Positions 1 through 64,000 of a stretch of DNA of 64,000 bases are shown in pieces. The notes beneath the pieces are model-generated. The model searched no databases. It worked only from the letters and a program-made list of their open reading frames with translations, and was not told the DNA's origin. The stretch lies in NCBI GenBank assembly GCA_030704615.1, contig CM060731.1, positions 73,470,001-73,534,000 of the forward strand, read 5' to 3'. The stretch comes from Takakia lepidozioides (Eukaryota > Plantae > Bryophyta). Position numbers and translations under genes: made by a program. Numbering within the stretch: position 1 is the stretch's first letter; the number at the start of each line of letters is the position of its first letter.

Positions 1-288
1 GCTGCAGCAATGGGTAGCAGAAGTCTTAGATCTGTACGCCCTGGGGACAGGTGTCTCAAATCCTGGGCCAGGAATTTACTCCTTACAAAATATTTGGAAT
101 GTTTTTGAATTCCCACAGACACAGTTTTCCTGTTTCAAAATTTTCAGTTTTCCTCTAGCAATTCCTACCAATAGATTTTCTCCTGATATAATGACAATCT
201 GTGCCACAGCCAGCATTCAGCACTTAATGCAAGAAGATTGATGCAGAAAAGAGGTGTCAGAAAGGAGCCAGGGCACTGCAGCATTGAC

Positions 289-3200
289 CTAAACATGAGA
301 TTGTAGCTTCCACACTTCCGGTGTTTCAAAGGAGCAAACAGGAGAGAGGGTGAAGGCTTGGGGCATTCCACAGGCACACTGTGCTTGCACACGGAAATCC
401 AGTGTGCTGCAGGCATCTGGAACAGGCAGCAAGTGCACATAGAAGGCCTCCACCATTGCCACTCCCAGATAGTTTGAGTCCTCATATCCAAGGCTGCCCA
501 CAGATTCTGGTCTGCCTACTTCTCCTCCTGCCTGTGTTTTACAAACGTACACATAGTACCGAACCCATTTGCAGCCACTGTGTCTGTCAGCTCCAGACTC
601 CAGCTTGCTGGTCCTCAAACTCCAGATCAGATTCAAGCTAACAAACCTATGTTCTTGGGACACTTGTATCCAAGAGGGGCTGCAACTTTCAAAGATGATG
701 GAGGGTAAAATGCTGTCATGTTCTTCGCACCTGCTGATGCGAATGTGTCCCAGCAATGCATCGTAGACATTATCCATGCCAGACATGCCTTTAATACTGG
801 CTGATCTTCGAGAAGACTCACTTGTGTTGTCACTATCCAAAATATTTTTCTCGATAGCAGAAAACAATTTGTCAATGTGTAAAGTATTGGAGAAAACAAC
901 CCCATAGATGTGTCCAACTACACAGTCGCCAAGTTTCAACATATGTTTGCGTACACTCCAAGTACTGCGCCCTGCAGTGTCTCTGGCAATGGTGTCAGAA
1001 GTGATGGGCAGCTTTTGAACAAAACAATCCTCATTGTTTCCATATTCTTGTACCTTATCCCCTTCCGTCATCAATAATACTGAAGTCCATCTACCTCCCT
1101 TGCATACCCTGACTACGAGGCAAAAATGGAAGTCAATTCCAAGCAAGACCTGCAAGATAAGCCATTTGCCACAGTTTATTTGAGATCCGTATCTTAAGAG
1201 TTAGTAGAGAAAAGTTATGACAACCCAAATACTTTCTTGAAACTACTAAAAGTGACAACGATTCCCAATCGAGAACAGCATATGCATCCTCAAAGACGTT
1301 GTAGGATGCTTCTGGTTGGGAACAGGATGAGGATTACTGAATAGGAGACATGGAGAGGTGCTCCAACAACAGGCACATTAGCGTGATATAGTAGCACAAC
1401 ATCCAGCATGCCGCATCCTGAGAATCTGATGCATGATCCTCCACTGAATGCAGCCTCCTCCTGACTGCCATGCCATGTCATTTGGTCAGCTGCACATATA
1501 CCCCCTAAAACCTTCTTGTGGGAGTTTGCACTAACTGCCTAAACCTTGCCCCTAATTCTCCTTCCTCTCATCCACACGACCACAATGGACTTAGCCTCCT
1601 CCTGCCAGTCATTCCATGTCATTTGGTCAGCTGCACATAAACCCCTTTAAGTTTTCTTGTGGCAGCTTGCCACTAACTGCCTAAACCTTGCCCCTAATTC
1701 TCCTTCCTCTCATCCACACAACCAAAACGGACCTTGTCACAATGCCAGTGGTGTCTTGTAATGCATCCTTGTTGCTCAAGAAGACGGGAAAACAGATTCA
1801 ACATGGGCACTGTGGAAAAAAAATTTACCTTATCCTGACTTGCAAACTATGTTCTTTTGCTTCCTGAGACTCCTTCACCACCCACAGAAGTGGCTGTATG
1901 GCAATAATCCGCCCCCAAGGAAATGTTACCCAACATAGCCCCACTCCCAGACAGAACACAAACCCTGTGTCTCTTTTGAGGCAAAAAAGATTAGGAAAAG
2001 GATGCTGGTTCCAATGTAAACCAGACAAAAGAAGTATACCTGCAAGTTTTGGCAAGACAGGTTAAACCAAGGCAGGCTAGAGACCTCCTTCCCCTCCGAA
2101 AACATGCCTCTGCCACAACCCTGTTCCCCAGTCCCTTCAGCATGGGTGCCATTAACTAAAAACAATAGGCTTAGGTAACCCGATAAATTGCTTCTATCAC
2201 CTGCTTCAACCACCTCCAACAGGTTGTCAACCACATTCCTACAGTGTAGGTATCACAAGCTCCATAACATCCTGACGTTAGAATCCAGCAAGATTTAGAC
2301 AAGAGGATCTGGATTATACATGATTTTTTGGTGGAGTAACAGTGGTAGAAGCACATTACAACGCATATGTGGATGTGTGTAAGCATAGACAAGGATTGGA
2401 AGGGCATATATTTGTGAGAGTAGCAACATCTTCCTCTTGTAAGACGGGCTTCATAGCAAGTCATCCACATACCTGGTCAAAATCAGAGAAGAAAGGGAGC
2501 ACAGTCGGATTCAGTCGAGCAATAGGCCAACATTGTTCAATGAGGCCCCACCACCTGCATCAGACTCTAGATGATTATCAACGTGAAACAGAAATTAGTC
2601 TAGCACAGCTCACCATCCCTTTTTTTTTTCTTGAACAAACAGAGGTGGCAGTCACAGAAGCAGGGACCCCTGTGAACGGCAGTATTGAACTGATACTGTT
2701 CCACAAGATGCTGGAGAGAGTCTGTTTAGCATGAAACATCCTTCTGAATGCTTACTCTAGTGAGATTAATTAACCTGCGCTCTATTTGTAAGGCTGTTAA
2801 TGGGATACAGACCTGCTCTGTGCAGCCTTGAAATCCGGGGGCTGGTTGATTTCATACACCCAGGCAGGGGCAAATAGGGCAGCTGAAACTTCTGCATTCT
2901 GTGCCACCTTGAGGGCCACATCACTCTGCAATCCACCCACACCTACGTCTTCCAACTCAACTTACACCATGCATCACATCATGGTGTCTTGCTCAATAGA
3001 TACCCCCTTTTCATAGAACATAAACCCTCCCTACCCCGAAAAAAACTATGTCATCATCTCTCATCCCATTTTTTCTCGACCTAAGTCTGAGAGGACACAT
3101 CAATGGTGCAGTGAAGGTGTCCAAACCACTGGAAACTCTTTAGTTATACAGCACCATCTAATTTCCCTGCTAGCAAGGAGGGATGCAAGTAAAATTGCAC

Positions 3201-4710
3201 CTGGAAACCACCGCCACCGTAGGTATTGCGACCAAATATATCCACCCCCATGTACACATCGAATGTTCGCTGTCCAGCTGTGTCTGCACTCGACTTGGCG
3301 CATCCTTCCTGTGCACACACGTACATGCACCACAATCACCACCCTTGAAGCCTGCTGAGTTGCGCTTCCTCCATAAGCAAGGTGCCAGTGGAATATACCG
3401 TCCAAGAGTAGTTCGTGAATATCCCTTCACAGACATCAAAAAAGTGGCGATTCTTCTTATTCAAACAATTTTGCCAGTTGAGGTCTCCATCTTCTGTCAC
3501 GGCATCGTACCTGGCACATTCACCAATCCATCATCTTCACCACACAACCAACTCCAGTCTACACAAACAGGGTCTCTATTGTTGGTTGAGATTACTTGAG
3601 CCAAAAAAGTGAGAGAGGCATTGGTAACATGTAGCTCATCCACACAGAAGGTGATTAGAAATTGCAAACAAAAGAACTGATGCTGGAGCAGATACCAAAT
3701 GACTAGAGAGTTGGGAAGCAGACTGTTCATGCACTGACTGAGGTGCTCAACAAACTCATATAGGTGTGGCATGTCCTTCAGATCCACCGTATTCTCAATG
3801 TTGATCTGTTCCTCAAGCCAAGAAAAATATGGGCAAGACTTAGTGACTCCCATCCCCTGATTTGACTAACAACCAATCTGAAGTTTTTGAGCTGTAACAG
3901 CCTTTTCAACATAAAGGACAGGGAGGCCACAAAATTGGAGAAGATGAAAAGAGACCCATCAATCACAAAGGATAATCCAATTAACTATGCAACTTCTGTG
4001 TGTTCAAAGGCCTTGTTATCCACTTACAATGCTATGTTACTGTGAAGGACACAATGAGAATAGAGTCAAGGGGAATGAACCGCATACCAACCAGCCATCG
4101 AAGCCCAAGGCCTGTGCGAGCTCAGCCAAGCGTGACGCATACATTCGACATGACTCTGAGGAGGTCAGCAATGTGCGGCACACTTGCGCCCCTTCTTTCC
4201 ATTCTGTGATGAATGTCCCTAGTACCTGCACCCACGATTTGCCATCTCTGAACCAGTCAAACAAACGGAATGCGAACTCGCTAGGTTCCCATGGAGAGAT
4301 TGTGCATGACAAGACTCGAGGGCGTCCACAATAGCAGCTGAAAACCCTCGGTTCGCAGAGCATACCTGGACCCCATGCTTGTGAGCTGCATTTGTCCAGC
4401 CTGGAGGAGGCAGCGTGACAAGCGAGTGTGAGAAGTAGACAAACACGTCAATCAAATGCCAGTGCCACAGTGCGTAGCCCTTGCTGTCATTGCTTCCTTG
4501 TATCCATTTGTCCTCCTGATAGCCTCCCTTATAATCATGGCACACCAGCAGCCTCGGCCGTCTCTGGCTTGAAGACGGAGGGTCGCAGGATGCCAGGGGA
4601 ATGGAGGCTCTGACATATCGCAATGTGTGCGAGGAGAAGAGAGCCCGCTCCTCCAATTGCTTCAACGATGTCAGGGGCGCGGCCGTGGGTGCTCTATCCT
4701 CCACATCCAT
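289..4710 (-). CDS. ENGASE: Cytosolic endo-beta-N-acetylglucosaminidase (GH85), multi-exon
   Basis: Approximate exons: 4710-4366 (LLVCHDYKGGYQEDKW..YALWHWHLIDVFVYFSH..PPPGWTNAAHKHGVQ), 4225-4088 (VLGTFITEW..GFDGWL), ~3806-3694 (INIE..LVIW), ~3510-3399 (YDAVTEDG..GIFTNYSW), ~3309-3202 (DVYMGVDIFGRNTYGGG), ~2925-2813 (SAALFAPAWVYE), ~2554-2473, ~2121-2040, ~1894-1829, 1464-~1337, 1149-289. The GH85 catalytic FDGWLINIE motif is rebuilt across a GT-AG intron. Confidence 0.93.
1452..1732. repeat. ~141-bp tandem duplication spanning an ENGase splice acceptor
   Basis: 1452-1590 and 1593-1732 are near-identical; both contain ccatgtcatttggtcagctgcacata and cactaactgcctaaaccttgcccctaattctccttcctctcatccacac. 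Confidence 0.9.
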
Positions 4711-5461
4711 AATCACCGTTCTGTTTTTCCCTTGCTTTTTCCAGAAGAAAGGATAGTTCCTGAGAGCAAACTTCGTAAACATGACAAAATCGCCAAGACC
4801 AGGAATCTCGACCCAAACAAGGTTGGTAAGAGAAACTCAACGCGTGCAGCGAGTGGAAATGGAATGCTAGTCACTACAGAATGTGGGCCACTGCCTGCAC
4901 GATTGTAATCCAAGCTTACCTTCTAGCAGCTCAAGTAGTGCCTCTGTCGATGTATTAACAATTGGGAATTCGCCCTCATTCCTCATCTCCAGGATTGCTC
5001 ACTCTGTGTGTACTCCAACACATTCCCCACATGAGCCATGCTTCTAGCGAGACTTGGATTTCACAACTTGAACGTGAACTTGACCCACCAGAAAACTGTA
5101 TACTACCCATCGCCAGTTGGAGATTCTTAGGGTCTTTTACCATCCCCTCCTTCACCTGGGCGTTCCACCATCTTGCGCATGCTCTCCTAGAATTGAGCCC
5201 ACATGGCTGATGCCGTCATCACACCCGTTTAAAAAGTCTGTATTCTACTGTCCAGTCTCTCGTCGCTTTTTACGCCATCGAACGGACAAATCAAGAGAGG
5301 GAGAGGAGGACTTCTACTCCGGAAAGAAGCTAGAGAGCCGGAGAGCCAGAGATGGTGGCAAGGGTGGGGCCTTCCCCGTGCTGCACAAGTGCCTGCACAA
5401 TTTCAGCAGCGAGCAAGTCCAGGTGGAGAAGTTTTCAAGCTTGCAGACATTATCAACCGAC

Positions 5462-8400
5462 ATGGATTGCTCGGGTCTCTCTTCCTCTGCATTCGTGTTC
5501 GAATTCTCTTGCCATGGGCGGACGCTGCTCTGTAGATTCCACCGCGGAACTACCTGCGTTAGCGATAAGTGTGTGCTTCAGACCCCTCCGCTCTTTCTCT
5601 CCTTCTCCCACTCTCTCGTGCTATTGCAAGCGAAGTCCACAATTAAGGTTTTCCCTCGAGGTTTTGCTGTGATGAATCTAGTATGTCAGCTTATGCCACA
5701 AAATTCGCTCTGCGATCTGCCTGCCACGGGGTGAGCTTATCCCCCAAGTGAGCTCAAGCACAATGGCTACTTGACTGTGGTGTTTATGTGGGTGACTTGC
5801 TACCTCAACCTGATCCCAGTGTAAGCTTGTGCTCTCTGAAGGATACAGAGACGAGGTGAAAATGCAAACATCTGTTCATACCTTGACTTGTCTCAGTTGC
5901 GAATGCTCAAATTCTCAAAGATTTTGTCTTTTCAACCTTTGTGAATACCTTTTCTTACTTGAATGTCATGTTGGCAGTGTCGTTTGTCAGTTCAAATAGA
6001 TGATATAATTGAAGACAATGAAAATCCCTCTTCTTTCTGTGTTTCGGTAGCGCTGCCCGTTGATTCAAGCAAGTTCGACTGTCCTTAATGATGAGAGTAT
6101 GAATCCATGATCCTGTACCATCTAGCAGAAGGCAACTCCTGCTATGAAAGTGGAAGACTTCCATCAAATCCCTTATTTGTGTTTACCTTGCATGTACATC
6201 TAGACATTTGGGCCGACAATCCTGGCAGGCCTGGGTATGCAAGACATAGAGTCGCGGTGGTTGCTGTCCATAGCAGCCTTTCAGAAGTCAGCTCAGATTT
6301 GAGAGAAGGGCAGGAACAGATTGTAGCAGATGACACCGACCGAAGCTCCATTGATGAATGGGAACTTGATTTTTGTTCACGGCCAATTGTTGATGGGCGA
6401 GGAAAGAAGGTCTGGGAGCTTGTAGTCCGTGACAGCAAGCGACAGCTGCAGTTTACTCGATTTTATCCCAATAATGTTATAAACAGTGTTACCTTGCGTG
6501 ACGCCTTATCGTGTATCCTCCAGACTCTTGAGGTGCCGAAGCCACAAAAAATTCGGTTTTTCCGGTAAGCTTCTTTCAAAGGCAGGTGGTTCTTTTACGC
6601 CAATGCACTGATTGAAGGTTTTCCATAGGACATGCCTGACCAAACTATTCTTGTTTGTGGTAGCAACACAGCCTCTGCCAGCTTCTTCACTGTTAACCTG
6701 TGAATTGTGTCTCTGTTAAGGGGCTTGCCTAATCGGTAGGTTGATGAGCTATGACAGCCAAAGAGGTGTGAACCTGAATGGCAGGTCACAGATGCAGACC
6801 ATAATATCAAAGGCTTGTAAAGAACTTGACATCCAACCTGTTCCTAGTCAAAGGGTATTTTTCTCAATCCCCTCTCCTTCTCTCCCTTCATTAGAAAGGA
6901 TATGAGGGATATATCCCTTTCATTCCCCAGATCACTGACAGCAAGTGACCAACTCTTACAAACTCACTTTTTGGAGTCTTCATATACGTAGTTTCATATA
7001 CATTGACAATTTTTTAAGTTCCATACTCCTTTAGGGACTTCGTAATGATAAGTACGTCCAGATGAGTTGCAGAGTTTCAAACATGTATCCTAGTGGGAGA
7101 TGCCTACTCAGATGATGGCTACATATTCAATCTCAGTATGGGTGTCTAAAATTTTGATGAATAGGAGAAATTGAATGATGTATCCAGTTGAGATAGGGCT
7201 ATACAAAACAGTTGTAGATATATCTCTTTTTCCTGTAGAATCAACCGTTTGTTAGGTCCATGGGCTTCACCCAGTCCTTATTTAGCAAAGGGGTCCAGAC
7301 ATCTTTTGCTATGCTTAAGTTGTTGGTGGTACTGTTTCGGGGTTTTGTTAGTTCTGCCAAAAGATAAGTCATAATTGCTTCAGGAAATGGTTGGCAACAG
7401 TGTATAACATTGGTGAGATGGCTGGAGGAGCGATATGAGACAGTGTATCGCCAACATCCAGGCTTCCAGGAAGGTTCTAGCCCGCTCTTCTTGCAAGAGC
7501 AAGTTCTCCCATTGGATTTGCCAGACACTCTGCGTGGTGAGGAGTGGGCGTTTGTCCAGCTCCCTCTTTCAGGTCTGTCTGGAGTGCCTTTCCTACTTCC
7601 TGTCAGTATGAGGTTTGTGCCAGCAGTCTCCTCTGCCTTCAAGTGCAATCCAAGCATCCAACTGTGAGGAGACTGTGTTATCCTTGGTGAAGGAGAAAAG
7701 CAAACACAATATGGGACAATCTTAAGTAGCTTCCATTTTTTTGTGGTGAATCTTGAACTTTGTCAGTTCTCACTTCTCGGGCAGGGGATTTCCTAGTTGT
7801 ACATGACAGAAACAGGGAGAAATACGGGTTCTTTCAAGCATAGATCAGTATAGCAGTAGATGCAAGTTATGCAGCATATTGATGAATTCCCAGTATAGGG
7901 TTGGGCAACAGGCATTTTGGAGGAGATGGCAGCAGTGAAGAAGGGCACCATCTTTGGGAGTGTGTTGGGATTGGATACTTTGGAGCTTAGTCTATCTCCA
8001 GATGTCATGATTCCTGGAGTTGCAGTGGCATCGTGCCGTGCCACCCCCCTGGCAGGTTAGTATTACTTCCAAAAAATTCTTTATGTGACAAGCTGGTTTT
8101 ACTCATTTTGAACTACATGTTCAGAACTGCATGTTTTGTTGGATGTGGCCAGCTTGGACCAGTGCATTGGAGCTTTCCTCAATTGAGGTGGACAAGCAGC
8201 GCGCCTGTCTGGTTCTCTCCACAGGTGTTACAGATAGGTGTGTATTTCAGACACTGTAGGATCTCTTATAAATGTGTTTTTTAATGTGGTGAAACTAGCC
8301 TGCATGGCTATTTTGTTTACATCATCAACCACAGGTTGTTGTGTATCTGTGCAAAACAGAGGAAAAGAAAATAGGCTAAAACAAAAAGAAGAGAGAGTAT

Positions 8401-9138
8401 CGTACTCCCATAGGTACCTCAAGGCAACAGCAAAACATGATTAGTAAGCAAAGGTACTGTAGCAGTTTATGTTGAGCTGAGGGGGTAATGCAACCCGCAA
8501 ACCTATAAATACTACACTCAATATAGCGTTGGTATTTCACTTCTGCCAGGGGCTCCCATCTATTCTTCAGGAAACCCTCTACGGGTTAAACCATTCAAGA
8601 ATCCAGTCTAGGCATTATGTTCAGGATTTCTGTTGTGCCTTTAATATCCCCCACTGAAACTCACCGTGGCGTCCAGCCTGGAGTTGAGATTTACAGATCA
8701 GGCCTTCTCGACGAAGTATTTTTTGCCGTCGGTTTTGATAAAGGCAGATACTGAGACAAGTGTGCTTATCGTTGCCTCATGTTTAAAGACGTTCATACCG
8801 AATCAATAGAAATCCTGCGTTGGGAACCTTTTCTGGTCTCTTTACTGGGGAGAGGGAACAGATGAAGCTCGAAACACATGGGGAAACAGATGGGGGAACA
8901 GCTTTGTAAATGTCCTCGCCAATGCTGGACCTCTCAGACAGCAATCAACTGAATGTAATGCAGGTGGCGTTATGCTTTTTACCAGAGAAGTCGGCTGGCA
9001 GACAAGGAAGCAGAGGCTTGGGAGGAAGTAAAGAAAAAGTGTGGGGGTCTACATTTTCTGGCTGTCCAACAATCTCTCGACGCTGATTGCTGCACCGGAT
9101 TCTGGCTTTTGATGGATGTGCCACGCTCTCCTGTATAA
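5462..9138 (+). CDS. TAB2: Chloroplast RNA-binding protein TAB2/ATAB2 (DUF1092), multi-exon
   Basis: Approximate exons: 5462-5660 (transit-like), 6204-6564 ([28 protein letters not shown]), 6785-6853 ([15 protein letters not shown]), 7401-7572 ([27 protein letters not shown]), 7912-8054 ([16 protein letters not shown]), 8153-8237, 8964-9138 ([28 protein letters not shown]). The start codon is less certain. Confidence 0.92.
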
Positions 9139-10253
9139 CCATGTGTTTACTCTCCTTATTAGTCACAATGTTCAAGCGCGGCAATGAGCAGGTCTAAGAG
9201 GTTAAACTTCAGTGCTAGTCAGTGACTCTTTGCTCTTCAGCAGGATCTGTAATCATCGCATTGTCATTCTGTGGACCCTGATTGTATTGTGGAAAGGCAA
9301 AAATGAGATTAGCTCATCTTCTTTGCACCCCTTGACAGCAACAAGGTCCATGCGACCAAATTCCACAAGCACAAAATACGAGTGTATGCAGGGTGGGTCA
9401 AGCACATATTCTTTGCAAACACAAGAGGAAAGCTCAAAGAGCTTATGTGACAAGAGAAAGCATGAAACACGAAAGACAGAGGGGCCCTCCACAAGCACTG
9501 CTCTCAAGGGACTATCTAGCCTGCTCTAGGAGCAAGCAGATTCACACTATCAATCTACTTAGGTACGTGCTGTATATACATACGTACATACATAGGTGTA
9601 TAGATACTATACGGTTCATTTATACCTGTACTTTATATATGTATTCCTGATCTATGACGTAGGTGTGTCGTATGTACGATGTACATGGGTCATGTACCCT
9701 TCAGGGCAGCCCGTTGGGGAGGGCAGCACAGAGCACGAAACAATCATTACTGACAGCTGTTGACCAATTTTGTGCGACCGGGTCGAGCAGGTCATAATGA
9801 GAGAGCTGGTTTCCGATGTCACCGGGAGGTCCGGTTTGAAAGCAGTGAAGCCCTCCCTCCCTGTCTGTGTTTGTTTGCTTTGCTTATGCGACTGGATCTC
9901 AAAGCGGATCCGAGCTATGTCGGAAGTTGGGCAGAATCATTACTGCGGTGTTGGGATCGAAGGAATGAGGGTTTTGCAAGGATCTGAACCCATTTTTGTG
10001 ATTGGGTTTGTGCGTGCGCGGTGGATGGGCATGCTGGTTGGGGGATAGGTCGATTGAAGCTAAGGATTCAGCGCTGGAATTGGGACAAGCGGGGTTCTGG
10101 AGAAAGAAGAAATTGGTGGGAGAGCTGGAGAAGAGGGAAACGGTGAGGAGCTATTTTTTTGTTGGACACTTATCAGAGAGCAGGAAGGAGCTTGGAAGTT
10201 AGCAGAAGAGGGGAAGCATATTGAGATTAGGGGTAGTGAAGTTGAAGGAGGCC

Positions 10254-13200
10254 ATGGCCTCATCATTGTATCGAAACACACCACCGTCAGGGCGCCCACC
10301 GCAGGCGCCGCCCGCTCCTCCAGGACACTATGTCCACCCGTATGCTAGCTCTCATTACCCAGTCCCCCCTTCTGCAGCAGGAAATCTCTACAACCCTAGC
10401 TCTGTACCGCCCCCTCCCCTTCCCCCTCACCACGCAGGTTATGCAGGGGCTCCGCCCCCCCTCCCTCCTTCGATTGGCATGCCCTCGTCGTCGTACCCTA
10501 ACTCTCACTATTCCTCGCAGCATTCCGCATCTATACACGCAGCTGGAAATTATCTCCCTTCTTCCCACCCCCCTCCCTTGCCACAAGCTTCGAGTCATAG
10601 CCACCAAGTTCAGGGTTTGGACCGACAGGCGCCTCAACAGGTACGTCGGTGTTTTTTGGTTTCCTTCGTGAGGTGGTGCTGCACTCAGGTTTTGAACATG
10701 CAGTTTTTTAACAGCAGTCACAGCTTCGATTTTGCATCACTTTGGGTGGACTGTCTTCGAAGTGGAATGCCAATCCATATAGTTCGGAGGTGACTAGAAA
10801 GCTCCATGAACCCGTTCTGCAGGGAAGCAAATTTCTTTGATGTTTAGTTGTGCTGTCACTTGGTTTACCAGTCCAAAAAAGCGTCAGTGGGATAGTCTGA
10901 CGAACGCAGAAGTCTTACCTCTTAATATGGCAGGCTTGGCCTCAGAGGAGTTCATCTGGCCAAGGCACTGCTAGTGCAGCGTCTCAGGGGGGACATGGTA
11001 GTTCCCTATCCCAGGGAGTTCTTCCCACCAGATGGCCACAGCAAATAAGTGGTCTCGACCCTGCCGCACAGTCCGACTCTGTACCTGGTTGGAAAGAAGA
11101 GACAAAAGACGAAAGGAGAGAGAGGAAGAAACGAGAGTATTATGAGAAGAAGAAGCTGGAAGAGAAACAACAACAGCGAGAAAAAGCTGCAAGGGATCGT
11201 GGGCAGCAACCACGTCCAGTGGCGAGTGGAGGGAAACAAACCTCCTTGAATAATGGGTCCAGAGATGCATGGGTGGAGAAGAAGGCAGCTTCTACAGCTG
11301 AGAAAATTGAGAACCGATTGAAGCGCCCGTCTACATTTTTGTGTAAAATAAAGTAAGAGTTACATGGTTGCTTAGCTGGCTTGCAGTGATTCCTTACACA
11401 GCATATGCAATTATCTTGTGTGGTCATGAATTTTCCATTTGGAAGGCTTCGTAAATTTGGGACTCGGATGAAATTGTGTGGTATGTGGTTGCAGGTTTAG
11501 GAATGAGCTGCCAGATATTGTCTCCCAACCGAAGTTGTTGCGCATTAACAATGACAAAGACCAGTGTGTTCCTCCCCCATGGCCCCGTCCTTTAAGCTCT
11601 GTTTCTTTTGGTCGAGTGTATAATTGAGAGGGTTGATTACTGGGATTTTAGTAGCAAAGCTAGGGCATCTCCACCTTCGATTTGGAAGTGTCATTGAGCA
11701 CCTCATCACAATCTTGCTCACTTTTTCTCCTCCCAAATTTTCTCTGAACAGGAATTTAATGTACCCCTTCATTAATGGTCTACGGTGCAAGTTACTGGTG
11801 ATACTCATGGAATGTTTCACTCATCTCATTCTCCTCTCCATGTTTTGCCGCCATCAAGCTTCAGGGAGCGGTGCAGATAATCTTATTACAGAGCATAGGG
11901 TAGTTTAGAATTTGATGTCATGCCCGAGTTAGTGAAGCAGCAGCTTATTGAGATGATGGTGTCTGTTTCTTCATTATACATGAAACCAATTATAGAAAAG
12001 TGATTTCAAATGAGCTAACCTGCATGCTGGAAGATGGGAGAGAGATTGCTGAAAAGTGGAAGGATGGCAGGTACACTAAGTACACCCTCACCACATTGGA
12101 GAAGACATACAAGCACAAGCTGCTTGTGGAACCTGATCTTGGAATCCCTTTGGATCTTCTCGACATCAGTGGCTATAAGTAGGGAGCTACACTCATACCT
12201 CAATCGTCCTGGTGTTTCTTTAACATGCGGGGGCTATTTGAAATGAATTGCTTTTGCTTTGACTCTTCACTTTGAAGTTGTAGACAACATTACACTCACA
12301 ACCATGGAAGGATCACTCCTGGAAGCCCTGTGGGTGAAGGCAAAAGGTGTGATCCCTTTGAGTTAGAGGAGCTTCTTCTGTTAACGAAATCCCCAAAAAT
12401 TTCCAATGACTGATTGGAGTGGACGCAGGCCACCTGCAGTGACACTGCCATTGGACCCAGCCGATGCAGAGCTCTTATTGGATGATGAAGTCTTACAGAA
12501 GAAGGAGCCTGAGAGTCTACGCAAGAAAGAAAGGCCCACTGACAAGGGTGTGGCTTGGTTGGTCAAGACTCAGTATATTTCTCCTCTCAGCCTTGATCCT
12601 GCAAAGCAGGTAATGAACTTTGTTGGGGTGCATGCAATTACTGTGACAAACCGTTGTATTCAATAGCAAACCAATGGTCATGTGATAGCAAGTGAGAGTT
12701 CGGTCCCTCTCAAACTTCATCTTTATTACTATTAAATGGTGATTTCGTGCGTAAGGAGTTCTGTTTGTTTCTTTCAGCACCTGGGTGATGTGCGGGTTGT
12801 CAAGAGATAGAGAGTTATAACAGGAGCAGATAACAGGACTAACGACTGTTGAAACATAGACCCCAACCAGCAGACAGTAGTGAAGCTTCCAAGATTAAAG
12901 TGAACATTGAGATCATGATTCTCAACAAGACAGCAAAGTTTTCATACTGTGTGTTGTCGGGTGGTTCAGTCAATGACAGAGAAGCAGGCGAAGGAGTTGA
13001 GAGAGCAACGGGAGGGACGACATCTTGCTGTTGATACTGTCAATGACAGGTAAATAGCGCTGAATTTGTCATCTCATGTCCCATGTTTTGGCTTTTTGTT
13101 TCCATTATTGTTACATTCCGGGAATGTTATGGAGTAATCTGTACCCTCACATTTGTTGAAATCCTCAAGGGGTTTGATTTGTTGGATGCATTTGGCAGAG

Positions 13201-16200
13201 ACCAGCAAATTCAGGCAATCGAGGAGTCCTTTAGAGTGGCAAAGCTTTGGCCAGTGCATCAAACCAAGCCGGAACTGGAGCCTGTTGAAATTCTACATTT
13301 ACTGCCTGATTTTGACAGGTACTGTTGGTCACCTGTGTTTGCCCACTCATCCTTCCCCGCCGCTTGGACCAACCTTTGACCCAGGAAGGGCTGATTACTC
13401 TTGGAAGTTCAGCAGAAACACAATTCTTGCCATCAGCATTTTGTTTGTCAATCGCAAAGTAGGAGAATCTCTCTCATACACACATACAAATACACACAAC
13501 TCAAGTTTCAAGGAATGGGATTGCAGGATTGGGGACCAGTTTGTGCACATGATTTTTGACACAGAGCCAACTGCGGACAGTGAGGCACTCTTAAATTTCG
13601 ATCAAGACGCCCGCTATGAAATTGAGGGACGGGTATGTGTTCCTCTGACTTAACTCTTAAGTGGTCCATCTCAAGTTGGGCCTCCATTCTGGGGTATGCG
13701 GAAAGTTAGGCTGTAATAATTGACATGTTCCTTCAAAAGCAGAGTTATGCAATTCAAAATATAAGGACAGGTATTGTTTTGGTGTCAAGCTGGTGATTGG
13801 CTGAACGCGGTTGCGATTACTTGTTTGTCCATACAGGCAATTGTCAAGAGTTACTCTATTCCTGGGACAGATGAGACTCGGCCTGAGAGATTTGTGGGCT
13901 ATATGGTGCCAAAGCCAGAAGAGGTACATGCCCTCTATCAATTGAATGGTCTTCATTGAGAAAGTTGTGGTGGATGTTCATAATCTTGATTATTACCAGT
14001 GGTACTTCAAATGACATACAGAAAGTACAGGTCTCCTCTTGCCAGGTGGTTTGACATTCAGCAGCTTAGACTAGTAAATCTTTACATCATGAGAGCATGT
14101 TTTGAGGTACTATTGCTCAAGGCAAGTCTCTCTCTCTCCGTCTGTGCACCTTCCTCATTCTTCACATTTGCACAATCACATACTGATAAGGTTGATTGTT
14201 GATGCATTTCAGTTGGAAAGGGATGTGTATGATGATGACGAGGAGATACAATATACATGGGTGCGAGAATACCACTGGGATGTGAGACTCTTTCCACCAA
14301 CCCTCAATTTCACTTCTTGAGTTGATTTCAACGGATTTGAGGTTAATGCCTTTGCAACCCTTGTATGGCCTTCTGGTGGTTTGCAAGCCTACAGATCAGT
14401 AATGAGACCAATAATTTCCAGGTCGCACTGTATGTGGCTCTAAAATTTGCACCTCTCCTTGACCAAGCAGTGGCCCTTACAGGTTGAAGAAGCAGTACAA
14501 TGTATTCAGGCTGCAGCTGATTCTGTAGTGCTTGAGTAGTGCATTCTCGGGGCATGGTATAAGCCTCTTTTCCATGAGATGGACACAGCTGAGCCCAAGT
14601 GGGCTGTGAAGTATACGTGGTGTGTATTGTTTGTCTAAGTGAGATATTGACAGTCTAATCCTGGAGTTTTACTTCATGCAGATGAGACAAGATGATTCAC
14701 AAACGTATGTCTTTTGCTTTGGCGAGGATGCTGTACATTACCTGGTATGACCATATGGCTGTTGAACACACACACACACACTCTCTCTCTCTCTCTCTCT
14801 CTCTCCCTCTCTCTGTCTCCCGGTTCTGCTCAAACTGGGCGTTGGGTCAATGGCCACAAGGCTACGGCAAACAACGTCTTATGAGTACAATCTCTCCTGC
14901 CCTGCCCTGCACACAGCCCAGAGAGACGGGCAGAAGCTTCCTGTGCCCTGCACATCCCCAAGCATGTGGTAAACGCAGGGCTATTAAACTAAAATCAATA
15001 ACTCTGCAACTGGGGCTGTCGTGTTTGCATGCGGACAAGTGCCCAAAGTGCCCCTGTGAGCGCCTCAATGGCAGTTGGTGGAAAATAAGTTTATACCTGC
15101 AGCTGAGCTGCGGGGATAAGTTTAGTTTCCAGCAACTGCTGCGGAGATGAGCTAAACCCTGGTGGGTGCGAACCCCACAAAAAGTTCCGGGAGAGTTTAG
15201 TTTCCCGCGGGGTCAATGGCCGTAAGGCTATGGCGAGCCAACGTTCGCAGGGAATGCCATAAATACATTCTCTCTCTCTCTCTCTCTCTCTCCACCAACT
15301 TCCAAATCTTGAGGCTGAGCCTAAAGCCCTGGCCCTGTTGGGTTGTAAGTTTTGGGCTGCTCATAAATGGGCTGATGCCAAACTTTGGCTAGAAGAAAGG
15401 TGGTGGACTGTTTTGAAGAATGCTGCAAGCTATAACAAAAGGTGGGTTTACTTTGTCTGAGCAAAACTCGTTTTCGAGTGATGATGTAAGGGATGAACTT
15501 GCTTGGCTTTCTATTAGGCTTTCCAGATACTCTCTGGATATGAGTACATTCTATCCCTTATTCTGAACACTTCCTTGTAGTACAACCACAGATGTGTGTT
15601 TGGTTGATGATCAGTACTGAGATAAACCTCATTCTTTCTAGTGTGGTGTAGTGAGCCAAAAGTCCACACCCCAATTCTTTGTAACTGGATTGTCACCAGC
15701 TACGGGCAAACTCAATGGCAATTGTTTGCTTAGTCTCTCGTATACTGAGGTGGGCTTAAACTTGTGACCAACTTGAGCATAGTATCCAACAAGGACTGAA
15801 AGAGTGTATGTCATGGCCCCACTGTTTGCAGGCAGTCATGCAGATGCTACTAAGGGTTTTGGTGTTTGTCTATTTCTGGCTAGGAGTCTCACTTTTCCCT
15901 GTTGCTTGCTTGGCAGCCCCTTAGTACAAAACTAGTATTGCAGAAGAAGAAGGCCAAAGAGGGAAAGTCTAAGCATGATGTTGACCGAGATGTTGACCGT
16001 GATTTTCCCATACCATCAAGTATAACTGTGCTCCGACGGGATGCCACCAATGACGAGGATGAGCAACGGGATTTGCTTAGACAAAGTTTCTTGGAGGTGA
16101 GTTTGTAAGTCTGAGTCTGTGTCTTGTGGTCAATGTGGGTCTTCTCTCTCATAGTCCTGTCAATCTACTGTTAGATCTTGTTTCTCCTGGCACCTTGGGT

Positions 16201-16498
16201 TTTGATGGATGTTTTTGGGCCCTGCTTATGATCAAGTGCTTTTTCTGATGCTTTTTCTTTCAATAGAATTTCGTGGAGGTTGGGTTAGACAAATCTGCTT
16301 TCCTTGCATTTGCACATACAACTGCTTTGAATGCTGACATGCTGCTTGACCATGCCATGGCTTTTCCAGGGAAGTGCATCAACCGCCCAAGGTGGTCGCC
16401 TGAAACGCCAACGATCCCCAGAAATCATTTCAACCAGTTCTAAACGGAAAGGGCCTAGGGAAGAGTTGAGTGATGAGGAAGATGAGCTTTCTGTGTAG
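10254..16498 (+). CDS. PAF1: RNA polymerase II-associated factor 1 homolog (PAF1/ELF7), multi-exon
   Basis: Pro-rich exon 10254-10640, then KIENRLKRPSTFLCKIK|FRNELPD (~11300-11560), YTKYTLTTLEK..EPDLGIPLDLLD (12071-12178), RPTDKGVAWLVKTQYISPL (12430-12609), QIQAIEESF..PVHQTKPELEPVEILHLLPDF (13199-13318), YTWVREYHWD (14213-14281), PLSTKLVLQKKKAKEGK (15917-16096), and a last exon 16370-16498. Confidence 0.93.
14821..14898 (+). mobile_element. Extreme 3' end of a non-LTR retroelement, inserted after (CA)n(CT)n in a PAF1 intron
   Basis: ctgctcaaactgggcgttgggtcaatggccacaaggctacggcaaacaacgtcttatgagtacaatctctc matches the 3' terminus of the LINE at 27564-27620 (minus strand). Confidence 0.8.
14899..15292 (+). 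mobile_element. Second, divergent retroelement 3' fragment ending in a (CT)n tail
   Basis: Ends cgcggggtcaatggccgtaaggctatggc...taaatacattctctctct, which has the same terminal motifs as the LINE tail but a different upstream sequence. The left boundary is uncertain. Confidence 0.55.
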
Positions 16499-19191
16499 CA
16501 GTCCAAGAGACCTTCTGTAGTTAGTTTTAAAATGGATTCTGTCCACTGGGTGTTTTGGGTCAAATGCAAATTGTTTACACATAAAATTGAGTTAAAAGCA
16601 GAAACTCAAGGAGAGCCGTGGATCACGAGGAATTGAAAGCCCCCGAGGCACTACAGGATATGACTGGCTACACTTGCAGGATCAATAGAATATCTGACTA
16701 TGACAACCGAAAATTTAAACCTACCCCTACTTCATGCACACATTACAATGCTCAAGTCTTCCATTGAGGAGAGGAAGGATGAAAATTCGTGAAAGCGTTT
16801 TCCGAGCCACCTGGTAAGTTGTCTCCTTCTGGTTTTGCTTTAACATAGCCTTCGTGCCTCCATTGTTGCACAACTAACTGCATGTTGAAAACACATGGAC
16901 CCAACCATGGACAGACTTATTACTAAATGCATGATAAGATTAGGGGGCAATCAAGAGGAAACAAAATAAGTACCCACCAATGGTTTGGAAAATTTGAAGG
17001 TCAGGGAAATGGAGATGGTGGGAGAAACCAATAGGGAGGCAGGAACAGGGTGCACTAGAGTGATGCAGTGCAGCATCAGGATGAAGACGCGGCCGGGCGC
17101 CAAGTGTGAGACTGTGCACACAAGCCTCTTGGAAAGCTCAAGTTACCGCTTGACATAAAAGAGAGGGTGGTGTGTGCTTTGCCTGGCTCTTCCTGCCTCC
17201 AACGATTCCTTGCATTTCCATACTACCTAGTATGACAGATTTATGGTCCAAATAAAAGTGTGGAAGACTTTGTGTCCAACAACAAAGATCAGAGATGTGA
17301 AGACTATGACCTGGATAAACTGTTCATGGAGGGGAAGGATTTCCAGTAGGTAGGGAGGCTGAACATGTCGAGTCAAAGTGGTTCAAGCTTTAACCCGGTC
17401 CCAGATATATCAAAATTTAAGGAGGGCAAGAGTGTTTCTGCTTGACAGTCAATGGAGAGACGAAGGAGAACAGAGCACACATAAGAGCAAATCTCTGCAA
17501 ATTTCCAAGTCTCTTCACTTTCCCTCTTTTATAGAATCTGGTAAGAATTGGGTTGGGTAAAAAAGGACCCTGAGTTTTTGCTGAAGCAGGAGGTGGTGTT
17601 TCACACCTCATGCCCTGTGTTCTGAAGCAAAAGCAGAGTGAAGCTTGGGATTGCTTTCTTAATCCTCTTGATTTCGTCTGTTCTAATGCATTGTCTCTTC
17701 GCGAAGTGACTCAAAACTTCTGGTCGGCCTTCTCTGACATGACTCTAGTCCCTCCTTCATCCTGATGGTATGACCTTGCCCGATTATTCACAGATTTGGA
17801 CTGTGACCCTTTCTCTAAGCGGCCTTGATATCTACAGCTCACCAGTGATGTGATCCTGATGACTTTCTCTATTATCAATCCCTGGGATCATTGTGGGTTG
17901 GATCCTGCTACAGTCTGAAGAGAGCAGTGGTGCTCCTCACATGGCCAGGAGAGCAGCCAGACAAGACCTGCATGCATCAAGTGTATAGACTATAATTTTT
18001 GGTCCTGGTGGTCTTTTCAATGCTGGCTTCCTGAATATCCTTGGCGACTAGCCATGCATTTGCCGAAGTGTACAACTGGAACAACTATTTACTACACAGT
18101 CAGGAAGACTCAGATTGCTAAGTTCATCTTGTTCCTCCAGTGAAGAGTTGCTCACAAGCAAGTTGCTATGAACCATTTTCTTGAGGCAAGTGCTGTTGAA
18201 TTCCTGAGTCAGTTCTATGCCATGTTAAGCTCTTCTAAGAAATTAAATGTCTCAAAAACAGATGTAATCTTGTACATAGGTTCATCACACATGCAGCAAT
18301 TACTTCCCTTAAACAGATTCCAACGGTTTCCAGAATGGCACTAAGGAATTCAAAAGGCAGCTAAGGAATTGCGAGTCCATGTGCAGTTTATTGTCTTTCC
18401 GACAAGATCACCAGTAAACATCAGCTGCAATCAAAGGCACTTGGATCACTCAAGTAGCAGTTAATGCACTTTCTCCTTTACCTTGCTGACTACCATCTAG
18501 CAAAGAAGTTGGGATGCATTAACAACGTCAAGCAACATCAAGCAATTTGGAAAGGAAATTCATGACTTACAGATTGGGTCTAGGTCCATGAAGTGCCTCC
18601 AACAAATTTTTCTGTCATTTGAGTAGTCACCAATTTGTGAAGCTGTAAAGCGATACCCCGTGGGTGAACATGCATATCCTCAAGGAGCAGCTACTATGAC
18701 CATTTGCCTGTGCTGCACTTGAATGCAGTTAACATTCCAGCACTGGTAAATTCATGACTCACTTGGAGATATGTAATAAGCAAGTTGACCCTCCTATTTC
18801 AAAGATCTCTCCTTCTGAATGGAGTGGTCCTGTTTTAGTTACACGTCTCACAATGTCCACCACAGTGGATGACGTCATCCTGTACTAGTACACAGCTTCA
18901 ACGTCAACTTCTCAGGACCTGCTCAGCTCAATGTCACTGCAGCACCGTTCTTCTCCAGATGAAAAGGGCCAAGAGACCCCCAGCCAACGAGTCTTTTAAG
19001 GCCTGACAGGGAGGCAGGGAAAACCACACCTGCAGCGGCGAAAAAACTAACAAACTTTTCCTGCAGTGTATTGTCTTCACAAAATGAGAAGCAATAGTCG
19101 GAGAATGTGGGTTGAAGGCCTACGGAGTCTACCTGCAACCTCCTCTAAAACTTGCAATAAGCTCTCCAACTTCAAGCTATCAACAACCTTC

Positions 19192-21456
19192 TCAACTGGA
19201 GTCATCCTCTCCAGCCAAAACTGGAGTGTCATGGTGCTCTTTCATAGAGACACCCATTAAGTCACTAGGGGTTGAGGCAGGATCAAGCTCCCAAGATTCT
19301 GTAGGCACACCCGGACTCTCACTGCCATGCATCCGGTGTGCAGGTATCCGGTGAGAGAATCTCCCCAAAACATGCTTGGATGGAATCCAGAAGGATAGTG
19401 CATCACCTCCTGCCTTGAACAGGGTTTTGAAACCCCTCACTTTTGCTACTGGTACCACTTTCACACCTTTTCCCTTTGAAAATTTACTCAGAACTTCCAC
19501 CAACTCATAATCATATTTCAAATCATCAACCCCCTTCTGAGGATGCCACTTGTCCCAGTCTTTATAGAGAGCCCAGACCTCCCCAGATCCAGGGTAGAGT
19601 CTAAATACTCCCTTCCCATCTACTTTGATGTCAATCCTGTGAGAAAAAGCAGGAAGCTGCTGCGGACACACACTAGCCAGCATGAACTCTCCGCACGAGG
19701 CAGAGAGGGATGCTGATGGGACTAACCAAGAGGGTTTAACTGCTTGACTCACGGGCTCCAACCAGATAACCGAAACCTCGAAAGGGTCATGCGACACGCT
19801 GCGGATGCGGCCATAAAACCGGGGCATTCCATCATGGTCATCATACAGGGCCCAGAACTGATCGTTCTCTATGTCCTTCTCTGTGCGCTTCTCATCAAAC
19901 TCATGGAAATCTGCATTTACAACATGAATCTGTCTCTGTTCTTCAAGAGTCGGAGTATTCATCACAAGAACCATGGGGGCTGGCCATACACTGACCTGTG
20001 GCGTCACCCCGCCTTCTGCTGTTTTTAAGCTGCTCATGTTTCTTCCAGTATTCCCCTTCTTAGTATTTGTCCGCTTTTGTGATGACGTTGGTTTTACATT
20101 TGACTTGCCGGGGGAGTTTTTCTGACTCCTCTGTCCACCGGCCTCAACCCTGGGAGACCCAAGTCCAACGAATGGTGCCAGCACCTGCATCCCTTCTTCA
20201 ACCAGACCTTCCGTGCTGTACAAAGGTGGAGCCTCTCCGTTCTTCTTAGGAGTTTTCCTTCGTGCTTTTGTCTGCTCTCTCCCAGTCCCTTTCTTTCCTG
20301 TTGCTTCACCTGTCCCCAGCCCATTGGACACACCTTGGGGCTTCAAACTCAAATATTCCTTCTTCTTTCCCTCCGCATTTTTGGTCAAAAATCTATAGAG
20401 AACTGCCTGGTTGTCAATCAAGTTGACTTGGTGGGGAGGGGTGCCCTCCACACTCTCCTCAATGTTTACTGCGGCACTAAAATCTTCTTGACTCTCTGCA
20501 TTACAATCACTCAACTCTTCATTCCATTTGCTTTCACGACTTTGCTCACCTTCTGTCAGGTCACCTTTGTCGCTGCAATCCCCACAATTGGATCCCGCTG
20601 GTCCGCCCTCTTTTCTCCCGTTGGCTGGCGCAGCTGCTCCAGCCCTGGGCTGTAACTGTCCATGAATGGCGTGAACCTCATTTACAGCAGCCCCGTTCAA
20701 ACCCGATAAGCCTTCAGCTGTTGCGATTGCTCTAATGGCCATTGGAGAACAGGGCTGACCCGAGGGGCTGACAGGCCCCACCACTCGTATCGACTTTCTT
20801 TTAGCTGACTCCCTCTCAATGTCATGCGCCCCCACTCGCTTACCGCTGGCGTGAGACTGGTGCAAAGCTCTCTCTTCTTCCATAGTGGGCTCATCTTCTT
20901 CCTCGTTTTTCAACAACTCCAGCTTTTCTTGCAGCTTTGACTTCTCGTTCTCAAGTTGACAAACACGAATCTCCAATGCTGCAGTCATTCTTACCCAGGT
21001 CCGCTGCGTTTTTGCCATTTCCCCCTTAAGGTCCGTGGTGACATCCATCCCGAACTGCAACATTTCTATCATCACACTCCGCATGGGTACCTCCATGAGG
21101 GTCAAATCTATAGACAACCCTCTAGTTTTCTCTTCACCCCCCAGAGTGCACAGTAGCCGCACGGTGCCATCACGCACAAAATGCAAGGAGTAGATGGAAT
21201 CAGGCTTCTGCTCGCTGAGGTGCAAGTGAGCCTCCTCGATATAGACGTCCTCTGAGACATACCACTTCTTTGCGCGATGCGCAATGATTTTCTCTGTTGC
21301 GCATATAGACCAAGCATGAAACCCATCTAAAATCCACAGACTGAAGTTTGTTGCAAACCACGATCCCTTCACGTAAATGGAGTTGCAATCATACGCAAAA
21401 CCTACTCTCTCCACATTCTTCAGCTGCACAAATGTCGTGTTTCCCAGCGCAGCCAT
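19192..21456 (-). CDS. Intronless protein: XRCC4-like N-terminal head and coiled coil, low-complexity linker, C-terminal DUF3444
   Basis: The N-terminal IYVKGSWFATNFSLWILDGFHAWSICATEKIIAHRAKKW..YIEEAHLHLSEQKPDSIYS matches plant XRCC4 as recalled (IFVKGTW..DG..W...ATE....RA..W....Y...A...L..Q.P.S.YS). The C-terminal DFHEFD..QFWALYDDHDGMPRFY..FSH..YP..GEVWALYKDW..YELVEVL..RFSHRIP..WELDPASTP is typical of DUF3444. One 754-codon open frame. Confidence 0.85.
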   Translation of the reverse strand: MAALGNTTFVQLKNVERVGFAYDCNSIYVKGSWFATNFSLWILDGFHAWSICATEKIIAHRAKKWYVSEDVYIEEAHLHLSEQKPDSIYSLHFVRDGTVRLLCTLGGEEKTRGLSIDLTLMEVPMRSVMIEMLQFGMDVTTDLKGEMAKTQRTWVRMTAALEIRVCQLENEKSKLQEKLELLKNEEEDEPTMEEERALHQSHASGKRVGAHDIERESAKRKSIRVVGPVSPSGQPCSPMAIRAIATAEGLSGLNGAAVNEVHAIHGQLQPRAGAAAPANGRKEGGPAGSNCGDCSDKGDLTEGEQSRESKWNEELSDCNAESQEDFSAAVNIEESVEGTPPHQVNLIDNQAVLYRFLTKNAEGKKKEYLSLKPQGVSNGLGTGEATGKKGTGREQTKARRKTPKKNGEAPPLYSTEGLVEEGMQVLAPFVGLGSPRVEAGGQRSQKNSPGKSNVKPTSSQKRTNTKKGNTGRNMSSLKTAEGGVTPQVSVWPAPMVLVMNTPTLEEQRQIHVVNADFHEFDEKRTEKDIENDQFWALYDDHDGMPRFYGRIRSVSHDPFEVSVIWLEPVSQAVKPSWLVPSASLSASCGEFMLASVCPQQLPAFSHRIDIKVDGKGVFRLYPGSGEVWALYKDWDKWHPQKGVDDLKYDYELVEVLSKFSKGKGVKVVPVAKVRGFKTLFKAGGDALSFWIPSKHVLGRFSHRIPAHRMHGSESPGVPTESWELDPASTPSDLMGVSMKEHHDTPVLAGEDDSS

Positions 21457-23190
21457 CACAAGCTACTCACGACCTTCCCTCACTCCAACCAAATATACTC
21501 TCTCTCCCTCTCTGCAAGAGCATAATTGACTTGGAAATGTCCTAGGCTTCCACAGAATCTACCCTCCTTCCACGGCCTGGAACCGCAAGACCACCACACC
21601 TAATCACAACAGACTCTCCGACTCCTGTCCTATTCCTCGCCCCTTTCAACACAAACTCCTCCGCAGCAAAGCAAGTTCCTCGGAGAAAAAATTGTGGAAA
21701 TCAAAGATACCATAGACTTTACCTTCACCTTCACCACATACTCAACAAGACTCCTTCTCTATCTCTAAGTTACCATCTCCGCCATCGCTCGCCCTCTCTG
21801 CGAAGCTCGAGAGTGACCAAGAGTTCTGGAGATCCGTGCAGCGAAGGAACTTCCTCTCTCTCGCCTCCTCTCTCACGAGAGTCTTACCACGCACCCGAGT
21901 GATCGTGGGTTCAATTCCTGGAAAGTACATTTCACACACTAGAAGCTCGGGTTTGGAAAGCTCTCAATTGTTGGCGGCTCTTCAATGGGACCCGGATTTC
22001 AGAAAGTTAAGCAAAAAAATGGGGTGACTGCTCTTACCCAAAGAGGAATGAATCATCTAACCCTTTTCTCTTCTTCTTTTTCTTTTTCTTTTTCTTTTTT
22101 ACATTCAAATTATCGTTATATCGTTATATCCTTAGTATCCAAAGTATCTTTATTTTTTAATTGTATTTTTCTTTTAGAAAATACCAAAATTGCAATTTAG
22201 CAGGTGCACCTATGAGGGTAACTTGCGAACCACTTAGATTGACGGGTTATTTTTTCCCGCCTCCTTTTCTTAATTTGATCAACAGGGCTTCTGTCCCCTT
22301 TTTATTTATTTTTTAAATAGTTATTTTCCAAAATGGTTACAATCCCAAGTTGGAAAGAACGACAATAGGGGACATGGTGCGCCAAAATAGGAACAAGATC
22401 TTCTCTGCTTCCCAAAAAAAGCATAATTTCATTAAACTTTAACCAAAGAATTCTGTCCTATATACAGCCCATTCGAATCTCGTTCTATTAACCCAAAAAA
22501 TAAAACAAAAACAAAAGCCATTACATGACCTCGAAGGTTAAAAGTTAAAAGTACAAAAGGTTATTACTGTTTTTACGTTTTTACCCTTGCCACAGTCGTA
22601 CTTCTCTTGGAGTCGCAAGTGAGAACCAGTCCCGAATTCACTTGCGAGAACAGGGAAATCGTGAAATTTTTCACTCCTTGCTTCTATCGTCGGGATTCCC
22701 ACCAACCCCCTCGCCGGAATTCCTGGTTCAGGAATTCTTTTTAATTGAAATCCCGGGCAACGTTTCCCACGACTTTATGTCATGACATACATGGGCGGCA
22801 ACCTATGTAGGATGTACATGTGAACATATGTATGAAACATCCATGTTATGACATGGCAAGCCACTTGGATGACATGATCCGCGTCACATGGCTGTTGTAC
22901 ATAAAAGCGGATGGCATACCTAGAGTCATTTTTTGAGAGATTACAATTTTACAGAAATTTCAAACAAATCTCTCAAGCTGCTTGAAAACAAGTGCAGGGT
23001 GAGTCTTTTGAATGCTTGCAAAGAGAGAACCTTGCCCTGCATCAGATAATGGAGGCTGTTATCATCCCTACAACTATAAATCGGCCAGGTCTCCTTCCTC
23101 CATGGAGAAAGAGAAAGGAAGGGAGAAAGAGCGAAGGCTCAGAGCCCCAGAACCCAAGAACTGCAAGCTCACAAAATGCAAACAATGTTT

Positions 23191-26100
23191 CTAGAGCTCC
23201 ACGTCTATTTCAATCTTTCTGGTCTGGGGAGCATGCTCGGATGCCTCCAGCCTAACACGCAAATGCAGATGCTTCAAAAACAGAGCACCGTCAGGAACTT
23301 CCCTCACCTCTTTGCAATCAATTAGGGGGGGCCTTAAAGTTGGGAGCTGTTTGCAATTGTTGTTGCTATTTGTAGGGGACGAATTTCTAGAAACTGAGTA
23401 CCCTGTGCTTTGCAGGGGTGGCAAAGGGGAAACCCTTGGGCTGTCATGCTTCAAATAGAGAACTGCATCAAATACCACCTGCAGAAGACAAAGCACGCTC
23501 CAGCGTTGGTTTGCAGCAAAATTGCAAAGCTAGTTAGAAGGTTGTTAGAGGGCCATGAGTGAGAAAGGTGAGAGGATCAGTACAAAATAGACAAATATTG
23601 TCGTAGCCTCGATGTCCTCAGTAGATCATGCACTTCAATTGCCGAGTAACGAAGGAAGCAAATGTATCATTGTGTATCCTTAAGGGCATAGTCCCCAGAG
23701 GATACCTGACTCACCAGAGCCGTAGCCCACCAAGGTGATGGAACTAAGAACCAGAATTGCCTAAAGCTCGTGCAGAGGTAATGACAAACTCGTTAAACAA
23801 AATAGCTGATTAGATAGCTAGCAATGACACCACACTAGTATAATGTTGAATACAGCACTACTGCTGTAGCCTTCACCTGTACAAATAAACTGAGAGAGAG
23901 AGAGAGAAGAGGATCGATATTTCTGGTTTATACAGTGTCCTAAGGCATTTCCCCTTTTCTCGCAAAATAACAAGAAGAAAGGAAACAGAGAGAGACTGAC
24001 CTCTCCAGTCCCAAGAGAGACATCCACCATGGAGTAAAATGGTAACCCTGAAGACGATGGCTCTGGCATAGAAAGTCCTTCCTCAGGTTCCTCGAGACTG
24101 TCTCCATAAACATCCACTAGAAACTGATGGGCTATGCCAACCTGCACAATGGATGCTTGCAGATTAATATACTTGGTTATTCTATCTTGACATAAATAAA
24201 AGTCCACATGTTTTGCAGCTTGTAATGAACTGGAGTCATTGTGCTTGAAAACTTCAAACAAACCCTCTAGTCTTTCAAAGGGAAGAAAAAAGTTCATCAC
24301 AGCCTATGGACTTGGACAGGGGGACATTCCAAGTTAACCTACCCTGCCTGGATGACCTTCAATCACCGGATGCAGGTACAAATAATACCTTGCATTGCTT
24401 CCTGAGTAACATTGAGAGTGAAGTTCTATTCAAATCAAACACACGATAAGTTTTTGGAGAGATATACTCTTCCTCCTTCCATACACGCCTTCCACTTCCA
24501 AGTGACTCTGTTGTCTCTTGACTCCTTGTTCAACATGTTCCATGCGTAACATGTAGTCACACAGATGGAGCTCACTGTGACAGAAGAGATAAAAATCCCA
24601 AACAGCGCTTCCTCTCCCTGTTTTGTTTGCACAGGTGCCACATCAAAGCAATGACTGACATTTGTTCACCTGGTGAGATGATAGTACGCCGCCTAGAACT
24701 GAGAGCTCTACCAGACTGCCTCTCCCTTGGCGCCACAGGCATCCCTCGTCCACTCGGTCTGCCAGACTTGTCCCTCTTGGCAAAGTCACGTCCACACATA
24801 AAAGACACTTACCTGGACACAGAATTGCAGCATTGCACAAATTTTGAATTTCCGCTGAGAGGGTCTTAAGGCTCAGCTTCAGGGGGAATATGGAAGACTA
24901 AGCCCTAGAAAGAGAAGTCTTAGCATGTTTGGATGGATCCATACAAATCAACTGAGCAGTCCAGTTGTTGCAGCTTACCAGGTTGAACCTGGAACACCTC
25001 AATGTGCTCTTGAAAACTCTGCTGTTGATGGCCTTCTTCTAGAGACCTACCATCAGAGCTCACACCGGACACCACACCAAAGAGAACAGACACAAGTTGG
25101 TGAACAGTAATTTACTGAGCCCCAAGTGGGCCACACATGCCCTTAGCAAGGTTTTGTATCTTGTTTTCTGATCCTGAGTCCACATTATACTACGGGTAGG
25201 ATGACAAGGGCAGTAGGCAACAGAGGTTGGTGGGAGGGGACACAGACAAAGGAGAAATGAAATCCTAACAAAAACAGCTTCACTGGTTATACCCCGAAGC
25301 CATAGTTTTTACCATAGTTTGGAACCGCCTTTCTATTTACCCAATGCGGATGGGCCTCTAGCCTTGGTTTTGAGTTTGACATATAACTAAGATTGAGAAC
25401 AAAGAAAGACAGAGTGATACATATAACAGGGCAGATGCTTCTAAGGATATCTTTAGAAGTTATGGCACTTGATGTCCACTTTCTTTAGAAAGCTCAACAC
25501 AAGGTACTCTTACATCCACTGGAAAGACAACAAATCTTATGTTTCCAGATGGACCAACCGGCTGGGAACTTGTCTTTGGACTGGCAGAGACCACCAGGAT
25601 GGCAACCCAAGAAGCCCGAGATTGGACAGCTGCAGCGTGGTAATATTCCCAGTGCTCAGTTCCATCTTCAGTATTTGGTGGCTTTCTGCACAAACCAGAC
25701 ATTGTCCCTTAAATGTCATTGCAAAATTATTCACACCATTTGCGTTACTTGTAAGAAATGGTTGATCCCTACAAGGACAAGTGGAAATGAGGACTATATT
25801 TGATTCTAATGTCCCCCACGGATTATGAATTCCAAGAGGGGGATTTTCTGGTTCTTCCATAAGGACATATCCCTTCGTTCAAGAGGAGCTGCAGCAAATA
25901 AAAGTTAAGTGATGTAGGTGAACAACTGACTTGATAAGGTAGGGTCTTGTGATCCAAACAAACAGGTGGTGCACTGAGCATGGGCAACCTGTTCCATATC
26001 TCTCAAGACCTCAAGAGAAAAAGGATAGAGACCAGGACTGCGAGAAAATCACCTGCACTCCCTAAGCAAGTTCAATACAAAGGTTGAACAATGGGATCCC

Positions 26101-29100
26101 TGTATCTAATCATTTACTATTACTTGTGTACGCAGATGTGGCAAACACAGTAAGCCTATTCTGACCTCTCCAACTGAACCCTGAAAACCTGATCAGATAC
26201 AAATCAAAGTGGTCTAGTAATATTGTCATTTACTTATTATTATTGCCCATGGAGGTCAGTCATACACTATACAAACCACGAGCAACTGCCATTGGTTCTC
26301 CTGATGAGTCCTTGATCAAGTGCCATGTCTTAGTCACCTAAACAAAGAAAGGTTTGCTACCTGCATCTGAGAGGAAAACATGATTCTTCAGTGTTGCCAC
26401 CCGAGACACTATGTCGAGCCTTGTGAGCTTCTGAGTCAACCAACCCTTGCTAGAGAGTGCCGCATGGAGATGCACCCATAAATCCTTGCTGACCCTTTCT
26501 GTAGCAGACTTGATGCTCAAAAACTGCTCAGACATTGTGTGTGGTTCTGTCATTGAACACAAAAGACCATCGAATATTGCAGTCCATGCACAATCACTTC
26601 AGATGTTCACACCATACCTTGATGACCCTAGACCAGTCACACATGACTGAGTAACTTCCAGAGAATAGGCATACTGTGGGGCCCATTGACAAAGTCCATT
26701 GACCTCCTGAGCACCAAAGAAGAGCTCAGAGACTGAGTAAAAGACAAACACACCTTGGCACGGTGCTTCCGTTGCTGCTCCCGTGTCGACATCAATCATC
26801 CAGAGCCTTCCAAACCTGAATAACCGAGATAAGAAATTCAATAAATTGCAACCATGTCACACTAGACACACCTGTCGAGGTTGTGCTTGTATTGATAATT
26901 TGACCAGCAAAGAAGGCATTATATCAGCAAGTATCTGAATGAAAGAGCTGTACTGCTTAAACGTTCCCTGTGAGCAGTGGCTATAATGTACTGTTGAGGA
27001 CACCGCCTAGCCCAAACCTAACCCTCGGACTTGGTATTCAATCCTGCCGAAGTATAAAACTTGCTCCAAACATAGTGCCCCAGCTGTCAAAAGTCCGGTT
27101 TAGGTGATTGAACGTTGATCGAAAGCCCTGGCATTTTGGGGAGAACAATGGTAGTTGCAGACAATCTAAACACGTAAGCACAAACAGAGACATATGAAGA
27201 ACTAGCATAAAAACTAAGATGGACAAACAACACAATAGCTACTAGATTAAACCTAGGCTCACCCATGACTTGCAGCCATGAGATGCCCGCTGGATGCCAT
27301 GGCAAGATGCCAAGGAAATGACAATGCCCAATCCTTTTGCTCCCCCTCTTCGTTTCCGCCTGTCAATATTTTATCAGATTCAGCCTTCTGCAAACCCAAC
27401 CAGCGTAGCCATCTCTGAAAGATGCTGGCCCTTTCCTGGATTTTTGTTACAGGATACACCGTTTCCAGCACCCGGCTGCTCAAGTCTGCCTTGCGAACTG
27501 CATGATTCTGCTCATGCACCAAGACATTTCAATTTTGAACCCTTCAAGAGAGACCAGGAGAGAATGTACTCAGAAGACGTTGTTTGCCGTAGCCTGACCC
27601 CGCGCCCAGTTTGAGCGGAACACAAAGGGACAGAACCTAACTTTGTCAGGGGCTGACGTCGGTAGTAAGACTTAACATAAAATTGATCCTCTAGAAATCC
27701 CTTCACACAAGCATCAATCTGATGTGTGTGGTTTTGCCAGGCCCCAAGAGGGCCTGGGCTTTTGGCTCAGCCTCGAGACTTTCAAAGTTGGTAAACAGAG
27801 GTACAGGCACAATTCCCTTGATAGATTTGAGGAGAGCGTCTCTCTGGTGAGAGAACCCCGGACAGTGAATCAGAAAATGAATATTGTCTTCAGGTTGTCC
27901 ACACAACGGGCAATTGCACTCTCCCTTTCCTCTCTGCTTCTGTTTGCTGTTCAAAGGTAGGCTTCCCGCCCTGAGTTTAAAGTTCAATCTAGTGCCGAGA
28001 GTGGGTAGACCCATCCATGATGTCCTCCCCCATGTCACAGACTGGAAACAAGTTTAGGGAAGTTTCTGCCTAACTTCATTTTCATCAGACAATATCCTGG
28101 CAACAGACATGGCTTTGGACACTACAGCCTCTCAGTCAGATTTAGGTCAAGACTTGCGGATTAAGATTCAGATCCTTGAGAATTTCTACTCTCTTCTGCC
28201 AGGACTGCCTGTTTGACAGGGCGATCCTGTTTCCAAGATATAGGGTAGATTAACTTAGGATATCTGATGTTGGACATATGTTGCAGCTGACCCCACCATC
28301 TGACCTTGAATTCATCTCGTCGGGAGCTTAAGGAAGGGATGCCAAACTCACCCTGAACAGCCACATTGGCTGTTTTGGAGCATGCTGACATGCACTCAGA
28401 GAGACTGAGAGACCAGGAGAGAGAGAGAGAGAAAGAGAGAGGAAAAAAAAGAGACAGACAAAGTATCATCTGCTATTACTGGGAGGACAAAGGAGCCACT
28501 GTTGGCAAGACACTAAAACTGGGTTGATGGTTGTCTATTACAGTGCTAAGGTGACAAGAAACTCTTTGATGGGGTGCAATAGATACCTCGCAATCGGCAA
28601 TAAAAAGACAATTTTGTTCGGTATCAAATACAGTGGATGCAGGGCAGCATAGCTGTGCAGACTCAAAGGGACCATCTGCAAATCCTGTGGTTGACCCAAT
28701 CTGCAAACAAAAATATCTCATTTAATCTGTTTCTTTGTAGGCAGCACCTTGCAACTTTTGCGATTTTTGGCCTACTCCATACAGTAACTACACATATGAC
28801 AATTCAGGGAGGAACGGCTCTCACACAGTCTACAACTTCACCATCTCCAGACGTGATGATGATACGGTTATGGAGAGTGTCAGAGATAAACACACGCTCC
28901 CCTTCTAGGTCTGTTGACATTCCACCTGCCGAACAACATTTCAGTCAGTCCAAGTTCCCCTGGTGGGAACAAAACCTGTAGGTTTTGGAAAGGTGGAGTG
29001 TACAACATAGACTCTGAAATCAAAGATGCTCTACAGCTGTTTCTGGCCAGAATCTAACCAAAACTCATCTCCACAGAGTGTAATTGAGCAAAAGGAGACC

Positions 29101-30009
29101 AAGATGCTCTCCGTTGCACTTTATTGTTGCTCTCCCTTCCCCTCTCCCCACTTTCGGATAAAGCAAATAGTAGAGAGCCTATGGTAACAAAGGCTATAGC
29201 AGATGCAGTCTGAGTGCATTCTTCTTCTCCATGACTACCAACTCATAGACTCCCAATGCTGAGGGACAATTTCCCTTGGGTGTTTGTAGCAGGATACATG
29301 TTGAGAATTTTGTTGCCCTTTACAAGAAGCTTCATCAATTGTTGGGCAGCCAACTAAGCAAAAGTACAGAGACAATATGCTGCTCTGGATAATGTTGTGA
29401 ATCTTGTACCTGGGTATGACAGCAGCATGTCATAGCAATTTGTTCCAGATCTGGAGGCTTCCTTCACGCGCACATGCTGGACAATGGGCTGTAATTCCCC
29501 TTGTTCAAGGTTTATTGTTGAATCTCTCAAACTTCCAAACTCAGAAGTCTTAAGTGTGTTTATCCATCGTAATGTGAAAAGTCTGGTTTTCCCTGCATCA
29601 TAAGAGACAATGTATCTCCTGAGATAGAGTCAAATCCACCATCCTCTCTGTTTGAGATGGATTAGTGATACTATAAACCTCACCCATAGAGAGAATACTT
29701 GCGACTTCGCTCGCGCAGCTGACCACACTGAGATAACAGCTAACGATTATTTGACCAATTTTGTGCGAGAGAGAGCTATGATCCAAATAGGTCAGAGAGC
29801 TGAAGATCTGGATGTGAATGTAGGAAGCGTGAGAGAAGATGCAATCAAAATTTGCAGGAATCAGGTCAGGAAAACAACAATGTGTTAAAATCATTAACAA
29901 GATAAGGAAGCGTACTGGAAGAAGACGCTGCGGCGGCGGCGGTGGTGATAGCAGAGCTGGAGAGGCGTGCCCAGACGCAGGTCGTCAGCCTGCGACTGGC
30001 CATCGCCAT
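23191..30009 (-). CDS. NHL-repeat protein (plant NHLRC2/EMB1974-like) with organellar presequence, multi-exon
   Basis: Start MAMASRRLTTCVWARLSSSAITTAAAAASSS (30009-29916). NHL exons: ERVFISDTLHNRIIITSGDGEVVDC (~28920-28826), IGSTTGFADGPFESAQLCCPAS..LFIADCE (28700-28587), NHAVRKADL..FPWHL (27507-27262), LGLLGLPSWW (~25600), CLWRQGRGS (~24730). Last exon ..FLKHLHLRVRL..* (23478-23191). Confidence 0.85.
27564..28406 (-). mobile_element. 5'-truncated LINE (non-LTR retrotransposon) with 16-bp target-site duplication
   Basis: Degenerate ORF C-terminus: ANVAVQGEFG..RYPKLIY, then RLNFKLRAGSLPL..CPLCGQPEDNIHFLIHCP (CCHC-type). GAGAGACCAGGAGAGA occurs at 27548-27563 and 28407-28422. The element lies in an intron of the NHL gene. 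Confidence 0.88.
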
Positions 30010-30970
30010 CTCTAGAGCCTTTGGCCCCCTCAGAAAGTTTCTTTGTTGTGTGTTGTGTCCGACAGTGTGCCCCCTCTTTTTTCGCCACTTTATTTAGGGC
30101 AGTGAGTCCGCTGCTTCACACGAGCACACATGAGCAACATACACATGAGCTTGTTTTTGATAGTTTGCCAGGTTGAAATGTTACCCTTGTCCACCCCAAC
30201 GAGGAAGTGGAGAAGAATCGGCGCAGAAACTTGCGCTCGTGACTGCTTCATCGAATTGGGTATCTTGGCAGATAGAAGGTGCCGTCAGAAATTGTGCACC
30301 TCCTGGAGGCAGTTCACATCCTTGTGATTTGGAAAGGCGATTCAGCCCACGGTGCTCCGTAGACGACTCATTCATCTGCCTTGAGGGGAGGGCTTATTCT
30401 TTCAAGTTGACACGGCCTGAGCGAGGGGACATCTTTGCAGGACAGAGGGAATTTTTGATAAGTAGAGTTTGTCACATGTCTTCTTCCACTGTCTACTAGG
30501 TGTCAAGTTTGAAATCAATCTTCGAATTTTTGTAGCGTTGTCGCATGAGAGAATCTGAAGATGTTTGAAAGCTGGATTCAGTTCATTGTTCCCTTGATTT
30601 CCCTCCAACAAGACCCTCGAATTTGCAAAGGAAATGAATCTTCTTTGCATTGAGATCGGAGAAAGTGATGGGTTGTTTGAGGGCTTGAGAAGTATACATA
30701 CAAGTTTCGTGAATGTGAAGAATCCTTCCCACTTTTTCGCTCGGATGTATCCGTGTAATGTCTTAGGAACATGTGAGAAGACGTAATTGACTTCATTGGC
30801 TAGAAACATACGAACTCAAACATCCTGCCATATACCGAGATGGGCTAACATCATAGAGAAGTTGACAACCCAGCAGCAGCCTCCTGGAGAGAGAGAGAGA
30901 GAGAGATGCCCACCTGTGGTCTGCGTCGCAGCCATACCGGCTCTAAGCTCTCCTTGACCTGGAATAGCAG

Positions 30971-31770
30971 AAACATCGATCTTAGTCGAAGAAAATCAGA
31001 GGACGGTAAAATAGGGTCTGTAGAGGATCATGGGCATGACCGGAAGTATCGTTCTCCTCCATCAGCTCGTCCGGAATCTCCTGCAAAATCTGGAACTTCT
31101 GGTATAGTATTGATTCATTCCATTCAGAGCATGTGTGAGTGCGTGATTTTGAGAGAGAGAGAGAGAGAGGATCGGAAGCTGGAAAATCATCTTATGTTCT
31201 GGCGGTTTCTGGCACGCAGGTCAAACAATGAGCATTGAACCGATCTGGCTGGAGTTCTTCTCAGATCCCGCAGAGTGGTGGGACAAAAGGTTCGTGAAGG
31301 TAAGACTCTCGTCAGTCACCTTATGAAATAGTTTGTCGAAAAGGGCTTTTGACTGAAGGTGGCATGGTGACGTTGTGTGGCCAGTGACAAGCTTGCACTT
31401 CTTTCTGAAATAGTTATTGATAGGGCGTTCTTACCTTTAGCGGGAGATGACAATTGCTTGTTCAAGGTTGACTTTGTGTTGGAAGATTGTTGGGGAGCCT
31501 TGGTAGATCGATCTACACATAGCTGTGAACAAATTAATAGGTTTGCTAGGAGCTATTACTTCTCAGCTGCACACCTCTGGTTTTCACAGGACAATCCAGA
31601 AAATCCTGGCTTCAAACATCAGCAGAGAAGAGAGGTCCTATGGCTCGAGACTCAATCAAACCAGCTTTGGGCGAAAGCAGAGCTACCTGCCATTCCACTG
31701 AGTCAAGTACAATGTGATGATGGTTCCAATTTGATCTGCAGCACAGACTCACAGGCTGAGAAGTCAACGG
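30971..31770 (+). CDS. Upstream exons encoding an OSB-type PDF motif, probably the 5' part of the PPR-DYW gene
   Basis: Exons 30971-31101, 31220-31299 (QTMSIEPIWLEFFSDPAEWWDKRFVK|gtaag) and 31590-31770 (DNPENPGFKHQQRREVLWLETQSNQLWAKAEL) join in phase and rebuild the motif W..FF.(N/D)P..WWD.R..K.NP..PDFKH....LWL. Confidence 0.75.
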
Positions 31771-32067
31771 GTATTGTTTTGTGTAAGATATCTGAATGTG
31801 TCAACTTAGAATAGGTTGTCACGGTCACTGCTGTAGTGTTGTCATCGTGCGAAAACTCAGTAAAACCTTCTCTGGATGATTGGTTCTTTCTTTCAAGTAT
31901 GTAGAGGCTTTGGGATAATTTGTATCAAAAATTATAACTAGGAGTTTTGACTCACGCAGGATGGCAGGGTTGCATCAGGCACAAATTTTTGGTGGACATC
32001 AGCTGGGAGCTGGGGTAGCACCCCCGCACCCACTTTTAAAAGTGGGCCTAGAGAGGAAGTCAACAAG

Positions 32068-34500
32068 ATGGCATCTGTCACCCCTTGGGATGTGAGGACA
32101 CTATGTAAGCAGGGAAGATTGAAAGAGGCGCTTTATGCTTTGGACCAACAAGGTGTCCCGGCAGACTCCAATACTTATGTCTACCTCTTGCAGGGGTGCA
32201 TCAACACGAAAGCCCTGGCAGATGGAAGGCAGGTGCATTCCCACATCCTCCGCACTGAATTCAAGCCAAACATTTTTGTTGGCAACACCCTTGTCAACAT
32301 GTATGCCAAGTGCGGGAGCATGGTGGATGCACGACAGGCATTTGAAGAAATGCCTCAACGAGATACAGTCACGTGGACTGTCCTGATGGCAGGATATGCC
32401 AAGAATGGGCGTACCAAGGAAGCTTTCAAAATTTATGAGCAAATGCAATTGGAAGGGGTGATACCCAATAGTGTGACCTTCATTTCTGTTCTGAATGCGT
32501 GTGCCAATCTAGGAGCCCTGGAAGTGGGGAAGCAGGTTCATGCTGATATATTGCGCGCTGGAATTGTGTCAGACATCTTTTTGGAGACCACCCTAGTTGA
32601 CATGTATTCCAAATGTGGTAGCATAAAGAATGCCCGTCAGGTGTTTGACAGAATGGCTGTACGAAATGTGGTCTCATGGAATGCTATAATAGCAGGATAT
32701 GCTCAGCATGGGCTGGGTAAAGAGGCTCTGAAAATGTATGAGGAAATGCTTAAGGAAAGTGTGACACCTGACAGGATCACATTCCTTTGTGTTCTCAATG
32801 CATGTGCAAATCTAAGAGCTCTGGAAAAGGGCAAACAGATGCATGCTGCTGCCATCAAAGCTGGAATTGCAGCGTATATTAACTTGGAGAATACCCTTAT
32901 TGACATGTATGCCAAATGCGGAAGCATGGAGAACGCGCTTGAAGTGTTCAACAAAATGGCTGAAAGAGATGTGGTCTCATGGAATGCATTGATTGCAGGA
33001 TATTCACAGCATGGGCATGGTGAAGAAGCTCTTGAAGTCTATGAACAAATGAATCGAGAAGGGGTGACGCCGAACAGGGTCACATTTGTTTGCATTCTCA
33101 ATGCATGCCCCAGTCTAGGAGCCCTGGACAAGGGCAAGCAGGTCCATGCTGATATCAGGAAAGCTGGAATTGCAATAGATGTTATCTTGGGGACAACACT
33201 AGTTGACATGTATGCCAAATGTGGCAGTGTGAGGGATGCATGCCAAGTATTTGATGAAATGGCCACAACGAATGTGATCGCATGGAATGCCATGATCACA
33301 GGATATCTTCACCAAGGGCATGGTGAAGAGGCCCTCAGAATGTATGAGGAAATGCAACTGAAAGGGTTGATGCCTGACAGGGTCACATTCACTGGCATTC
33401 TTAATGCATGTGCCAGCCTGGGCGCCCTGGAGAAGGGCAAGGTAGTACATGCTGACACCATCAGAGCTGGGATTGTGTTCGACGTAATTTTGGAGACCAC
33501 CCTTGTTGACATGTATGCCAAGTGCGGAAGTGTGGAGGATGCCCATCAAGTGTTCGACAGAATGGCGACTCAAAATTGTTTCTCATGGACTGCAATGATC
33601 GCTGGATATGCACAGAATGGATGTGGTAGGAAGGCTCTTGACCTATTTGAACAAATGCTACAGAAAGGCTTGAAGCCGGACGGTATCACCTTGATTGCTG
33701 TTCTCTCTGCATGCAGCCATGCAGGCTTAGTGGATGAAGGCCACCGTCACTTTGCTTCCATGAGTCGCGATCATGGCCTAACAGCTACAGTACAGCATTT
33801 TGGCTGCATGGTGGACCTTCTTGGTCGTGCAGGGAGATTGGATGAGGCAGAGGACCTCATTAATAAGATGCCTGTTGAACCAGGTGCTTCAGTGTGGGGA
33901 GCCTTGCTTGGAGCTTGCAGAATTCATGGTAATGTGGAGGTAGCAGAACGTGCTGCAAATTGCGTTCTACAGAGGGATCCACAGGACGCTGCAACTTATG
34001 TGATGCTATCAAACATCTATGCTGTGGCTGGAAGGTGGGATGATAAAGCAAGGGTGAGAAAAATGATGGAGGAAATAGGGATCAGAAAGGAGGCAGGGCG
34101 CAGCTGCATTGAGGTCAACAATCGAGTGCATGCATTTGTTGTAGAGGACAAATTACATCCACAGATTGAGGATATCCGGTCTGAGCTGAAGAGATTGTCT
34201 GAGCAGATGAAGGTGGCCGGGTACCTACCAGATACACACTTTGTGTTGCATGATATGGAAAGGGAGCAAAAGGAATTTGCACTTTGCCACCATAGTGAGA
34301 AGCTGGCCATCGCCTTTGGCCTCATAAGCACACCCCCAGGAACACCTATCAGCATCATCAAGAACCTTCGGGTGTGTGGTGACTGCCACACCGCCATCAA
34401 GTTCACATCAAAGATTGTTGGGCGAGCAGTTGTTGTACGGGATGCCCGCCGCTTTCACCACTTCCAAGATGGAGCCTGTTCTTGCGGGGATTATTGGTGA
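32068..34500 (+). CDS. PLS-class PPR protein with E1-E2-DYW deaminase domain (C-to-U organellar editing factor type)
   Basis: About 17 P/L/S motifs (5 YxKCGS S-motifs), HSEKLA, KNLRVCGDCH and terminal CSCGDYW. The frame is open upstream to a splice acceptor at 31960. Confidence 0.96.
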   Translation: MASVTPWDVRTLCKQGRLKEALYALDQQGVPADSNTYVYLLQGCINTKALADGRQVHSHILRTEFKPNIFVGNTLVNMYAKCGSMVDARQAFEEMPQRDTVTWTVLMAGYAKNGRTKEAFKIYEQMQLEGVIPNSVTFISVLNACANLGALEVGKQVHADILRAGIVSDIFLETTLVDMYSKCGSIKNARQVFDRMAVRNVVSWNAIIAGYAQHGLGKEALKMYEEMLKESVTPDRITFLCVLNACANLRALEKGKQMHAAAIKAGIAAYINLENTLIDMYAKCGSMENALEVFNKMAERDVVSWNALIAGYSQHGHGEEALEVYEQMNREGVTPNRVTFVCILNACPSLGALDKGKQVHADIRKAGIAIDVILGTTLVDMYAKCGSVRDACQVFDEMATTNVIAWNAMITGYLHQGHGEEALRMYEEMQLKGLMPDRVTFTGILNACASLGALEKGKVVHADTIRAGIVFDVILETTLVDMYAKCGSVEDAHQVFDRMATQNCFSWTAMIAGYAQNGCGRKALDLFEQMLQKGLKPDGITLIAVLSACSHAGLVDEGHRHFASMSRDHGLTATVQHFGCMVDLLGRAGRLDEAEDLINKMPVEPGASVWGALLGACRIHGNVEVAERAANCVLQRDPQDAATYVMLSNIYAVAGRWDDKARVRKMMEEIGIRKEAGRSCIEVNNRVHAFVVEDKLHPQIEDIRSELKRLSEQMKVAGYLPDTHFVLHDMEREQKEFALCHHSEKLAIAFGLISTPPGTPISIIKNLRVCGDCHTAIKFTSKIVGRAVVVRDARRFHHFQDGACSCGDYW

Positions 34501-36488
34501 AGCAACAACATGCATGAAGAAGTAATGTCACAAACTTGAACACAGATTTACTATACACAAGCCATGAGTAGATTTGAAGGAAACGGATAGACGGGACCTC
34601 ATGGTGGATGCTGTGCTGTGCTCATGGTGATCATTACAATTGAGATTTCACTAACAAGCAGCAGGAGGGAAGTGACAGGAAAGGATTCCAGAAAGCAAAA
34701 GTACCAGACAACTGGGATCTCCAAATGGATGAAGGTACCTGGGAAACAAGAAGGCGATTCCCCTGTGACAGGACTATCAAGTGACCATGCATGCTGACAC
34801 CTCCTCCTAAATATTAAGAGAGTCAGAAGGGGCAAGGTTTGAGATTCAAGGCCAGAACAAGAAAATTACACTCAAGAAGCCACAAAATTTGATTGATTTA
34901 ATGTCAACCAAGGTCCCCTCCAGATTCGCAATGGAACCGGAAAGACATTGACCCAAGTGTGGGTGATAGCCACTACAGGTGGTTCTCTCAGGGATGTTAG
35001 GGAATCTGTAGATTGATTGCCAATTATTTTGGGAAACATCAGACCATCTATCTGAAATATGTTGCCCATGGGGCTAGAGTATTCCCCTAGTAGAGCCCAC
35101 CCCCAACTGGAGGCAGTACCCTAGCTTGCTAGGAAAAGTGGCTATTGCCGGAGTAATCATGTGCCTGTGCTCTAACATTAAGGATCAATTAGATTGCTCC
35201 CTTGGACCATGAGAAAGGAAACTTTGGATCCGTCCTGCAACATATCTGTGTCAAGCTGTGAGACTTGGTAAGCAGTTTTCTGTTGATGGGTTGTGCCATC
35301 TGCTTATTTTATGGAGTGTTCCATTGATTGGCAGCTTGCAGATAATTCAGCACTGGTTCATGGTACAATGGCCGGGTTGAATATAACACTTGTCGGGTTG
35401 CAATGGATTGAAACAGCATCCAACAAGCCAGAACCTGTACAGAACCCATCTGGTTTTGTCTTATGGTTGCCTGGATTGGGTCTCATGGCAATTGGCAATG
35501 TAGTTGTGCATCAGGGAAGCCAATGGAAGCCAGGTTGTTTGGGAATAGATTTCCTCTTGAACTTATCATGGCCTCCTTGGGGAAAAGAAGCATGGAAGAC
35601 CAGTGTCCCTGTTGAGTCGATTGAAAAGCAAAGAGTTGCTGTGACACCACTACATATTTCATTGTCAAGAGGATTGGCAAACATATGTGTCCTCAGTGAT
35701 TAAAACTTCGACTCAGAATCATATTCTAGTGTTCCTAGCAGGATCATTCTTGACCAGCTATAATATTCCTTGTGCAGCACTGTGCTGCCAAAGCGGCACC
35801 ATTCTCTTTCACTGCTCCCTGAAATCTTTTAAACGTCAAGAGATCTGCAACTGCAATATTCTGAGGCTGAAGTGGTTCAGTAACTGCAGGTTGTGATCCT
35901 TATTATACCCAACAAACATCATACATGTCCCATGCACTATAGGCTACAGTTCAGAGTTTGATCTGTAATTCAGAACGTGCAGTCATGTGCAAAGCCAAAC
36001 ATTAGATGAGTGGAGAGACCCATAGTCCGAGTGACCATTTTGATGAGCCTGGTTCGCCTGAAGTTCTCTTCTCCCCACATGCCACACAGACCAGGATAGT
36101 TGCGAGCAATAGTAGGTAAAAAGAAAGATGGGATATGTAAGCCAGAGACTTTGAATCTTACTAGCTGCAATTAGATTCAAAAAAGACCTCCATTTCCGTT
36201 TTGACCTTCTCAAGCAAAATAGACATACGAATCAGGTTTGCTTGCGGAAGCATTATTGAAAACAAGGGATTGGAGAATTGGAGAAGAGAGAATGGGGTAG
36301 GGAGCTGAAGGAGCAGTTTGTAGTCAGTTCATTGTATGCAAGCTTTCCCTCGCAATTACGAAGTGATTTCGTAATTACCCTTCATGAAACCGAGGAGCAG
36401 CTTTCAGCCATGGCATCCTCCTCCGAGTTTTGAGTTCAAACAAACACGAAAAGTGCAGGTCTAAAGAGAGTCTGAGAGGAGAAACGAA

Positions 36489-37193
36489 TCAGGTCGGACG
36501 ATTTTGTTCTAGTACAGCAGATTTGGGATTGTTCATGGGCGGCCCCTTGGCGGTGCGCTCTAATTCTTGTAATCTAAAGGTCACGAGTTTGTCCCAATTT
36601 CCTCCCTCAAAGAGTACCCCAGCTCGCCCATCGGTAACTCTCTGGACAATCCCGGAAAACATGTGGTAAGGATTCTTGGGCGATTTCACTACCACAGTCA
36701 TTCCTGGCATAAGTAGAGGAGGAGGAGGGGCCCTGACTTTCGCTCCCGGTTTGACAATCTCTTCTCTAAGCTTCTGAAGCTCTCTAGAAACCTTCAAAGG
36801 GGGTGCATTGTTCTTCACGAATTGTTGAAGCCCTTTCTCCCCACCAGGAAAGCCACCTGTAAGGCCCCCAAGCTCCTTCTCAAACGATCCAGCGGCCGCC
36901 TCAGTTCCCTCCGAGGCCGAAGTGCCACCCCCCTTCTTCTTCTCCTTCTCCTTCACCAATTGTGAAGCTCCAGAGAAAATCTCCTGCGCTTTCTCAGAAA
37001 GCAGACCGTCCTCCCCTCCTGGAAGACCCCTCCCACCCAGAACCTGCCACAGATCGAACCCTTGGGCTTTCACACACAATCTGATCGCCCCAGGTTTCTG
37101 GGCAGTCCAGGGCCTTGAAGAATCCAACAATCCATTGCCCCACAACGAGCTTCGCTGATCCAAGCAAGTGAGGGGCAGCATGCAACCCACCAT
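36489..37193 (-). CDS. ndhS: NAD(P)H dehydrogenase-like complex subunit S (NdhS/CRR31), chloroplastic
   Basis: [31 protein letters not shown] and [40 protein letters not shown]. The ATG at 37193 precedes a transit-like sequence; an upstream ATG at 37316 is also possible. Confidence 0.93.
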
Positions 37194-37697
37194 AGCTCCT
37201 CTATCTGCCAGCCTTTCGTGCACACACTGCGGATAGCCTTCTTTCCACCCCACCCCTCTTCCATCGCCCTCATTCTCGTCGACGTCTTCGTCAATCGTCC
37301 ACTTCTTTCCACTCATCGCTCTCGATGATTTTCCTTCACGGAAAATGGAGGCAGAGCTCCTTGTTTTGAGCAGATGCACAGTGAGAGTGGGGATGGATTT
37401 CCCTCACACTTGTGTTGGAGAGCATCTCTCATTCATTTGGAAGCATGTTGGGGAATGTGGATAGGCCAAGTGGCCCGAAAGCTGCCAATTCGACTTTGAA
37501 TGATGTTTTCTTGTCCAGCACCAGGCAAATCACTCCCTCCGAAAGCAGTTTTTCCAAATCATCTTCAGGAAATGGAAGGAGAGGAGGTTTCAAGTCCAAC
37601 GATTGGGAGAGGAGACAGATGATTCAATGAGCAATAAGAACAGAGAAAGCAAAGAGAAAGCATAGCACAAACCCGTAACCATAAGTAAGTGCTCAGG

Positions 37698-37985
37698 CTC
37701 CGAAAGGAAGTCCAACACAACCACAGGTGCCATGATCAGTCCAGAGTTTAGGAATATTAGAGAAAGAAAGAGCAATCAAAAGTGAGTATTCATAACAGCA
37801 TACACGATCCAACCTCAAGGAATGCGAGAGATCATCTCTGGTTCACGATCCTGAAGGAAGCTAAAACACATCCACTGCCATAATCAGTTGTGAGAATGGA
37901 ATATTACAGAAAGAAAGGAACAATGAAAAAGAGTATTACACAACAGCCTTCAAGATCCGACATGAAAGAATGCCACTGATCACCA
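37698..37985. repeat. Diverged ~150-bp tandem duplication between NdhS and FRIGIDA-like
   Basis: aaggaag..acaca.ccac..tgccat.atcagt..ggaatatta.agaaagaaag..caat.aaaa..gagtatt..aacagc..gatcc.ac occurs at ~37698-37835 and ~37848-37985. Confidence 0.7.
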
Positions 37986-38261
37986 ACCCGTCCGGCTTTG
38001 AGCCAAATAATCACGTGTCAGTGTCCTCTATGAATCTCACCCCTGCTTGACAGGAGTCCTTATAAATCTCCTGTCTTCCAGTGAACTAAATTAGTAATGT
38101 AATGGATGATTTCTCTGCCTGACCCCTTCAAGACAAAGGTCCACAATGAAATCACTTCACTTGGTCACACCTTTGAGAATGTTGCAATTACCCAACTGAC
38201 AAGTCAAGCAATGGTTTAAACAGGGGAAACCTCCATTTTGGTTTTTGTCTCCACAACTTTT

Positions 38262-41174
38262 TCAGTGGAGGAATGATGCCTGATATGCAGGGGGAGGGGG
38301 TGGCAAACCACTACCAAATTGATAGCTATTGTAAGTGGCAGACGCATTATTGTAAGCTGAAGATCCATAGACAGGGGAACCTACGCCATCAGAATACAGG
38401 TAAGAGCTGGACAGTGACACAGGGCTCCGGTTTCCGCCGGCATATGTAGTAGAATAAGGCGCTTGGCCACGCCGATCATAGTTATTCTGTGCTGCCAAGC
38501 TGTATGATGAGACACCCACTCCACTATAATTCCTTTCTGATGCTCGATAATAGCCTCTGTTATCATTATTAGAAGCTACAGCGCCATACCCTGCTCCACT
38601 GCCATTGCTGGCACGAGGCCGTTTGGTTTGTGCTTTCACTGCAACAGCTGCCCGCTTCCTGTCTGACTTGGCCTTCTCCAGCTGCACAACCCGCTTCTGG
38701 AGTGGCGCTGATGGATACTGACTCTCGAGTGTATATTGCTCAATGCACTTAAGCACAGCCTTAAGAGCAGCTAACTCCTTCATCGTTGCATCATTCTGCA
38801 AGATGTCAAAATGCAAAACCTCAATGCATAAGCAGAAACAGGCACTGCAAATCTTAGAAGTACTCTCATTTGATACACGTAGCCAAAAACGAAACCACCT
38901 GACTGCATAATCTTCCTACGTCTGCTCAGAGTTACTAAAGGAACCAATCCTAGCTTGAAGATGAATAGGGGAGGACACCCCAGTCATCTCTTCCACTGCA
39001 AGACCATGTTCAATGGGAATCCAAGCAAAGTGCTCATTATATCCTTGAGAACAACCCTTTCCCTACCACATATTCCTGCCGTTCTTTACCTCAAAAAGGA
39101 ACTGTAAGCACATCTCTTTGGAAAATCTGCGTACCTGAGCAGCAGCTGAACTATTTCCAGTTTTGAGGATGGCTTGTGCAGTTTTCCGAGCCTCCTTGAG
39201 ATACGCTTTCAGCAAGGGGATGGGCTGAACACGATCCATCATACCAAAAGACTGGGCAAAGGAGAGAGCCTCAATCTGTTTACCTTCTTTTGCCAGCCTG
39301 TCCACCACATCTGTAGTGAAAGAGAACAACAATAATATACTAAATACAATAAGTAGAGATGATTGCAACTCCATAGAGAGGCATCCCAGACAAATCAACC
39401 AATATTTTCAGACAGAAGAGAGGTTAGGAGGAGCAAGTTCTGAAGAGAAATTCCAACCCCAGCTTTTGCAACAATGGTTGCACCCTTAATCACATAATTT
39501 AAAGAGAACTTACCTGTTCGTCCTTAAGAGAGTGCGGCCAGTATCATGTTAAAAGCTTACTACCTTTAAGTAGGGACAAAGACAGAACTGACCAGAAAAG
39601 CTGGTCCTTTATCCATAAGTCTGGGGAGGAACAGTTATTATCATCTTCCAATCTTTTTGGAAAGGACAAGGGCTTAAATACATATCAACAGAAGCCTACA
39701 CAAGAAGGCCCCAGTTTGCTAGCAAGCATTCAGATCTGTTCTTCAAAACAGTAGAGTTGTAGCAGGAAGTGTAAGTGGCTAAGGTGGGCAGGCAACAGCC
39801 TTTATATGAGCTGAGAGGAATTGAGCAGGCCTGAAATGGACCATACATATTAGAGATCCATGTCAGTTCAGATTGAGGCCCTTCATGATGGCCTCACCCT
39901 CGAATTGAGGCTGACTTGAGGGAGAGACACCAACCTGGTATCTTGGCAGATAGTCCAAGGGATCGGCATAGCACAGGTGTTTGCCTGCGCCGGGCAACAG
40001 CAGTGACGAGTTTGCACAGCTCGTCATCATCATACTCCGAAGCAATTCCAAATGTTGCCAACAGCTGTAGAAAAGCCTGTGCATCCAATGGATTGCCGGC
40101 AGCATCTCCATTGACATTCATCTTGGACTTCCATCGGTCGGCAACCTGCTTGGCCGACACCTTGATATTGGAGGGTACCACGGGATGATCCGCTCCCAGC
40201 ACGGGGTCTGCCAACGCCACAGCCAGGCACTCCAGAAGAAGAACACAGGCACGGCGATTTGCCGATGCTCCTGAGTCCTTATTCTTATCAGCCCCTTGGT
40301 TGGCAGGAACCCCCGGGTCTGGAAGGTGGTAGCCCTCCAACGCATCCAAGACCATGCGTGCAGGGTCGATGGCACACTGCAATGCAGAGGGCAGCTCATT
40401 GCGTAAGGCTCCCACATCTTTCCGATGGTCGACAATATACTTTCTCAACCCATCGCCATCCATAATCTCGCACAATGATTTAAGCTGTGGGCGCACCCTC
40501 ACTTCGGGTACTACTGGTTTGGCAGGAGGAGTGGTAGTAGTGGTGGTAGCAGTGTTATTAGCATCCTTGCTAACAGCGACTAACCCATTGGAAGCCACTT
40601 CTTTTTCAACAGCACTTGCAACTGTTGCAGCTGGGACTCCAGAAGGCTTTTGAGATGCAGCGTCTACCTCCATCGCCTGAGAGATATTGCCATTTAATGC
40701 ACTGTTGGCTGCTGCAGTGTTCTTAGTATCTGACTCATGGTTCACGGTTACAGCTTCAGAAACACTGTTCTGAGGGGCTTTAGCAGCAGCTTCAGCTTCA
40801 AGGCGTGATCGCTCTTCCAGCCACTTGCGCTTTTCTTCAAAAAGAGATGCAATAGCAGAATCTTTTTGTTCTTGCACCCGGGTGAGCATTGCTTGCTCTT
40901 TCGCAGAGACAGCCACTTCCCTCTTATCGAGGGCCCCTTGCAATTCCTGACTTTTGCTCTCAAAGGCCTTTTCCTTGGCACCCAACTCTTCCAGGCGCTT
41001 CTTCATAGATTTCTCTAGTTCTCCAAAATACTCCTCAAACTCTTTCCATTCAAGGGTACAGCTAGCTATGGCTACTCTGTGCTTTTCAAGGTCCGTAAAG
41101 ACTTTGAAAAGCCGTTCCTTTCTTGCAGGAACAGCCTCTAATTCCTTAACACTGGCAGCCACCTCCGTCGCCAT
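38262..41174 (-). CDS. FRIGIDA-like protein, 3 coding exons
   Basis: Exons 41174-39935 (LCEIMDGDGLRKYI..ELPSAL..DPARMVLDALEG..RRACVLLLE..DAQAFLQLLATFGI), 39310-39135 (GKQIEAL..PIPLLKAYLKEA) and 38795-38262 (KELAALKAVLKCIEQYTLE..KRPR). Phases are compatible. Confidence 0.93.
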
Positions 41175-42040
41175 TCTCTAACCCTACCCCCACTGCAAAA
41201 TTCACCCCACACCCTCTTTAGCTCACACCACTCCGGTCAGCAAATTCTCAACAAACCAGCAGGCAATCCACGCCACAGCCGTGATTCAAACGATCCCCCA
41301 CACCACTCCCACGATAGATTATACACACGCATGCGATGTCCAAACCAAACAACCACCACACCCTCAATCCAAAACCCCCACACAACCCCCTCTCCCGATC
41401 CGATCCAACACAACACAATCACAATCACATTCCTGTAAGTAAGTATCTCCTGCAAGATTCAAAGAGAGAGCACAGCGGTCAGAGTGGCGGGAAGTGGTTT
41501 GGTCGATGCTCCTCCTCGCACCTCATAGCGCGCTCTGCCCGAACCGCAACTCGCACCCGCCTTTGGTCGGTGCGCTCTCTAACAGATAACCTCCTCCGCA
41601 CTGTCGGATCCTCCATCCTGCGGCTCTCCCTCGCGGCACGTGCCGCCCACGCCTCCCGCGCCGGCAACTGCCCTCCCTCCACCCATACGCGTATACTTCA
41701 CCGTAACCGTACACACATACACCGCCTATAAATACACCTAATCATAGCCTTCCCGGTACTCAATGAAACGACCCTGTAGGTAGGTAGCTACGTGTATACG
41801 TGTACGTATGTATGTACGTACTCCGTGTTATGTACTATTGCCAATCGTGCGGCTCGTATGCTAACATCGTGGACGCCACAGAAGGACCTTGCAGAGAGAG
41901 CTCATGATGCAATGCCATGAAGCTTTGATGCCAAGCTTGTCAGTCTATTAGGAATCTAGCGTTTGATGTTCGGATGTTGTAAATTGGCTGAGGATTGGAT
42001 TGGCGACTATACGGAAATTATATGAGGTCAGGGTGCAGTT

Positions 42041-42043
<3 letters not shown>

Positions 42044-42071
<28 letters not shown>
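42044..42071. repeat. (GA)n microsatellite in the 5' region of U11/U12-59K
   Basis: About 14 GA units. Similar tracts lie at ~30887-30906 and ~31151-31168. Confidence 0.9.
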
Positions 42072-42233
42072 GCAGAGATAGGCTGTGTGAGGAGTTGTAG
42101 TGAGGTATGCGGTGATGACAGTCTTGTGAATTTTCGTTCAGTTCTGTTGTATCGGAATCAAAGATCGAGTCAATCTCTGTTCTATGCGTACACTTCCTCC
42201 TTAACCTATTGTTATCTAGGCCAGCATTTCCTC

Positions 42234-45200
42234 ATGTACAAGCCTGCGGTGCCTAACCTCCCTCAGGGGCTTCCCCGACACGTTCCACCGAATGTGCCTT
42301 CGCAACCGCTATGGCAGGGTGCGCAGCTGCGTCGGCACCTGGCTGAGCTCTTACAGACCGCCTCTCTTCTTAGTGCTGTGTGCGTGATTCATAAGCCTTT
42401 TTCTGCATTTCGCTTCTCTCTGTGACAAATGAGAATGCAGCTTGCTGATCAATAGAATAAAGACTAAGCTTGGTCTATGATGCTCAGAATATCGCAATTT
42501 TTGAAGCACTTTTCAAGTGGTTCATGCAGTGTTACCTTTGTGCTTACAGTGGAGCACTTGTTAGAGACCCTGTAACATCTCGAGTTTCACTGGTTCTTGT
42601 CTCTCTGGATTTTTCCAAAGAGGTCTGCTACTGAGAGGTTGATACTTTTGAGATTATTATGGCTCTATGGTGGGGGATACTGTACATCTGAAAGTCATTC
42701 ATGAATGGATGAGCAATTCCATAATTCACAGGCGCAGTATGCCTCTAAAACTTCTCAGCTCCGCATACCCATGGGGTTTTGGAGAGAAAATTCCTGATCT
42801 CCTCATGCATACGAAGATGACAACTCTTTGTACAGCCCTCATTGAAATTGAATGTGGATAGTTTGGTATCTGCTCAGCTGGAAATTAGGGTTTTCCCTAA
42901 TTCACTAAGATTTATGTTTCTTGGAAAACAATTCACTCACTACGATGGCTTTCCTCTGTCCATGTGTGCAGAGGGGAGGAATTGAAGGCGATTGAGATCT
43001 TGAAATCTAAAGGCGCTGACATAAGTGCTTCATCCCAAACTGAAACCAAAAATCTTCAAGATCTTAAACATGAAATCGAACCTCTTGCAAATTTAGATAT
43101 CAACAAGGAAAGCAACCATGGTGCACAAGAAGTTCCCACACCCAGTGCCACTGCAAGTGAAGTCAAAGTCCTCCAAGAAGAGGGAGTAGGCACACTCAGT
43201 TCCCCCTTAAAAACCTCCCTCCAATCTCAGATTGAGACCGAGTCAGTATCTGCCTATGTGCAGAACACCATTCCAAATGTCACAGAACCAAGCTTCATCG
43301 GGGGCCAAGGAAGGTCTCTCTCGGATACAGTCACACACCATGGTCTATTGGCCACTGTCTGTCAAGAAAGGGGTATCAATGAGTCGCAGGCAAGAGAGGC
43401 AGCCATTGATCTCCAGAGGCAAGTGCAAGCTCTCCTGGCCCCCTTGCAAGCTGCTCTAAGAAACCAAGGGGGATGGGAGAATGTAGCCGCTGTCAGGCTT
43501 GGCAATCAGCAGAGGAAAATCTGTCGCAATCGGAGGTGGAGGCAGCGTCGGAGGCAGCGTGCAGGGGAGGCACTGTTGAAGGTTCTGTCTTTAATGCTCT
43601 ATGAAGTCAACATTACAATGTTATGCAGGTGGATGGGTAGTATGTTTCATTAGGCTCAATCTAGACAAAAAGATTCTGCACTTGCAATTCTTTCAATAGC
43701 CGATGAGTATGACACACCACTCCGGGTGCAGGAGCGAGAGGGATACGAGAAGGCTGACCAGAAGGCTGATGAGTGGAGGGCCAGGGAAATTGCGAAGCTG
43801 ATAGCTAGGCGCAAGGTGATGATCTTAGATGTGTCTGGATGCAATCAAGAAAATAAGGGTATCTGTGCAGTTTTTGCTTTGAGGTGACACCAGTCTTATG
43901 ACTGCAGGGGTAAGTATTGTTTGGTTGCTATTGACTTATGGTAAATTTCTTTCCTCCCATTTGAGAAGATAGGGGTGACTCCAGCTGAAGCCACTGTAAA
44001 TAAGAGCCCCTTCGCCTCGGGTACTGCTCCCTGTCACGTGTGGCCTCTAAAAAAGGAGTAACTCCCCAGTCTCTGGTCTGATTTGAAAGTCCTATTTTCA
44101 TGGAGGGTTATTGGTGTCTGCCAAGGAGCTGCTTCTGGATTAATCTCGTCATTTCCACTTGGTACTGATTGAAGCAAGCTTTTCAGTCATATAAGTGTTT
44201 TTCGTGCTTGTTGCTACTTCCTAGCATTTGCTGTTAATGTCTGAAGACCTTTTTCGCAGATGGACAAAATGAAGGAGGTTGCTGAGAAAAAAGCAAAAGA
44301 GGAGAGAAAGAGACTTGAAAAGGAGGTTTGTCTTGCTGGCCTCTCACTCCTTCCTTGCATTTAGTAATGAAGTCATTCAGTTGCCAATAGCTTCATCCCT
44401 AGTCCGAAAGGGCGTGTTCATTGTCTCCATTAATCTGCTTACCATGTGTTGTAATATGACAATTATCATCACTGTAAGCATTTGATGTCGTTGTTGTAAG
44501 GTCTTGTGGTGTTCTTTTTGGACAGCCATCATGTATGTACCTTGCAGATGTATTGAAACAATCTGTGGTAATAGATGTTACTGTGTTATGGGCACAGCAA
44601 GAGACTGTTTTGATGGTGGAAAAGCTCCAGGAGCTTCGCACTCTTCGGATTCAGAAGTTGAAAAAACAAGGTCAGGTTTGTTTTTGTGACTTAGATGGAT
44701 GTTGCATGTCCTGTGCATTGATGAGAAGAGAAGGAAATCAAGAGAGGTGAAGACACGGAACAAGAGCAGAGACTAATAGTGTTAGTCATGGAGTCTACTA
44801 GTTTTGACGAACATTGGATGGTTTGAAGCCACTCACATCAATCCCCCCTGCCTAGCAAGAGATTTTAAGAACCCGTCTCCTGTCTTCGTTGGTCTCTGAA
44901 CTGGGTATCCAACATTGCAGGCCGTTTCTTCCCTGATGAAGATGACAAATTCATGGAGCGTGTACGTGCTGCTGTGGAGGAAGAGGAGCGCCAGGCAGCT
45001 GCTGCAGCTGACACAAGTGCAGCTGCGGCTGCCATAGCCAGTGCTCAGGAAGCTGGCAAATCCGCGGGTCCTCCTTCCGCCGTTGTGGCTGGTTTGGTTG
45101 ATAGAGAAGGGGGTGCAGAAGCTGTTGGGTTGGATCTGAAGTCAAAGGCTACCATAGACACAGGCGTGTCTGTCCCTGTTGCTGATTCGTTAAAGGGCAT

Positions 45201-46463
45201 GGTAAGATAAAATATCAAATACAAACTACCAATTTCTCAGTAGTAAAAAAAATGACATTGACTCTACTTGCAAATGGGGTTGATGAAAGACTGGGTTTTA
45301 GCTCCTTCATTTGACTTACAGACTTGGAGGCCATTGCATGTAAAGCTTTCTGCTATCTTCACTCCAACCAGCTGATGAGAGGCACGTGTTTCAAACTGGA
45401 TAGGTGGAATCCAGCAGAGTGCCAAATGCTCTTTTGAGGAAAGAGGTTGTGGAAAATGTCGAAGGAGAGGGTGCTAAAGAGGATAGAGGGGGAGGAGTAC
45501 AAGACGGTCATGGAGGATTACCGGCTGAGCTTTATCACTACTATTATGGCAGCCAAGCAGATATGGGAACGTTAATCGAGGTTTCTTTTGCATCATTACC
45601 TCAGCTTAGTTTTCTTAGTAATGGAGGAAGATGTGATTTTTTGCAGGATGTGTCTGAATTGTCTGATATATCACTAGTACTAGATTTGTTGATATTTCTT
45701 TTTACCGGAGATAGTGTGTCAGAATGTGTCCTTCGCTTGATGGACCTTGCAAAGTCACCATTTCGATTTTGGGGTGTAATGTTATTGAGAGAGTGCTTTA
45801 TTGTCACAGGTCAGACGAGCCTGGGATGCTTTCATTATGCCAAGTGGAAGGTCAGTCCTAATCTTAATGTATTCTCTTGCCTCGAGGGGAGAGAGACAGA
45901 GAGAATGTACTCATAAGACGTTGTTTGCCGTAGCCTTGTGGCCATTGACCCAAGAGAGAGGGAGAAAATGTACTCACAAGACGTCGTTTGCCGAGAGAGA
46001 GAGAGATTGTACTCATAAGACGTTGTTTGCCGTAGCCTTGTGGCCATTGAGAGAGAGAGAGAGAGAGACCAGTTGAAGGCAAAGACAGGAGAAGCAGGGT
46101 GGCACTCAATACACAGATTTGAGGTAGGGGGATGCATAGAAGTCTAGTTTTTTCTAGTGATAACTTTTTATGTTTGATTTGTCTTAGAAGATGGAGTGTT
46201 CAGGTTTTGTTTGGTAGCCTGCAGTTTGTCATTAGGAATGGGAAAGTTTGTCTTTTGGAACTCTTATCAGTATGATTCCAAGGCTCTTGTTTGTTTTTTC
46301 CAGCCGAATACCAGGTCACTGGATTGGAGCTCCACCACCATCAGATGCTGTTTGGGCCTCTTATTTAGTATATCACAGAAGCAAGAAACGGCGTACAGGT
46401 GATGGAAAGGCACAGAGAGAGCCCAGACAGCAGCGGAAGCACAAGAAGCTTGTTGAGCAATAA
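42234..46463 (+). CDS. U11/U12-59K: U11/U12 snRNP 59 kDa protein (PDCD7 homolog), multi-exon
   Basis: RKICRNRRWRQRRRQR (~43515-43560), ADQKADEWRAREIAK (~43750-43800), LMVEKLQELRTLRIQKLKKQG|RFFPDEDDKFMERVRAAVEEEERQA, LPAELYHYYYGSQADMGTLIE|VRRAWDAF..|SRIPGHW..PPPSDAVWASYL. Confidence 0.9.
45886..46068 (-). mobile_element. Three tandem LINE 3'-tail remnants separated by (GA)n, in an intron of U11/U12-59K
   Basis: gagaatgtactcataagacgttgtttgccgtagccttgtggccattgaccc at ~45901-45951, a shorter copy at ~45962-45993, and a third at ~46003-46049. Confidence 0.85.
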
Positions 46464-48367
46464 GGCATTACAGGTCCGCCTTTTATCCTCCAGACTGGGC
46501 ATGTGGCCCTTTGCCACAAGGCCATGGCAGGCAAATGCTTACAAGTCTGTTATCATTTGGGTTTGCTCTGTTCAGATTTGGGGAACAAAGGCTTACAAAT
46601 CATTGACGGCACAAATGTTATGTGTGCAAGAATTGCCTATCTGCAACTGATCACAGTTAAGCAGGTTGACAACGGGCTTCAATTAAGCATTCCTTCTATG
46701 TTCCCACTTCTGTGCGTAAGTATGAACCTAAAAGAACTGCGAAAACCCTCTCCTAAGAAGCAGAGAAGAAAAGTGATGCAGTATGAGACGCCCTGCCTAT
46801 GAAGGCCCATTGCATTAAGTGGGGGCAGTTTTCTAGGTGTGAGGTTTGAATGAGGATGCCGATGGAACTCCATGCAAATTGATTCCAGTGCCTTCTCTGA
46901 TTCAGGGTGAGTGCTTGGAGGCAACGGATTTCTGTCACTTTGACAACAATTTCTTATCAACGAGCAGGACGGCAGGAAGCAATGAGACGATCCAAAAGGT
47001 CTGAACCCCCAAGTTAAGGCTTTAAGGAGGGGACTTGGTTTATTTGGAGAAAAGATGATGACATGGATAACTTTTGTTCTGTGAGTTGCTCCCAAGGTAC
47101 GCATACAAAGACAAGCTGGACAGTTATGGACATAGCCTATATCACATGGAAACAGCTAGCTATGTCTTCCCCTTGACATGACGTAAATAAGCAGACATCG
47201 GCTGCATGGAACTGTATTTGCAAGTTGATTCTTTGTTCTCTCTGTAATATCAGTTGTGTTTGTCGTCTTTGTGTGTGCAGATAGCCCGAGTCATTTCGAG
47301 ACATTTTGGAAAGACTGACCATGAATACGTTTATGATGCCTTGCCAAAGGGGTAACAAAACAGAGATGCACCCCCTGACAGCCCTGCGGGCAATTACCTC
47401 ATCTACTTTATAGGACTATGTTTGGAGTTTACTAGACATCCATTGTACTTAAAAGATAGTCCTACAGGCTTGAGCTTCTTGTTTCCCGAGGGCTTTTGCC
47501 TTCATTTTGCGGCCTTCGTCCTCTCCAGTGCTGAGGCAGTCAGGCATGCCCTAGTGCCTTGTCCAGGCCTTTTAACTCCATTCACCCTGTTCCGTGTGTT
47601 TGCAATGACAAGTCTTGCCTTCATGTCTTGTCAGCTTTGTGAAGAGGTTTCCTAATAAACCTTGGTGTGGGGTCTTACTCTTCTCCTGCTAGAAGAAGAA
47701 AGAGACAAAGAGATGAAATGGAATGAAACAACACTTTAACATTCATGGAAAGCTGGTATCAAACACAGTTGCCAAGTTGAAATAGAGCCATCACTGATGC
47801 ATATTATTGCATGAAGGGTAAGGAAGGCTGGCATGGTGCACAACTGCAGACAAAATTTGCAAGATTGCCCCATGTCGGATGGCCCTCTCACCTGAGCAGC
47901 AGATGCAGCACACAGCACCCAATTCAGATGCCAACACACTGGATCCACACCGCCACAGCAAACCCCCCAACGAACCCACCATGCACCTTCACGATTGCTT
48001 CCATCTTTCCTTCCTGCAACCAACATCCGTCTAGACTTTTATTACCAGAGACTCACTGAGACTTGGATGTGCATACTGTCTGCCCAATATTCATACAACC
48101 CATTACTTACCTTGATGATGCTGCTTAGCAGCGCTCTAAAGATCACTCTGGTGAATACTTTTCACTTGTTATCAACATTTTTCCTTTTTCTTGTTGTTTC
48201 TTGTATGAAAATTTGCATTATATTGATGGGACTCGATCTTCTTTATTCTTTTCTCTTTCTTTTTCTTTTTGCATACTTTTCAACGACGTTGTGTCATATG
48301 CATATTTTTTTAATTACTTTTTAATAAAGCTAAATTGACGTGCAAAAGAGAAGCCATATTGGTGGCA

Positions 48368-49556
48368 ATGGCGATCACTATGCATCGTATGATACAAGGT
48401 GTGCTGTTGCTTTTGGCGATCTTAGCTTCGGCTTTCAATCCGGTCAAATCAGTTTGTCCATCGGGTGCCGTGTTCATGTTCGGAGACCCGCTTTCCGATA
48501 CTGGAAATGATCACCTAGCATTTCCATCAAACCAACAAGTATACTTGAACAGACCTTACGGAGAAACATTTTTTGGACATCCAGCAGGTCGCTTTTCAAA
48601 AGGGCGTATTGTGATTGATTTTGTAGCTCACGCCTTTGGACTACCCTTCCTCACCCCAATTCAAGCATATGCAACGAACCGTACCCACTCCAATTTTCGC
48701 CATGGGATAAATTTTGCTTACGCTGGAGCTACTGCACGAAACGATGACTACTTGGTTCCATATCATCTCGAGCTTCAAGTTGAACAATTTTTGGATTTCA
48801 AAACCAATGCAAAATCAAAACTGGCAAGAGTAGCAATACCCACTTCAGAAAATTATGAAAATGGATTATACATTATACATGTTGGGGGCAACGATTTCTC
48901 ATATCAATATCTCCGACACATGGGACCTACGGAGGTCATGAAACATATTGTGCCTCAATCGGTGGCTGCAGTTTCAGCTACTACAGAGAATTTATATAAC
49001 GCAGGGGCTAGACATTTTTTCATTTACAACAATCCTGCCGAAGGTTGCTCCACTATTTTCCTCTCAAATTGGGGCACTCCTGAGGTTTCGAGAGATGAGC
49101 ATGGGTGTTTGATTCCCTTTAATGAGGTTGTTTTAGCCTACAACGAGGGCTTGAAAAGTATGATTCAAGATCTCCAACAACGGCTTCCGGGAATTTCTAT
49201 TCATTTCGGTCGATATTATGACATCAATGTGGACATTGTGAAGAATCCACAAAAATATGGATTTCCGAAAGAGAACATATTTCAAGCGGCTTGTGGGTAC
49301 GGCCATCCATACAAATTTCAATTTGGATGCTATGTGCGGAAACATTAATGCAACAGTAGGAGGGAAAGTTGAGGGTTTAGATGTATACAAATCTAGAGAT
49401 CCCAACAACTATATTATATGGGATGGAGTACACTTTACAGAGGCTTTTTACAAGATTATAGCAAAGTCATTTTTGACAGGACAATATTTAGAGCCGCCCA
49501 CCAATTTCATGGCAGATTGCAAGTTGAACGGGGAATATTTTGCATACGGAATGTGA
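48368..49556 (+). pseudogene. Intronless GDSL/SGNH lipase, probably a pseudogene
   Basis: Signal peptide, then FGDPLSDTGN (the catalytic Ser is Pro), GRFSKGR, GINFA, GGNDF. A one-base frameshift at ~49312 (tacaaatttc) separates the rest of the gene from the YIIWDGVHFTE block, which is in another frame. Confidence 0.8.
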
Positions 49557-49815
49557 TCTATTTAGCGCTCATGAACTAAGGATGGATCAGTTTTTGTCCA
49601 TGGCTGCAGATTCCCAAATGTTTTCGAAATTGTGCAATAAAATATAGTGCATTGTGATCTATCTGTTGTTCTCTGAGAGGGGAGGAACTTGGTAAGTCAG
49701 TGACGATGGGTATCTGGAGGGCACATTTGATATCATACACTTATGGTCCCAGGCTCGCCAAAAATTCACGGCCAGGCACCTCCGGGGGCAGAATGGCCAG
49801 GCCCTGACCGTTCCA

Positions 49816-49916
49816 TAGTACATAACGCCCCCTCCAGGTGACATGAACATCATGTTGGTCAATTGCGCTCCATGTGCAGTTATCAGCACATCAGTGCTGC
49901 TCATTAGCCCCACCTG
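49816..49916 (-). pseudogene. Isolated exon fragment of a glycosyltransferase family 61 gene
   Basis: cag|VGLMSSTDVLITAHGAQLTNMMFMSPGGGVM contains the GT61 HGAxLTNxxF motif; no other exons were found. Confidence 0.7.
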
Positions 49917-50009
49917 CATTCCATCAATGCAGTTCGTATTAGTTTGATGATAGATCTCTAGAGAGAGTGATGCAGGATTGAGCTAGTTCCTAGTCTTGAG
50001 GCATGCAGG

Positions 50010-53000
50010 ATGACAGGGCTGAATCCAACGTGGTTGTTAGTTGGACATCAGACTTATGGGATGGGTAGCACCTCCAGTGTCACCACTGCTTTTGAAAACG
50101 GACCAGGAGAGGGAGTCAACAAGAATTGTTCTTCCACTTCTGTGAGGACACTATACATAGGACCAAAAGAGGCACTGCACAATTTGAACCAACAGGGCAG
50201 TCGGGTAGATTCCAGTGCTTTCTACATTGGTCTCCTACAGAAGTGCATCAAAATGAAAGATCTAGAAGAGGGAAAGCAGGTTCATACACACATTATTGAA
50301 CGTAGATTCAAGCCAAACATTTTTCTACTCAACACTCTTGTTAATATGTATGCGAAGTGTGGGAGCATGGTGGATGCACGTAAAGTGTTTGACCAAATGC
50401 CTGAACGAGATATGTTTACATGCACTATAATGATAACAGGATACCACCAGTATGGGTGTGGTAGGGAGGCTTTTGAGATCTATGAGAAAATGAGGCAGGA
50501 AGGGGTGGCGCCTGACAGGGTGACATTTACTTGCATTCTCAATGTGTGTGCCAGACTAGGAGCCCCCGAAAAGGGCAAACAGGTCCATGCTGATATCAGC
50601 AAAAGTGGAATCGCACTAGATGTAACTCTGGAGAATACCCTTGTTGCCATGTATGCCAAATGCGGGAGGATGAAAGATGCGCGTCAAGTGTTCAACAGTA
50701 TGGCTCAACGAGATGTGCTCTTATGGAATGCTATGATTTCAGGATATACTCGGCATGGCTGTGGTCTGGAGGCTCTGGAGATCTATGAGCAAATGCAACG
50801 GGATGGGGTCAAGCCGGACAGAGTTACGTTCATTTGTGTTCTCAATGTCTGTGCCAAGATAGGAGCCCTGGGAAAGGGCAAAGAGGTACATGCTGACATC
50901 ATCAAATTTGGAATTGTGTCATACATTAACTTGGAGACTGCCCTTACTGACATGTATGCCAAATGTGGGAGCATGGAAGACGCTCGGCAAGTGTTCAACA
51001 ATATGGCCGAACGAGATGTGGTCTCATGGAATGCAATGATTGCAGGATATGCTCAGCAGGGGTGTGGTAGAAAGGCTTTAGAGATCTTCGAGCAAATGCA
51101 ATTGGGAGGGGCAAGGCCCGACAGAGTCACATTCATTTCTGTCCTCGATGCATGTGCCTGTCTAGGAGCTCTGGAAGAGGGCAAAGAGGTCCATGCTGAC
51201 ATCATCAAAGCTGGAATCTCTTCTTATATTAATTTGGAGAATGCCATCGCAAACATGTATGCCAAATGTGGGAGCATGAAGGATGCTCGTCGTGTGTTTG
51301 ACAATATGGCTATACATAATGTGATCACATGGAACACCATGATTGCAGGATATGCACATCATGGCTGTGGTAGGGACTCTTTCGAGATCTATGAGCAAAT
51401 GCAAGAGAAAGGGGTGATGCCTGACAAGGTCACCTTCCTTTGTATTCTTAATGCGTGTGCTAGCCTAGGAGCCCTGGAAAAGGGCAAAAAAATCCATGCT
51501 GAAATAATCAAAGCTGAAATTGGGTCATCTGTAAAGTTGGAGACTGCACTTGCTGACATGTATGCCAAATGCGGGAGCATGAAGGATGCAAGGGAAGTAT
51601 TTGACAGTATGTCTCAACGCAATGTGATCTCGTGGAATGCAATGATCGGGGGATATGCTCAGGATGGGTGTGCTGGGGAGGCTTTGGAGATGTATGAGCA
51701 AATGATACAGGATGAGGTAATACCTAACCAGGTGACGTTCATCTCCGTTCTCAATGCATGTGCCAGCCTAGGAGCCCTGGCAAAGGGCAAACAGGTTCAT
51801 GCTGACATAATCAAAGCTCAAATTGGGGTGTATATTAACTTGGACAATACACTTGTTGACATGTATGCCAAATGTGGGAGCATGAAAGATGCCCGTGAAG
51901 TGTTTGATAACATGGCCCAGCACGACGTGGTCTCATGGAACACGATGATTGCGGGATATGCTCAGCATGGGGGTGGTACGGATGCCTTCAAGATGTATGA
52001 GCAAATGCTACAGGATGGGGTGAAGCCTGATAGGGTAACGTTCATTTCTGTTCTCAATGTGTGTGCCATACTAGGAGCCCTGAAAGAGGGTAAAGAGGTC
52101 CATGCCACCATCATTAAAGCTGGAATTGCATCCTATATAAATTTGGAAAATACTCTTGTTGACATGTATGCCAAATGCGGGAGCATAAAGGATGCGCATC
52201 AAGTGTTTGAGAATATGGCTGAACGAAATGTGGTCTCTTGGAATGCAATGATCGCAGGATATAGTCAGCATGATTGTGGTGGGGAGGCTTTTGAGATGTA
52301 TGAGCAAATGGTACGGGATGGGGTCCAGCCTGACAAAATTACCTTCATTTGCATTCTCAATGCATGTGCAAGCCTTGCGGCCCTGGAAAAGGGCATAAGT
52401 GCCCATGCTGACATTGTGAAAGCTCAAATTGCGCCAGATATCATGTTGGAGACTGCCCTTGTTGACATGTATGCCAAGTGTGGAAGTGTAAAGGATGCCC
52501 GTCAAGTGTTTGACAAAATGGCTGAGTGTGATTCCATTTCCTGGAGCGCGATGATTGCAGGATATGCTCAGCATGGGTGTGGGAAGGAGGCCCTGCAACT
52601 ATATGAACAAATGCAACAGAAAGGCTTGAAGCCGAACAGTGTCACCTTTATATCTCTCCTCTCTGCATGTAGCCATGTGGGTCTAGTGGAAGAAGGCCAC
52701 CACTACTTCGAGTCAATGAGTCGAGATTACAGCCTCGTTCCTACAGTGGAGCATTTTGGCTGCATGGTGGATCTTCTCGGCCGTGCAGCTCACTTGGATG
52801 AGGCAGAGGACTTCATAAGCAAAATGCCAATGAAACCAAATGCTTTGGTGTGGCGGGTCTTGCTTGGTGCTTGCCGGATTCATGGTGCTGTGGAGGTAGC
52901 AGAGCGTGCCGCAAAAAGGATTGTTACGAGGGATCCACAGGATCCTGCAGCATATGTGCTGCTATCAAACATTTATGCTGCGGCTGGCAGGTGGCACGAT

Positions 53001-53456
53001 AAAGCAAAGGTGAGGAAAATGATGACAGACAGTGGTGTTAGAAAGGAGCCAGGATGCAGCTGCATTGAGGTGAACAACCAAGTGCATTCATTTTTTGTAG
53101 ACGACAAATTGCATCCACAAATTAAGGAAATCCATGCTGAGCTGAACAGATTGTCCAGGCTGATGAAGGAGTCTGGGTATGTGCCTGATACGCACTTTGT
53201 CTTGTTTGATTTTGAGGAGGAGCAAAAGGAGTATTCTCTTTCCCACCACAGTGAGAAGCTGGCCATTGCTTTTGGGCTCATCAGCACTCCAGCTGGGATG
53301 CCTATCCGTGTCATCAAGAACCTGCGGGTGTGTGGTGACTGCCACACTGCCACCAAGTTCATTACAAAGATTGTTGGGCGACCAATCGTTGTGCGTGATG
53401 CCAATCGATTCCACCACTTCCAGCATGGGGTTTGTTCATGTGGGGATTATTGGTGA
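50010..53456 (+). CDS. Long PLS-class PPR-DYW protein (about 26 motifs)
   Basis: Eight ~303-nt S-P-L triplets, HSEKLA, CGDCH and DYW. Preceded by an acceptor gcatgcag|G at 50008 that is homologous to the one at 31959. Confidence 0.95.
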   Translation: MTGLNPTWLLVGHQTYGMGSTSSVTTAFENGPGEGVNKNCSSTSVRTLYIGPKEALHNLNQQGSRVDSSAFYIGLLQKCIKMKDLEEGKQVHTHIIERRFKPNIFLLNTLVNMYAKCGSMVDARKVFDQMPERDMFTCTIMITGYHQYGCGREAFEIYEKMRQEGVAPDRVTFTCILNVCARLGAPEKGKQVHADISKSGIALDVTLENTLVAMYAKCGRMKDARQVFNSMAQRDVLLWNAMISGYTRHGCGLEALEIYEQMQRDGVKPDRVTFICVLNVCAKIGALGKGKEVHADIIKFGIVSYINLETALTDMYAKCGSMEDARQVFNNMAERDVVSWNAMIAGYAQQGCGRKALEIFEQMQLGGARPDRVTFISVLDACACLGALEEGKEVHADIIKAGISSYINLENAIANMYAKCGSMKDARRVFDNMAIHNVITWNTMIAGYAHHGCGRDSFEIYEQMQEKGVMPDKVTFLCILNACASLGALEKGKKIHAEIIKAEIGSSVKLETALADMYAKCGSMKDAREVFDSMSQRNVISWNAMIGGYAQDGCAGEALEMYEQMIQDEVIPNQVTFISVLNACASLGALAKGKQVHADIIKAQIGVYINLDNTLVDMYAKCGSMKDAREVFDNMAQHDVVSWNTMIAGYAQHGGGTDAFKMYEQMLQDGVKPDRVTFISVLNVCAILGALKEGKEVHATIIKAGIASYINLENTLVDMYAKCGSIKDAHQVFENMAERNVVSWNAMIAGYSQHDCGGEAFEMYEQMVRDGVQPDKITFICILNACASLAALEKGISAHADIVKAQIAPDIMLETALVDMYAKCGSVKDARQVFDKMAECDSISWSAMIAGYAQHGCGKEALQLYEQMQQKGLKPNSVTFISLLSACSHVGLVEEGHHYFESMSRDYSLVPTVEHFGCMVDLLGRAAHLDEAEDFISKMPMKPNALVWRVLLGACRIHGAVEVAERAAKRIVTRDPQDPAAYVLLSNIYAAAGRWHDKAKVRKMMTDSGVRKEPGCSCIEVNNQVHSFFVDDKLHPQIKEIHAELNRLSRLMKESGYVPDTHFVLFDFEEEQKEYSLSHHSEKLAIAFGLISTPAGMPIRVIKNLRVCGDCHTATKFITKIVGRPIVVRDANRFHHFQHGVCSCGDYW

Positions 53457-54839
53457 ACCAAGCAACAGCCGGGAAAGAAAGAGTGTCACTTCAATCGAAA
53501 TGTCATTTTTCAGCCACTGCATTTGGGAAGTGTCAATGTCTGATGTACAAGCTTACAACCCTCTCTAGCAAGCTCTTTTAGAGACTACTGTAATGTCTGC
53601 GGTAAAATCTGATTGTAGTGACTGTAGTGGTGTGTATACAGAACAAGAATGTTTAGTGCATATCTACTTCATTATAAGGGAAAATTTGACATCTAAGAAC
53701 AGACTGTATGCATTCATAATTTTTTGATGTGCATGTTGGGGAAGAAGCTTGTCCAACCGGTTTGGCAACCAGTTGGAAGTTGTCCACCCATCATACAAAG
53801 GGGCAGCAATTTGGCTTTTACCAACTACACAGGCAGCAGCAAGGGGTTATGATAGATGATTTTCTAGTTTCTGATCATCTTTCATGAGACCCAGAGTACT
53901 GTAAGTCACCGAAATACCCTTCCTCTGTTCAAGCAAACTCTCATCAGGATATCCGCTCTCCCCTCCCCTTCTTGGTACTCTCACAGGATGTGAGATTCAG
54001 GGATCAACACACGAAGAGCGATTGTGGAGAAAAGATATGAGGACACCGCAGCTCCTTCCTTTCAAAGATGACTTGCACTGTGGTGCAAGTTATCTGGGCA
54101 GAATTCAACAGTCCAACTCGAGTTTGAAGTTTTGCATCTTCCTGGAAAGGTGCTGATTGCTGCTGGATCATTGTGCTCCCGGCAAGAGTGCTACTCTCCA
54201 TGAGAGTTACAGTCACATCGACAAATTTGCTCATTCAAACCCTTGGTTGTCGTCTTCAAATCAGACAACAGACTGTCTGCACACTCTGCCCTCTTTGATC
54301 CATGGCCAGGAGTTCGTTTCTAAAGGGCAGGACAAGCCCATCAGAAATCTTCCAAAGCCTCCTGTGCAATGGACATGGGTTCAGAGCACAAGCTCACCCC
54401 CACAGCTCAGTTCTATAGAGAGAATCTTGGACATCTGCTAACTTACAATGCTACCTTCTAGCATATTCTCCACATCTCCAGAACTTCAGAACTGGCTCCC
54501 ACAATCTTTTTTCCTGTCTGTGTGTAGAGGAGATTAGAGGGATATGCCCATGTCCTTTCAGAGATGAACGCTTCCTTAATGAGGTCCTACATCTTTAGGC
54601 TGTGATGTAGACAGGATCTTCCTATTCTAGTTCTAAGAATCTTTGGGATTCCTCTGGACACTCAAACATTTCTTTCTTTCTACCTGACATGGCGAGGTTG
54701 AACTCGGGATTGGTTTGTTTATTTCTACTCTGTAACTTCTTTGCTGATGTAGGATCCAAGGAAGTTCATCTTGATACATATATACACCTTGTAGCCAGAG
54801 ATCTTCCCTTGCAGATCTAGTTTTTCCCTTTAGTTTGGT

Positions 54840-55190
54840 AGGGCGATTCTGCACCGCAGGGGGTTGGGAGGGATGAATGACCTCTTTTCCGTTGTCCGTT
54901 GCAAAGTTCGCAAATTTTGTGGGATCGAAGCAGGCAATGGCTACTTATATCGCGTCCACAGTGAAAGGACAGTCAATAGAAGTCACACTAGTTTCAAGAT
55001 CAGGAGCAAGAGCTTTTTCCAATGTGCGCTGCATGCCCCCATTGAGTGTCCCAAGTCATATTCCACAAGTTCGGACAATTAAACCCTCTGGTACATGTGG
55101 CCGCAACATCTTGAACACCTTCACTTGGTATACACACATCTGGGTAGTTTTTCAAAGAGGGAAAGGAACCTTGCGATGCTTCAATGTAGT
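54840..55190 (-). mobile_element. Degenerate Mutator-like/SWIM transposase fragment
   Basis: The minus frame reads QMCVYQVKVFKMLRPHVPEGLIVRTCGI*LGTLNGGM, homologous to KLCKHQVRVLKMLHPDLQDGLLVHACGTALGTIHGGL at ~59935-60047. It contains stops. Confidence 0.75.
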
Positions 55191-55330
55191 TACAAACCTC
55201 TACAACTTGCAAAAAATAATCGTGATTCTAGATATCTCATAAAACCATGATTAAGAAAGAGAGATTTCCTGATGCATGTTAACAGGGGTTACAAAACTCT
55301 GCAGCCCTTCAAATGCTATGATAACTCTAC

Positions 55331-56040
55331 CACTGTATTCTCAGTCTGGAGCTCCAGGGTGCACCTCAACTTGCACTAGGTTGTGCTTGACCTTGTATCA
55401 TGGCAGCTAGCTGTGCTTTCACCCAAGGAGGGTTCGACCAACTTCCAATCCAAATGACCTCCTTTGTGTGCTCACATCTGAAGTCTGGTGAGCTTGAGCT
55501 TTTCTGTCACAACCACAATTGGCCAGCTGAGCACTCAGAGCTTCAACCACTGCATCACATAGACCACCTTCATATACTAAGGAACAACATTCTCCCCTGG
55601 CCTCTAACTAGGAAGACCACCTACTCAAAGGAACAGTATTAACTGATTTTGCTTTTTTTAAGCAACTAATAGAAACCATTCCACAAGACATCATCATGCC
55701 CGCATGAGTCTCTCAGCCCTCCTTGACTCCGTAGTCTCAACTTCTCATTGTCCCACCACACTGAAGGATCTGTTGAGAACTCCTGCCAGCGCTTTTCGAA
55801 GGTTATTGTTCGGCCCGCAAGCAAATCCCACTGAAACACGGATCTTCAGCAGCTTCTAATTGCTTGATTTATTGAGGAATGGTAGTGTAGGCTTCTCTCC
55901 CCCCTCTCTCTCACACATGACATATCAAGCGAATTTCAGAGATAGATGAGAACTTTCAGATATCTGAGGCGATACCGCCAATGGAAGGAGGACAAAGGTG
56001 TCGATTGTTGTCATGTTCCTCTATAACCCTTGTACGACAA
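55331..56040 (-). pseudogene. Degenerate paralog of the PDF-motif exons at 30971-31770
   Basis: ~56035-55950 RVIEEHDNNRHLCPPS; 55814-55741 TITFEKRWQEFSTDPSVWWDNEK (acceptor cgg, donor ttgagact versus gtaagact); 55503-55331 KSSSPDFRCEHTKEVIWIGSWSNPPWVKAQLAAM, followed by a TGA at 55368-55366. Confidence 0.8.
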
Positions 56041-56795
56041 GAATTTAAAATGAGTGTAGTTTCTACTGGCACGGGTGAAGGACAATATGGACCCTGGATC
56101 GCTCCGAGACGACCCCAAAAACAATGAAAAGTGAAACAGGCTCTACCTTTTTCGGTTTTTCGGGGGGAGTCATATCCATCACTTGCAGGTATGTAGAGCT
56201 CGGAACTACTAAGCCGGATAACCCCGGCAGCTCCCAATGTAGGCTAGTTGATCTTCTACATCCCGCAAATAACAGAGTAGTCAGGCCACCCTGCGCGTTC
56301 AGGAGACCACCGGCGCACGTTGCCATTCCTGTGCTTGTGTGAGAAGAGAAAACGGTCCAGCATCTAGGGAAACATTCAAAGGAGCACAATCCTAAGATCT
56401 GCAGGTTTAACTATATCCTTGCTCATTCATTACATATGCTAACAAAATGACGATAATCGTCAGCAACTAGCTAAAACTAATAAGCCTGAACTTCCTGGCC
56501 CCAACAATGTCTTCTTCAACACAATTTTCTGGTAGAGGAAGTGGGTCCGATGCTTTTCTGGGCTGTTGCTTACCTACAAGGAACAACCCATATATTCAGA
56601 GATCGTCTTGGAATTTGAGACGGAACTGTACAGTTTCTTCTATGCCCATTACCATCTTGCATCATTTCATCCTTTGTAACAGCGCATACTCCGGAAGAAG
56701 GAGGAAGTATAGATGGTGGCACAAAGGCGAGAGAATAATAAAACCAATACGGTATGTTGGCTCTGAGTGTTATTCGCCTCTCATTTTAAGATAAT

Positions 56796-59700
56796 AGGGT
56801 CTTCAATGCAGTCCGCTAACGGCGCAAGATCGCCACCGTCCATTCCCATAACCCATCCGAGCCCTCCATTTTTAGGGCTGCAATTCAAACCTTTATCCCT
56901 GCCGCCTACCACTTGCCAGCAGCCGCGAACGTGCGCACTATTCTCCTGGCACGTTGTCGATCGTGTCCTGTACTGCGGCGCGTTTCTTGCATGTTCAGAA
57001 GCGTGTCCTTTGTACTGTATAGGGCATGGACATGGAAGCAAAACCCGATGATATACTGATCACGGAAAGCCCACTTATACGGCCTCTTCGACAATGTTTG
57101 CAAACAGCAAAACCACGACCCTTCAACAAAGAAGGATCTCCATTGGAAGAGTGAGACGCAATATTGGTTTATGGGTGTGCGAGTGAAGGTTGAAAATGCC
57201 TGCATACTTTGGGATAGAGTTGGTGACTTTGTCCTGGGAGAGGAGAGTTTGGAGGACTACCCCACTCAGTTTTGGGTGAATGTCTATTCTAAAGTGGAAC
57301 CCGGCTCGCAAAAAGCACCCAAAGCCAACATATTTATGTCCAGTATTATGTGTGCACCATCCTCAGTCCTTTTGACGTTTCATTGCATGTCTGTTGCCAT
57401 TTTTTGTTTCACGAGTTCTCTGATTTTATGCTTCCTCAAGTCGTTGGATATCGATTTTAGAATTTTCTGTCCAGGTATCAATGCTGTTACGGTCCTGATG
57501 ACAAACGCACCAACAAGGCAATAGTGGAGGATCCAAAACAAAAGCGTGGAGGACCTCTTGTGGGTGCTGGAACATCTTGTCCTCATAAAGGCCCAAGGAG
57601 AAAGAAATCGGAGTATGAAGAGTCTTACAAGCGTGGTTGCCAATGCTGTTTCAAGGTCCAGCAATGTTATCTCGTCCCTGACATCTGTGTCCTCACGTAC
57701 TACAACAACATGGAGCATACAGATGCGCAAGGGAAACCCTCGCATGGGAAGTCCGCAGAGTTCAGGAACACCCGCCACGCCTATGCACCACACATTAGCG
57801 AGGAATTGAAAGCCTGGGTCGTCGAGTGTTTGTGTCGAGGCCTGTCGGTCGCCCAAATCATAATGGAGCATAAAGAGCACGTGATGAACAACACCGGCTT
57901 GGGCGATGCATGGACCCGCGATGATTTCTTGTTGGAGCAAGATGTTCGCAACCTTGCCGAGAAACGTGCGTGGCAAACCTTCAAAAAGCACGCCGATGAT
58001 GCGGAGAGTGTGCGCATGTGGAGAGACCAGAATCCTGCGTCCGTTTTTTTCTATCAAGAGGAGAAATTAGAGCCAACATTCGAGCATTTTGATGGAGATT
58101 TGACATTCACTATTGGCATACAGACTCCGTGGCAGAAACGACGAATGCTGGAACTAGGACATGACCGTATCATTGCATGTGATGCGACCTTTGGGACAAA
58201 TCATGACAAGGTACTATTTGAACGATTCCATAGACTTGTACGAGCATGATAGCATAGTACCATGCAGCATTCACATAAAATTTGGTGTGCTGACCCTTTC
58301 TGTATGTTTTCATATGTACGTTGCGGAAGACCGAGGGGCAGACCCATTGTGAACCGTTGTAGACCTCATCACTCTTATGAAGTCTTTTCATGCAGAACTG
58401 AGCGGAATTTGCATGCTCTGACCATCTTACATTGTGCATTCCAACAGTTCCCTTGTACACGTTGATGGTCTTCGACGAATGGTTGAACGGTATACCAGTT
58501 GCCTATATCCTATCCGCGAGGAATCGGACAACAGACCTGGTTCTGTGGATGAGAGCCTTGCGCGATTCACTCCTCGCAGATTTGCCGAGCTGGCGACCCA
58601 ATGCCTTCATTGTGGACGATGCCGAAGCATAAATCAACGCTATTCGGTAAGTCTGTTGGTCCACAGCACCGGTCCATTGTCGAGGTCCACTGCAGCAGTC
58701 CATTGCTACAGTCCACTAGCAGACTCCTGCGGCAAAACCCGATGGCAATTCGCTGGGCAAATCCACTAGTAGTCCGCTGTCAAGTCCGCTCATCAGTCCC
58801 CTGGCAAGTCCGCTGGCAGTCCCCGGCAAGTCCGCTCGGCAGTCCACTGGGAAGTCCACTCAGCAGTCCGTGGCAAGTCCGCTGGCAAATCCACTCGGCA
58901 GTCCTTGGCAAGTCCGCTAGCAAGTCCACTCAGCAGTCCCTGGGGTCGGCCGTCCGCTGCCAAGTCCACTCGGCAGTCCCTGGCAAGTCCGCTCGGCAGT
59001 CCGCTGTGGCAGTCCAATGGGGCAGTCCGCTGATGCAGTCCGCTGCCCCAGTCCTAGCTAGGAGAAGAATGGGGAAGTCCACTGGGTAGTCCAATGGGGT
59101 TATTCCAGCACATCAACGTCATGGCATTGTACTGTCCACTGGGCGTGTCCAGTGGCTCTGCCCGCTGATACAGGTCGTTGTTACAGTCCACTCCGGCAGT
59201 CCACCATTGCAGTCCGATCCCAAGACTCTAATGTGTACCATGTGTGTTGTGCAGAATTGTTTTTGAAGGAGTACTCATTTTCCTCTGTCTTTGGCATGTC
59301 CGCAAGACATGGGTGAAGCAATCATGCAAGAAAACGAACGATCCGGTGACCGTTGTAAACTTGTTGAAGGATATGGGAGACCTCATGTATTGTAGAGGGG
59401 GACCACGCAACGAGAAAATAACGCTTCGGTGGGTTGCAAGGAGAATCCGTCGTATGAGGTCAAAATACCCGAAAGGACATGAATTTCTTGACTATATCAA
59501 ACAATACTCGAAGCCCAAAATAGCAATGTGGTGTACAGCAGCCCGCCATGTCCCTCATGCGAACCAAGACACAAACGCAAGCATTGAGGCATACCATGGA
59601 AATCTGAAGGCAAGACTTGCCATGGGGAAAGGCAAGATGAGTGGTCGTAGAGTGGACTGGCTTATATGGGAACTCACTAGCTGTGTGCTAACACACTACT

Positions 59701-60487
59701 GGTATGCAATCCATTTGAAAGACCCACGGGTTCATAAAAAATGAAAAACACGAAAAGTACATATCCAGTTCTATACTTGCGGCACGAGACATTCCTGCTG
59801 AGAGTGTTACTCTTCCCTTGGGTCCTGGTGAACCAGCCTACGTTCTCAACAGCAACCACCCCGGCACAACATACATTGTTTACAATCCTGATTACGATTG
59901 GGCTTGTTGCACGTGCCCATGGGCAATGAAGGGAAAATTATGCAAGCATCAGGTCCGTGTCCTGAAGATGCTTCACCCTGACCTGCAAGATGGCCTCCTT
60001 GTGCACGCTTGTGGCACGGCGCTGGGAACCATTCATGGTGGATTACCTAACTTGCTCTTGGGCAATGGTGCCGGCGGCAACGACGAATCCAATCAGTTCA
60101 TGGAAAGACATCCTCCGGACGACTTCCCCCTACGACGAGGTACCTCTGGAGGTCTCTGCCTCAATGGAACAAGAATTCGCGGACATACTTCGCATTGTAG
60201 GTGATGACAAATACCTGGAGGCACATGCCCGATCTGCTCTTCGTATGTGCAGAGGTCAGCTCGTTGATATCCTGGCGAAAAGTGCGGTTGAAATGTTGCA
60301 CCCTGCGGCAACGAAGGCTTTCCGTTCTCTGAACAACAACAACAACATGTCTCTGAAAAGGAGACGATATTTCGTGGAGGCCTGGAAAACCCGGCCTAGG
60401 GTTTTGCGGAGAACCAGCAAGAGGGTGTTTGCACCTGCACCTGCAGCACATATATACTCGAAAATTCGCAACGACGCAATGGCGTGA
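56796..60487 (+). mobile_element. Degenerate Mutator-like element (MULE transposase plus SWIM), spliced
   Basis: SYKRGCQCCF, FTIGIQTPWQ..IACDATFGTN, PLYTLMVFDEWLNGIPVAY..FIVDDA, LCLWHVRKTW, HANQDTNASIEAYHGNLK, CTCPWAMKGKLCKH. In-frame stops at ~57522 and ~58630, plus frameshifts. Both ends are uncertain. Confidence 0.88.
58670..59220. repeat. 11-12 bp minisatellite (core GCAAGTCCGCT/GCAGTCCACT) in the MULE intron
   Basis: AGTCC recurs about every 11-12 nt (most regularly across ~58770-59045), between the donor at ~58647 and the acceptor at ~59254. Confidence 0.9.
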
Positions 60488-60660
60488 GCCTTGCGCGTGA
60501 GCGCGCGAGCGTACGCTCACGCAGGAGTGATGTGGCGTGAGTGTGCACCCACGCTGACGCGGCGTGAGCGTGATGTAAGCAGGCTGATGTGGCGGCAAAT
60601 GCTGACGTGGCCCTGCGCTATCATCTGCCACGTCAGCATGAACATGCGCCGCCTATAACC
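60481..60660. other. GC-rich block of short inverted repeats at the junction of the two convergent elements
   Basis: ATGCTGACGTGGC (60599-60611) pairs with GCCACGTCAGCAT (60627-60639); GCGTGAGCG pairs with CGCTCACGC (~60495-60522); GCGTGAG is repeated. Confidence 0.6.
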
Positions 60661-61145
60661 GAGGATGGTCCTATGACCGTGGGAATAATGAAGGGAATCC
60701 TTGGCTGAATACAATAAAGACTACCATGAGGCCTACAATTGCAGCATCCAACATTGTGCAATTACAAATGTTTGTTTCACTTTTATAATTACAAGGGTTT
60801 GAAATATCCTCACAAAGTGTGCGCCATAGAGGCTGCAACAGGAAGACCTTGCTCCCTCCCCAAATAACAATGAGAGTTAGGATCATCTTCAAAAGATGGT
60901 TGCAGTGCATAGCGATAGGAAGACATGTACACTTCGAATGGTGCAATGATCAATGTGCTTTTAAAAGTTGCCACTCAGAGCTCACTCAGTATAGTTGGAA
61001 GGATAATGGATGGATAAGGGACGCCATATCATTGCACCGCCGACGATGTTGCAAACGAATTGATTTGAATTGAATTTCCATGACAATGTTGCAAATTGCA
61101 CATTTCATAGCATGATCGTCCATATACCACATGACATAGTTGATG

Positions 61146-64000
61146 CTACCTATGTGTTGTATCCCGCTGCAATAGAGTATCGACCTCGTTGAAACTCAGA
61201 GTGGCCTGGTGAACGAAGTTGTCACGTTTGGGATCGCAAACCATCCTCTTCAAAAATACGAAATACAAATGTTTGCAGGGTATGAATTTACCTCTCTTGC
61301 CCAAACTGGTTGATGGCATATTCACAAAATCAGGACATGTGCAATTGGGAAAATTGGAAACCGTGATGTCGTAGGCCCTGTCATGAACAACAGATGTCGA
61401 AGTGATCATTGTGTACACCCGACCATATCCTGGATCGGGCACTTCCGTGGTGCTTGCAACACGAGCTTGGAGCATTCTTGCGGACTCCACTTTGCTGAAG
61501 TGTTCAGCGGTTGGAGGGAAACGCCGAACCAGCTTTCCATCTCATTTGGTTGGCCACAGGTGAGGATTTGCCGGGGGGACCCGAGAGGACGCAGAAGTAG
61601 AAACACATGTATGCAGTAGGGGTTGTCTCGCAAGGGAAAAGCCTGCCTCCTCCAGCATTGCAATCTCCTGACTTGTGAGATGTGTTCCCACCTTGATGGG
61701 CCAAACGGTTGGAGGAGCTGGCTTCATCACCACGGAAGGACGCACAGTTCCATGCACACATCTACCACAATCGTCTGCGCAAAACCAGAACTTATGGTTC
61801 TTTGCTTCTGGTTGGCCATATGGACGCATCAAACCCGTGAAAGTCGGAGCAGGAGTCCGGGCACCGCCTCTGGATATAAATGAAGTGCACTTCTCGAAAT
61901 TAGTTGCCCTGATCGCTGTACATTTCACACGAGACCCTGCACTTGTGCGTTCTATGTGCCAAACGTGGTCGGGGCATGTGGACTCCAGCACATCAAAGGG
62001 GTAGTTTCTCTCCTGCACCATTTCAGTGGCACTGTTAGATGCTGGAGCCTGCCGTCGAGTCGGAGGTTCCTCCAGAATGGAGGTTTCCGGACATGGATCT
62101 GTCATGCAGGGGAACACGAGGCTTCGAGAAGTTATTACGGTCTGCCCTGTATAAATCGGAATCCGAACCAGGTGGGGTGTTCAATTTCCTCTTACATGAG
62201 CCGAATCTCTCCTCCCCTTCAAGATGTGGAACTTTGAAACAAGTGGCGTTCCCTGGGCATACATGCTCACCGCCCGTGCTATCTTGCTTGGATCCCCAGA
62301 TTTGTTTGCAGCACGCAACATCAACTCTTGTTTGTCCGGACCCTTGCCACCAGCCCCTCCTCACAAGAAATCACGGTATCTGGTTTGTTGTTGCAAGGCA
62401 CGTATCAGATCATCTGTTGTTGCCACATACAAATCCCGACCTCGTTTCCCAGACTGTTGCAACCATGCATTGTGCACAATCTCTGCCAAATTGCAAGATG
62501 GCATGTCCGCCATTTCCTCAACGGACATGTTCTGCAAAGAGCAGAACCACACTTCAGAACAGTGCACAGGGAACAACATAAAGAAAGCAAGGAGAGCAAA
62601 ATTTGGAAAATAAATGTATGAATAAAGCTAGCAATACAAGCCTCGCACCATTGTCATGGCTGCTCCCCACTGTCTGTACTGGAAGTGCCAAAACGCCAGC
62701 GAATCTTCCAATGCTCTCATACTCTCAAGCGATGCAACTCCAAAAGAGAACCACCAAGCACGAATTGTCTGGAACAAAGTGTCCGTCTCCTTCATTGTTC
62801 TAGCATCTTTGTACTCTTTGCACAATTTACGGTGTTGTGTCTGCATCTTTGGTTTGATGTCCGACTTTGTATGTTTCTCCAAAGATTGTGTCCAATGGAA
62901 TAGACATGTATATTCTCTTCCCGGCATTGGCACTTTTGGGTTGCCTGATCCGAAGACAATTCGAACTGCATTGAAATTCGCCTGAGCACTTTCTGCCATA
63001 AAACCAACGAAATTTGGAGATGGCACCCCATGGCAGCCCATAACACGTACAAGGGAATTCCACATGAGCTTCTGGGATTCCGTATCCTCGGATTGCATGT
63101 CACAAACTGCAATTGTCATAACTCGTTGGTACACTGGATCGTATACATGACATTGTCGTCCAATCTTTCACTCGTTTCACATGATCAAACATAAGAAAAC
63201 AATTCTGCAGGTCCCCCGTCTTCTGCATCCGCTTCACGAGGCTAACCCCACTACCCTCCCCAGCAGTCGACATTTTGAAAAGAAAAACTTTGATGGCACC
63301 TTGACCTGGAAAAACATTGTCCTGGATGTAGTCGTACATGCATATGTAGCCTTTGATCCCAAAGCCCATTCTCAATGCATTGATCTGATGCCGAATGTTA
63401 GTTGAACTCAACGTGGAGAAATGATCCATGACAACATCGAGTGCTGCACCGTCAAGTTTAGTCCCCACAAAATTCCCTTCACTCAAAATATGGCTTTCCA
63501 AGAAGGACTTGCTTGCGCCAAGAGCAATTGCGGATGTTGTTGCGAATGGGTTTCTCTTGTACTCCTGTTTAATCAACCTCGATACTGTCTCAACACTCTC
63601 CCTGTAATCCCCCTTCGAGACAGGATGGTTATGGAAACCGAAATGCACACAAGCTCTTGTCATGGTTTTCAAACGGTGGACAACATAGTACATTCTTGCT
63701 CCACATAGCGCCAGGCAGGTTGGTACTAGTTTACAGAATTTGCAAACGAAAGCGGTTTCCGCTGGAGTAGTAGTCCCAGGCTTAAATGGATTTTCCGCGA
63801 GACCCTCCCACTCGCTTTGATTGTGAACCCCAGACTGAAGAAAGTGTCTGCAATTCAAATTATCACACCTAAGGTGTCCATTGCAAACTGTTCTCCTGAA
63901 AACAAGCTTGTCCTCATTTTGAATATTGGATGTTTTTGTTCTGCACCATGGGTGCCCGTCGTGTTTCTTGTCCATTCCGTGCATCATGTTTGTTATACCT
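61146..64000 (-). mobile_element. Second degenerate Mutator-like element: GCM-like Cys/His N-terminus, MULE-like core, SWIM; runs off the window
   Basis: DGHPW..CNGHLRCDNLNC..CKFC..C...CGARMYYV..HFGFHNHP; FDHVKRV..; TIAVCDMQSED..FMAESAQANFNAVR..CLFHW; NLAEIVHNAWLQQSG; CTCPDF..CKHLYFV. The coding sequence is split across frames. Confidence 0.8.

What the first reader, a model, noticed from the sequence alone, without database searches (positions are those of the whole stretch)
19192..21456. Intronless XRCC4-head / DUF3444 chimeric protein
Seen: one uninterrupted ORF with an XRCC4-like head and coiled coil (~21456-20900), a basic disordered linker with NLS-like segments (AKRKS, KARRKTPKK), and a full DUF3444 (~19915-19265). 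Known: XRCC4 is the NHEJ scaffold that binds ligase IV, and DUF3444 normally follows a DnaJ domain in plants. No J-domain HPD motif is present, and the XRCC4 segment recalled as YAKFLSVLNAKK (ligase IV-binding region) is not recognisable. Inference: a retro-derived or shuffled gene in which an XRCC4 dimerisation head replaces the J domain. It could be a lineage-specific XRCC4/XLF/PAXX-like paralog linking repair scaffolds to chromatin.
Basis: partly seen in the sequence, partly recalled or inferred. Interest (0 to 1): 0.8.

Follow-up and report, generated by a model that had tools for sequence, protein, structure and literature searches.

The report
Moss XRCC4-like protein with histone-tail reader
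This single-exon gene belongs to a conserved, so far undescribed moss family. It joins the head and stalk of the DNA-repair scaffold XRCC4, without its ligase-IV-binding part, to DUF3444, a plant domain recently shown to bind the histone H3 tail.

Summary
Window 19192-21456 (-) is one open 754-codon frame. Pfam finds an XRCC4 N-terminal head (aa 26-97, E 1.3e-9, above the curated cut-off) and a full DUF3444 (aa 508-713, E 3.9e-60). A profile of moss homologues hits human XRCC4 alone in the PDB (E down to 2.7e-10). The AlphaFold model (pLDDT 89) superposes best on XRCC4 (Z 14-16.6), ahead of PAXX, SAS-6, CCDC61 and XLF.

It is not a one-off chimera. The same architecture occurs in Sphagnum, Ceratodon and Physcomitrium, in two old subclades. 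The heads form one clade (100/100) apart from canonical plant XRCC4, which Ceratodon still has as a separate multi-exon gene.

The ligase-IV clamp motif is absent in 27 of 27 family members. The XRCC4 coiled-coil Pfam model hits 0 of 25, against 7 of 8 canonical plant XRCC4s. There is no J domain and no similarity to the PKL-binding middle part of the DnaJ-DUF3444 proteins.

A 2026 preprint shows that Arabidopsis DUF3444 binds the H3 N-terminal tail. My reading is a nuclear, dimeric, ligase-IV-independent XRCC4 paralogue tethered to chromatin.

Expression in this genome could not be tested. The scan noted a second such gene 61.7 Mb away in the same genome (s1-479833).

The parts
19192..21456 (-). 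Complete single-exon coding sequence, 754 aa plus TGA stop (19192-19194)
   Evidence: The N-terminus MAxxGNxT matches the start of 24 moss homologues.
21085..21456 (-). XRCC4-type beta-sandwich head, aa 1-124
   Evidence: Pfam PF06632 E 1.3e-9. Profile against PDB hits XRCC4 only. AF2 model pLDDT 89. Z 14-16.6 to XRCC4 chains. The DG..AW core motif is conserved.
20896..21084 (-). Stalk helix, aa 125-187, the presumed coiled-coil dimerisation element. It ends before the position of the ligase-IV clamp.
   Evidence: One continuous helix 125-187 with pLDDT 92-96. It aligns to the XRCC4 stalk. No LIG4 motif and no PF21924 hit.
19936..20895 (-). Low-complexity linker, aa 188-507, poorly conserved across homologues. 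It holds basic NLS-like patches: GKRV at 20833-20844 (family consensus GKRK), AKRKS at 20791-20805, KARRKTPKK at 20242-20268.
   Evidence: Composition: 41 K+R, 39 D+E and 106 S/T/P/G of 320. K206, R207 and K208 are (nearly) invariant in the family. dN/dS is about 1.1 in a Sphagnum pair. That it is disordered is inferred; it was not modelled.
19252..19959 (-). DUF3444 domain, aa 500-735 (Pfam core 19318-19935), with two W-A-L-Y and two F-S-H-R motifs
   Evidence: Pfam PF11926 E 3.9e-60. All residues invariant across 41 DUF3444 domains are kept. AF2 model pLDDT 86, all-beta barrels. Weak BAH/Tudor/SAWADEE-like matches.

Best explanation
This is a functional member of a moss-specific paralogue family of XRCC4. 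Shown: the N-terminal 190 residues keep the XRCC4 head and the first part of its stalk helix. Shown: the segment that clamps DNA ligase IV is lost, while canonical XRCC4 persists as a separate gene in mosses. Shown: the C-terminus is a complete DUF3444. From the literature: DUF3444 of Arabidopsis JDP proteins binds the histone H3 N-terminal tail. Inferred: the protein is nuclear because of its basic patches. Inferred: it dimerises through the stalk as all XRCC4-superfamily proteins do, so it presents two H3-tail readers on long flexible linkers. It would then be a ligase-IV-independent scaffold anchored on nucleosomes. The free XRCC4-type heads could bridge chromatin, or recruit or compete for head-binding partners such as XLF, PAXX or XRCC4 at breaks.
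For: Both domains are supported by Pfam. The head profile hits only XRCC4 in the PDB, E 2.7e-10 to 1e-6. The fold matches XRCC4 best: Foldseek E 8e-9; Z 15.8, rmsd 2.4 A over 182 residues to 1ik9_A, against PAXX 13.1, SAS-6 12.6, CCDC61 12.2 and XLF 11-12. The same architecture appears in 25 of 25 aligned homologues from Sphagnum, Ceratodon, Physcomitrium and unnamed assemblies, with invariant residues in both domains. The family is monophyletic (100/100) and separate from canonical streptophyte XRCC4. Canonical XRCC4 is also present in Ceratodon (P0135). The LIG4 clamp motif is found in 0 of 27 family members but in canonical XRCC4 from fish to plants. PF21924 hits 0 of 25 family members against 7 of 8 canonical proteins. 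In a Sphagnum pair dN/dS is 0.24 for the head, 0.49 for DUF3444 and 1.1 for the linker. H3-tail binding by DUF3444 comes from bioRxiv 10.64898/2026.09.14.751381. DUF3444 is also the C-terminal module of non-angiosperm DNMT3 (PMC6453930), which fits a portable chromatin-targeting domain.
Against: Dimerisation, nuclear localisation, H3 binding by this DUF3444 and any partner of the head are all untested. H3 binding was shown only for Arabidopsis JDP domains, in a preprint, and the residues involved are not given in its text. Structural matches of DUF3444 to histone readers are weak (Foldseek E about 3e-3; Z about 7, in the range the tool calls common). The dN/dS estimate rests on few substitutions (dS 0.04-0.10) in one pair of homologues, not on this gene. 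Loss of the LIG4 clamp could mean the protein has left DNA repair altogether.
Confidence: 0.55

Rival explanations
1. It is the genome's ordinary XRCC4 (the NHEJ ligase-IV scaffold) that merely carries an extra C-terminal domain.
For: Pfam XRCC4 head above cut-off. XRCC4 is the best sequence and structure match.
Against: The clamp motif is absent in 27 of 27 family members, and the XRCC4_CC model hits none of 25. The family forms a separate clade on a long stem of 0.93. Ceratodon has both a canonical multi-exon XRCC4 and two fusion genes. Physcomitrium's damage-induced XRCC4 is given a locus id (Pp3c1_38430) in the literature; I could not map the fusion protein P0052 to a Pp3c id.
Confidence: 0.05
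2. It is a derivative of the DnaJ-DUF3444 (JDP/DILL) proteins in which the XRCC4 head replaced the J domain. It would act as a subunit or regulator of the PICKLE CHD3 remodelling complex rather than in repair.
For: It shares DUF3444, which in JDPs stimulates PKL through H3-tail binding. JDP homologues exist in bryophytes according to the same preprint.
Against: There is no profile similarity between the family's linker and the JDP region between the J domain and DUF3444, which holds the PKL-associating helix (hhalign probability 0.05%). The family has one DUF3444 copy against two or three in J-proteins. Its DUF3444 forms its own clade (99), not nested in either angiosperm copy.
Confidence: 0.12
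3. It is a chromatin architectural or bridging protein with no role in repair. The XRCC4 fold serves only as a dimerising or filament-forming module, as in SAS-6 and CCDC61, and DUF3444 reads H3 tails.
For: The LIG4 clamp is lost. The stem branch is long after duplication. XRCC4-superfamily heads are reused outside repair, and SAS-6 and CCDC61 are close structural matches at Z 12-12.6.
Against: Nothing speaks directly against it. It overlaps with the best explanation and differs only in denying a repair link. XRCC4 proper is clearly the nearest relative by sequence.
Confidence: 0.2
4. It is a decaying pseudogene or a chance or assembly chimera.
For: There is no expression evidence here, and the linker evolves nearly neutrally in a Sphagnum pair.
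Against: The intact 754-codon frame has a chance probability of about 7e-14. It keeps every residue invariant across 25 family members and across 41 DUF3444 domains. Its start and stop match those of the homologues. The architecture is independently present in at least four other genome assemblies.
Confidence: 0.03

Closest known systems
Canonical XRCC4 (human XRCC4, PDB 1ik9/1fu1; plant XRCC4 such as Marchantia P0138, Selaginella P0132, Ceratodon P0135)
   Same: Head fold and first half of the stalk helix, and the DG..AW core motif. It is the nearest relative by profile (E 1e-16 to 1e-32 to plant XRCC4s) and by structure (Z 14-16.6).
   Different: No ligase-IV clamp motif and no PF21924 coiled-coil match. 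It forms a separate clade. It carries a 320-residue basic linker and a C-terminal DUF3444. The coding region is intronless, while canonical genes have introns.
Other XRCC4-superfamily paralogues: XLF, PAXX (including Arabidopsis PAXX, 8p26), SAS-6, CCDC61
   Same: Head plus coiled-coil architecture. Like XLF and PAXX, it is a paralogue that does not carry the XRCC4 ligase clamp.
   Different: These are structurally and by sequence more distant than XRCC4 (Z 11-13 against 14-16.6; no sequence hits). None of them carries a histone-reader domain.
Arabidopsis JDP1-4 / DILL1-3 (DnaJ + PAD + DUF3444 subunits of the PICKLE complex; 2026 preprints)
   Same: DUF3444, about 35-40% identical, with all family-invariant residues kept. 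It is presumed to bind the H3 tail.
   Different: No J domain or HPD, no detectable PAD region, and one DUF3444 copy instead of two.
Plant DNMT3 of non-flowering streptophytes (DNMT3 methyltransferase + C-terminal DUF3444; Yaari et al. 2019, PMC6453930)
   Same: The same design principle: an effector module followed by a C-terminal DUF3444. The scan also noted such a gene in this genome (s1-470166, unchecked).
   Different: The N-terminal module here is an XRCC4 head and stalk, not a methyltransferase.

Membership tests
XRCC4 (canonical NHEJ scaffold) | N-terminal head domain matching PF06632 above the curated cut-off | tested here: met
   38.4 bits against a cut-off of 26.2, E 1.3e-9. 25 of 25 family members match.
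XRCC4 (canonical NHEJ scaffold) | Head beta-sandwich followed by a long stalk helix, superposable on solved XRCC4 | tested here: met
   AF2 pLDDT 89. 1ik9_A Z 15.8, rmsd 2.4 A over 182 residues. Foldseek E 8e-9.
XRCC4 (canonical NHEJ scaffold) | Coiled-coil segment with the ligase-IV clamp (PF21924; motif F-[VA]-x-V-L-N-x-K-K) | tested here: not met
   The motif is found in 0 of 27 family members, but in canonical XRCC4 from fish to liverworts and moss. PF21924 hits 0 of 25 family members against 7 of 8 canonical plant XRCC4s at E below 0.01.
XRCC4 (canonical NHEJ scaffold) | Orthology: groups inside the canonical XRCC4 clade and is the lineage's only copy | tested here: not met
   It forms a separate 100/100 clade on a 0.93 stem, sister to streptophyte XRCC4. 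Ceratodon has canonical P0135 as well as the fusion proteins P0034 and P0075.
XRCC4 (canonical NHEJ scaffold) | Binds the DNA ligase IV BRCT linker and supports end joining | not testable with these tools
   Needs complex prediction or biochemistry.
XRCC4 superfamily (XRCC4/XLF/PAXX/SAS-6/CCDC61) | Homodimer through the stalk coiled coil | not testable with these tools
   Only monomer prediction was available. The model shows a 63-residue helix with pLDDT 92-96.
DUF3444 (PF11926) | Full-length match to the Pfam model, with family-invariant residues kept | tested here: met
   E 3.9e-60 over profile positions 3-211 of 211. All 10 columns invariant across 41 domains are kept.
DUF3444 (PF11926) | Binds the histone H3 N-terminal tail | not testable with these tools
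   Shown for Arabidopsis JDP1 and JDP3 in a preprint. The contact residues are not named in its text.
JDP/DILL DnaJ-DUF3444 proteins | N-terminal J domain with HPD | tested here: not met
   No PF00226 hit and no HPD tripeptide.
JDP/DILL DnaJ-DUF3444 proteins | PKL-associating (PAD) helix between the J domain and DUF3444 | tested here: not met
   hhalign of the family linker against 45 JDP middle regions gives probability 0.05%. A very short motif could escape this test.
Plant DNMT3-DUF3444 | Cytosine-5 methyltransferase domain | tested here: not met
   No such Pfam hit at E up to 1.

The most novel reading that the evidence does not exclude
Mosses carry a ligase-IV-blind XRCC4 paralogue anchored to H3 tails. 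Through its heads it would engage XLF, PAXX or XRCC4 at breaks, and so tune or dampen end joining on chromatin. This would contribute to the unusually high homologous-recombination gene targeting seen in Physcomitrium and Ceratodon, both of which have the family.
Probability: 0.1. Interest if true: 0.85.

Novelty: new variant of a known kind. Interest (0 to 1): 0.55.

Why it matters
XRCC4-superfamily proteins are known as scaffolds that act through heads and coiled coils. As far as I know, none has been described with a built-in histone reader; I did not search for this beyond the DUF3444 architecture. DUF3444 has only just been assigned a function, H3-tail binding. It now appears as a portable chromatin-targeting module attached to three different effectors: J-domain/PKL, DNMT3, and here an XRCC4 head. 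The family is confined, as far as an exhaustive profile search shows, to mosses, the plant lineage used for homologous-recombination gene targeting. Physcomitrium has an intronless orthologue that can be knocked out directly, so a link between chromatin reading and repair-pathway choice is immediately testable. No paper in the searched library mentions the two domains together.

Tried and rejected
Word-index searches with the whole protein and with residues 1-200 found nothing. The words came from the divergent head and the low-complexity linker, so these blanks are not evidence of absence. The DUF3444-region search and the exhaustive profile search then found the family.

The short hits P0121-P0124 first looked like head-only relatives. 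They are truncated copies of fusion-family genes: they run into the family's linker and lack the clamp motif.

Physcomitrium Logan contigs carrying P0052 were compared with the genome to look for spliced transcripts. They are colinear with the genome, so they say nothing about expression.

Exact-sequence look-ups of this protein and three neighbouring proteins found nothing, so the organism was not identified.

The linker was tested for homology to the JDP middle/PAD region, with a negative result. The DUF3444 tree could not say which angiosperm copy, or which other DUF3444 lineage, donated the domain. DNMT3-type DUF3444 sequences were not in hand.

The paper's 'second XRCC4-like gene' of Physcomitrium (Pp3c14_21160) could not be matched to P0052.
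Full report
THE OBSERVATION. The ORF listing gives one open frame at 19192..21459 on the minus strand. The ATG is at 21456 and the stop, TGA, is at 19192-19194, giving 754 aa. An in-frame stop lies just upstream. At the window's own stop-codon frequency (0.039), a 754-codon open frame has a chance probability of about 7e-14. Pfam finds PF06632 (XRCC4 N-terminal domain) at aa 26-97, E 1.3e-9, 38.4 bits against a curated cut-off of 26.2. It finds PF11926 (DUF3444) at aa 508-713, E 3.9e-60, over essentially the whole model. There is no J-domain hit and no HPD tripeptide.

GENOMIC SETTING. The neighbours are land-plant genes: two intronless PPR-E-DYW editing factors, a Frigida-like protein, NdhS, a GDSL lipase and an ENGase fragment. 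Its nearest relatives for this gene are moss proteins (see below).

IS THE HEAD REALLY XRCC4? The single sequence hits only an XRCC4 chimera in the PDB, weakly (E 0.039). A profile of 17 moss homologue heads (alignment A2) hits 17 distinct XRCC4 sequences at E 2.7e-10 to 1.2e-6. Nothing else falls below E 0.3.

- AlphaFold2 with that alignment gives a confident model: mean pLDDT 89.4, strands up to residue 123, then a single helix 125-187.
- Foldseek ranks XRCC4 chains first, at E 8e-9 to 1e-6.
- In the VIA-align second look, XRCC4 entries score Z 13.5-16.6 (for example 1ik9_A: Z 15.8, rmsd 2.4 A, 182 residues). This is ahead of Arabidopsis PAXX (13.1), SAS-6 (12.6), CCDC61 (12.2) and XLF (11-12).

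The head and proximal stalk are of the XRCC4 type within the XRCC4 superfamily.

IT IS A CONSERVED FAMILY, NOT A ONE-OFF CHIMERA. The word-index search restricted to the DUF3444 region returned 162 proteins. About thirty of these carry the precomputed pair PF06632 + PF11926. The named ones come from Sphagnum tenellum, S. compactum, Ceratodon purpureus and Physcomitrium patens; the rest come from unnamed assemblies and metagenomes.

- Angiosperm hits are DnaJ + DUF3444, and the liverwort Riccia hit has DUF3444 only.
- An alignment of 25 family members shows invariant residues in the head (F38, D44, W49, Y89, L91, C103), in the stalk (R152, R156, A159), in a basic GKRK patch (K206-K208) and throughout DUF3444.
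- The roughly 300-residue middle part is poorly conserved.
- All 25 members hit both Pfam models.

DISTRIBUTION. I used the one exhaustive HMMER search, with the head profile against 1.84 billion representatives, because a 'moss-specific' claim rests on absence elsewhere. It gave 106 hits.

- The only long ones are five representatives of this family, a Spirogloea gene model with an unrelated N-terminal extension, and one weak repetitive hit.
- None of the new hits contains DUF3444.
- The next-best full-length hits are ordinary XRCC4s of 269-338 aa. They come from Welwitschia, Diphasiastrum, Calypogeia, Selaginella, Marchantia, Carex, legumes and Ceratodon itself (P0135).

RELATION TO CANONICAL XRCC4. 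A maximum-likelihood tree of heads plus stalks (29 rows, LG+C20, rooted on fish XRCC4) puts the fusion family in one clade (100/100) on a long stem of 0.93. It sits inside streptophyte XRCC4 as a whole (99/98) and beside, not within, the canonical streptophyte clade (85/81).

- The family has two old subclades, each holding both Sphagnum and Ceratodon sequences.
- The window's head is unresolved at their base.
- On the DUF3444 tree the window's domain branches just outside Sphagnum P0005 plus the Bryopsida members of one subclade (SH-aLRT 88).
- That fits a moss lineage that split off early, or a third paralogue. I leave the species open.

WHAT WAS LOST. Canonical XRCC4s from fish to moss carry F-[VA]-x-V-L-N-x-K-K in the stalk, the region that clamps the ligase-IV BRCT linker in 1ik9. 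A pattern search finds it in canonical proteins but in 0 of 27 family members, the window included. The Pfam XRCC4 coiled-coil model PF21924 hits 0 of 25 family members and 7 of 8 canonical plant XRCC4s at E below 0.01. In the model the helix ends at residue 187 and runs into an acidic stretch, roughly where the clamp would begin (the position is my inference from the alignments). So a defining feature of XRCC4 proper was tested and not met. I file the protein as a paralogue, not as XRCC4.

GENE STRUCTURE AND CONSTRAINT.

- The coding region is intronless here and in Physcomitrium P0052 and Sphagnum P0005, P0016 and P0019, where gene span equals 3 x (aa + 1).
- Ceratodon P0075 has about 578 nt of intron.
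- Canonical XRCC4 spans 3584 nt for 338 aa in Marchantia and 1655 nt for 330 aa in Ceratodon, so those genes have introns.
- A retrocopy origin of the head is possible but old and untested.
- For the close Sphagnum pair P0019/P0016, NG86 dN/dS is 0.24 for the head, 1.1 for the linker and 0.49 for DUF3444. dS is only 0.04-0.10, so this is indicative only.
- Together with conservation across moss classes, this argues for a working gene with two constrained domains joined by a free-evolving tether.

WHAT DUF3444 DOES.

- A September 2026 preprint (10.64898/2026.09.14.751381) reports that Arabidopsis J-domain proteins JDP1-4 form complexes with the CHD3 remodeller PICKLE. It reports that their DUF3444 binds the H3 N-terminal tail in peptide pull-downs. 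Deleting the domain, or five contact residues, impairs stimulation of remodelling.
- A companion preprint describes the same proteins as DILL1-3.
- Yaari et al. 2019 (PMC6453930) had noted DUF3444 as the C-terminal domain of DNMT3 in non-flowering streptophytes.
- My AF2 model of the window's DUF3444 (41-sequence alignment A3, pLDDT 85.6) is all-beta.
- Its first lobe gives weak matches enriched in histone-reading barrels: UHRF1 tandem Tudor, DNMT1, ZMET2, EBS and AIPP3 BAH, SAWADEE and PHF19 Tudor. Foldseek E is about 3e-3 and Z about 7, which the tool itself calls a common level.
- I take the fold as compatible with a reader, not as proof.
- The window keeps all ten residues that are invariant across 41 DUF3444 domains, including those of J-proteins.

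NOT A J-PROTEIN WITH A SWAPPED HEAD. J-proteins have two (sometimes three) DUF3444 copies, and this family has one. hhalign of the family's linker against an alignment of 45 JDP regions between the J domain and the first DUF3444 gives probability 0.05%. That region holds the PKL-associating helix. The family's DUF3444 forms its own clade.

MECHANISM. Shown: XRCC4-type head and stalk; loss of the ligase clamp; co-existence with canonical XRCC4 in moss; a complete DUF3444; conservation. From the literature: DUF3444 binds H3 tails, and XRCC4-superfamily proteins are stalk-mediated homodimers whose heads make head-to-head contacts. Inferred: a nuclear homodimer that places two H3-tail readers on flexible basic linkers. 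That is a ligase-independent XRCC4-like scaffold tethered to nucleosomes, with free heads to bridge chromatin or to engage XLF, PAXX or XRCC4. Whether it acts in repair, in PKL-type remodelling or purely architecturally is open; see the rival explanations.

LITERATURE. No paper in the searched library contains both 'XRCC4' and 'DUF3444'. Physcomitrium studies treat Pp3c1_38430 as XRCC4, 149-fold induced by bleomycin. They mention an unstudied 'second XRCC4-like gene' Pp3c14_21160, which I could not match to P0052. The sequences and their automatic Pfam annotation are public, but the family seems undescribed.

No multimer prediction was available. The scan's own notes list a second XRCC4-DUF3444 gene 61.7 Mb upstream in the same genome (s1-479833) and a DNMT3-DUF3444 gene (s1-470166). 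Both lie outside this window and were not checked.

VERDICT. This is a new, conserved variant within the XRCC4 superfamily: an XRCC4 head and stalk without the ligase clamp, fused to an H3-tail-binding DUF3444, and known so far only from mosses.

Noticed in passing
window 32068-34500 (+) and 50010-53456 (+): Two intronless PLS-type PPR proteins with E, E+ and DYW deaminase domains (810 and 1148 aa), typical organellar RNA-editing factors. The scan has a separate note on the first one (s1-473546).
   Followed up: no
window 39894-41174 (-), 36489-37379 (-), 48335-49348 (+), 289-1155 (-): ORFs with Frigida-like (PF07899), NdhS (PF11623), GDSL lipase (PF00657) and ENGase C-terminal Ig-like (PF25529) domains. 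They are probably exons of ordinary land-plant genes.
   Followed up: no
L007 1001-3711 (Ceratodon purpureus CM026431.1): The Ceratodon subclade-A family member P0075 has about 578 nt of intron, while the other four homologues examined are intronless. This points to intron gain, or to a different history for that subclade.
   Followed up: partly
P0131 (Spirogloea muscicola, 884 aa): The XRCC4 head, stalk and clamp motif sit at residues 603-800 behind a long unrelated N-terminal part. This is probably a merged gene model rather than a real fusion.
   Followed up: no
P0001, P0002, P0003, P0004, P0006, P0113, P0120: Some seed-plant DUF3444 proteins (Papaver, Oryza, Leersia and unnamed ones) carry three tandem DUF3444 copies, and the liverwort Riccia P0007 has two without a J domain. 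The domain is duplicated and shuffled freely.
   Followed up: no
P0126, P0229-P0233 (legume XRCC4 isoforms): These proteins, annotated as XRCC4, did not match my strict clamp-motif pattern although they group with canonical XRCC4. This is probably a sequence variant of the motif or an isoform effect.
   Followed up: no
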